This document shows positions 1 through 39,502 of a stretch of DNA of 39,502 nt, piece after piece. Each line of letters starts with the position of its first letter. Within the stretch, counting starts at the first letter, position 1. The stretch spans positions 1-39,502 of the forward strand of contig JBIJDX010000002.1 in assembly GCA_044343855.1 (NCBI GenBank), in the 5' to 3' direction. The position numbers were made by a program, and so were the translations under genes. The notes beneath the pieces are model-generated. The model had not been told where the DNA came from, did not search any database, and saw nothing but the letters and a program-made list of their open reading frames with translations. This stretch comes from Flavobacteriales bacterium. Lineage in GTDB: Bacteria > Bacteroidota > Bacteroidia > Flavobacteriales_F > PHOS-HE28.

Positions 1-269
1 TGATCGCCATCGGTGAGTCGGATACCGCGCACCTTGGTGCCTGCCTTGATCGCCTTGGGAGCACCTTTCACAGGCAGGTCCTTGATCACGATCACATCAT
101 CCCCGTCGTGCAACACGTTGCCATTGGCATCCTTGATCATCGGACCAGCGTTTGCGGCCGCGATCTCCTCCGGGTTCCATTCGTGACCACATTCGCCGCA
201 CATCCACGAAGTACCGGTCGGGTACGTGATGGTGGAGCGGCATTCGGGGCAAGGGTTGGTATCAGGCAT
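1..269 (-). CDS. phnA: PhnA/YjdM-family zinc-ribbon protein (N-terminal 89 codons; 3' end runs off the window)
   Basis: Absent from the ORF track because there is no in-window stop. The reverse complement from ATG (269..267) reads MPDTNPCPECRSTITYPTGTSWMCGECGHEWNPEEIAAANAGPMIKDANGNVLHDGDDVIVIKDLPVKGAPKAIKAGTKVRGIRLTDGD. This shows the CPxC...CxxC zinc ribbon followed by the conserved KDANGN..DGD.V..IKDL.VKG....K.GTKV..IRL block of PhnA/YjdM proteins. Confidence 0.8.
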   Translation of the reverse strand, partial: MPDTNPCPECRSTITYPTGTSWMCGECGHEWNPEEIAAANAGPMIKDANGNVLHDGDDVIVIKDLPVKGAPKAIKAGTKVRGIRLTDGD

Positions 270-410
270 GTCGGTGGCGAATGTACCGGTGCTGCCGGAG
301 GTGCAAACCGACCACTGCCAGCACCTCTTCGGACCACGATGGCGGGAGGAGTAGTGCCTGTTTGGCGGAAGCCGACACAACATCTCTGCACACTTCACGT
401 TCGTCGACCC

Positions 411-743
411 ATGGTCCATGTTCACCGTACACTGCAACTGCTGTTCACGGTCGCCTTGGTCGTTGGCTTCCGGCTCTGGTGGGTATTGGACCATGTTGGG
501 CACGGATATCCTCCCAATGGCGTCTTCCTACGCTGGTGGCACGATGCGGAGGGACAGCCTGAGTTCCATCTGCTCTTCGCCCAGCTGGCCTATCCGCTCT
601 ACTGGTGTTCGAGTCGTAAGCTTCCATGGTCAGCGTTCTGGCGAACCTGGCGGATGGTTCACCTCGCACTTGTCCTCATGCTCCTGCTGGCAACAGGCCT
701 GGCTTGGTTGGCTACACCGGACCTCGGCGGGCATTGGGGTTGA
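411..743 (+). CDS. hypothetical small Trp-rich membrane protein (weak call)
   Basis: This is the internal ATG of track ORF 108..743; the upstream part of that ORF is antisense to phnA. The 110 aa contain 2-3 hydrophobic segments (LLFTVALVVGFRLWWVL, MVHLALVLMLLLATGLAWLA) and many Trp. Third-position GC is only modestly elevated compared with confident genes, and I recognise no family. Confidence 0.3.
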   Translation: MVHVHRTLQLLFTVALVVGFRLWWVLDHVGHGYPPNGVFLRWWHDAEGQPEFHLLFAQLAYPLYWCSSRKLPWSAFWRTWRMVHLALVLMLLLATGLAWLATPDLGGHWG

Positions 744-795
744 ACCGCCCTCGCTCCGATCGACCGGACGGTGGCCTTGGGCTACCTTGGCACCG

Positions 796-1635
796 ATGAT
801 CATGCACGGCCACATCCTCGATCTTCCGATCCTGCGGCGCAAGCCTGAAGGACTGTTGCTGGGGAACGATGAAGAACATGTGGTGATACCGCTGATGGAG
901 GCGCGCCACGGTGATGTGGGCGACCGACGGATACGGGTGTATGTGGAGCGTGATGCTGACGGCGGCTGGACGGCCACCACACGTCTTCCCAAGGTGGCTG
1001 TCGGGCGTTTCGCCCGGTTGCGTGTGGTTGACTTTGATGGCGCCGATGCGTTGGTGGACCAAGGCGTGGAGCCGCTGCTACGCATCCCGGAAGCCGAGCA
1101 GCACGCCCCTTTGGAGAGCGGCAGATGGTACACGGTGACGGTGGTGGCCGACCGCATCTCGGGGGCGCTGGTTGGAACCAGTCGCGTGGAGGAGCACTTG
1201 GACAACCGCGTACTTCGTGTGGACGAGGGCGACAAGGTGGATCTGCTGGTGTTCGCGCGCAGTCCGCTGGGACTGTCCGTGATCGTCAACGACCGGCACC
1301 AGGGGCTGGTGCATGCCAGCGATGTGTTCCGACCGGTGGATGTGGGCGATCGCGTTGAAGGCTGGGTGCGCCGCATCCGGCCCGACAACAAGATCGACAT
1401 CGTCCTGCAGCCCATCGGCTACCGCAGCGCGGTGGTGGACCATAGCGGCCGGTTGGAGGAGCGGCTGCGTCGGCAGGGCTTCATTCCCTTCTCTGACCGA
1501 AGCGCGCCTGAGGATATCCTCGATGCCTTCGGCATGAGCAAGAAGGCCTTCAAACAGGCCATCGGCAACCTGTACAAGCAGCGACTGGTGCGTATCGAGG
1601 ACGACCGCGTGGTGTGGATCGGTCCGCGGCGCTGA
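796..1635 (+). CDS. cvfB: CvfB/YitL-family S1-like RNA-binding protein
   Basis: Start moved from the track start (418) to the internal ATG at 796 (MIMHGHILDLPIL...), giving the family-typical length of about 279 aa. The protein has repeated S1-like beta-barrel segments. Its C-terminus is highly characteristic: IRPDNKIDIVLQPIGY ... FIPFSDRSAPEDILDAFGMSKKAFKQAIGNLYKQRLVRIEDD (winged-helix tail). Confidence 0.85.
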   Translation: MIMHGHILDLPILRRKPEGLLLGNDEEHVVIPLMEARHGDVGDRRIRVYVERDADGGWTATTRLPKVAVGRFARLRVVDFDGADALVDQGVEPLLRIPEAEQHAPLESGRWYTVTVVADRISGALVGTSRVEEHLDNRVLRVDEGDKVDLLVFARSPLGLSVIVNDRHQGLVHASDVFRPVDVGDRVEGWVRRIRPDNKIDIVLQPIGYRSAVVDHSGRLEERLRRQGFIPFSDRSAPEDILDAFGMSKKAFKQAIGNLYKQRLVRIEDDRVVWIGPRR

Positions 1636-1660
1636 ACAACCTTCGCACACCTACCTGAAC

Positions 1661-2071
1661 ATGAACCCCATCCTCCGCAACATCCTGGCTGTGATGGCCG
1701 GCGTAGTGCTCTGCATGTCATTGAACAGCCTTCTGCTCGGTATCCTGATGCGATCGATCGGAACGCCCGATGGCTTCATACCCAACGCCCCTGACACGTA
1801 TGTGCTCCTAGGTCCGGAACACTATGCAGCGCCCTTCCTGGCGCACAGCATACCCTCACTATTGGGCGCGCTGCTGGCCAGCTTGCTTGCAGCCAATAGC
1901 CATCGCGCCATGGCCCTGGTGGTCGGCTTCGTACATCTGCTCGGTGGCATTGCCGCAGCATTCATGATACCCGCTCCCTCCTGGTTCATCGCTGTAGACC
2001 TGTTGTTCGCATACATGCCGATGGCGATCCTCGGCTGGAAGGTCAGCAAGCGGCTGATCAAAGCTCCCTGA
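1661..2071 (+). CDS. hypothetical integral membrane protein (about 4 TM)
   Basis: ATG start, 136 aa, four clear hydrophobic helices, GC-rich third positions. It fills the gap between the neighbouring same-strand genes. No family recognised. Confidence 0.6.
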   Translation: MNPILRNILAVMAGVVLCMSLNSLLLGILMRSIGTPDGFIPNAPDTYVLLGPEHYAAPFLAHSIPSLLGALLASLLAANSHRAMALVVGFVHLLGGIAAAFMIPAPSWFIAVDLLFAYMPMAILGWKVSKRLIKAP

Positions 2072-2082
2072 AACGGACCGGA

Positions 2083-2430
2083 ATGAACGCACAGTTGGTA
2101 AGGCCGCTCGCGCTGGAACTACCGGGTGCACTGGAACAGGAGCACTTCGGGCGGCCCGCCTTCAGTGTGAAGAAGAGGATCTTTTGCACCTGGTGGGTGA
2201 TGGAGGACCGGGTGGTGATCAAGTTGACTCCCGAGCAGCAGGCAGAATGGTGCGCCGAACAGCCCGACACCATCTCACCGGTGCCCAACAAATGGGGGCG
2301 GCATGGTTGGACGAACGTGCACCTGAACGTGGTGAGTGAGCGTACACTGCGTCATTTGCTGGACCGTGCGTGGCGCAATGTGTGTCCAAAGTGGCTGCTA
2401 CCCACACGACAGGTGCCGCCGCGGGGGTGA
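2083..2430 (+). CDS. MmcQ/YjbR-family protein
   Basis: 115 aa. The pattern LPGALEQEHFGRPAFSVKKRIFCTWW...VVIKL.PE......PD.ISPVPNKWGRHGWTNV resembles the MmcQ/YjbR fold family (HFG.p.F.v.gK.Fa.., ..kwg..gwt.v.l). Confidence 0.6.
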   Translation: MNAQLVRPLALELPGALEQEHFGRPAFSVKKRIFCTWWVMEDRVVIKLTPEQQAEWCAEQPDTISPVPNKWGRHGWTNVHLNVVSERTLRHLLDRAWRNVCPKWLLPTRQVPPRG

Positions 2431-2574
2431 ATAACGGACCCTGGGCAGCTGCGTTCGCCAGCACCATCAGCTGCGGAAGGAACGACCAACAGAAGGGGAG
2501 CATACGGTCGTCGAGCGGGATCGCTCATGGATCCCTGCGTCACCTTGGAACACATCTCGCGACGCGTCAAGCCT

Positions 2575-3465
2575 TTACCACAACCCCATCGGATACAGCA
2601 CATACGCCAGAAAGAACAGCCCCCAGAAGAACAGGTAGAAGCGCTTCACCTGGGCATCCTCGTCCACATCCAACAGTACCGCCGACAGCACGAACACCGC
2701 CAACGGAATGCCGAATGCCAAGGTGTACCGGGGCGCATGGGGCAGCAGACCGATCCACGCGGGAATCAGCACGGAGAGATAGGCGAAGCCGACGACCACC
2801 GCACCGAGCAACAGCGCCGTGGATCGCCCCATGCGTACCGCCAGCGTACCAAAGCGGAACTCCGCATCACCACGGGTGTCCGGGATGTCCTTGAACCATG
2901 CGATACCGATGCTGAACAAGGCCACGAAAGCCGTGAGCGGTCCGATCACCGGATCGAAGCCAGGACCAACGGAAAGCATCGCGCGGTAATGACTATAGAA
3001 GCCGAGGTTCACCAATATGCCGCGCACCACCGTGATCACCAGTGCTGCACCGAAGTGGTGACGCTTCAGCTGGATCGGCGGCATGGAATAGGCCCAGCCC
3101 AGGAAGCTGATCAACGCGATCAACCCGAAGAACGACCAGGATAACAGGGCGGCGACCACCAAGGCCAATACCAGGCACACCAGCACGATCCGCAATGCTC
3201 CGGCCCGCGACAAGCGACCTGCCGGAATGGGTAGCCACGGCTTATTGATGCGGTCAACCTCCACATCGCTCCATTGGTTGAGGCCGGTGATGAACACATT
3301 ACAGGCCAGTGCCGAGATCAGGCTGGGCAACCACACGCCGAAATGATCAGGCACCGCATCCGGACGCGCCAGCACAAGCACATAGAGTGCCGTTACACTG
3401 AGCGCACTGCCGATGATGGTGTGCGGCCGGGTGAATTGCCAGAAGGTGATGAGCGCACGTATCAT
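2575..3465 (-). CDS. UbiA-superfamily aromatic prenyltransferase, homogentisate phytyl/prenyltransferase-like
   Basis: Start set at MIRALITFWQFTRPHT (ATG 3465..3463), which overlaps the upstream gene's stop as ATGA. About 9 TM helices. The first Asp-rich motif is GLNQWSDVEVDRINKPWLPIPAG (the NQxxDxxxDxxNKP form typical of homogentisate prenyltransferases). The second motif is WFKDIPDTRGDAEFRFGTLAVRMG (KDIPDxxGD). Confidence 0.8.
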   Translation of the reverse strand: MIRALITFWQFTRPHTIIGSALSVTALYVLVLARPDAVPDHFGVWLPSLISALACNVFITGLNQWSDVEVDRINKPWLPIPAGRLSRAGALRIVLVCLVLALVVAALLSWSFFGLIALISFLGWAYSMPPIQLKRHHFGAALVITVVRGILVNLGFYSHYRAMLSVGPGFDPVIGPLTAFVALFSIGIAWFKDIPDTRGDAEFRFGTLAVRMGRSTALLLGAVVVGFAYLSVLIPAWIGLLPHAPRYTLAFGIPLAVFVLSAVLLDVDEDAQVKRFYLFFWGLFFLAYVLYPMGLW

Positions 3466-4205
3466 GGGCGAACAGGCAGGCAATGTACCCATGTGACCGG
3501 CGCCCACCACGGACCGACCATACCACCACGCACCACGAACGATGGTCCGGCCGCCTCCTGCACCCGCGCCAGCAGCACTGCCGGACGATCGGTTCGAAGC
3601 ACACTCACCAGGCCATCCCACGGAATGGTGACCAGATTCACCGGTAGCACATAGGTGAAGAACAGCCGCTCCCAACGGAACGGTCGCACGAAGGGCGCCA
3701 ACAACACCTGCCCTACCGTGGTGGTGAACAAGATCTTCAAAAACACCAGGAGGTTCGGCTGCAGTACTTCATGCACCAACACCCCTCGATGCGCCTGCTG
3801 GCGAACAAGTGTGACCTGCTGGTCTGGTGTGAAGTGATGGAACGTGTTGAACAAGCTCACCGGGCCTTCACCCGGCAGGCGGGCGGCAAGGGCATCAAGC
3901 GCCGCCGGATGCCAGCGCACGTGCTGCGGCAGGTCGGCACCGGGCGAAGGATAGCGATCGGTGAGCGTGAAGCGGACCGAATCAAGGGCCGCTTGCTTGG
4001 CGAGGTAGCGGATCGGTCCGCCCTGACCCGAACCAAGGTCCGTGAGGTGATCGCTTCGCACGTGCTGCAGGGCTGAAGCGATGAGCGGCGCCATCGGGCG
4101 GTAAACCTTGAAGCGCTCCACCAGCCAGCCAATGAACTCCACCTGCATACGGCGGAGCAGTGGAGGAAAGCCGGGCAGATCCTCGAGTTCGATCCAATGG
4201 GCCAT
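3462..4205 (-). CDS. class I SAM-dependent methyltransferase with hydrophobic C-terminal region
   Basis: Start set at the internal ATG 4205..4203 (MAHWIELEDL...). Motif I is LTDLGSGQGGP, followed by an acidic post-I residue (TLTDRYP) and motif II-like VSLFNTFHHF. The stop TGA (3464..3462) overlaps the ATG of the downstream UbiA gene, indicating translational coupling. Confidence 0.75.
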   Translation of the reverse strand: MAHWIELEDLPGFPPLLRRMQVEFIGWLVERFKVYRPMAPLIASALQHVRSDHLTDLGSGQGGPIRYLAKQAALDSVRFTLTDRYPSPGADLPQHVRWHPAALDALAARLPGEGPVSLFNTFHHFTPDQQVTLVRQQAHRGVLVHEVLQPNLLVFLKILFTTTVGQVLLAPFVRPFRWERLFFTYVLPVNLVTIPWDGLVSVLRTDRPAVLLARVQEAAGPSFVVRGGMVGPWWAPVTWVHCLPVRP

Positions 4206-4229
4206 GGGTTGCGTTACTTCGGCGTTCCG

Positions 4230-5651
4230 ATGTACAACGATACGACCGTTCTCGCCATTCTTGGCGGGGCTGTGGCCTTGCTCACCCTGGCAATGGACCG
4301 ACTCGACCGCACGGCGCGCTGGCCGCAGTGGCTGAGCCGAAAGGTGTTGCACGTGGGGGGCGTGGGAACCTGCGCTCTCGCGCCCATGCTACTGGAGGAC
4401 ATTACCACGCTGGCGATCGTGGTGCTCGTGGTAGAAGTGCTGCTGATCATCGTTGTGGGCAGTGGGCGGTTCTTCCGCGAATCGAGCGGTCGACCCGGCT
4501 GGGGCATCGCCCTTTTCCCCCTGCCCTACCTCGTGCTGCTCTGGCTCTTCCCCACCCATGACCAGCGGTGGCTCATCACCGTGCCCATGCTCATCCTGGC
4601 GCTGAGCGACGCAGCAGCAGCCGTATTCGGCATTCTCTTGTATAGTCCCGCTTACCACCTCACCAGCGACCGCAAGAGCCTGGCCGGCAGCGCTGCTTTC
4701 ATCCTCGTCACCTCGGCCATCCTGGTACTGTGGCCCTCGCCCCTCAACGCCTGGCCCTTGACCAACATGCTTGCTGCGGTATTGCTGTTGAGCGTGCTCC
4801 TCGCCACTGCCGAAGCGCTCGGGTCTGCAGGTTGGGACAACGTGTGGATCCCCGCTGGTGCAGCATCGCTAATGGTCTCCCTGGTCTACGGGGAAGCACA
4901 CCAACAGCTGGGTGCGGCATGGATCGCGGCCGCTGTGGCGGTCATCTTCGTGTGGCTGAGTGTGTACAAAGGCTGGCTTACGTTGGGCGGTGCGGTCAGT
5001 GCGGCCCTCCTTGGATGCACAGTGGTATGGACACAAGGACCGAAGTGGATCACTCCCCTCCTCGTGTTCTTCGCTGGCAGTACCCTGCTCAGCAAGCTGG
5101 GGCGCAATACAAGCACCAGCGATGCGAAGCATGGACGTCCGCGTGACGCCGAGCAGGTTTGGAGCAACGGCGGTGTCTACCTCGCGGCGGCGCTGCTGCT
5201 TCCGGGCGAGCTGGCGCACCTGGGAATGATCGTGAGCATGGCCGTCGCCACGGCAGATACCTGGGCGAGTGAGATCGGCATGGCGGTGCGCGGGCGTACG
5301 CTGGATCTCCGCACCGGTCGCATCGTTCCACCAGGGCTTTCCGGCGGCATCAGCCTCGCGGGCACAATGGGTGCGGTGGCGGGTGCCATAGTACTATCCC
5401 TTGCAGCGGGTGCGCTCCTCCGCACCCCCCCTTCCTACCAGGCGCAGATCGCGGCGTGGGGCGTGGCCGGCATGTTGCTGGACAGCCTGCTGGGCGCGTG
5501 GTTGCAGGTGCGTTACAGGGCAGCGGAAGGCACTTGGCGCGACCAACAAGGCAAAGCACCAACGAGGCAACTTGGTCTGGCATGGATGACCAACGACCGT
5601 GTGAACCTGTTGACCATTGCGCTCATAACTGCATTGGCACTGCTGAGCTGA
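4230..5651 (+). CDS. fusion protein: phytol/polyprenol kinase-like domain (VTE5 / dolichol-kinase family) + DUF92 (VTE6 phytyl-phosphate kinase family) domain
   Basis: The N-terminal half has the CTP-dependent prenol-kinase signatures LSRKVLHVGG and LALSDAAAAVFG...SDRKSLAGSAAF. The C-terminal half has DUF92/TMEM19-type blocks: GGAVSAALLG, LLVFFAGSTLLSKLG, RDAEQVWSNGGV, VATADTWASEIG, PPGLSGGISLAGTMGAVAGA. The whole protein is polytopic membrane. The start could be ATG 4197 or ATG 4230 (MYNDTTVLAILGG...); 4230 avoids a head-on overlap with the divergent methyltransferase start. Confidence 0.75.
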   Translation: MYNDTTVLAILGGAVALLTLAMDRLDRTARWPQWLSRKVLHVGGVGTCALAPMLLEDITTLAIVVLVVEVLLIIVVGSGRFFRESSGRPGWGIALFPLPYLVLLWLFPTHDQRWLITVPMLILALSDAAAAVFGILLYSPAYHLTSDRKSLAGSAAFILVTSAILVLWPSPLNAWPLTNMLAAVLLLSVLLATAEALGSAGWDNVWIPAGAASLMVSLVYGEAHQQLGAAWIAAAVAVIFVWLSVYKGWLTLGGAVSAALLGCTVVWTQGPKWITPLLVFFAGSTLLSKLGRNTSTSDAKHGRPRDAEQVWSNGGVYLAAALLLPGELAHLGMIVSMAVATADTWASEIGMAVRGRTLDLRTGRIVPPGLSGGISLAGTMGAVAGAIVLSLAAGALLRTPPSYQAQIAAWGVAGMLLDSLLGAWLQVRYRAAEGTWRDQQGKAPTRQLGLAWMTNDRVNLLTIALITALALLS

Positions 5652-5701
5652 GCGCACCAAGTCCCGAACTTCGCGCCACCTTGGAACAGCGCTCCTTCCG
5701 C

Positions 5702-6880
5702 ATGATCGCCCAGACCCTCTTCGGGTTGGAGGAGGTTTTGCGTGCTGAACTGGTGCGCCTGGGTGCGCGCAACACCGAACGGCACAACCGCGCCGTCAGC
5801 TTCACCGGCGACGAAGGCTTCCTCTACAAGGCCAACCTCGCGCTGCGCACCGCCATCCGTGTGCTGGTGCCCATCGCCAGCTTCGATTCGCGCAATACGG
5901 AGCAGCTCTACATGGGCATCAAACGCATCGGTTGGCAGGACCATCTCCGACCGGACGACACCTTCGCCATCAAGGCCACGCTCAACACCCACTGGACCGA
6001 CCACAGCCAGTTCATTGCGCAGAAATGCAAGGATGCCATCGTGGACCGCTTCCGCGAGAAAAGCGGCCGCCGCCCCTCGGTGGACCTCAACGATCCCGTG
6101 CTGCGCATCCACGTCCACATCATCCACGAGCGCGTCACCGTATCCCTCGACAGCTCGGGCGGGTCCTTGCACGAGCGCGGCTACCGGCAGGACACCAATG
6201 CCGCACCGCTCAACGAAGTGCTCGCCGCCGGCATGGTGCTGCTCAGCGGATGGGACCGTCGGATGCCGCTGGTGGATCCGATGTGCGGCTCGGGCACGCT
6301 GCTGGTGGAAGCGGCGATGATCGCGGCCAACATCCCGCCGGGCATCTACCGCAAACAATTCGCCTTCGAGCGCTGGCCCACCTTCGATGAGGCGCTGTAC
6401 ACCACCGTGCGCAACGCCTTGATAGGTCGCATCACCGAGGCCCGGCCGGTGATCCTGGGCAATGACATCAACCGCGTGACGGTGGCCAAGGCGCGGGATA
6501 CCATCGCTGCCGCACAGTTGGAGGACAGCATCACCCTGCGGCATGGCGACTTCGCCGATATGGAGCCGCCTGCTGGTCCGGGCATGCTGATCATGAACCC
6601 GCCCTATGGCGAACGAATGAACGAGCAGGGCATCGGCACGGCAAGCGATATGGAGGCCATCGATGCGCTGTACGCCATGATCGGCAACACGTTGAAACAC
6701 CGGTGGACCGGCTGGATCGCGTGGGTGCTCACCAGCAACCTCGAGGCCGCCAAGCGCATCCGCCTCACACCGAAGCCGAAGATCCAACTCTTCAACGGTG
6801 CGTTGGATTGCCGCATGCTTCGCTATGACCTGTACGCCGGATCGCGCCGCTTGACACCGCCCCCTGCGCGCGAGGACTGA
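5702..6880 (+). CDS. THUMP-domain class I SAM-dependent RNA methyltransferase (RlmL/COG0116-like)
   Basis: Start moved to the internal ATG 5702 (MIAQTLFGLEEVLRAEL...), the typical N-terminus of this family. The protein has a THUMP region followed by a methyltransferase fold with DPMCGSGTLLVEAA (motif I) and LIMNPPYGERM (the NPPY catalytic motif). Confidence 0.85.
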   Translation: MIAQTLFGLEEVLRAELVRLGARNTERHNRAVSFTGDEGFLYKANLALRTAIRVLVPIASFDSRNTEQLYMGIKRIGWQDHLRPDDTFAIKATLNTHWTDHSQFIAQKCKDAIVDRFREKSGRRPSVDLNDPVLRIHVHIIHERVTVSLDSSGGSLHERGYRQDTNAAPLNEVLAAGMVLLSGWDRRMPLVDPMCGSGTLLVEAAMIAANIPPGIYRKQFAFERWPTFDEALYTTVRNALIGRITEARPVILGNDINRVTVAKARDTIAAAQLEDSITLRHGDFADMEPPAGPGMLIMNPPYGERMNEQGIGTASDMEAIDALYAMIGNTLKHRWTGWIAWVLTSNLEAAKRIRLTPKPKIQLFNGALDCRMLRYDLYAGSRRLTPPPARED

Positions 6881-6943
6881 TCGTTCACACGGTTCATGAA
6901 CGCATCGCGCATCGGCGTGTACCGTTCACGAAACGGAACCATC

Positions 6944-7924
6944 ATGCACCATACCGCACGCACCCTTGCTGTCATTGCCTCGCTGCCGATCGCTCTCAAC
7001 GCTCGTCCTCAGGCCATGGGCAACCTCATGTACGAAAGCAGCAGCCGCATCCACTTCCAACAGGCCGAACAACCTGTGAAGGCAACCGTACAGGGCAACA
7101 TGCTGGTGCTCGAGGTAAACGCCATGATGAACATGAAGGCGGACAGCTACCTCGCCATCTTCCACATCACCCAATTGGGGCAGAGCGCGGAAGAGGCCGA
7201 CAGCCTGATGAACACACGCATCAACGGATTCACGCAGCGGATGAAGGAACATGGTGTGAAGGAGAAGGATGTCTTCCCCGACATGCTCAGCTTCGTGCCG
7301 GTGTATGAGCTGGAGACCACGCGCAAACTCTTCAGCAAGAGCTACCAGGAAGTGCCGGCCGGCTTCGAGATCCAGAAGAACATACACGTCCGCTTCACCG
7401 ATGCCCGCATCCTTGACCGCCTGGTGACCGCGGCAGCCAAGGAGGAGATCTATGACCTGGTGAAGGTGGACTTCTTCGTACAGGACCAGAGCGCCTGCTA
7501 CGACACCCTGCGCATGTTCGCCACCAGACTGTTGCAGCAGAAGCTCGACAACTTCAGCAGGCTCGGCTTGAAGGTGAGCGAAAGTCACCGGATGGCGGCC
7601 GAAAAGAACGGTGCCTACTTCCCGCTGGACCGCTACACCAACTACAAGTCACGCACGCTGACCAGCCTTAACAGCCGTCGCAAGGGCCAGGTGGTGAACG
7701 ATGTCAGGCAGAGCAACACACTCTTTTACAACAAGGTCCCATACGGCCAGTTCGACATCGTGCTGCATGCGGAGATCACCGAGCCGCCGGTGCAATACAC
7801 GTACAACCTCACCATGCAGGTGCAGTTGCCGGAGGCCTGGGCCGACAAGGGGAAGGAGGTGAAGGACATCATCAAATACCTGTGGATCACCGACAAGGGG
7901 GAAATGAAGGAATTGAAGCTCTGA
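6944..7924 (+). CDS. secreted SIMPL/DUF541-like protein
   Basis: Signal-peptide-like N-terminus MHHTARTLAVIASLPIALNA; an alternative ATG lies at 6896. The core pattern VLEVNAMMNMKADSYLAIFHITQLGQSAEEADSLMNTRINGFTQRMKEHGVKEKDVF..MLSFVPVYE fits the SIMPL fold pattern. GC looks slightly lower than in the neighbouring genes. Confidence 0.55.
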   Translation: MHHTARTLAVIASLPIALNARPQAMGNLMYESSSRIHFQQAEQPVKATVQGNMLVLEVNAMMNMKADSYLAIFHITQLGQSAEEADSLMNTRINGFTQRMKEHGVKEKDVFPDMLSFVPVYELETTRKLFSKSYQEVPAGFEIQKNIHVRFTDARILDRLVTAAAKEEIYDLVKVDFFVQDQSACYDTLRMFATRLLQQKLDNFSRLGLKVSESHRMAAEKNGAYFPLDRYTNYKSRTLTSLNSRRKGQVVNDVRQSNTLFYNKVPYGQFDIVLHAEITEPPVQYTYNLTMQVQLPEAWADKGKEVKDIIKYLWITDKGEMKELKL

Positions 7925-8116
7925 GCAGGTTGAACGTGTTCGCCACAGCGTTCGGTTGGAACTGTTCCCATGCGGCATTGACCGAACATGCGGTTCACGC
8001 GTTGCACCGCAGTGCGGAACGCCCTGTCATTGAACTCCTGTACCGGCACCGGCCCATGCACGACGCCAGACCTGCTATCTGAAATGCCGGGTATCGGGTG
8101 AAGTGCATGCAGTGCA

Positions 8117-11100
8117 CTAGCGCTTGCGATGTGACCCGGTATCGCCTTTGGAAGTCGTGTTCCTGCTTGCAACCGCTCCGTGCACCACCTCCTGCACCCT
8201 GGTGCGGATGCCCATGTTAGCCAGCTTATTCTCTGTCGCATTGGGATGAACGCGATTGCTCAGGAAGATGTACACAACGCCCTGCTCCGGATCGGCCCAC
8301 ACCATGGTACCCGTGAAACCGGTGTGTCCGAAGCTCGCATAGCTGACACAGTCGCACGTGGGACCGCCATTGCCTTGGGCCGGACGGTCCCAGCCCAGCG
8401 CACGCCTGTTCCCGCTGCCATCAGGCTTGCAGAATTGGCATTTGGTGAACTCGCCAACCACAGCCTCGGTCAGGTAACGCCTGCCACCATAGGTGCCTTT
8501 GTTCAACAGGAGCTGCATCACCTTGGCAAGGTCGGTGGCACTACCGAAGAGACCCGCATGACCGGCCACGCCACCCTTCAGCGCAGCGCCCTGGTCGTGT
8601 ACATCGCCCTGCAGCTGGCGCTTGCGGAACAGCTGGTCGTTCTCAGTGGGTGCGATGCGGTCCTTGGCAAAACGCTCATAAGGTCGATACCCCAGTGTTG
8701 CGGCACCAAGCGGAACATAGAACTCCAGTTCCACATAACGGTCCAAGGGCATTCCGACCCGCCGCTCGATGAGCTCCTGCAACAGGTAGTAGCCCATGTC
8801 GCTGTAGAGGTAAGTGCCCCTGGCACCCACCGGGGTCTCCAACACCCAGGTCAGGAGGCTGTCGCGATAGGCGTTGTTCAGGTACAGGCCTTCAGCAATG
8901 CGAATTCCATGGGTCCCACTGCTGGTATCGCTCACCGCACCCGGCTTGAATCGACCGTCCGTCAGGATCCTGTTCTGAAAGGGTACGTAGGCCTTCAGGC
9001 CGGCCTGGTGCGTGAGTATGTCGCGCAGGCCCATGCGGGCATGCGAAGGGTAGCGTTCATCCAGCTCGGGCAGGTAATGACCAAGCTGCTTGTCAAGATC
9101 CACCTGCCCCTGGTCCACAAGCTTCATCAGCGCCAACGTGGTGCTGGCCACCTTCGTGATCGACGCCAGGTCGTACAGGTCATCGGTGCGCACCGCACGG
9201 CTGCCCCCATGGGTGGTTGAACCGTAGGCTTTGTCGATGATGACCTGACCATCCACCGCCACAAGCACCTGCGCACCAGGGTAGGCTTTTGCGGCGATGC
9301 CCTCCAGCACGATCCGGTCCATGGCAGCGAACTGGCGGCTCGCGATGCCGAGCTCCTCAGGCATGGTGAAACCCATTCGTCCGCACCCTTGCACCTCCCG
9401 GCCATCACCCTTGCGGTAGAACGAGGAGGCGGTGATCGGCAGCATTCCATCGGCCGAGCGCGCACCGAAGAGCACCTGCGCCACGAGGTCCTGCGTGTCA
9501 TCGGTCTCTTCGTAGGCCACCACCACGGTGGCCAGGTAGTGCGCCCCGGAGGCACGCGCCAACCGATAGGGATTGGCGAAGAGGCAGAAGGTGGTGGGTT
9601 TGCGCGCAGCCACTTCGCGCACGATGTCCATGGAAGTCTCAGGTATGCCGAAGTCCTTGTTGACGCGGTACGAGGTGCCGTGCACGCTCACGATCACCCG
9701 GTCGAACCGCTCCAGCTGGGTGAGCAGTGCGGTGAGCGAATCACGGCGCAGGCTCTTGCCGCAGGCGAAGGTGGTGACGTCGCCGTATCGCTGCAGATGG
9801 CGCTGGAAGGCGTTATCCTGATCGGCACCGATCACCAACGATGCGATGCGATGCCCTTGTAGCGGCTGGAACGGAAGGCTGTTGGAACGATCGTTGAGTA
9901 CGGTGATGGCGGCGCCGTAGAGCCGGCGGCGCAGAAGCTTGGCGCGCTCACTGTTCAGGTCGTCCAGGAGCCCTGGCGTGTTCACCGGGTGGCGCTGACG
10001 GAGCCCGGCCCACTGCTTGGCACGCAGGACCTTGAGGCATTTGTGATCGATCACCAGGGGATCCAGCTCACCGCTCTGCACGGCCTGCTTGATGCGTTCA
10101 ATGGCCTTCACGGGGTCCTGCGGGAAAAGCATCATGTCATTCCCGGCCCGCAGCGCGCGCAGTTCGATCTCCCCAGGCCGCTCCGCATTGGCGACCCCCT
10201 TCATGTTCAATGCATCGGTGAACACCAGCCCACGAAAACCGATCTCACGCTCCAGCAGATCCTGCACGATGGGACGGCTCAACGTGCTCGGCTGCCCCTT
10301 GACGGGATCGAGCGCAGGTACTTCGAGATGACCCACCATCATCGCGGAAAGCCCTTCGTCCACCAAACGCTGGAAGGGATAAAGCTCCATGGAATCCAGC
10401 CGGGTGCGGCTGTGGGCGATCAGGGGCAGCCCGTAGTGGGAATCGGTATCAGTGTCGCCGTGACCGGGGAAGTGCTTGGCAGTCGCGATGACCCCACCCT
10501 GCTGCAGGCCACGCATATAGGCAATGCCCTTGCGCGCCACCAGCTCGCGGTCCTCACCGAAGCTGCGGTCATTGATGACCGGGTTGGCCGGATTGTTGTT
10601 CACATCAACCACGGGACTGAAGCTCACATGCACCCCCAAGCGCTTCATCTGCCGGGCGATCTCAACGCCCATATCCGTTATCAGCGCATCGTCACGCAGG
10701 GCGCCGAGTGTCATCTGCCTCGGATAGCGGATCGAGCTGTCCAATCGCATGGCCAACCCCCACTCAAGGTCCATGCCGATGAGGAGCGGGGTGGCTGCCG
10801 CTGCCTGGTAGCGATCCGTAAGGCGTGCCTGGCGCTGTGGACCACCCTGGAAGAAGATCAACCCGCCGATATTCCGGTCACGTACAAGCCCCTCGATCTC
10901 CGCCTCGTGCTTCGCATCCTTGTTGGAGTAAGCCGCCACCATCATCAATTGGGCTATGCGCTGGTCAAGGGACAGGGTGCTCAGTACCGAATCGGCCCAG
11001 AACGTATCATCCGCCAGGAACGGCGGTGGCTGCCCGTTTACACGTCCGTTGGGTGGTGAAGTGCCCAGGTTGAGCAGTGCAAGCGGTAGGAGGAGGAGGA

Positions 11101-11119
11101 CCTTGCGTGTTGGTTGCAT
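8117..11119 (-). CDS. bifunctional-type glycoside hydrolase family 3 (NagZ-like beta-N-acetylglucosaminidase) / serine beta-lactamase-fold (PBP/esterase) protein
   Basis: The track start at 11131 is GTG. The ATG at 11119 gives the signal peptide MQPTRKVLLLLPLALLNLG. The GH3 N-domain shows KHFPGHGDTDTDSH and GLVFTDALNMKG. The C-terminal beta-lactamase fold shows SxxK (ASITKV), YSD and HTG (FGHTGFTG). Confidence 0.9.
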   Translation of the reverse strand: MQPTRKVLLLLPLALLNLGTSPPNGRVNGQPPPFLADDTFWADSVLSTLSLDQRIAQLMMVAAYSNKDAKHEAEIEGLVRDRNIGGLIFFQGGPQRQARLTDRYQAAAATPLLIGMDLEWGLAMRLDSSIRYPRQMTLGALRDDALITDMGVEIARQMKRLGVHVSFSPVVDVNNNPANPVINDRSFGEDRELVARKGIAYMRGLQQGGVIATAKHFPGHGDTDTDSHYGLPLIAHSRTRLDSMELYPFQRLVDEGLSAMMVGHLEVPALDPVKGQPSTLSRPIVQDLLEREIGFRGLVFTDALNMKGVANAERPGEIELRALRAGNDMMLFPQDPVKAIERIKQAVQSGELDPLVIDHKCLKVLRAKQWAGLRQRHPVNTPGLLDDLNSERAKLLRRRLYGAAITVLNDRSNSLPFQPLQGHRIASLVIGADQDNAFQRHLQRYGDVTTFACGKSLRRDSLTALLTQLERFDRVIVSVHGTSYRVNKDFGIPETSMDIVREVAARKPTTFCLFANPYRLARASGAHYLATVVVAYEETDDTQDLVAQVLFGARSADGMLPITASSFYRKGDGREVQGCGRMGFTMPEELGIASRQFAAMDRIVLEGIAAKAYPGAQVLVAVDGQVIIDKAYGSTTHGGSRAVRTDDLYDLASITKVASTTLALMKLVDQGQVDLDKQLGHYLPELDERYPSHARMGLRDILTHQAGLKAYVPFQNRILTDGRFKPGAVSDTSSGTHGIRIAEGLYLNNAYRDSLLTWVLETPVGARGTYLYSDMGYYLLQELIERRVGMPLDRYVELEFYVPLGAATLGYRPYERFAKDRIAPTENDQLFRKRQLQGDVHDQGAALKGGVAGHAGLFGSATDLAKVMQLLLNKGTYGGRRYLTEAVVGEFTKCQFCKPDGSGNRRALGWDRPAQGNGGPTCDCVSYASFGHTGFTGTMVWADPEQGVVYIFLSNRVHPNATENKLANMGIRTRVQEVVHGAVASRNTTSKGDTGSHRKR

Positions 11120-11279
11120 GGCTGGTGGCACGAAACTACGGGGGGCCCAGGGGGGGCTACAGCGAAGAACGGGCCAGTTTTGAACAAGTCTGCGGTGGCA
11201 GCCATTGTGTCAACGGCATGGAGGCCGGTCTTCGTGCTTGCCCGTGCGAAACCGACCAAAGGATCGCGTGCCTCTGTCG

Positions 11280-11287
11280 TACCTTTG
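11280..11287 (+). promoter_or_regulatory. candidate Bacteroidota sigma-A -7 box (TACCTTTG = TAnnTTTG)
   Basis: Exact TAnnTTTG match 12 nt upstream of the ATG at 11299, in the divergent intergenic region between the GH3 fusion gene and the mutL operon. Confidence 0.45.
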
Positions 11288-11298
11288 TAAGGCAAGGC

Positions 11299-11610
11299 AT
11301 GAACGCTCCCAAGCTCCCAGCCCGGTTCAGTTTGTTCAAGCAACGCGGACCGCGTAGCTTCGATCCGCCTACGCGGTACTACGATGCGGAGGCCGAGTCC
11401 CGTGCCGAACGGCTGAAACAGGCGCGGGAGCGCGGTACGCAGGAGGCGTTATTGAGCCGGGACCGTGCCCGACTCAGCCAGCGGATGAGGCATAGCTGGC
11501 AGCGGCAGCACCACGACAATGGACGCACCGTGCGGTTGGCGATGATCTTGGTGGGGGTGAGCGCGGTGGTGTTGTTCCTGATGCGCGGCTTCGGGCTGCT
11601 CAACCTCTGA
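11299..11610 (+). CDS. hypothetical basic protein with C-terminal transmembrane anchor
   Basis: Internal ATG of track ORF 11077..11610. The 103 aa are Arg/Gln-rich and probably helical, ending in the TM segment VRLAMILVGVSAVVLFLMRGFGLL. The stop TGA (11608..11610) lies 1 nt before the mutL ATG (11612). Confidence 0.5.
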   Translation: MNAPKLPARFSLFKQRGPRSFDPPTRYYDAEAESRAERLKQARERGTQEALLSRDRARLSQRMRHSWQRQHHDNGRTVRLAMILVGVSAVVLFLMRGFGLLNL

Positions 11611-11611
11611 G

Positions 11612-13432
11612 ATGGCCGATATCATCCGACTCCTGCCCGACCATGTGGCCAACCAGATCGCCGCGGGCGAGGTGGTGCAACGGCCTGCCAGCGTGGTCAA
11701 GGAACTGTTGGAGAACAGTGTTGACGCCGAGGCCACGCACATCGTGCTGGTCGTGAAGGACGCAGGGCGCACCCTGGTGCAGGTGAGCGATGATGGCAGG
11801 GGCATGAGCCCCGGCGATGCACGGTTGTGCTTCGAGCGCCACGCCACCAGCAAGATCCGCCTCGCCGAAGACCTGAATGCTGTGCGCACCAAAGGATTCC
11901 GCGGGGAGGCTCTGGCGAGCATCGCGGCCATCGCCCAGGTGGAACTTCGCAGCCGCGAACACGGGGAGGAGCTGGGCACCCGCTTGCTGATGGAAGGCGG
12001 GAAGGTGCGCACGCAGGAACCGATGGCCTGCGCACAAGGCACCACGATCGCCGTGCGCAGCCTGTTCTACAATGTGCCGGCACGCCGCCAGTTCCTGAAG
12101 AGCGATGGCGTGGAATTGCGACATGTCATCGATGAGTTCCATCGATTGGCACTTGCGCATCCGGATATCGGGTTCCAACTGGTTCACAACGAGCACGAGG
12201 AGTTCAACCTGCCGCGAGGCACGGGTCCCGGTGCGCTGCGCCAGCGCATCGTGGGCCTCTATGGCCGGAAGCACGATGAACGGCTGGTACCAGTGGAAGA
12301 ACGCACCGAGCTCGTGACCGTGCAGGGCTTCGTAGGCAAGCCTGAATACGCGAGGCGCACGAGGGGCGAGCAGTACTTCTTCGTTAACCAGCGCTTCATC
12401 CGCAGCAGCTACCTGGAGCACGCGGTGCGCAAGGCTTACGAAGAGCTGGTTGCGCGCGACACGCATCCGGGCTGGTTCCTGCGCATCGAACTGGACCCGG
12501 CGCAGATCGACATCAACATCCACCCCACCAAAACGGAGATCAAGTTCCGCGATGACCGCATGGTTTACGCCATCGTACACGCGGCCGTGCGGCGCGCGCT
12601 GGGCCGCTTCAACATCGTACCCAGCCTTGATTTCGAACCGGAACCCGCCTTACTGGCCGCACAGACGACCATGGGCACCGACAGGGCGCCGGCGTGGCGG
12701 CCCACGGACCTGAGCGCCTTCACCGCACCACCACGGCCCAGTCCCGAGGGTTGGCAGCAGCTGTTCCAATTGGGCATGGTAACGCCCGCCGAGGAGGAAA
12801 CCATAGCCACCCGCACCGTGCCGCACTCCCGGGTGATGCCCATGCGCGAACAGGAGGCGCCCGATGGTGAGCGACCGGTGTTCCAATTGCATGGCCGCTA
12901 CATCATGGCCCAACTGCGCAGCGGATTGCTGGTCGTGGACCAACAACGGGCGCACGAACGCATACTTTATGAACGCAACCTGAAACTGCTGCAACAGGGC
13001 GCGGGGCTTAGCCAGACAGAGCTGTTCCCCCGACACCTGGAACTGAGCGCCACGGACCTGGCCCTGGTGGAAGAGGTGCTCCAGGACCTGCGTTGCATGG
13101 GGTTCGATCTCGAGCTGTTCGGAGGACGCACCATCCAGGTGAACGGCATGCCCGCCGAGGCTGCGGACGAGGATCCCGGACACCTGCTCGAGTCCCTGTT
13201 GGAACAACTGAAGCGTGAGCGTGGCGTACTGCACAATGAGCGGCACAAGGTGTTGGCCCGAAGCATGGCCAAGAGCATGGCCATCCGCCCGGGCCGCGTA
13301 CTGGGCGTGGCCGAGATGCACGACCTCATCGACCGGCTCTTCGCCTGCGAAAGCCCCCAACACACGCCCATGGGCAAGCCCACGCTCATCACCTACGGGC
13401 TGGATGAGCTGGCCGATCGTTTCGATCGGTAA
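11612..13432 (+). CDS. mutL: DNA mismatch repair protein MutL
   Basis: The N-terminal GHKL ATPase region reads IRLLPDHVANQIAAGEVVQRPASVVKELLENSVDA, DDGRGM and GFRGEALASI. A C-terminal dimerisation/endonuclease domain follows. 606 aa. Confidence 0.97.
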   Translation: MADIIRLLPDHVANQIAAGEVVQRPASVVKELLENSVDAEATHIVLVVKDAGRTLVQVSDDGRGMSPGDARLCFERHATSKIRLAEDLNAVRTKGFRGEALASIAAIAQVELRSREHGEELGTRLLMEGGKVRTQEPMACAQGTTIAVRSLFYNVPARRQFLKSDGVELRHVIDEFHRLALAHPDIGFQLVHNEHEEFNLPRGTGPGALRQRIVGLYGRKHDERLVPVEERTELVTVQGFVGKPEYARRTRGEQYFFVNQRFIRSSYLEHAVRKAYEELVARDTHPGWFLRIELDPAQIDINIHPTKTEIKFRDDRMVYAIVHAAVRRALGRFNIVPSLDFEPEPALLAAQTTMGTDRAPAWRPTDLSAFTAPPRPSPEGWQQLFQLGMVTPAEEETIATRTVPHSRVMPMREQEAPDGERPVFQLHGRYIMAQLRSGLLVVDQQRAHERILYERNLKLLQQGAGLSQTELFPRHLELSATDLALVEEVLQDLRCMGFDLELFGGRTIQVNGMPAEAADEDPGHLLESLLEQLKRERGVLHNERHKVLARSMAKSMAIRPGRVLGVAEMHDLIDRLFACESPQHTPMGKPTLITYGLDELADRFDR

Positions 13433-13503
13433 CCCCGCCAACCCGCATCGTACCTTCGCAGCCTCATGACCGGTGGAACCACGCCGGGCAACGGACCACC
13501 TCC

Positions 13504-14244
13504 ATGCGCATGGATGCCAACCCCTTCGCCGGATTGCCGGTGGTTGTCAAGAACCTGCTCATCATCAACGTACTGCTCTTCCTTGTAAAGGTCACCGGTC
13601 TCGGCAACTGGGGAGGAGCGGACATGGACACCCACCTTGGCCTGCACTACTTCAGTTCACCCAATTTCCGTCCATGGCAACTGGTAACGCATATGTTCAT
13701 GCACGGTGGCACCGCCCACCTCTTCCTGAACATGCTCGGCCTGTACATGCTCGCGCCACCGCTGGAGTACAAATGGGGAAGCCAACGCTTCCTCACGTTC
13801 TACATGATAACCGGTGTGGGTGCCGCGCTCTTCTACAGCGGAGCCCACTACATCGACTACGCGGAACTGCGCGCACTGCTCAGCCCGGAGCAGTACCAAC
13901 AGGTATTGGGAGAAGGTGGTGACCTGTGGGCCGGCGGGCGCAACTACGTGGATGCGGACATGGGGCGCCTCAATGCACTGCTGAACACCCCCATGGTGGG
14001 TGCTTCAGGTGCGATCTACGGGGTGCTGCTCGCCTTCGGAATGACCTTCCCCAACGTGGAACTGATGGTATTCCCGATCTTCATCCCCATCAAGGCCAAA
14101 TACTTCGTGTTGATCTACGGGGCCATCACCGTTTACATGAGCCTGCAGCACGACCCGGACGATAACGTGGCGCACCTGGCGCATCTCGGAGGGATGGTGG
14201 TCGGTTATGTGCTCATCCAGCTCTGGCGACAGCGTGGGCAATGA
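13504..14244 (+). CDS. rhomboid-family intramembrane serine protease
   Basis: Six TM helices. Catalytic GxSG (MVGASGAIYGVLLAFG), catalytic His (AHLAHLGGMVVG), and the HMFMHGG..HLF.NM motif. Confidence 0.9.
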   Translation: MRMDANPFAGLPVVVKNLLIINVLLFLVKVTGLGNWGGADMDTHLGLHYFSSPNFRPWQLVTHMFMHGGTAHLFLNMLGLYMLAPPLEYKWGSQRFLTFYMITGVGAALFYSGAHYIDYAELRALLSPEQYQQVLGEGGDLWAGGRNYVDADMGRLNALLNTPMVGASGAIYGVLLAFGMTFPNVELMVFPIFIPIKAKYFVLIYGAITVYMSLQHDPDDNVAHLAHLGGMVVGYVLIQLWRQRGQ

Positions 14245-14355
14245 AACACCCGACCAGCTCCGATCACCGCTCAATGAGACTTCCCAACGAAGGCAGTGCA
14301 GTGCGACCTTTGCACGGGAGCGGAGGCGAAGCGTGAACGGCACCTTCCTGAAGAG

Positions 14356-15267
14356 ATGAGCATAACGGACGACCTGCGGATGCAATGGCGGATGGGGGGC
14401 ATGACGGTGCGCCTGATCCTTGTCAACGTGGGGGTTTTCGTGGCCTTGGTGCTGCTCAAGGTACTGCTCCTTCCCATGGCCGGCAGCGGAGCGGCCGCCG
14501 ACGCGCTGCGCGACACCTATGTGGTCCAATGGCTTCGGTCCACAGCCGACCCCGCTGCCCTGCTGACCCGGCCATGGACGGTGGTGACCTACATGTTCAC
14601 CCATACCGGTCTGGGGCACGTCTTCTGGAACATGGTGCTGCTGTGGTTCGGCGGAAGGCTGTTCCAGGACCTGCTGGGTGGCAGGCGCCTATTGGGCTAC
14701 TACCTGCTCTCCGGACTGAGCGGCATGGCCCTTTTCGTGGCGGTCCAATGGCTGCTGCCCGGGCTGCACGGCATGGGGCACGGCCTGGGGATCATGGGGG
14801 CTTCGGCAAGCGCCCTCGGGGTGTTCATGGGGATCGCCGCCTATCGTCCCGACATGCCGGTCCACCTGATCATCATCGGTCCCGTGAAATTGGTCTACGT
14901 GGCCGCGTTCTTCCTGCTCCTGGACCTTGTGGGCATCGGAAGCGGCGATGGTGTCGCGCACGAAGCCCACATCGGAGGTGCCCTGTTCGGCATCGTGGCA
15001 TCCCTGCGACTGAAGAAAGGCAACGACCCCGCCATGGGTCTCATGAACTTGCTGGACCGCGCGGCCGGCCTGTTCGGACGATCAAATGGACGCCCGCGGA
15101 TGAAAGTGGCCAAGCATGCCGCAACAGGCCCGCGACCCGTGCGCACCGGAGCCCAGGACATGCAGACCCGCATCGACGCCATACTGGACAAGATCTCGCG
15201 CAGTGGCTATGACAGCCTCACCAAGCAGGAGAAGGACCTGCTTTTCAAGGCGAGCGGGCGCAACTGA
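14356..15267 (+). CDS. rhomboid-family intramembrane serine protease (paralogue with cytoplasmic C-terminal tail)
   Basis: Start set at the internal ATG 14356 (MSITDDL...). Motifs YMFTHTGLGHVFWNM, GASASALGVFMG (the Ser motif) and HEAHIGGALFG. An extra C-terminal segment of about 70 aa ends IDAILDKISRSGYDSLTKQEKDLLFKASG. Confidence 0.85.
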   Translation: MSITDDLRMQWRMGGMTVRLILVNVGVFVALVLLKVLLLPMAGSGAAADALRDTYVVQWLRSTADPAALLTRPWTVVTYMFTHTGLGHVFWNMVLLWFGGRLFQDLLGGRRLLGYYLLSGLSGMALFVAVQWLLPGLHGMGHGLGIMGASASALGVFMGIAAYRPDMPVHLIIIGPVKLVYVAAFFLLLDLVGIGSGDGVAHEAHIGGALFGIVASLRLKKGNDPAMGLMNLLDRAAGLFGRSNGRPRMKVAKHAATGPRPVRTGAQDMQTRIDAILDKISRSGYDSLTKQEKDLLFKASGRN

Positions 15268-16425
15268 ATGGAGCAGGACATGGAAGCGACCGCACCGGAA
15301 GCTACGCAGCGCAAGAGACCATCGCGCTGGCTGCTGCCACTCTGGTGGGCCAATGTGCTGGCGGTACTGGTGCTTCTCCTCACCTACCTGGCACCGCATG
15401 TGAGCCCGACCCACGTTTGGTGGCTCTCGCTGCTGGCACTCTCCTACCCCTTCCAACTGATCATCCATGCAGGCTTCATCCTCTGGTGGTCGCTCTTCAG
15501 GCCCAAGCGTGTCATTCCATCTGCCTTCGCAGTGCTGATCGGATGGGCACATGTGACGGATCATGTGCAGCTGATGGGGAGGAATGAACCGGCCACCGAT
15601 ACTGGTACAACAGCCGTGAAACTGCTTTCCTACAACGTACGTCTCTTCGACCTCTACAACTGGAGTGGCAGCAAAACGTCACGGGATAGCATGTTCGCAT
15701 TCTTTGAGCGCGAACAGGCTGACATCCTATGCCTGCAGGAGTATTTCCATCGCGATTCAGGCAAACCGTTCCAGACGGGCAGCGCATTGGTGAAGGACCT
15801 CGGGTACATCCACTTCCACGAGGTGTTCACCAAGCGCACCAGCCGGGGTCAACAATTCGGCATTGCCACCTTCAGCAAGCACCCGATCCTTGCCCATGGT
15901 CTCGTGGACCTCGGGATCCGCACCAACAACCAATGCATCTGGACCGACATTCTGCTGGCGGATGATACGGTGCGGGTGTACAACGCCCACCTTGCGTCCT
16001 ACCATTTCGGGGGTGCGGAACACCGGTTCCTTGAGCAGCTTGACGCGGATACCGACAGCGATACGCTCAAGCGTGGTGGCCTGCGCATCCTGAAGCTGCT
16101 CCGTCGGGGCATGCGGCAGCGGGCGGTCGAGGTGGATCGCATCGCTGCGCATATCCGCGAAAGCCCCCATCCAGTGGTGTACTGCGGCGATATGAACGAT
16201 GTGCCGATGAGCTACGGCTACGGCCTGCTCAGGGAAACCCTGCTCGACGCCTTCGTGGAAAGCGGACGTGGACTCGGCGGCACATACATCGGCAACCTTC
16301 CCAGCTTCCGGATCGACCATATCATGCATGGCGCATCATTCGACAGCTGGGGCTTTCGAACGCATCCTGAATCATTCAGTGACCACCACCCGGTGAGCTG
16401 CATGCTTGCCATAACCCGGGATTAA
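15268..16425 (+). CDS. endonuclease/exonuclease/phosphatase (EEP) family protein with N-terminal membrane segments
   Basis: TGAATG junction with the upstream rhomboid gene. The N-terminus has 3 TM helices. EEP motifs follow: LLSYNVRLFD, ADILCLQEY, VYNAHL, GDMND, RIDHIM and SDHHPV. Confidence 0.85.
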   Translation: MEQDMEATAPEATQRKRPSRWLLPLWWANVLAVLVLLLTYLAPHVSPTHVWWLSLLALSYPFQLIIHAGFILWWSLFRPKRVIPSAFAVLIGWAHVTDHVQLMGRNEPATDTGTTAVKLLSYNVRLFDLYNWSGSKTSRDSMFAFFEREQADILCLQEYFHRDSGKPFQTGSALVKDLGYIHFHEVFTKRTSRGQQFGIATFSKHPILAHGLVDLGIRTNNQCIWTDILLADDTVRVYNAHLASYHFGGAEHRFLEQLDADTDSDTLKRGGLRILKLLRRGMRQRAVEVDRIAAHIRESPHPVVYCGDMNDVPMSYGYGLLRETLLDAFVESGRGLGGTYIGNLPSFRIDHIMHGASFDSWGFRTHPESFSDHHPVSCMLAITRD

Positions 16426-16430
16426 GGCCG

Positions 16431-17870
16431 ATGCTGTTCAACTCGCTCGATTTCGCGGTGTTCCTGCCGCTGGTCTTCGCCCTTTTCTGGGCGATACCGG
16501 CCGCACGCACTGACCTGCGTAATGCGCTTCTGCTTGTTGCCAGCTATGTCTTCTATGGGTGGTGGGACATACGCTTCCTGGCATTGATCGCATTCAGCAC
16601 GTTTCTTGATCTCTACCTGAGCATCGGTATCAGCCGCAGCACCGATGAACGACGAAGAAAGCTCCTGCTATGGTCCAGCCTTGCAGTGAACCTCGGTCTC
16701 CTGGGTTTCTTCAAGTACTTCAACTTCTTCCTGGACCAGGTGAACGGGGCGTTCAGCCTGTTGGGCATGCCATTGGGTTCGGAGCATCTGGATATCATCC
16801 TGCCGGTGGGCATCAGCTTCTACACCTTCCAAACGCTCAGCTACACCATCGATGTATATCGGGGTGACCTGAAGGCAAGCCGCGACCCCGTGGCGTTCGC
16901 AGCGTTCGTGAGCTTCTTCCCTCAGCTGGTGGCGGGCCCCATCGAGCGTGCCTCCAACCTGCTGCCACAGTTCGACACTCCCCGACGTTTCAGCCGGAAC
17001 GCAGCTGTGGATGGCAGCCGCCAGATCCTGTGGGGCTTCTTCAAGAAGTTGGTGATAGCGGACAACTGTGCCGAACAGGTGGACCGGATCTTCGCCGGGC
17101 ATGAAACGGCCGGTGCAAGCACACTGGTCCTGGGCGCAGTCCTCTTCGCTTTCCAGATATATGGGGATTTCAGCGGGTATAGCGATATCGCCATCGGTGT
17201 TGCCCGGCTGTTCGGCTTCGAATTGATGCGCAATTTCGCTTTTCCTTACTTCTCACGAGACATTGCCGAGTTCTGGAGGCGTTGGCACATCAGCCTTGGC
17301 ACCTGGTTCAGGGACTACCTCTACGTTCCGATCGGTGGCAGTCGCGGGGGCACCGCCTTGCGTGTGCGCAACACCTTCATCATCTTCCTTGTCAGCGGGT
17401 TCTGGCACGGCGCCAACTGGACCTTCGTGGCGTGGGGTGCCCTGAATGCACTCTACTTCATCCCACTCCTGCTGTCCGGTCGGAACAGGCACAACCTGGG
17501 TACGGTGGCCGAGGGGCGCACACTTCCCGCATGGGGTGACGTGCTGCGCATGACCGGAACCTTCTCCATCACCTGCCTGGCCTGGGTCTTCTTCCGTGCC
17601 GTTGACCTGCGGCACGCGCTTGAGTATCTGGCTGGCATGGCCGATGCAAGCCTGTTCACCATGCCGGAAGTGGGCAATAGCAACCTGCCCATGCTGCTCG
17701 GTTTCTTTGTCATCTTGGAATGGGCGGGCAGGGAGGACCAATACGGCATTCAGCGCACCGGACTGAACCGGTCCCGCTTGGTCCGCTGGATCTTTTATGC
17801 ACTGCTGATAGCCATGATCGGCCTGTTCATGCGCACGAAGGAGGCACCGTTCATCTACTTCCAGTTCTGA
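16431..17870 (+). CDS. MBOAT-family membrane-bound O-acyltransferase (AlgI/DltB/PatA-like)
   Basis: 479 aa, polytopic. Family signatures are FFPQLVAGPIER, FWRRWHISL..WFRDYLYVPIGG and the catalytic His block VSGFWHGANW. Confidence 0.9.
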   Translation: MLFNSLDFAVFLPLVFALFWAIPAARTDLRNALLLVASYVFYGWWDIRFLALIAFSTFLDLYLSIGISRSTDERRRKLLLWSSLAVNLGLLGFFKYFNFFLDQVNGAFSLLGMPLGSEHLDIILPVGISFYTFQTLSYTIDVYRGDLKASRDPVAFAAFVSFFPQLVAGPIERASNLLPQFDTPRRFSRNAAVDGSRQILWGFFKKLVIADNCAEQVDRIFAGHETAGASTLVLGAVLFAFQIYGDFSGYSDIAIGVARLFGFELMRNFAFPYFSRDIAEFWRRWHISLGTWFRDYLYVPIGGSRGGTALRVRNTFIIFLVSGFWHGANWTFVAWGALNALYFIPLLLSGRNRHNLGTVAEGRTLPAWGDVLRMTGTFSITCLAWVFFRAVDLRHALEYLAGMADASLFTMPEVGNSNLPMLLGFFVILEWAGREDQYGIQRTGLNRSRLVRWIFYALLIAMIGLFMRTKEAPFIYFQF

Positions 17871-18820
17871 TGCGCAGCTACCTCACCAACCTGCTCCTGT
17901 TCGCGCTGTTCGCACTGCCGGCCTACGCGGTTTTCATCATTCTGGCAGGGAGCATTTCCCCTTTCAGCCAGCACCGCAACATCAAATACGCGCGCGGTGG
18001 ATACGGTCACCTGTACAATCGCCTGCAGGAAGCCGACACCACCGGGAAGGTGGACATCCTGTTCCTTGGCTCCTCCCATGCCTACCGCGGCTTCGATCCA
18101 CGCATCTTCAGCAAGGCGGGATATTCCAGCTTCAATCTGGGTTCCAGTTCGCAGACCCCCATCCAGACAAAGATCCTCTATGAACGGTACATCGACCGTT
18201 TAAGCCCCAAGCTTATCGTGTTCGACATATTCCCCAACACCTTCAATACGGAAGGGGTGGAATCGTTCCTTAACCTCCTGTCCAATGCACCGCTGAGCCA
18301 TGACCTGGTGATGGCTGCCATCCAAAGCAGGCATGCAACCGTTTGGAATACGATGCTACTGTCCGCATGGAGGACATTGATCGGTGCGAACGACGGTTTC
18401 AAGGAACCGCTTTACAGGGCGAACGACAAGGACCTGTATGTTCCGGGTGGATACGTGGAAAAAGGAGCACGGGAATTCAAGCCAGCTGATAAGAGGATCA
18501 CATTCAAGTGGTCGCCGCCTGAGAACCAGTGGCAAGCCTTCCTTGCCATACTGCTGGCATCCGAACGCAGGGGGATCCCGGTGATACTTGTACAGACCCC
18601 GGTCACCGGACCATATCAGTACGCGCCTGAAGACCGCATGGAACTGGAACGCCTGTTAGGCCCGCTGGCAGATGCCCATCTCGATCTCAGCGATGCCTTG
18701 CACGGCAATGAGGCCGATCTCTTCTACGATGGACATCACATGAACCAGAACGGGGTGGAACGATTCAATGCTCTCTTTCTGGACAGCCTTGCGGCGCACG
18801 GTTTCATACCCCTCCCCTGA
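17870..18820 (+). CDS. membrane-anchored SGNH/DltD-like partner protein of the MBOAT
   Basis: The ATG at 17870 overlaps the MBOAT stop by 1 nt (TGATG). An N-terminal TM anchor is followed by a Ser block VDILFLGSSHAYRGFDP (similar to the GSSE block I recall for DltD) and a terminal Asp/His block FYDGHHMNQNGVERF (the DxxH of SGNH hydrolases). Confidence 0.6.
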   Translation: MRSYLTNLLLFALFALPAYAVFIILAGSISPFSQHRNIKYARGGYGHLYNRLQEADTTGKVDILFLGSSHAYRGFDPRIFSKAGYSSFNLGSSSQTPIQTKILYERYIDRLSPKLIVFDIFPNTFNTEGVESFLNLLSNAPLSHDLVMAAIQSRHATVWNTMLLSAWRTLIGANDGFKEPLYRANDKDLYVPGGYVEKGAREFKPADKRITFKWSPPENQWQAFLAILLASERRGIPVILVQTPVTGPYQYAPEDRMELERLLGPLADAHLDLSDALHGNEADLFYDGHHMNQNGVERFNALFLDSLAAHGFIPLP

Positions 18821-18880
18821 TCACTCCGCATTTTCACCACGCCGGAAGGCCCCCTTGGGGATGTCTGGCGCATCGACAGC

Positions 18881-19768
18881 TCAACGGTGTATATCAACAG
18901 GCTGCACCTGGTGGCCCAATGCACGAAGGCCATTGACCAGCCCTTCCGGTCCTGGCAGGTGCGCCGCTCCGACCAGGAACAGTGCCCTGCCATCAGCGCG
19001 CATCACACTGTCCATGCGCTGCACAAGAATGCGATTCCGGTCCGTGATAAGGGCCTTCCCGAATGCGGCGGAAGCCGTGGAGGCCTCGTTGGTCAACCGC
19101 CGGATGCGCTCGAGGTCCTTCACGGCATAGGCATCGTGCAAGGCATCAAGGTCGTCGCCTCGCTCATCACCCATGACGTGATCGTAGAGCAGGCGCGCCT
19201 GTTCGTCGAGGGGAATGGCGTCGAGCGCCGCCATTTGTTCATCCACTGTCTCAAGTCCGACCACACGCTTTCCAAGCCCACGCCCTTCCTGCATCAGGGC
19301 ATCATCAAGCATGCGGGGACGATCGGCAGCCATGTCGCCCTGGCTGAGCGTGGCAAGGATGAAAAAGGGCTTCATGCGTTGCATCATGGGCGCCATCAGA
19401 GGGCCAAGCTCAGCTCGCAAAACCGGTTCAAGCCGCCTCCACTGGCGCGGTGTGTAAAGTGAGCCCAAGGAACTGCCGGAGGGCAGCATCAGCCGGTCCA
19501 TGAGTGAAAGTGCAACATTGCCAGCGCCGCCCAGGTCAAGCTCTCCAGCCACCGTGGCACAGCGCGGCAACACAGCCTGTGCATCCGCCACATGGCGGAA
19601 CGCGCGATCATCCGTGCTGTGCATGGTTCCGTACAGATAACTTGTATCAGCCTGCGACGAGGGCACGATGCGCCACAGGAGCGCATTCACCATGGGCTGC
19701 CCGCAAAGTGCGTTACAGCCCAGGATGACTAAGGCCGAAAGGAGGCAGCGCATGCGGCCGGGATGCAT
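18881..19768 (-). CDS. TraB/GumN family protein (secreted)
   Basis: Signal peptide MRCLLSALVILGCNALCG. The family-typical blocks are LLWRI.....SYLYGTMHS.D.R at the N-terminus and LFLVGAAHLPGPEGLV..L...G at the C-terminus. Confidence 0.8.
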   Translation of the reverse strand: MHPGRMRCLLSALVILGCNALCGQPMVNALLWRIVPSSQADTSYLYGTMHSTDDRAFRHVADAQAVLPRCATVAGELDLGGAGNVALSLMDRLMLPSGSSLGSLYTPRQWRRLEPVLRAELGPLMAPMMQRMKPFFILATLSQGDMAADRPRMLDDALMQEGRGLGKRVVGLETVDEQMAALDAIPLDEQARLLYDHVMGDERGDDLDALHDAYAVKDLERIRRLTNEASTASAAFGKALITDRNRILVQRMDSVMRADGRALFLVGAAHLPGPEGLVNGLRALGHQVQPVDIHR

Positions 19769-20053
19769 TCCGGCACCAGCCTAGGCGGCCACCATGGCCA
19801 ACAGGAAGGATGTGAGGGCAAGGAGCGAGAAAACCACCGCGCTGAAGCGGATCAGCTGGCTGCGGTCTGCAGGTCGTGTGCGTTCCATGAAGGGTCGGTG
19901 AAGATAGCATGTAGAAGACGAGGAAGTCAGGATGGGTTGCCCCGAACTGGACCACCGCCCCTGAAAATACAACACAACCATATGATTACCAGGCATTTAA
20001 AAACACATCAAAATCGCATCACCCATCATCCGACCCCTTCATGGCACACGGGG

Positions 20054-20061
20054 TACCTTTG
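20054..20061 (+). promoter_or_regulatory. candidate Bacteroidota sigma-A -7 box (TACCTTTG)
   Basis: Exact TAnnTTTG match 46 nt upstream of the mtaB ATG (20107). It is preceded by the only markedly AT-rich stretch of the window (about 19975..20020: catttaaaaacacatcaaaatc). Confidence 0.45.
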
Positions 20062-20106
20062 CAGCCATGTCACCCCCGCTTCCCTGATGGGAATGACACC
20101 CACGCC

Positions 20107-21513
20107 ATGAGCGCCCCCCGCACCGTTGCCTTCCATACCCTCGGCTGCAAGCTGAACTTCAGCGAGACCAGCACCATCGCCCGTTCGCTGGAGGTGGCAG
20201 GATATGCGCGGGTGCGCCTTGAGGACCGTCCGGATGTCTTTGTGCTGAACACGTGCAGCGTCACGGGGAACGCGGACAGGGAATGCAGGCAATGGGTGCG
20301 GCGCTTCCTGCGCATCAACCCGGACGCCTTTGTGGCCGTGGTGGGGTGCTATGCCCAACTGAAGCCTGCGGAGATCGGCTCCATCCCTGGCGTGGGACTG
20401 GTGCTGGGAGCCAACGAAAAGTTCGACCTCGCCAGCCATGTGGAGGACGCGCTTGGCCATCGTCCGGAAGGAGCCCAAGGCGGTGTGGTACGTGCCGGTG
20501 CAGTGAAGGAGGTGAAGCGATTCATCCCCAGCTACAACGCCAACGACAGAACCCGCACCTTCCTCAAGGTGCAGGACGGTTGCGACTATTTCTGCTCCTT
20601 CTGCACCATTCCGCTGGCCCGGGGACGCAGCCGCAGCGGCACCATCGCAGAGACCGTGGCCCTTGCACGGCGCATCGCTGCGAACGGCGTGCAGGAGATC
20701 GTGCTCACCGGAGTGAATACCGGGGATTTCGGAAAGTCCCTGCTCACTCCGACTGGCGATGCACCTCGGAGCGATGAGGACTTCCTCGCCCTCATCCGCG
20801 CCCTCGACGAAGTGGACGGCATCGCGCGCTTCCGCATCAGCAGCATCGAGCCCAATCTATGCCACGATGGCATCATCGACTTCGTGGCCGGGAGCAAGCG
20901 CTTCGTACCCCACTTCCACATGCCGCTCCAAAGCGGAAGTGACGCGATACTTGAACGGATGCGCCGCCGGTATGATACCGCCCTCTATGCCGAACGGGTG
21001 GCGCGCATCAGGGAGCGCATGCCCCATGCCTGCATTGGGGTGGACGTGATCACCGGGACGCCCGGCGAGACCGAGGAGGAGTTCCTGCGCACGCATGCTT
21101 TCCTGCGCTCCATCGCCGTGGACTATCTGCACGTATTCACCTACAGTGAGCGGGCCAATACCACCGCGGTACGCATGGAGGACACGGTGCCTGTGGAGGT
21201 GCGCCGCGAACGCACCAAGCAGCTCCGCATCCTGGGCGGCAGGCTGCTCCGTGCACACTACGAGCGACACCTTGGCACCGTACGTCCTGTCCTGTTCGAG
21301 GCCGGCGATGATGCTGACGCCTCATGGATCGAAGGCTTCACCGACAACTACGTGCGCGTAAGCCTGCCCTACGACCCTGCATTGGCCAACCGCATCGCTC
21401 CCGTGGCCCTTCAACGCATCACCGCTGAGAACCACGTGTCGGGCGAGCTGATGGCACAGCCTCGGCAGAGATCCACCACTTGGAACACGGCCATCCACCA
21501 ACCGGCCTCCTGA
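20107..21513 (+). CDS. mtaB: tRNA (t6A37) methylthiotransferase MtaB (radical SAM)
   Basis: Start set at the internal ATG 20107. The UPF0004 N-domain reads VAFHTLGCKLNFSETSTI. The radical-SAM cluster motif is CDYFCSFCTIP, and a C-terminal TRAM-like domain follows. Confidence 0.9.
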   Translation: MSAPRTVAFHTLGCKLNFSETSTIARSLEVAGYARVRLEDRPDVFVLNTCSVTGNADRECRQWVRRFLRINPDAFVAVVGCYAQLKPAEIGSIPGVGLVLGANEKFDLASHVEDALGHRPEGAQGGVVRAGAVKEVKRFIPSYNANDRTRTFLKVQDGCDYFCSFCTIPLARGRSRSGTIAETVALARRIAANGVQEIVLTGVNTGDFGKSLLTPTGDAPRSDEDFLALIRALDEVDGIARFRISSIEPNLCHDGIIDFVAGSKRFVPHFHMPLQSGSDAILERMRRRYDTALYAERVARIRERMPHACIGVDVITGTPGETEEEFLRTHAFLRSIAVDYLHVFTYSERANTTAVRMEDTVPVEVRRERTKQLRILGGRLLRAHYERHLGTVRPVLFEAGDDADASWIEGFTDNYVRVSLPYDPALANRIAPVALQRITAENHVSGELMAQPRQRSTTWNTAIHQPAS

Positions 21514-21517
21514 ACGC

Positions 21518-22675
21518 ATGTATCCCACCCTCTACCACGCACTGCTGGATCTGTTCGGACTGGACCTGCCGTTCCTCCGCTTCGTGAACAGCTTCGGCTT
21601 CTTCGTGGCCCTGGCCTTCGTCTTCGCCAGCTGGACATTGAGCCTGGAATTGCGTCGCCGCGAACGCAGCGGCCTGCTGAAGGGCTCGGTGCGCAGGGTG
21701 GTTGTCGGTGCACCGGCCACCGCTGGTGACCTGGTGGGCAATGGCGTGCTGGGCTTCCTGCTGGGCTTCAAAGGGCTGTTCCTGCTGCTCAATTTTGCGG
21801 AGGCCACCGCCGACCCGCAAGGCTTCCTGCTCAGCGGCGCCGGCAACTTTGTGGGCGGTCTGCTCGGCGCAGCACTATTGGTGTTCCTGAAATGGCGCGA
21901 AAAGAAGAAGGAACAGCTTGCCACACCCAAGGTGGAGGAGGTGCGCATGCTACCCAGTGAGCACGCCAACAACATCACCATGCAGGCGGCGCTATGGGGC
22001 ATCATTGGCGCCAAGCTGTTCCATTGGCTGGAGAACCCCGATGAGTTCCTCTCTTTCGTGGAAAGCCCGGCAGGCGACAAGATCTTCAGCGGGCTTACCA
22101 TGTACGGTGGTCTCATCGTGGCTGGTGCCATGGTGATCCGTTACTTCATGAAGCATGGCATCGAACCGTGGCAGGGAGCGGACAGCGCAGCCCCCGGCGT
22201 GATGCTCGCCTATGGCATCGGCCGCATCGGCTGTCAGGTCAGCGGCGATGGCGACTGGGGCATCGTGAACACCACCTACCTGGGCCCCGGACCGAAGTGG
22301 TTGTGGCAGTACGACTATCCCAACAACGTGAACAGCGTGGGAGTCCCATTGATCGACGGGCGACCCTGTTTCGACGGGTACTGCACCGTGCTGCCGGAGA
22401 CGGTGTTCCCCACCCCCCTGTACGAGACCCTGGTGTGCGTGGGCTTCTTCTTCGTGCTCTGGAGCCTGCGGAAACGCCTGTCGCCCCCCGGCATGATCTT
22501 CTTCCTATACCTCCTCCTCAATGGGCTGGAGCGCTTCTTCATCGAGAAGATCCGCGTCAATGTCCATGTCCTCGGCACCATCACGCAGGCGGAGATCATC
22601 GCCACCCTGCTGATGCTGTCAGGCATCGGGGGTATGGTGTGGCTGCGCAGGCGCTCTGCATCCGTCACCCACTGA
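21518..22675 (+). CDS. lgt: prolipoprotein diacylglyceryl transferase (long Bacteroidota form)
   Basis: Polytopic membrane protein. The Lgt signature is YGIGRIGCQVSGDGDWG (the GR.G....G block), followed by the conserved PTPLYE. It sits 4 nt downstream of mtaB. Confidence 0.85.
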   Translation: MYPTLYHALLDLFGLDLPFLRFVNSFGFFVALAFVFASWTLSLELRRRERSGLLKGSVRRVVVGAPATAGDLVGNGVLGFLLGFKGLFLLLNFAEATADPQGFLLSGAGNFVGGLLGAALLVFLKWREKKKEQLATPKVEEVRMLPSEHANNITMQAALWGIIGAKLFHWLENPDEFLSFVESPAGDKIFSGLTMYGGLIVAGAMVIRYFMKHGIEPWQGADSAAPGVMLAYGIGRIGCQVSGDGDWGIVNTTYLGPGPKWLWQYDYPNNVNSVGVPLIDGRPCFDGYCTVLPETVFPTPLYETLVCVGFFFVLWSLRKRLSPPGMIFFLYLLLNGLERFFIEKIRVNVHVLGTITQAEIIATLLMLSGIGGMVWLRRRSASVTH

Positions 22676-22710
22676 CCCGACCGCGAACGAACAGACAAGC
22701 GACCATTCCC

Positions 22711-23508
22711 ATGGACCTGAAACACCTCACTCAACAAGTCGCCGACCTCTGCGTGGACATATCCGCCTTCATCCGCACCGAAGCACCCAAGCTGACCGAG
22801 TCGGGTGTGAGCAGCAAGAGCGCCAACAACCTGGTGACCCACGTGGACCACACCGCGGAGGACCGCATCGTGGAGGCATTGGAGCAGTTGCTGCCCGGAG
22901 CCGGGTTCATTGCGGAGGAAGGCAGCGGGGAACAGGGCACCGGGCTCAACTGGGTCATCGACCCGCTGGACGGCACCACCAACTTCGTGCACGGTGTGCC
23001 CTGCTACTGCATCAGCATCGCCCTGCTCGATGGAACCGAACCCTTGCTGGGCGTGGTGCACGAGGTGACACGGGACGAGCGCTTCACCGCCTGGAAGGGC
23101 GGCGGCGCCTACCTGAACGGCCAGCCCATCCGTGTCTCGGCGCGCAAGGAACTTCAGGAAAGCCTGCTCGCAACAGGATTCCCCTACGACGACTTCGGCT
23201 ACGAGAGCGAGTACATGGACCTGCTCCGGGAACTGATGCACCGCACCCGCGGCATCCGTCGCCTCGGCAGCGCTGCGGCCGACCTGGCCTACGTGGCCTG
23301 CGGGCGCTTCGAGGCCTTCTACGAATATGGCCTGAACAGCTGGGATGTGGCGGCCGGCGTGCTGCTGGTCCGTGAGGCCGGCGGCAAGGTCAGCGGCTTC
23401 CTGCCCAGCAAGGACCCGGTGTTCGACGAGGAGATCGTGGCCAGCAACAGTGCCATCCACGACGAGCTGCTGGAGGTGATCGAGCGGAATTGGCAGCGGC
23501 AGGATTAA
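22711..23508 (+). CDS. inositol monophosphatase family protein (SuhB-like)
   Basis: Start at the internal ATG 22711; the track ORF 22168.. is a spurious extension. Motifs FIAEEG, WVIDPLDGTTNFVHG, RRLGSAAADLAYVACGR and WDVAAG. Confidence 0.9.
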   Translation: MDLKHLTQQVADLCVDISAFIRTEAPKLTESGVSSKSANNLVTHVDHTAEDRIVEALEQLLPGAGFIAEEGSGEQGTGLNWVIDPLDGTTNFVHGVPCYCISIALLDGTEPLLGVVHEVTRDERFTAWKGGGAYLNGQPIRVSARKELQESLLATGFPYDDFGYESEYMDLLRELMHRTRGIRRLGSAAADLAYVACGRFEAFYEYGLNSWDVAAGVLLVREAGGKVSGFLPSKDPVFDEEIVASNSAIHDELLEVIERNWQRQD

Positions 23509-24974
23509 TCCTGCACGGCCGGCTGTCGGCTCAACAGCCCCAGTCCCACCATGGTCAACCCGGCCACCACCAACAACACCTCGAAGCCCATCTTATACCC
23601 GAAGAGCAGGGCCTCGGAATTGGCCCGGATGCCATACGTGATGAGCGGTGCGGCTATACATACGAGAGGTACCCACCTCTCCACGGGCCGCCCCTTGAAG
23701 AACAGCCCGTAAGCGAACAGTCCCAAAAGGGGTCCGTAAGTGAATCCGGCGATATCGAAGAGTGTCTTGATCACCGTTGGTGTGGCCAGCCAATGGAAGT
23801 AGAGGATGAACAACAGGAACAGCGCTGCCATGGCCAGGTGGACCCACTGCCTCACCTGCTTCTGCCGGGCCTCGTCCCATCCGCGGTCCCTGATGCCGAT
23901 CAGGTCGATGCAGGTGCTGGCCGTGAGCGCGGTCAGGGCACCGTCCGCACTGGGGAAGAGTGCGCTGATGAGGCCGATGATGAAGAACAGGCCCAGCCAG
24001 GGCGGGAAGTGCTGGAGCGCCAGTGTGGGGAACACGTCGTCCGACCGTTGGGGCAGTTCGATCCCTTGCTGACCAGCGTGTAGATAGAGCAGCGCACCGA
24101 GCAACAGGAACAAGAGATTGGCGCCGAGCAGGATCACACTGAAGGAACGCATGTTCTTCTTGGCACCGCCCACCGTGGCCACGCTCAGGTTCTTCTGCAT
24201 CATCTCCTGGTCCAGACCGGTCATGGCGATGGTGATGAACATACCGGCCAACACCTGCTTCAGGAAGAACCCATCGCTGCGCCAATCAGTGTCCAGTACA
24301 CGCGTCATCCCGCTCTGCGCGAGCATGGTCGACCAGTCACCCATGCCAGGTGCTTGGATGATGTAGACGATGGTCCCGATCAAGGCCCCGATCATGAACA
24401 GGGTCTGCAGGGTATCGGTCCAGACAATGGTCTTCACCCCTCCTTTCAAGGTGTAAAGCACGATCATCAGCATCACCACAAAAGCCGTGACAGCGAAGGG
24501 AACACCCATCGCATCGAGCACGAAGAGCTGGATGACGTTCAGCACTACAAAGATCCGGATGGTGGCCCCGGCCAGGCGGCTGAGGATGAAGAAGGAAGCG
24601 CCCGTGCGGTAGCTCGTCATTCCGAAGCGCTCACGCAGGTAGCCATAGATGCTGGTAAGGCCCATGCGGTAGTACAAAGGCAGCAGGATGCCGGCCACGA
24701 TCCAGTAGCCGATGGCAAAGCCAAGCACCAGCTGGAAATAGCTCCAGCCCTTGGCCTGCACCATGCCGGGCACGCTGATGAAGGTGACCCCGCTGAGGCT
24801 GGTGCCGATCATGCCGAAGGCCACCACCCACCAAAGGCTCTTGCGCTCGCCGCTGTAGAAGGCATGCTCACCGGCCCCGCGACTGGTCCACCAAGCGATG
24901 CCCAGGAGGAGCAGGAAATACCCGGAGACGATGGAAAGCAACAGGACGGGGCTCATGCAGCGAAGAAAGTGCAT
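23505..24974 (-). CDS. sodium:solute symporter (SSS) family transporter
   Basis: About 13 TM helices. The N-terminus is SSS-like: YFLLLLGIAWWTSRG...FYSGERKSLWWVVAFGMIGTSLSGVTFISVPG. An alternative ATG lies at 24956 (MSPVLLL...). Confidence 0.85.
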   Translation of the reverse strand: MHFLRCMSPVLLLSIVSGYFLLLLGIAWWTSRGAGEHAFYSGERKSLWWVVAFGMIGTSLSGVTFISVPGMVQAKGWSYFQLVLGFAIGYWIVAGILLPLYYRMGLTSIYGYLRERFGMTSYRTGASFFILSRLAGATIRIFVVLNVIQLFVLDAMGVPFAVTAFVVMLMIVLYTLKGGVKTIVWTDTLQTLFMIGALIGTIVYIIQAPGMGDWSTMLAQSGMTRVLDTDWRSDGFFLKQVLAGMFITIAMTGLDQEMMQKNLSVATVGGAKKNMRSFSVILLGANLLFLLLGALLYLHAGQQGIELPQRSDDVFPTLALQHFPPWLGLFFIIGLISALFPSADGALTALTASTCIDLIGIRDRGWDEARQKQVRQWVHLAMAALFLLFILYFHWLATPTVIKTLFDIAGFTYGPLLGLFAYGLFFKGRPVERWVPLVCIAAPLITYGIRANSEALLFGYKMGFEVLLVVAGLTMVGLGLLSRQPAVQD

Positions 24975-25394
24975 GCTGTCATCCGCTGACGGCCGGGTTG
25001 AAAGAGTTCTCCGGCATTAGATGTCAGTTGCCGGGAAAGATCATGAAGCAGTGGTGATCGATGCAATGGTCAACGTCCCGGGGGGAGGTTGCACGATCTA
25101 GCACGGCACTATTGCGTACCAGATGCTTCCGGAAGGTTGGAAAGTACCTCGCGTGATCAGGTCTTACAGTCCGATGAACCCGAAGCGGTAGCGTTTGCCA
25201 CCGTTATGCATGGTGGCCAGCACCACCAGGTCACCGTTCAGTTCGAAGAAGAACTGTGGCGAGAGGCTCATCTCGAACACGGCGCCCTGGTCCCGGACGA
25301 ACGCCTTGCACGACCGTGCAATTCGGCTGGTCGGGACCTGTTGGGAAAATGGGTGCGATCTTCGGCCGCCGCCCTTTGGGCGTTACACCTGCCC

Positions 25395-26330
25395 ATGATC
25401 ACCCGAACATACCTGCACCCGTACACGGCCATCCGGTATTCCTGGAAGAACATCCTGTTCAGTGCCTCCTGTGCCGGTCTTGCGTGGTTCTTCGCGGAAC
25501 ATCCCATCGGGTACAAGGTGGAGGTGCCGCTGCCGCTGGTGGCCATCCTGGGCACGGCACTGGCCATCATCCTCGGCTTCCGGAACGCTTCCGCCTACGA
25601 CCGGTGGTGGGAGGCGCGCAAGATCTGGGGGGGCGTGGTGAACGAGAGCCGCACCCTCACACGCCAGTTCCTAACGCTATCGGATCCCCGCACCGTTCCG
25701 CCGGGCCTGCGCGAGGCCATGCACACCCTGGTCCGCACCCAACTGGCCTGGATCAATGCGCTACGCCTGCAACTGCGGGGCATTACGGACGATGAGGCCT
25801 GGACCCGGAGCGTGGCCCGGCACCTCCACCAGGCCACCTATTCCATCATCATGCAGGGAAGCAACCGGGTGACCCAGCTGAGCATGACCCAGGGCCGCGG
25901 CCTTCGTTCCCTGCACAGCGACGGCATCATGGACAGCATACTCTTCGGCCAGGTGAGCGATACCCTGGGCCGCCTGACCGACCTGCAGGGCATGGCCGAG
26001 CGCATCCGCTCCACTCCCCTGCCCCGCCCCTACGACTACTATACCATGGCCTTCCTGAACCTCTTCATCCTTTTCCTGCCCTTCGGGACGATCAGCCATT
26101 TTGTGGCACAGGGCCTGGCCTGGCTGGTGCTGCCTGTCACCGTGGTGGTCGGCTGGACATTCTTCCAGATCTACATCCTCGGCAAGGTGCTGTCCGCACC
26201 CTTCGCCAACTGGCACACCGATGTGGCCTTGGATGCCATCTGCACCACCATCGAGATCGACCTGAAGGAGACCATCGGCGACCCGGATGTCCCGACCCCG
26301 CTCGTTCCCGAGAATGGGGTGTTGATGTGA
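25395..26330 (+). CDS. bestrophin/YneE (UPF0187) family anion channel
   Basis: Start at the internal ATG 25395; the track start at 25089 is TTG with an implausible leader. The family block is ILGFRNASAYDRWWEARKIWGGVVNESRTL, plus four TM helices. Confidence 0.85.
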   Translation: MITRTYLHPYTAIRYSWKNILFSASCAGLAWFFAEHPIGYKVEVPLPLVAILGTALAIILGFRNASAYDRWWEARKIWGGVVNESRTLTRQFLTLSDPRTVPPGLREAMHTLVRTQLAWINALRLQLRGITDDEAWTRSVARHLHQATYSIIMQGSNRVTQLSMTQGRGLRSLHSDGIMDSILFGQVSDTLGRLTDLQGMAERIRSTPLPRPYDYYTMAFLNLFILFLPFGTISHFVAQGLAWLVLPVTVVVGWTFFQIYILGKVLSAPFANWHTDVALDAICTTIEIDLKETIGDPDVPTPLVPENGVLM

Positions 26331-26353
26331 GGCAGGCACAGCGTTGCACGGGA

Positions 26354-26361
26354 TAGCTTTG
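26354..26361 (+). promoter_or_regulatory. candidate Bacteroidota sigma-A -7 box (TAGCTTTG)
   Basis: Exact TAnnTTTG match ending 5 nt before the recR ATG (26367). This would imply a leaderless or nearly leaderless recR mRNA. Confidence 0.4.
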
Positions 26362-26366
26362 CGCCC

Positions 26367-26972
26367 ATGAGCCTTTCGTCCGTTCTGCTGGAGAATGCCG
26401 TGGACCAGTTGGCCACCCTGCCCGGTGTGGGGCGCAGGTCCGCCATGCGCCTGGCACTGGACCTGTTGCGCCGCGACACGGCCGAAGTATTGCGCTTCAG
26501 CGAGGCCATCCGCAGGCTCCGGGAGGAGGTCCGGTACTGTGAGGAGTGCTGCAACATCAGCGATGAACGGCGATGCGCCATCTGCCGCGATGCGGGTCGG
26601 GACCGCAGCCTGATCTGCGTTGTGGAGGATATCCGCGACGTGATCGCCATCGAGAACACACGGCAGTTCAAGGGACTCTACCATGTGCTTGGCGGCCTCA
26701 TCGATCCGATGGAAGGCGTCGGACCGGACGACCTGCATACCAGTGAGCTGATCGCCCGCATCGAGCAGGGCGATGTGCGGGAAGTGCTGCTTGCCTTGGG
26801 GGGCAGCCTGGAGGGTGATACCACTGGCTTCTACCTCCATCGCCGCCTGGGCGAAGCCGCCGTGCTGGTCACCACCATCGCCCGCGGCATCAGCGTGGGC
26901 ACCGATCTGGACCAGGCCGATGAATTGACCTTGGGGCGAAGTATCGCGGACCGGAAACCATACAACGCATAA
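26367..26972 (+). CDS. recR: recombination protein RecR
   Basis: Helix-hairpin-helix N-terminus LPGVGRRSAMRLA, a C4 zinc finger CEECCNISDERRCAICRD, and a Toprim domain (ICVVEDIRDVIAIE). 201 aa. Confidence 0.97.
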   Translation: MSLSSVLLENAVDQLATLPGVGRRSAMRLALDLLRRDTAEVLRFSEAIRRLREEVRYCEECCNISDERRCAICRDAGRDRSLICVVEDIRDVIAIENTRQFKGLYHVLGGLIDPMEGVGPDDLHTSELIARIEQGDVREVLLALGGSLEGDTTGFYLHRRLGEAAVLVTTIARGISVGTDLDQADELTLGRSIADRKPYNA

Positions 26973-26994
26973 GCCTCAGCCAGAGCCAGGCACC

Positions 26995-29900
26995 TTGGGG
27001 GTCGCTTTCAACGTCCCACCTTATATTACCGACCCAAAGTCCGCACGCACTGTGTTCTTAGCCTTCCCTGCATTGCCCGGTGTCGGATCCAGCAACAGGA
27101 CATCCTTCCCTTTCCTGATCATAGCGCTGCTTGGGCTTTCCGGACCGCAATGGGCCGTTGCCCAATGTCAGTTGCTTACATCATCATCGCAGACCACCAT
27201 CACCTGTGGCTCCTGCGTTACGCTCTCGGCGTTCGGCAATGGCACCGGCAATGTGGCCTTCTCGGAGGACTTCAACAGCGGTGCACCGGTCGGGTGGCAA
27301 TTCACCCAAAGCGCACAGTTCAATAACCCCTGCGGGCCGGGCAACGGAACGCCGCACCTGTGGATGGGACAGGGCTCCATCAACCCGCGCACCATGGTCA
27401 CCAATCCTTTGGACCTCACACTGGGGGGGAACATCTGCTTCGACATGCGCTTCGCCATTCAAGGCGACGATTCGCCCTGTGAAGGTCCCGATGAACCACA
27501 GGAAGGCGTGTTCCTCGACTATTCCATCAACGGTGGTGCGAATTGGATCACCATCAACTACTTCGATCCGAACGGCGGCTATGACCCCCAACTCACCAAC
27601 TGGAATACCTGGTGTTTCGCCATCCCCGCAGGCGCCCAGACCCCCGCCACCCTGATCCGCTGGCACCAGAACGATGTGAGCGATGACATCAACGACCATT
27701 GGGGGATCGATGACATCGAGATCACCCTGAACGACCCCAACTACGGGATCACGTGGTTGCACGATGGTTATTCATACGGCCTTGGCAGTGGCGGCGGTGC
27801 CAACCCCACCCCGATCTGCCCGCTCACCACCACCACGTACACGGCCATCATCACGGACGGTACCAACACCTGCACCGATGAGGTCACCATCAACGTGGTG
27901 GACCCTGTCATCATTTTCGACATGGGCCCGGATGAGGACATCTGCCAGGGGGATTGTGTGACCTTGAACGCCAGTGCCTACCACCAGGTATCACCGGCGA
28001 GCACACCCACCTTCTCGAACAACCAGATCGACCTCGTGGTCGGTGGTAATGCCAGCGTGAACATCAATGTGCAGGGCTTGAACATGGCGGGGCTGATCGA
28101 CGGTTCCATCACGCAAGCGTGCATCAATGGTTTCAATTTCACGGGAAGCAGCATCTGTTTCAATTTCGGAGGATGTCCGTGCAATGGAGCTACCGTGCCC
28201 TTTGGTGGCACCTGCGACCTGAACCCGGGGAGTTTCACCCTCACGCTGAACGCACCCAATGGTTGTGGAAGCATCATCCTGGCCCCGCAGGGCATCGCAT
28301 CAGGGAACTACAACAACACCTGTTTCATACCCGTGGGTGGGTCGCTGCTCGCTCCCCCCTTCCCAGGCGTTGGGCCATATGCCCCGAACCAGCCCTTCTC
28401 CAACCTCAATGGATGCGACCCCAACGGGGTGTGGTCCGCCACGTTCAATGCCCCCGGTCTCGGCATCGGAGTGGGCCTTCTTAGTGGTTGGAGCATCTCC
28501 TTTGATGACCCCGAGATCGTAGGCCCCGTGATCTTCAGTTGGGACCCAACGACCAACATGACCGATGCGGACACCTTCACCCCCACCGTCTGCCCCACGG
28601 CCACCACCACCTACACCTTGAGCGCGACCAACCAGGTGGGTTGCAACGTGTTCAGTGAGCCCATCACCGTGAACGTGGAGAACTGCTGCGCCCTTTCCAT
28701 CACAGCCTCCGAAAGCACGCCGGCGAGTTGCGTGGCCGACGATGGCACGATCACCATCACCGGAATTGCGGATGAGGTGGGTACGGTAACCTATTCCCTC
28801 GATGGCGGTCCGGAGCAATTGAGCGCCACCTTCACCGGGCTCGCGCCGGGCATCTACACCGTTACCGTGAACGATGATGTGAACTGCCCTGTGAACGTGA
28901 ACGTGGAGGTGGAAGCCGCCGAAGGGCCCGAGATCGCGGACATCACTACGGGAGCACCATCCTGCGGAGCCGATGATGGTACCATCCTGATCGATGCCGT
29001 CGGGAACGGGCTTCAGTACAGCGTGGACGGTGGGCTCACCTTCCAAACCGACCCGCAATTCAACGACCTGGCAGCGGGGATCTATGACCTACAGGTCAGC
29101 GATGCCAACGGATGCATCAGCGATTCAAGCCTTGTGATCAGCGCCCCTGATGCGCCGGAGATCCAGAACGTGGTGGAGGAGGGAACCACCTGTGGCATTA
29201 ATAATGGGGCCATGATCATAACGGCCACCGGTAATGCACCGCTGAGCTACAGCATCGATGGTGGTGCCACGGTGCAGGCTTCCGCCACCTTCTCAGACCT
29301 GGCCGCCGGCACCTATATCATCACCGTCATCGACGCGGACGATTGCGAAGCCGCTATTGATGCGACCATCGATGGCTCCGCTCCACCCACGATAGACCAG
29401 GTCGATACCGTGGACCCGACCTGCGGGGTGGTTGATGGTTCCATTACGATAACGGCCACAGGCATTGGCTTGCAATACAGCCTCAATGGGGGCCTCAACT
29501 TCCAGGCCGGCAACACCTTCTCCAACCTGGGCAGCGGTTCCTATGATGTGGTCGTTCTTGACGCCTTCGGATGCACCGGCACACAGACCGTGGACCTGAA
29601 CGCCATCGATGGTCTGGCGATAGACGATGTGTCCACGGTGGCGGCCACCTGCGGCTTGGCGGATGGTTCCATCACTGTGCTGGCCACGGGAAGCGGCTTG
29701 AACTACAGCATCGATGGAGGCGTGACCCAGCAGGTGAGCGGCGTCTTCGCATCCTTGCCAACCGGCACCTACACGGTGACCGTTATCGACGACATCGGAT
29801 GCACCAGCACGGCCACCGCAACGGTGAACGAACTTGCCGGACCTTCCATCACGGATGTGGCCACCACCGACCCGGCTTGCGGGCAAAGCGACGGGGTGAT

Positions 29901-31287
29901 CGTTGTAACCGCTTCCGACCCTGCAGTGCAGTATAGTGTGAACAATGGCGCCACGTACCAAGCCTCGAACACCTTCAATGGCCTGCCTCCCGGCAACTAT
30001 CAAGTGCTCATCAGCCTGAACGGCTGCACCGATCAGGTAACCGTGGACCTTGCTTCCACCCCACCCCCTGCGATCAACACCATCACGCCTGCGCTCCCAC
30101 TTTGCGCGGGCGACAGTAATGGCGGTTTCTCCATTACAGCCACAGGTTCCGCCCCGCTCCAATACAGCATAGATGGTGGCACGAACTTCCAGGTAGAGAA
30201 CTCCTTCACGGGGCTGCCCACAGGCACATACAGCGTGGTCGTCACGGATCCGGCGGGGTGCTCCACCCAGCAGGACTTCGTGCTGAACCAGCCTGCCCCA
30301 CTGACATTGCAAATGAACGTGCAGGCCCCGAACTGTTCCGGTGATTGCACAGGCACGGCCACCGCACAGCCCTCCGGAGGTACGCCCGGCTTCAGTTATG
30401 CATGGTCACAAGGGTTGGCAGGCCCTGCCGAGGCCCAGGCCACCAACGTGTGTGCAGGAAGCTACCAGCTCACCATAACGGATGCAGTAGGCTGTATCGC
30501 ACAAGCCGACTTCACTTTGGAGGAACCTGTGCCCTTCGTGATCGAGAGTATTGCCGCCACGGCTGTATCATGCCCGGGACTTTGTGACGGCACCGTCGTG
30601 GTATCGGCACCAGGCGCCACGGCCTACTCCCTGAATGGAGGCCTGCCCCAGATCGGCCCGGTCTTCTCCAATGTGTGCCCCGGTGCGCAGCAGGTCACCG
30701 CGGCCAATTCGAGCGGTTGCTTTGCACAGGCCGACGTGAACGTGGCCCCGGGGCTTCCCGTGGTGGCCGGGTTCACGGCCACACCTGCCGCAGCGACCAC
30801 ACTGAACCCGCACTTCGAGCTCACGAACACTTCCGTGAATGGTGTGGAATACCTTTGGGACCTGGGTCCCTTGGGCACCAGCACGGATGTGGATATCGCC
30901 GTTTCACTGCCCGAAACGCCCGGTGAGACCACTGTTTGCCTCACCACCACCAACAGCCAGGGTTGCACGGACAGGTACTGCTCCGCCTTGATCGTGCTGC
31001 TGGATTTCGCCCTGTACGTTCCGAACGCATTCACCCCTGATGGGGATGGTGTCAACGATGAGTTCTTTGTGGTGGGCGACCCCATCCTGAACATGAACTT
31101 CGAACTCCTGATCTTCGATCGGTGGGGCGAGCTGATCCATTCCAGCAACGACCTTACGAAGCCTTGGGATGGGCGCTACGGGGGAACGGATTGCATGCAG
31201 GGGCAATATGTATGGCGGGTGTCGGTGAAGGACCCCTACACCGCTGAGGTACGTTCCTTCAAAGGCCATGTGAGCCTGTTCCGTTAG
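26995..31287 (+). CDS. giant T9SS-secreted cell-surface adhesin: N-terminal beta-sandwich domains, P-domain-like module, about 9 SprB-type repeats, type-B T9SS C-terminal sorting domain
   Basis: Single 1430-codon ORF with strong GC3 bias. There is no in-frame ATG before the signal peptide (FPFLIIALLGLSGPQWAVAQ), so the start must be TTG 26995, GTG 27052 or TTG 27073. The C-terminus YVPNAFTPDGDGVNDEFFV...LLIFDRWGELIH...WDGRY......QGQYVWRV is the gliding-motility-associated (type B) T9SS sorting domain (about 31012..31284). Confidence 0.85.
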   Translation: MGVAFNVPPYITDPKSARTVFLAFPALPGVGSSNRTSFPFLIIALLGLSGPQWAVAQCQLLTSSSQTTITCGSCVTLSAFGNGTGNVAFSEDFNSGAPVGWQFTQSAQFNNPCGPGNGTPHLWMGQGSINPRTMVTNPLDLTLGGNICFDMRFAIQGDDSPCEGPDEPQEGVFLDYSINGGANWITINYFDPNGGYDPQLTNWNTWCFAIPAGAQTPATLIRWHQNDVSDDINDHWGIDDIEITLNDPNYGITWLHDGYSYGLGSGGGANPTPICPLTTTTYTAIITDGTNTCTDEVTINVVDPVIIFDMGPDEDICQGDCVTLNASAYHQVSPASTPTFSNNQIDLVVGGNASVNINVQGLNMAGLIDGSITQACINGFNFTGSSICFNFGGCPCNGATVPFGGTCDLNPGSFTLTLNAPNGCGSIILAPQGIASGNYNNTCFIPVGGSLLAPPFPGVGPYAPNQPFSNLNGCDPNGVWSATFNAPGLGIGVGLLSGWSISFDDPEIVGPVIFSWDPTTNMTDADTFTPTVCPTATTTYTLSATNQVGCNVFSEPITVNVENCCALSITASESTPASCVADDGTITITGIADEVGTVTYSLDGGPEQLSATFTGLAPGIYTVTVNDDVNCPVNVNVEVEAAEGPEIADITTGAPSCGADDGTILIDAVGNGLQYSVDGGLTFQTDPQFNDLAAGIYDLQVSDANGCISDSSLVISAPDAPEIQNVVEEGTTCGINNGAMIITATGNAPLSYSIDGGATVQASATFSDLAAGTYIITVIDADDCEAAIDATIDGSAPPTIDQVDTVDPTCGVVDGSITITATGIGLQYSLNGGLNFQAGNTFSNLGSGSYDVVVLDAFGCTGTQTVDLNAIDGLAIDDVSTVAATCGLADGSITVLATGSGLNYSIDGGVTQQVSGVFASLPTGTYTVTVIDDIGCTSTATATVNELAGPSITDVATTDPACGQSDGVIVVTASDPAVQYSVNNGATYQASNTFNGLPPGNYQVLISLNGCTDQVTVDLASTPPPAINTITPALPLCAGDSNGGFSITATGSAPLQYSIDGGTNFQVENSFTGLPTGTYSVVVTDPAGCSTQQDFVLNQPAPLTLQMNVQAPNCSGDCTGTATAQPSGGTPGFSYAWSQGLAGPAEAQATNVCAGSYQLTITDAVGCIAQADFTLEEPVPFVIESIAATAVSCPGLCDGTVVVSAPGATAYSLNGGLPQIGPVFSNVCPGAQQVTAANSSGCFAQADVNVAPGLPVVAGFTATPAAATTLNPHFELTNTSVNGVEYLWDLGPLGTSTDVDIAVSLPETPGETTVCLTTTNSQGCTDRYCSALIVLLDFALYVPNAFTPDGDGVNDEFFVVGDPILNMNFELLIFDRWGELIHSSNDLTKPWDGRYGGTDCMQGQYVWRVSVKDPYTAEVRSFKGHVSLFR
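28690..30750 (+). repeat. tandem array of about 9 SprB-type repeats (roughly 75-80 aa each) inside the adhesin gene
   Basis: The module C-[GAV]-x-x-DG-[ST]-I-x-[IV]-x-A-x-G-x-x-L-x-YS-[IVL]-[DN]-GG-x-x-x-Q-x-x-x-x-F-x-x-L-x-x-G-x-Y-x-[IV]-x-V-x-D-x-x-x-C recurs. Examples are SCVADDGTITITG (Cys codon 28729), SCGADDGTILIDA (Cys codon 28963), TCGINNGAMIITA, TCGVVDGSITITA, TCGLADGSITVLA, ACGQSDGVIVVTA, LCAGDSNGGFSITA, and two more degenerate copies. The repeats have diverged at the DNA level. Confidence 0.7.
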
Positions 31288-31354
31288 ACTTGCAATGGCA
31301 TAAGCCGGCGGCCTGGAACGATCCGCCCCCTCTTCCACATCGTTCCATCGCCTC

Positions 31355-33265
31355 ATGAAACTGTCCGTCATCATCGTCAACTACAACGTCCGGGCCTATC
31401 TGGAACAGTGCCTGCGCACGGTGTTCACGGCGCTGGAAGGTCTGGAGGGTGAGGTGTTCGTGGTGGACAACCTCAGTACGGACGGCAGCGTGGAGATGGT
31501 GCGGGAGAAATTCCCGCAGGTGAAGCTGATCGCCAACCAGGAGAACGTGGGCTTTTCCCGGGCAAACAACCAGGCCATCCGCATCGCGAAGGGCGACCAT
31601 GTGCTGCTGCTGAACCCGGACACCGTGGTGGGCGAGGACGTGTTCCGCAAGGTGGTCGCCTTCATGGATGCCCACCCCAAGGTCGGCGGACTGGGTGTGA
31701 AGATGATCGATGGCACCGGCCATTTCCTGCCTGAGAGCAAGCGCGGACTTCCAACGCCCCAGGTCGCCTTCTTCAAGATCATCGGCCTCACACGCCTGTT
31801 CCCGAAAAGCAGCCTCTTTGGTCGGTACCACCTCGGTCACCTGCAGGAAAATACAGCCGCACGCATTGAGATACTGTCCGGGGCGTGCATGTTCCTGCGG
31901 AAGCGCACACTCGATGAGGTGGGGCTCCTGGATGAGAGCTTCTTCATGTATGGCGAGGACATCGACCTCAGCTACCGCATCACCCTTGGAGGCTACGAGA
32001 ACTGGTATTTCCCGGATGCACGCATCATCCACTACAAGGGTGAAAGCACCAAGAAGAGCAGTGTGAACTACGTCTTCGTGTTCTACAACGCGATGGCCAT
32101 CTTCGCCAAGAAGCACTTCACGGCGCGCAGTGCGGGCATCTTCCCGCTCCTCATCAACGGCAGCATCTACCTGAGCGCTGCAGCGGCGCTGGTGACGCGC
32201 TTCGTTGAACGCACCTTCCTGCTCCTGCTGGACCTTCTGCTTGTGCTCGGAACGCTCGCCCTGGCACCGGTGGTCCCGCAACGCTGGCCCGTTGTCCAGG
32301 AGGTTGGGATCGACCTGCTCATCGGTTGCCTGGTGGTGGGGTGGTCCTCATTGTTCGGTGGCTACGACCGACCGCTACGCCCGTTCGCACCCGCGTTGGC
32401 CATGCTCCTACCGGCCATGGTGCTCGCCGCCCTCGCTGCCGGCGGCGCCCTGGAACAGGAGGTTGCAGATGACCTGCTGATCATGGTGGGTGGCTGGACA
32501 CTGGCAGCCACGGCCTTGCGGGTCATCCTGTTCCAATTGCGCCTGAAGGGCATGGGGATCCGGCGCAAGGAGCGTGAACGGATCCTTGCGATGGGCACCC
32601 CACCCGAGGCCAAGCGGGCGTTGGCATTGCTCTGGCAGACCCACTTCGGATTGGAAAGGGCATTGTCAGTGGTGCCGGGCAAGCCCGATGCGGATGTGAC
32701 GGCACTGCGCAGCAGGCTTGTTCAGGAACGCATCGGCGAGTTGGTTTTCTGCGCAAAGGACCTCTCGTGGAGAACCATCATTGACCTCATGGAACGACTG
32801 CGCCGGCAGGGGACCGAATTCAAGATCGCACAACCCGACGGATCGTTCATCATCGGTCCCAGCAGCATCGAAAGCCTGCAGGACCTCTTCGTGCTGCCGG
32901 AATATTCCGTGAAAGACCCCGGCGTGCGACGCAACCGCAGGATCATGGACCTCGTTGTGAGCCTTGCAGTGATGCTCACCTATCCGGTGCTTGCCTGGCT
33001 GTTCATCGCACCCGCAAGGGCCTTGCGCAATGCGTGGGAAGTACTTTGGGGACGACGCACCTGGGTGGGGTACGCCCCCCCACCCCCTGCCGGGAGCCGC
33101 CTTCCCGCTCTTCCGAACGCCATACTCCCGCCCGTTCCCGTCGCGCAGGTGCCTCCACCGGGTGCGATGCGCGACCGGTTGAACATCCTGTATGCCAAGG
33201 ACCAGCATCCCTGGCAGGACCTTCGCATCGTGCTCCTCAATTGGCGTTCACTTGGCAACGGCTGA
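31355..33265 (+). CDS. fusion protein: GT2-family glycosyltransferase + WbaP-like multi-TM/Rossmann-like module + truncated sugar-transferase (phosphoglycosyl-transferase) remnant
   Basis: The N-terminal GT-A fold reads LSVIIVNYNVRAYLEQCL, VVDNLSTDGS, NVGFSRANN, LLLNPD and GACMFLRK..L.EVG.LDE.FFMYGEDIDLSYR. Four to five TM helices follow (about aa 245-400). Next is a segment resembling the soluble Rossmann-like domain of large PGTs (RILAMG...ELVFCAKDLSW..IIDLMERLRRQGTEFKIAQP). Then comes RRIMDLVVSLAVMLTYPVLAWLF (the KR..D + re-entrant helix of sugar transferases), joined directly to NAWEVLWGRRTWVGY and a tail LNILYAKDQHPWQDLRIVLL. Confidence 0.8.
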   Translation: MKLSVIIVNYNVRAYLEQCLRTVFTALEGLEGEVFVVDNLSTDGSVEMVREKFPQVKLIANQENVGFSRANNQAIRIAKGDHVLLLNPDTVVGEDVFRKVVAFMDAHPKVGGLGVKMIDGTGHFLPESKRGLPTPQVAFFKIIGLTRLFPKSSLFGRYHLGHLQENTAARIEILSGACMFLRKRTLDEVGLLDESFFMYGEDIDLSYRITLGGYENWYFPDARIIHYKGESTKKSSVNYVFVFYNAMAIFAKKHFTARSAGIFPLLINGSIYLSAAAALVTRFVERTFLLLLDLLLVLGTLALAPVVPQRWPVVQEVGIDLLIGCLVVGWSSLFGGYDRPLRPFAPALAMLLPAMVLAALAAGGALEQEVADDLLIMVGGWTLAATALRVILFQLRLKGMGIRRKERERILAMGTPPEAKRALALLWQTHFGLERALSVVPGKPDADVTALRSRLVQERIGELVFCAKDLSWRTIIDLMERLRRQGTEFKIAQPDGSFIIGPSSIESLQDLFVLPEYSVKDPGVRRNRRIMDLVVSLAVMLTYPVLAWLFIAPARALRNAWEVLWGRRTWVGYAPPPPAGSRLPALPNAILPPVPVAQVPPPGAMRDRLNILYAKDQHPWQDLRIVLLNWRSLGNG

Positions 33266-33290
33266 GGCCTTGAACCTCGGGGACCATCGT

Positions 33291-33298
33291 TACCTTTG
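33291..33298 (+). promoter_or_regulatory. candidate Bacteroidota sigma-A -7 box (TACCTTTG)
   Basis: Exact TAnnTTTG match 30 nt upstream of the E2 gene ATG (33328), in a 62-nt intergenic gap. Confidence 0.45.
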
Positions 33299-33327
33299 GC
33301 CGGTGCCCCAGCAGGCATGACGTGACC

Positions 33328-34680
33328 ATGTCCCAGATCGATATCCTGTTGCCCAAGATGGGCGAGAGCGTGGCTGAGGCCACCATCATCAAGTGGTTGA
33401 AGAACGAAGGTGACCGTGTGGAGGCCGATGAACCCATTGTGGAGATCGCCACGGACAAGGTGGACAGTGAGGTTCCCGCACCGGAGGCAGGCATCCTGCT
33501 CAAGCGCCTGGTGAATGAGGGTGATGTGGTGAAGGTGGGCCAACCCATCGCGCAGGTGGGCGCCGCCGCAGGAGCCTCGGCCGTAACACCGGCACAGGTG
33601 CCTGCCAGCGCACCGGCGACCGTCCCCAATGGTCACGCAGCCGCTGCAGGACCGGTGTCCTCCGAGGTTGGCGCATCCATGGGCAATGGCACCGTTGGAC
33701 GCGTCGGACCGAGCGGTAAATTCTATTCTCCCCTGGTGCGCAACATCGCCCAGAGCGAAGGGATCAGCCTGCAGGAACTGGAGTCCATTCCGGGAAGCGG
33801 ACAGGGCGGGCGGGTGACCAAGAAGGATGTGTTGGATTACCTGCCGAACCGAGGTGCCAGGGTCGATGTCGTTGCACCTGCAGTTGCCTCAGCTGCAACC
33901 CTGCCTGCAACGGCTCAAGCCCCCCCTGCAGCACCTGCCTCACCACCGCCCCCCGCACTGCAACCGGCCCCGGGAGATGAACTGATCGAAATGGACCGCA
34001 TGCGCAGGCTCATCGCCGACCACATGGTGATGAGCAAGCGCACCAGCCCCCACGTTACCAGCTTCGTGGAAGCGGATGTCACCAACCTGGTGCTCTGGCG
34101 GGAACGGGTGAAGAAGGCCTTCGAGCAGCGCGAGGGTGAGAAGATCACCTTCACACCCATCTTCATCATGGCCATTGTGCAGGCCATCAAGGAGATGCCG
34201 ATGATCAATGTGCAGGTGGACGGCCACACCATCATCAAGAAGCGTGACATCAATATCGGCATGGCCGCCGCATTGCCATCCGGGAACCTCATTGTCCCGG
34301 TCATCAGGAACGCGGACCAGCTGAACCTGGTTGGGCTGACCCGAAAGGTGAACGACCTCGCCAATCGGGCCCGTGCCGGCAAGCTGACACCGGATGAGAT
34401 CAGCGGCGGCACCTACACCATCACCAATGTGGGCACCTTCGGGAATGTGCTCGGCACACCGGTGATCAACCAGCCGCAGGTGGCCATCATGGCCACGGGG
34501 GCCATCCGCAAGAAACCGGCCGTGATCGAAACCCCCACGGGTGACATGATCGGCATCCGGCACCAGATGTTCCTGAGCCACAGCTATGACCACCGGGTGG
34601 TGGATGGGGCGCTGGGCGGGCGTTTCGTGCGCCGGGTGGCCGATATCCTGGAAGCATGGTCGGCCGATCAGGCCTACTGA
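33328..34680 (+). CDS. 2-oxoacid dehydrogenase complex E2 component (dihydrolipoamide acyltransferase)
   Basis: Lipoyl domain with the lipoyl-Lys (IVEIATDKVDSEVPAP). An Ala/Pro linker. A peripheral-subunit-binding domain (YSPLVRNIAQSEGISLQELESIPGSGQGGRVTKKDV). A catalytic domain with LSHSYDHRVVDGALGG. ATG 33328 is preferred over the GTG at 33322. Confidence 0.9.
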   Translation: MSQIDILLPKMGESVAEATIIKWLKNEGDRVEADEPIVEIATDKVDSEVPAPEAGILLKRLVNEGDVVKVGQPIAQVGAAAGASAVTPAQVPASAPATVPNGHAAAAGPVSSEVGASMGNGTVGRVGPSGKFYSPLVRNIAQSEGISLQELESIPGSGQGGRVTKKDVLDYLPNRGARVDVVAPAVASAATLPATAQAPPAAPASPPPPALQPAPGDELIEMDRMRRLIADHMVMSKRTSPHVTSFVEADVTNLVLWRERVKKAFEQREGEKITFTPIFIMAIVQAIKEMPMINVQVDGHTIIKKRDINIGMAAALPSGNLIVPVIRNADQLNLVGLTRKVNDLANRARAGKLTPDEISGGTYTITNVGTFGNVLGTPVINQPQVAIMATGAIRKKPAVIETPTGDMIGIRHQMFLSHSYDHRVVDGALGGRFVRRVADILEAWSADQAY

Positions 34681-34748
34681 CGACCCGGCAAAGGGAAATC
34701 CCTACATTTAGCCGCCACAGAACACTCTTCGACCTGAAACATCCCGCC

Positions 34749-37016
34749 ATGAACCTAGGCTGCTCGGCCATCGTCACCATCGGGCTCACCCTGATCCATC
34801 TCCCTGCCTTGGCCCAGGGGGACAACACCTCCTTCAACTGGAAATTCGAGGAGGGGAACAAGTTGATGGAGGAGAAGCTGTTCAACCAGGCTGCGGACAT
34901 CTGGTCCAAACTTCTCGCGACCGACCCGGACAACGCCAACCTGAGTTACAAGTTGGGGTACTCCTACTTCCAGTCATATAACCAGAAATCCAAGGCGCTG
35001 CCGCACCTGGAACAGGCCGCCCGCGCTCGCTCCGCAGGCAAGTATGGCGGCTTCAACACGGCGGGTTATGACGCCTTCGATCCCAAGGAACGCAATGCGC
35101 CCGTGGAGGTGGACTATTACCTGGGCCGTGCCTACCACCTGAACGACCAGTTCGACAAGGCGGACAGCTTCTACCAGAAATTCCTGGACGAGGTTGACGA
35201 GCGCCATGAACTGAGGCCGGCAGCCATCCGTGGCAAGGAACAGACCGCCAATGCCCGGATCCTCAAAGCAGACCCGGTCGAGTACACCCTTTCCAACGCC
35301 GGGCCCGTCATCAACAATGACCTCCCCGACTTCAGCCCGGTGCTGTCAGTGGATGGCAACGCACTGTTCTATACCTCCCGCCGCGTCAGGCCTGACAGCA
35401 GCAACGCGAATGTCATCGATGCCATCGCAGGCCTTCCCTACGAGAACATCTATGTGAGCTACAAGGACAGGGACGGGAACTGGCAGGCGCCTGAACTGCT
35501 CAACATCAATCCCACCGGGGCCGGCCACCTCGCATCAGCGAACGTCGCCGCCGATGGACAGACCCTGTTCATCTATCGCGATGACGGTGGGGATGGCAAC
35601 ATCTACGAGAGCAAGCTCGTCGGTGAGGTATGGAGCGATCCCGTGCTCATGGGCAGCGACATCAATACCAAGGCCTGGGAGACCCATGGAACACTGAGCG
35701 CGGACGGGAACACCTTCTACTTCATCAGCGACCGCAAAGGCGGTGTGGGCGGCAGGGACATCTACCGTGTGGTGCGTCTGCCGGACGGCACATGGAGCAA
35801 GGCCCAGACGCTGAGCACAACAGTGAACACCCCCTACGACGAGGACGGCGTGTTCATCCACCCCAATGGGCGTACGCTCTATTTCAGTTCGCAGGGACAC
35901 AACTCCATGGGAGGCTTCGACGTGTTCGTGACCGACCTCCAGGAGAATGGCTCGTGGGGTGTTCCGCAGAACCTTGGCTATCCGCTGAACACCGTAGACG
36001 ATGAGGTCTTCTTCATCACCACGGCAGACGGACGACGGGGCTATTTCAGCAGTGACAAGATCGGCGGCTTCGGCGAAAAGGACATCTACTTCGTTGACCT
36101 GCCTTCCGAACTTGAAACCGAAGGACTTACCGTACTCAAAGGCTTCATCATCCCCCCTCCGGGCGGTACCCTGCCACCCAGCACGATCCTCTATGTCACC
36201 GACAAATCCAGTGGCGAGGTGAAGACCTATAAGCCTCGCCAGCGCGACGGCGTTTACGTTGCCATCCTGCCCCCGTGCAAGGAATACAACCTGGACTACC
36301 GGGTGGACGACCGCACGGTACACACGGAGAACATTTTCGTGGAGTGTGAAAGCGCCTACCAGGAGATCAACAAGGAGATCTACCTGAACCCGGTTTCACT
36401 GGCCGGTCCGGCTACCATGGCAGACCTGCCCAAGGGTTCGCCGCCCGGCAAGAAGGAAAAGGGAACGCCCGCGAAAACGGACGTCCCCAGGAAGACCGCC
36501 AAGGAACCTGAGGTGCCGACCGGCGTGGTTGCGAAAGGTGATACCTCGGAGAAACCCGACGCGCAGCCAGTGGCACGGACGGACCAGAGGACCGACGCCC
36601 AGAAGAAGGAGACGGGTGCCACCAGGACCACACCGGATGCAAGCTATGCGGACGAGTACACCAAGATGTACGCTTACAACGCGAAGGACATCGACCTCAA
36701 CGAGGCACGCTGGCGCGCGTTCATCGACGTGGTGGTGGGCTTGATCGAGAAGAACGGTGAGGCCCGTGTGGTGATCGAGGCCAGTGCCTCCAAGGTCCCC
36801 ACGAGAACCTTCGGGACCAACGAGAACCTCAGCCGCCAGCGCATGGAGGACGCCCGCAAACGGATCGTTGAAGCCGTTGGTGCCCGCGGCAAGGATGCCA
36901 ACCTGTTGAAGCTTGAGGCCGTGAACAACCTGGTGCAGGGCCCCCGCTACGGATCCGACCCCCAGAACACGGAGAAGTACGAGAAGTACCAATATGTGAA
37001 GTTGAAGGTGCGCTGA
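34749..37016 (+). CDS. secreted TPR + TolB-like (PD40/WD40-like) beta-propeller repeat protein with low-complexity linker and divergent OmpA-like C-terminal domain
   Basis: Start at the internal ATG 34749 with signal peptide MNLGCSAIVTIGLTLIHLPALAQG. An N-terminal TPR-like region is followed by repeated PD40 motifs (SPVLSVDGNALFYTSRR, SADGNTFYFISDRKGGVGGRDIY, FIHPNGRTLYFSSQGHNSMGGFDVF, GYFSSDKIGGFGEKDIY). A Lys/Pro/Thr/Glu-rich linker spans about 36400..36650. The C-terminus has an OmpA-like pattern with non-canonical residues. Confidence 0.8.
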   Translation: MNLGCSAIVTIGLTLIHLPALAQGDNTSFNWKFEEGNKLMEEKLFNQAADIWSKLLATDPDNANLSYKLGYSYFQSYNQKSKALPHLEQAARARSAGKYGGFNTAGYDAFDPKERNAPVEVDYYLGRAYHLNDQFDKADSFYQKFLDEVDERHELRPAAIRGKEQTANARILKADPVEYTLSNAGPVINNDLPDFSPVLSVDGNALFYTSRRVRPDSSNANVIDAIAGLPYENIYVSYKDRDGNWQAPELLNINPTGAGHLASANVAADGQTLFIYRDDGGDGNIYESKLVGEVWSDPVLMGSDINTKAWETHGTLSADGNTFYFISDRKGGVGGRDIYRVVRLPDGTWSKAQTLSTTVNTPYDEDGVFIHPNGRTLYFSSQGHNSMGGFDVFVTDLQENGSWGVPQNLGYPLNTVDDEVFFITTADGRRGYFSSDKIGGFGEKDIYFVDLPSELETEGLTVLKGFIIPPPGGTLPPSTILYVTDKSSGEVKTYKPRQRDGVYVAILPPCKEYNLDYRVDDRTVHTENIFVECESAYQEINKEIYLNPVSLAGPATMADLPKGSPPGKKEKGTPAKTDVPRKTAKEPEVPTGVVAKGDTSEKPDAQPVARTDQRTDAQKKETGATRTTPDASYADEYTKMYAYNAKDIDLNEARWRAFIDVVVGLIEKNGEARVVIEASASKVPTRTFGTNENLSRQRMEDARKRIVEAVGARGKDANLLKLEAVNNLVQGPRYGSDPQNTEKYEKYQYVKLKVR

Positions 37017-37037
37017 TCACCGATGCATCCAACAATG

Positions 37038-37063
37038 GGAACCCCGGCGCTGGCCGGGGTTCC
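37038..37063 (+). terminator. GC-rich hairpin, candidate intrinsic terminator after the PD40 gene
   Basis: Perfect 11-bp inverted repeat GGAACCCCGGC (37038..37048) / GCCGGGGTTCC (37053..37063) with a 4-nt loop GCTG. It starts 22 nt after the stop codon. There is no U-tract downstream (tgctatcc), so it may act only as a stabiliser or attenuator before the next gene (ATG 37082). Confidence 0.5.
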
Positions 37064-37081
37064 TGCTATCCACCCCGAAGA

Positions 37082-37858
37082 ATGCTCCTGCAACTCCAAC
37101 GCCCACTGGCCTTTTTCGACCTGGAGACCACCGGCACACGCATCGGTGAGGACAGGATCGTGCAGATCGGTATCCTCAGGCTCATGCCTGATGGCGAGCG
37201 GCGATCCTACCAGACCCTGGTGAATCCGGGCATCCCCATCCCCCCCGAAGCCACTGCCGTGCACCACCTCACGGATGACATGGTGAAGGATGCTCCGTTA
37301 CTGGAAGGTGTGGCCGACATCATCCGCGATGAGTTGGAGGGCTGCGACCTCAGCGGGTTCAACCTGCTCCGCTTCGACATCCCCTTCCTTGCCGAGGAAC
37401 TTCACCGGGTGGGCGTCGACTGGGACCCGATGAAAAGCCGGGTGGTGGACGTTCAGCGCATCTATCACCGCATGGAGCCCCGTGATCTGAGCGCAGCGGT
37501 GAAATTCTTCTGCGGGAGGGAACACACCGGCGCACACGATGCACTGTCTGATGTGGAGGCCACCGCGGATGTGCTCCTGGCACAGCTGGAACGCTATGGT
37601 GCTGCGCTGAGACCGGATATCGACTTCCTCGGCGAATTCAGCGGTGACAGCAAGCGGACACCCGATCCGGCGGGCAAGCTGCGCTTCGACGCAGAAGGCC
37701 AGATCTGCCTCGGCTTCGGCAAGTACACCGGCTGGCCGCTCGAACGCATCGGCCAGAACGACCCCGGCTACGTGCAATGGCTCATGACCAAGGCCGATAT
37801 GCCCGGCACCACCCTGCACGTGATGCGCAAGGCGCTGGCCCATGACGGCGGCAACTGA
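37082..37858 (+). CDS. DEDDh 3'-5' exonuclease (DnaQ/epsilon-like) with ExoX-like C-terminal domain
   Basis: Exo I is LAFFDLETTG, Exo II is LSGFNLLRFDIPFL, and Exo III is GAHDALSDVEAT. The C-terminal segment LGFGKYTGWPLERIGQNDPGYVQWLM resembles the small C-terminal domain found on ExoX-type exonucleases. Confidence 0.85.
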   Translation: MLLQLQRPLAFFDLETTGTRIGEDRIVQIGILRLMPDGERRSYQTLVNPGIPIPPEATAVHHLTDDMVKDAPLLEGVADIIRDELEGCDLSGFNLLRFDIPFLAEELHRVGVDWDPMKSRVVDVQRIYHRMEPRDLSAAVKFFCGREHTGAHDALSDVEATADVLLAQLERYGAALRPDIDFLGEFSGDSKRTPDPAGKLRFDAEGQICLGFGKYTGWPLERIGQNDPGYVQWLMTKADMPGTTLHVMRKALAHDGGN

Positions 37859-37951
37859 CCACCATTGATCCGGAAACTCAACCCGGGTGGCTGACCGGCA
37901 AGGTGCTTACGGCACAACTGACCAACCCACCCGAACGATACACCCTTCACC

Positions 37952-38545
37952 GTGAAGATCGTCTGCATCGGCCGCAACTACACCGAACACGCCCGTGAAC
38001 TGGGCAACGCCATACCGGACGAACCCGTGGTGTTCCTGAAGCCACCCACCGCGCTCATCCCGCACGGCGGACCCATCCGGCTGCCGTCCTTCAGCACCGA
38101 CGTGCACCACGAGGTCGAACTGGTCTACTCCATCCGGCGTCACAACGGACGTGCCGAGGCCGACCGGGTCACCATCGGACTGGACCTCACCGCCCGCGAT
38201 GTCCAGCAGGAACTGAAGCTGAAAGGCCTGCCGTGGGAAAAGGCCAAGGCGTTCGATGGTTCCGCTTACGTGGCCGAAGCGTTCACCGCGGTGGAGTCCT
38301 TCCCGGCCGGCAGGCACATCGAGTTCATGCTGAAGAAGAACGGACGCGTGGTGCAGAGCGGACACAGCGGGCAGATGATGCATGACGCGGCAGCGCTCAT
38401 CGCCCATGTCGAACGCTACATGCTGCTGGAGAATGGCGACCTGCTATTCACAGGAACACCAGCAGGCGTAGGGCATCTGGCCGCCGGTGACCGGCTGGAG
38501 GGCTATCTGCTGGGTGAGCTGCTCTTCGACCTGCAGGTGGCCTGA
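37952..38545 (+). CDS. fumarylacetoacetate hydrolase (FAH) family protein
   Basis: GTG start gives the family-typical N-terminus MKIVCIGRNYTEHARELGN.IPDEPVVFLKPPTALI. The metal-binding block is HHEVELV, with GLDLTARDVQ, KAFDGS and LLFTGTPAGVG. 197 aa. Confidence 0.85.
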   Translation: MKIVCIGRNYTEHARELGNAIPDEPVVFLKPPTALIPHGGPIRLPSFSTDVHHEVELVYSIRRHNGRAEADRVTIGLDLTARDVQQELKLKGLPWEKAKAFDGSAYVAEAFTAVESFPAGRHIEFMLKKNGRVVQSGHSGQMMHDAAALIAHVERYMLLENGDLLFTGTPAGVGHLAAGDRLEGYLLGELLFDLQVA

Positions 38546-38565
38546 ACAGGCAACGTCCTGAAAGG

Positions 38566-38573
38566 TACCTTTG
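38566..38573 (+). promoter_or_regulatory. candidate Bacteroidota sigma-A -7 box (TACCTTTG)
   Basis: Exact TAnnTTTG match 35 nt upstream of the kdsA ATG (38608), in a 62-nt intergenic gap. Confidence 0.45.
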
Positions 38574-38607
38574 CCGTATTGTTGACTGTATCGGTCAGCC
38601 AAGCACC

Positions 38608-39453
38608 ATGTCCAAGATCGTCCACGTCGGCAACATCGCCTGCGGCTCCGAGCAGCTCTTCCTCATCTCCGGTCCCTGCGTGATCGAGACCGAGGACGTG
38701 ATGCTGCGCACCGCCGAGAAGCTCAAGGAGGTGAGCGAGCGCCTGAAGCTGCCCGTGATCTATAAGAGCAGCTTCACCAAGGACAACCGCAGCAGTGTGG
38801 ACTTCTACCAGGGCCCCGGCTTGGACGAAGGATTGAAGGTGCTGGCGCGCATCAAGAAGGACTTCGGCTTCCCCATCCTCACGGACATCCACTACCCCAG
38901 CCAGGCCAAGCCCGCCGCCGAGGTGGTGGACGTGCTGCAGATCCCGGCCTACCTGGTGATGCAGACCACCCTGGTGACCGAGGCCGCGAGAACCGGCGCC
39001 GTGATCAACCTGAAGCACGCCCAGTTCCTGGCGCCGGACAACATGGTCAAGCCGGCCGAGAAGTGCGTGAGCGTGGGGAACGACAGGATCATCCTCACCG
39101 AGCGCGGCTACACCTTCGGCTACAACGACCTCATCGTCGATCCCCGCGCGTTCTACCACATGCGGAAGACCGGCTACCCGGTGGTGTTCGACATCACGCA
39201 CAGCATCCGCAAGTACGGCATCCCCAGCGCCGACCCGCGCGGAGGCAACCGCGACGTGATGCCCACCATCGCACGGGCCGGCGTGGCCGCCGGCGTGGAC
39301 GGCGTGTTCATCGAGACCCACCCCGACCCAAGCAAGGCATTGTGCGACGCCGCCAGCCAGCTCTGCGTGTACGACCTGGAGGAATTCATCAAGCCCCTGC
39401 TCGACCTTCACTCCGTGGAGGTGAAGCACCGCCACCAACTCACCAACGCCTGA
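38608..39453 (+). CDS. kdsA: 3-deoxy-8-phosphooctulonate (KDO-8-P) synthase
   Basis: The 281 aa read FLISGPCVIE, PVIYKSSFTKDNRSS..FYQGPG, LTDIH, VLQIPAYL, NLKHAQFL, ILTERG..FGYN.L.VD, VVFDITHS and GVFIETHPDP, all KdsA blocks. Confidence 0.95.
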   Translation: MSKIVHVGNIACGSEQLFLISGPCVIETEDVMLRTAEKLKEVSERLKLPVIYKSSFTKDNRSSVDFYQGPGLDEGLKVLARIKKDFGFPILTDIHYPSQAKPAAEVVDVLQIPAYLVMQTTLVTEAARTGAVINLKHAQFLAPDNMVKPAEKCVSVGNDRIILTERGYTFGYNDLIVDPRAFYHMRKTGYPVVFDITHSIRKYGIPSADPRGGNRDVMPTIARAGVAAGVDGVFIETHPDPSKALCDAASQLCVYDLEEFIKPLLDLHSVEVKHRHQLTNA

Positions 39454-39502
39454 TCGGAGCACCCGTTGCGGGGGGCCCCGGGGGGGGCGCCACGGGGGGG
39501 GC

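What the first reader, a model, noticed from the sequence alone, without database searches (positions are those of the whole stretch)
2575..5651. Prenol-salvage + aromatic prenylation module: VTE5-like/VTE6-like kinase fusion divergent from a methyltransferase / homogentisate-prenyltransferase-like operon
Four enzymatic domains that operate together in plant and cyanobacterial tocochromanol synthesis sit here in about 3 kb.
- Gene 4230..5651 fuses a CTP-dependent prenol kinase-like half (LSRKVLHVGG; LSDAAAAVFG...DRKSLAGSAAF; VTE5 / dolichol-kinase family) to a DUF92/COG1836 half (FFAGSTLLSKLG, ATADTWASEIG, GGISLAGT). COG1836 is the family of VTE6 phytyl-phosphate kinase. One polypeptide could therefore convert a free prenol to prenyl-P and then prenyl-PP.
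- The divergent operon encodes a class I SAM methyltransferase translationally coupled (ATGA) to a UbiA enzyme.
- That UbiA enzyme's Asp-rich motifs (NQWSDVEVDRINKP and KDIPDTRGD) are the homogentisate phytyl/solanesyl-transferase (VTE2/HST) variants. They are not the MenA, UbiA or chlorophyll-synthase variants.

The rest of the window looks like a non-photosynthetic, T9SS-bearing Bacteroidota chromosome, and no tocopherol cyclase or chlorophyll gene is visible. The inference is a compact pathway that makes a methylated prenyl-(hydro)quinone or tocochromanol-like lipid from salvaged prenol, for example phytol from algal or cyanobacterial prey or detritus. As far as I know, such a pathway is not characterised in this phylum.
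Basis: partly seen in the sequence, partly recalled or inferred. Interest (0 to 1): 0.7.

Follow-up and report, generated by a model that had tools for sequence, protein, structure and literature searches.

The report
Bacteroidota prenol-salvage and prenylquinol module
A non-photosynthetic Bacteroidota genome carries a conserved three-gene set (a fused two-step prenol kinase, a vitamin-E-type aromatic prenyltransferase and an unclassified methyltransferase) that probably makes a methylated prenyl-quinol lipid, chemistry so far studied only in plants, algae and cyanobacteria.

Summary
Window 2575-5651 encodes a UbiA prenyltransferase (2575-3465, -) and a 247-aa protein (3462-4205, -) whose stop overlaps the UbiA start (ATGA). 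Head-to-head with them lies a 473-aa fusion (4230-5651, +).

- **UbiA:** it passes NCBI's curated homogentisate phytyltransferase model (279.5 bits, cutoff 226). Every other UbiA family scores below 80 bits.
- **247-aa protein:** it matches no Pfam or NCBIfam model. Its predicted structure is a class I SAM methyltransferase closest to small-molecule phenol methyltransferases.
- **Fusion, C-half:** DUF92, the VTE6 family.
- **Fusion, N-half:** no Pfam hit by itself, but homologues 54% identical pass the CTP_transf_1 threshold (the VTE5/dolichol-kinase family).

The module recurs in hundreds of Bacteroidota genomes and metagenomes, and nothing else is co-conserved with it. In related loci the 247-aa methyltransferase is replaced by VTE3-like and VTE4-like methyltransferases, once beside a geranylgeranyl reductase fragment. 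That points to homogentisate-type chemistry.

Still untested are the acceptor, the prenol, the product, and any cyclase or homogentisate source. No HPPD or cyclase lies in the window. I rate this a new variant of a known pathway, uncharacterised in this phylum.

The parts
2575..3465 (-). UbiA-family aromatic prenyltransferase, homogentisate phytyltransferase (VTE2/HPT)-like, 296 aa
   Evidence: PF01040 at 4.6e-37. NCBIfam NF009525 homogentisate phytyltransferase 279.5 bits against a cutoff of 226; the next family scores 79.6 bits. Asp-rich motifs NQxxDxxxD and KDxxDxxGD are invariant across 30 relatives.
3462..4205 (-). 247-aa class I SAM-dependent methyltransferase of an unmodelled family, with a hydrophobic helical insertion (residues ~152-219); its stop overlaps the UbiA start (ATGA)
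   Evidence: No Pfam or NCBIfam hit. AlphaFold2 pLDDT 94.8. Foldseek against PDB gives 172 hits at E<1e-3; the top hits are SibL, NcsB1, ASMT and DnrK-type small-molecule methyltransferases. Motif DLGSGxGGP and LTDxYP are conserved. ATGA overlap confirmed.
4206..4229 (.). 24-bp gap between the divergent start codons (no gap if the fusion starts at 4197)
   Evidence: Sequence read. The head-to-head arrangement is conserved in related loci.
4230..4919 (+). N-terminal half of the fusion: divergent CTP_transf_1 (VTE5 / dolichol-kinase-like) membrane domain, putative prenol kinase
   Evidence: No Pfam hit for the window protein itself. Homologues P0025 (54% identical) and P0113 hit PF01148 at 31.0 and 31.8 bits, above the gathering score of 24, over residues 8-198. 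Invariant residues are R48, K49, H52, D138, K160, G164, E206, D214 and N215.
4935..5624 (+). C-terminal half of the fusion: DUF92 / COG1836 (VTE6 family) membrane domain, putative prenyl-phosphate kinase
   Evidence: PF01940 at 1.4e-52, 179 bits, residues 236-465. TIGR00297 scores 86 bits, below its cutoff of 205.85. All 36 aligned homologues carry the domain.
4230..5651 (+). Complete fusion gene, one 473-aa polypeptide
   Evidence: Continuous ORF. More than 535 full-length relatives in GTDB species genomes. AlphaFold2 pLDDT 91.6 and pTM 0.90 for the whole chain.

Best explanation
The locus is a three-gene lipid module of a non-photosynthetic Flavobacteriales-like bacterium.

**Proposed mechanism**
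1. The fusion protein converts a free isoprenoid alcohol (phytol, geranylgeraniol or similar) in two steps on one membrane polypeptide. The CTP_transf_1-type N-half phosphorylates the prenol to prenyl-phosphate. The DUF92 C-half phosphorylates that to prenyl-diphosphate.
2. The HPT-like UbiA enzyme attaches this prenyl group to an aromatic acceptor, most likely homogentisate, to give a 2-methyl-6-prenyl-1,4-benzoquinol.
3. The translationally coupled 247-aa methyltransferase, whose hydrophobic helical insertion probably sits in the membrane, methylates the ring or a hydroxyl of that product.

The end product would be a methylated prenyl-benzoquinol or quinone, possibly cyclised elsewhere to a chromanol.

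**Shown here**
- The gene structures.
- The family or fold of each domain.
- The conserved linkage of the genes.

**Inferred**
- Both kinase activities.
- The identity of the prenol and of the acceptor.
- The methylation site.
- The final product and its physiological role (antioxidant or redox lipid).
For: **UbiA protein**
- It scores 279.5 bits on the curated homogentisate phytyltransferase equivalog (cutoff 226). ChlG, BchG, DGGGPS and MenA/UbiA models score 16-80 bits, far below their cutoffs.
- Eight syntenic UbiAs from distant loci also pass (239-301 bits). A plant family member scores about the same, 298 bits.
- The window UbiA is 37-42% identical to cyanobacteria-like HPTs. Those are 31-44% identical to the long, plant-like members.

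**Fusion protein**
- DUF92 scores 179 bits.
- Its N-half homologues pass the PF01148 threshold.
- Residues are invariant in both halves.

**Methyltransferase**
- Confident class I SAM methyltransferase fold, closest to phenolic small-molecule methyltransferases.

**Linkage**
- ATGA coupling.
- UbiA lies divergent from the fusion in 28 of 80 genome loci, and 22 of those also have the methyltransferase.
- Anchored on UbiA, the methyltransferase sits directly upstream in 50 of 80 metagenome loci and the fusion is present in 33 of 80, although many contigs are short.
- These are the only recurrent families.

**Pathway context**
- In L004 (Bacteroidota; same UbiA clade; fusion present) the 247-aa methyltransferase is absent. 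Two methyltransferases with VTE3-like and VTE4-like N-terminal motifs lie upstream instead.
- L146 and L161 carry the same two methyltransferases directly upstream of an HPT-like UbiA (NF009525, 343-347 bits). L146 also has a geranylgeranyl-reductase-family fragment.
- Cyanobacteria-like contigs show VTE4-like methyltransferase plus HPT, and one has HPPD beside them.
Against: - No HPPD, tocopherol cyclase, geranylgeranyl reductase or VTE3/VTE4-type methyltransferase is in the 39.5-kb window. None recurs near the module.
- The window's own N-half fails Pfam.
- A profile search of PDB sequences and a Foldseek search of the fusion model gave nothing significant. CdsA appears only at E about 1.2.
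- The linked UbiAs form their own lineage rather than nesting among cyanobacterial or plant enzymes, with only 53% bootstrap on a rough NJ tree. A different acceptor is therefore possible.
- The fusion occurs alone in many FCB lineages, and the methyltransferase-UbiA pair occurs without it. The functional coupling is therefore facultative.
- No biochemical data exist for any member, and I could not search the literature.
Confidence: 0.55

Rival explanations
1. Same architecture, different acceptor. The UbiA enzyme prenylates an aromatic compound other than homogentisate (another hydroxyphenyl or hydroquinone acid, or a phenolic pigment precursor) and the methyltransferase O-methylates it. The product is a new prenylated phenolic lipid unrelated to tocochromanols or plastoquinol.
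For: - The linked UbiAs are a separate lineage, about as far from cyanobacterial HPT as plant enzymes are.
- From my own knowledge, the plant branch of this family has repeatedly evolved new acceptors, for example flavonoid prenyltransferases.
- The methyltransferase is unrelated in sequence to VTE3 or VTE4, and its closest folds are phenolic O-methyltransferases.
- No HPPD is nearby.
Against: - The protein passes the curated HPT equivalog cutoff.
- In L004 the same UbiA clade sits beside VTE3-like and VTE4-like methyltransferases in place of the 247-aa methyltransferase. This suggests the methyltransferases are interchangeable on one type of substrate.
Confidence: 0.22
2. The fusion is a general isoprenoid-alcohol recycling enzyme of FCB bacteria, for example for farnesol, geranylgeraniol or longer polyprenols released by phosphatases. 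It is not dedicated to the UbiA-methyltransferase pair. The adjacency reflects loosely shared lipid metabolism, and UbiA draws mainly on de novo prenyl-diphosphate.
For: - 52 of the 85 fusion-anchored loci (5 from contig look-ups, 80 genome loci), including Neolewinella, Marinimicrobia, Ignavibacteria, Chloroherpeton-like and Lentisphaeria, have no HPT-like UbiA within 10 kb and no other recurrent neighbour.
- The methyltransferase-UbiA pair stands alone in several low-GC contigs.
Against: - The tight head-to-head arrangement (0-24 bp) is kept from 30% to 85% fusion identity across Flavobacteriales, Chitinophagales and Saprospiraceae MAGs. That is more than chance adjacency.
- A two-step kinase makes exactly the diphosphate that a UbiA enzyme needs.
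Confidence: 0.13
3. The N-half is not a kinase but a cytidylyltransferase like CdsA or CarS. It would make a CDP-activated lipid, and the DUF92 half would have a different, unknown membrane function.
For: - PF01148 is named for cytidylyltransferases, and the assignment of the N-half is only at superfamily level.
- The DUF92 score on TIGR00297 is below its cutoff.
Against: - The N-half lacks the CdsA C-terminal signature (K-D-x-G-x2-[LIF]-P-G-H-G-G-x-D-R-x-D), recalled from PROSITE and read.
- Instead it carries D-x2-A-x3-G...K-S-x-x-G-S and E-x-L...D-N-x-x-x-P. From memory, these match VTE5 and dolichol kinase.
- Fusion to the VTE6 family fits consecutive phosphorylations.
Confidence: 0.06
4. 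The UbiA enzyme is an archaeal-type DGGGP synthase (ether lipids) or a (bacterio)chlorophyll synthase.
For: Weak cross-hits to these families, as expected within the UbiA superfamily.
Against: - DGGGPS models score 49-57 bits against cutoffs of 296-353.
- ChlG and BchG models score 43-76 bits against cutoffs of 212-436.
- No chlorophyll or GGGPS genes are in the window.
Confidence: 0.02

Closest known systems
Plant and cyanobacterial phytol-salvage and tocopherol entry steps: VTE5 (phytol kinase), VTE6 (phytyl-phosphate kinase), VTE2/HPT (homogentisate phytyltransferase), VTE3 (MPBQ methyltransferase)
   Same: - The same four protein activities in the same logical order.
- UbiA passes the HPT equivalog model.
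- The C-half is the VTE6 family, PF01940.
- The N-half is in the VTE5 superfamily through its homologues.
- A methyltransferase is coupled to the prenyltransferase.
- VTE5's role as phytol kinase is stated in PMC5789312. VTE6's role is from my own knowledge (vom Dorp et al. 2015, listed in that paper's references).
   Different: - The host is a non-photosynthetic Bacteroidota.
- The two kinases are one polypeptide.
- The methyltransferase is an unrelated, unmodelled family with a membrane-type insertion.
- No cyclase, gamma-TMT or HPPD is linked.
- The UbiA is a separate lineage, 37-42% identical to cyanobacteria-like HPT.
- The prenol and the product are unknown.
   Same: A methyltransferase lies directly upstream of, and co-directional with, an HPT-family UbiA.
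   Different: - The methyltransferase there is VTE4-like (WGEHMHHGYY motif).
- HPT scores 435-475 bits on NF009525, against 279.5 here.
- HPPD is adjacent in L165.
- No kinase fusion is next door.
Bacteroidota-type loci with VTE3-like and VTE4-like methyltransferases (L004, L146, L161)
   Same: - L004 has the same UbiA clade (53% identical) and the same divergent fusion.
- The hosts are non-cyanobacterial.
   Different: - Two classical-type methyltransferases take the place of the 247-aa methyltransferase.
- L146 adds a geranylgeranyl-reductase-family fragment.
- L146 and L161 carry a different HPT subclade (343-347 bits).
Homogentisate solanesyltransferase (HST) and plastoquinone synthesis
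   Same: The same UbiA subfamily, and a methylated prenyl-benzoquinol that is not cyclised is a plausible end product when no cyclase is present.
   Different: HST uses solanesyl-diphosphate made de novo. Here a prenol-salvage kinase is linked, which suggests a C15-C20 alcohol. No test of chain length was possible.
COG1836/DUF92 comparative genomics that led to VTE6 (PlantSEED, Seaver et al. 2014; vom Dorp et al. 2015), recalled from memory and not re-read here
   Same: Clustering or fusion of DUF92 with prenol-kinase-like genes in prokaryotes was, as I recall, part of the evidence for VTE6. A fusion of this kind is therefore probably not unseen.
   Different: As far as I know, that work did not describe the linkage to an HPT-like UbiA and a new methyltransferase in Bacteroidota. 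I could not verify this because the paper tools failed.

Membership tests
Homogentisate prenyltransferase (VTE2/HPT/HST; NCBIfam NF009525) | UbiA-superfamily membrane prenyltransferase domain | tested here: met
   PF01040 at 4.6e-37, residues 24-282.
Homogentisate prenyltransferase (VTE2/HPT/HST; NCBIfam NF009525) | Score above the curated equivalog cutoff and well above sister UbiA families | tested here: met
   279.5 bits against cutoff 226; the next family scores 79.6 bits. Syntenic relatives score 239-301 bits.
Homogentisate prenyltransferase (VTE2/HPT/HST; NCBIfam NF009525) | Asp-rich motifs of the NQxxDxxxDxxNKP and KDxPDxxGD type | tested here: met
   NQWSDVEVDRINKP and KDIPDTRGD are present. 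N63, Q64, D67, D71, N74, K75, K192, D193, D196, G199 and D200 are invariant in 30 relatives. That these variants are typical of HPT and HST is from memory.
Homogentisate prenyltransferase (VTE2/HPT/HST; NCBIfam NF009525) | Phylogenetic placement inside the clade of characterised HPT, HST and HGGT enzymes | tested here: inconclusive
   On an NJ tree the linked UbiAs form their own lineage (53% bootstrap) beside the cyanobacteria-like (95%) and long plant-like (97%) groups. No outgroup or named references were available.
Homogentisate prenyltransferase (VTE2/HPT/HST; NCBIfam NF009525) | Uses homogentisate as acceptor, with decarboxylation | not testable with these tools
   Needs an enzyme assay or lipidomics.
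VTE5 / dolichol kinase (Pfam PF01148 CTP_transf_1) | Direct match of the window protein to PF01148 | tested here: not met
   No hit even at E<=10 for the N-half alone.
VTE5 / dolichol kinase (Pfam PF01148 CTP_transf_1) | Membership by homology to proteins that pass the family threshold | tested here: met
   P0025 (54% identical, full length) scores 31.0 bits and P0113 scores 31.8 bits, both above the gathering score of 24, over residues 8-198. 4 of 36 aligned homologues hit.
VTE5 / dolichol kinase (Pfam PF01148 CTP_transf_1) | Kinase-type motifs (D-x2-A-x3-G, K-S-x2-G-S, E...D-N-x3-P) rather than the CdsA signature | tested here: inconclusive
   The motifs are present and invariant and the CdsA-type HGG/DRxD is absent. 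The reference motifs are recalled from memory, not from aligned reference sequences.
VTE5 / dolichol kinase (Pfam PF01148 CTP_transf_1) | CTP-dependent phosphorylation of a prenol | not testable with these tools
   Needs an enzyme assay.
VTE6 / DUF92 / COG1836 (Pfam PF01940) | DUF92 domain | tested here: met
   PF01940 at 179 bits, residues 236-465, 249 of 251 profile positions.
VTE6 / DUF92 / COG1836 (Pfam PF01940) | TIGR00297 family cutoff | tested here: not met
   86.2 bits against cutoff 205.85. This is a divergent branch of the family.
VTE6 / DUF92 / COG1836 (Pfam PF01940) | Prenyl-phosphate kinase activity | not testable with these tools
   Needs an enzyme assay.
Class I SAM-dependent methyltransferase | Rossmann-like methyltransferase fold | tested here: met
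   AlphaFold2 pLDDT 94.8. 172 PDB methyltransferase matches at E<1e-3, probability 1.0, TM about 0.5.
Class I SAM-dependent methyltransferase | Motif I (GxGxG) and an acidic residue after strand 2 | tested here: met
   DLGSGxGGP and LTD are conserved (D56, S59, G60, G62, D83).
Class I SAM-dependent methyltransferase | Match to any curated methyltransferase sequence model | tested here: not met
   No Pfam or NCBIfam hit. None of the 120 listed homologues has a precomputed Pfam domain.
VTE3 / VTE4 methyltransferases | Sequence similarity to MPBQ or gamma-tocopherol methyltransferases | tested here: not met
   The VTE3-like and VTE4-like proteins of L004 find nothing in the window by tblastn at E<=0.01. 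The 247-aa methyltransferase is at most a functional analogue.
Complete tocochromanol pathway | Tocopherol cyclase and HPPD in the same genome | tested here: inconclusive
   Absent from the 39.5-kb window and not recurrent within +-10 kb of about 110 related loci. The rest of the genome could not be searched.

The most novel reading that the evidence does not exclude
Many non-photosynthetic Bacteroidota (Flavobacteriales-, Chitinophagales- and Saprospiraceae-type lineages of fresh water, soil and sludge) make vitamin-E-like or plastoquinol-like methylated prenyl-benzoquinols, partly from phytol or geranylgeraniol scavenged from phototroph biomass. They would use a fused VTE5-VTE6 kinase, an HPT-like prenyltransferase and a previously unrecognised membrane methyltransferase family that substitutes for VTE3/VTE4. 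That would place tocochromanol-type lipid synthesis outside phototrophs and their descendants.
Probability: 0.3. Interest if true: 0.8.

Novelty: new variant of a known kind. Interest (0 to 1): 0.6.

Why it matters
[quoted passage not shown] A conserved homogentisate-type prenylation module in abundant heterotrophic Bacteroidota would challenge that.
- **New ecology to look for.** It would point to an unrecognised antioxidant or redox lipid in these bacteria. It would also suggest a trophic link in which phytol from degraded chlorophyll is reused.
- **A useful enzyme.** It offers a natural single-polypeptide prenol-to-prenyl-diphosphate kinase for pathway engineering.
- **An unmodelled protein family.** It defines a methyltransferase family that current domain libraries miss.
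- **It is testable.** Expression, feeding and lipidomics experiments can address every step.

Tried and rejected
**Searches that gave nothing useful**
- A profile search of PDB sequences with the fusion alignment found only chance hits.
- Foldseek of the confident fusion model against PDB gave no significant match. CdsA 4q2g ranked 15th at E 1.2, so fold-level support for the N-half is inconclusive.
- Direct Pfam scans of the N-half and of the 247-aa protein at E<=10 found nothing.
- NCBIfam cannot identify VTE3 or VTE4. It gave only generic methyltransferase hits for P0519 and P0520. Their VTE3-like and VTE4-like labels therefore rest on motifs I recall (HK[KR]EA[FY]WFY...; WGEHMHHGYY) and on their similarity to the methyltransferase next to cyanobacteria-like HPTs.
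- Cluster look-ups to obtain named reference sequences for a phylogeny gave almost no names. One plant protein, from Oxalis, was the exception. The trees therefore use context labels instead.
- The first bootstrap run timed out.

**Literature**
- Every paper search attempt failed with time-outs.
- vom Dorp 2015 is not held. The PlantSEED paper is not held by DOI.
- Other look-ups for these papers and for Romer 2024 timed out.
- Novelty is therefore judged from annotation names and my own knowledge.

**Hypotheses rejected**
- DGGGP synthase and ether lipids, chlorophyll or bacteriochlorophyll synthase, and MenA/UbiA, on HMM scores.
- Recent horizontal acquisition, because GC content is uniform.
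- The long ORF extensions (UbiA to 3675; fusion from 4197; methyltransferase ORF to 4352) as real coding sequence. They overlap the neighbouring genes, and most homologues lack them.

Full report
**1. Observation**

The region holds three genes.
- *UbiA-family gene.* The ORF runs 2575-3675 on the minus strand. Homologue alignments and the neighbouring gene place the start at the ATG at 3465, giving 296 aa.
- *247-aa gene.* It lies at 3462-4205 on the minus strand. Its TGA overlaps the UbiA ATG in the tetranucleotide ATGA.
- *473-aa gene.* It lies at 4230-5651 on the plus strand.

The two divergent starts are 24 bp apart. If the upstream ATG at 4197 is used they overlap by 9 bp. Most homologues begin at the MYNDTT/MHNDTT position. 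The apparent conservation of the extension is explained by the methyltransferase N-terminus encoded on the other strand. GC content is even across the window.

**2. The UbiA protein**

- Pfam gives PF01040.
- NCBIfam's curated equivalog for homogentisate phytyltransferase (NF009525) scores 279.5 bits against a cutoff of 226. The best other UbiA family reaches 79.6 bits. Models for ChlG/BchG, DGGGP synthase, MenA and UbiA all fall far below their cutoffs.
- The 120 closest homologues are all about 295-300 aa. Where they are named, NCBI and JGI call them 'homogentisate phytyltransferase'.
- An exhaustive phmmer search of 1.84 billion representatives finds 190 at E<1e-30. The short bacterial ones are followed by 360-550-aa proteins, one of them from a plant.
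- UbiAs from eight distant syntenic loci also pass the cutoff (239-301 bits), as does the plant protein (298 bits).
- Cyanobacteria-like HPTs recovered from metagenomes score 435-475 bits. A second non-cyanobacterial type (L146, L161) scores 343-347 bits.
- On NJ trees the UbiAs linked to the methyltransferase or the fusion form their own lineage with 53% bootstrap. It sits beside well-supported cyanobacteria-like (95%) and plant-like (97%) groups.
- The window protein is 37-42% identical to the cyanobacteria-like group. That is no further than plants are from cyanobacteria, at 31-44%.

The protein therefore belongs to the homogentisate-prenyltransferase family by curated HMM criteria, as a distinct subclade. 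Its acceptor is inferred, not shown.

**3. The fusion**

- *C-half.* Residues 236-465 match DUF92/PF01940 at 179 bits. From my own knowledge this is the family of the plant phytyl-phosphate kinase VTE6.
- *N-half.* It has no Pfam hit even at E<=10. However, 4 of 36 full-length homologues hit PF01148 (CTP_transf_1). Two of them exceed the gathering threshold, including P0025, which is 54% identical to the window protein (31.0 and 31.8 bits against 24), over residues 8-198. PF01148 is the family that holds CdsA, dolichol kinase and VTE5.
- *Motifs.* The N-half keeps invariant R48, K49, H52, D138, K160, G164, E206, D214 and N215. As far as I recall VTE5 and dolichol kinase, its D-x2-A-x3-G, K-S-x2-G-S and E...D-N-x3-P motifs match the kinase branch. 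The CdsA signature is absent.
- *Structure.* The AlphaFold2 model is confident for the whole chain (pLDDT 91.6, pTM 0.90). Neither a PDB sequence search nor Foldseek gave a significant match.

**4. The 247-aa protein**

- No Pfam or NCBIfam model matches it or any of its 120 listed homologues. NCBI names a few of them 'class I SAM-dependent methyltransferase'.
- Its AlphaFold2 model has pLDDT 94.8. It matches 172 PDB methyltransferases at E<1e-3. The best are small-molecule, mostly phenolic, methyltransferases: SibL, NcsB1, ASMT and DnrK.
- Motif I (DLGSGxGGP), LTDxYP, an invariant FHHF and a conserved hydrophobic helical insertion at residues ~152-219 define the family.
- I infer that the insertion gives access to a membrane-embedded substrate.

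**5. Conservation of the module**

- *Close and intermediate relatives.* They keep UbiA, the methyltransferase and the divergent fusion.
- *Loci anchored on the fusion.* Among 80 loci from GTDB species genomes, 28 have the HPT-like UbiA immediately upstream and divergent, and 22 of those also have the methyltransferase. These are Flavobacteriales, Chitinophagales/Ferruginibacter, Saprospiraceae and unclassified Bacteroidota MAGs, with fusion identity down to about 30%.
- *The remaining fusion loci.* They show no such UbiA and no other recurrent neighbour. They include Neolewinella isolates, Marinimicrobia, Ignavibacteria, Chloroherpeton-like, Lentisphaeria and Myxococcota.
- *Metagenome loci anchored on UbiA.* The methyltransferase is directly upstream in 50 of 80 and the fusion is present in 33 of 80, although many contigs are short. 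Several long low-GC contigs carry the methyltransferase-UbiA pair alone.
- *Recurrent families.* All-against-all clustering of flanking ORFs finds only these three, plus a VTE4-like methyltransferase family.

The methyltransferase-UbiA bicistron is therefore the core. The fusion is a frequent but facultative partner with a wider distribution of its own.

**6. Clues to the chemistry**

- *L004.* This Bacteroidota contig has a T9SS-tailed protein nearby. It carries the window-type UbiA (53% identical) and the divergent fusion but lacks the 247-aa methyltransferase. Instead, 0.6-2.4 kb beyond the UbiA gene's 3' end (on the side away from the fusion) lie two methyltransferases. Their N-terminal motifs (HKREAYWFYWYLSNFYDKLVNP...; WGEHMHHGYY) match what I recall of plant-type VTE3 and of VTE4 and the cyanobacterial MPBQ methyltransferase.
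- *L146 and L161.* The same two methyltransferases, 51-64% identical to those of L004, sit directly upstream of an HPT-like UbiA. L146 also has a C-terminal fragment of a geranylgeranyl-reductase-family protein (TIGR02032, E 2.7e-17).
- *Cyanobacteria-like contigs.* A VTE4-like methyltransferase lies directly upstream of HPT. In L165 a truncated HPPD (TIGR01263, E 6.5e-43) lies beside them.
- *Exclusion.* The 247-aa methyltransferase and the VTE3/VTE4-like methyltransferases never occur next to the same UbiA.

This pattern is what would be expected if all of them methylate a homogentisate-derived prenyl-benzoquinol. It is circumstantial evidence for the window's own gene.

**7. What is missing**

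- The window has no HPPD, tocopherol cyclase, geranylgeranyl reductase or chlorophyll gene, and none recurs near the module.
- Whether the product is a quinol, a quinone or a chromanol is open. So is which prenol is used.

**8. Mechanism and confidence**

The best-supported reading, at confidence 0.55, is as follows.
1. The prenol is converted to prenyl-phosphate by the N-half and then to prenyl-diphosphate by the C-half.
2. The UbiA enzyme transfers the prenyl group to homogentisate.
3. The coupled methyltransferase methylates the product.

The rivals are a different aromatic acceptor (0.22), a general prenol-recycling role for the fusion with only loose coupling (0.13), a cytidylyltransferase rather than a kinase in the N-half (0.06), and DGGGPS or chlorophyll synthase (0.02, effectively excluded).

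**9. Novelty**

- Pipelines already annotate the UbiA as homogentisate phytyltransferase and the fusion as a DUF92 protein.
- From memory, prokaryotic DUF92 and prenol-kinase clustering or fusion contributed to the discovery of VTE6.
- What appears undescribed is the conserved linkage of the fusion, an HPT-like enzyme and a new methyltransferase family in non-photosynthetic Bacteroidota. Its replacement by VTE3/VTE4-like methyltransferases in sister loci also appears undescribed.
- A 2017 review still describes tocochromanol synthesis as confined to photosynthetic organisms apart from Plasmodium (PMC5789312).
- Literature searches failed throughout the session, so prior description after 2017 cannot be excluded.

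I rate the finding a new variant of a known kind, with interest 0.6.

Noticed in passing
L004:2558-5882 (GCA_041753595.1, JBGSTW010000031.1); L146:95-3416; L161:3-2326: Non-cyanobacterial contigs carry VTE3-like and VTE4-like methyltransferases next to an HPT-like UbiA. L146 also has a geranylgeranyl-reductase-family fragment, and L004 has the kinase fusion. They look like more complete tocopherol- or plastoquinol-type gene sets in Bacteroidota-like genomes.
   Followed up: partly
L165:1-2799: A cyanobacteria-like contig has a truncated HPPD gene divergent from a VTE4-like methyltransferase and an HPT operon. It served as an in-session reference for what a genuine homogentisate pathway cluster looks like.
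   Followed up: partly
window 4197-4229 and 3466-3675: Gene callers extend the fusion to the ATG at 4197 (MGHGLRYFGVP...) and the UbiA ORF to a TTG at 3675. Both extensions overlap the methyltransferase gene. The 'conserved' fusion extension seen in some relatives mirrors the methyltransferase N-terminus (MAHWIELED) on the opposite strand, so it is probably an annotation artefact.
   Followed up: yes
window 8117-11131 (-): A 1004-aa protein fuses a glycoside hydrolase family 3 N-terminal domain (NagZ-like) to a serine beta-lactamase/transpeptidase-like domain.
   Followed up: no
window 26995-31287 (+): A 1430-aa T9SS cargo protein has a Reelin subrepeat-B domain, SprB repeats and a CHU_C sorting domain. 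It confirms the Bacteroidota T9SS context.
   Followed up: no
window 13504-15267 (+): Two rhomboid-family protease genes lie in tandem. The second has a DUF6576 tail.
   Followed up: no
window 16431-18820 (+): An MBOAT-family acyltransferase is followed by an overlapping 366-aa ORF with no Pfam hit. This could be a DltB/AlgI-type pair.
   Followed up: no
window 5582-7924 (+): A THUMP/RlmL-type RNA methyltransferase and a SIMPL (DUF541) protein lie downstream of the fusion. They are conserved only in the closest relatives (L001, L006, L007), so they are not part of the module.
   Followed up: yes
L020, L057, L071 (Neolewinella lacunae, N. marina, N. aurantiaca): Cultured Neolewinella species encode the kinase fusion, or its DUF92 half, without an adjacent HPT-like UbiA. 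They could serve as experimental systems for the fusion alone.
   Followed up: no
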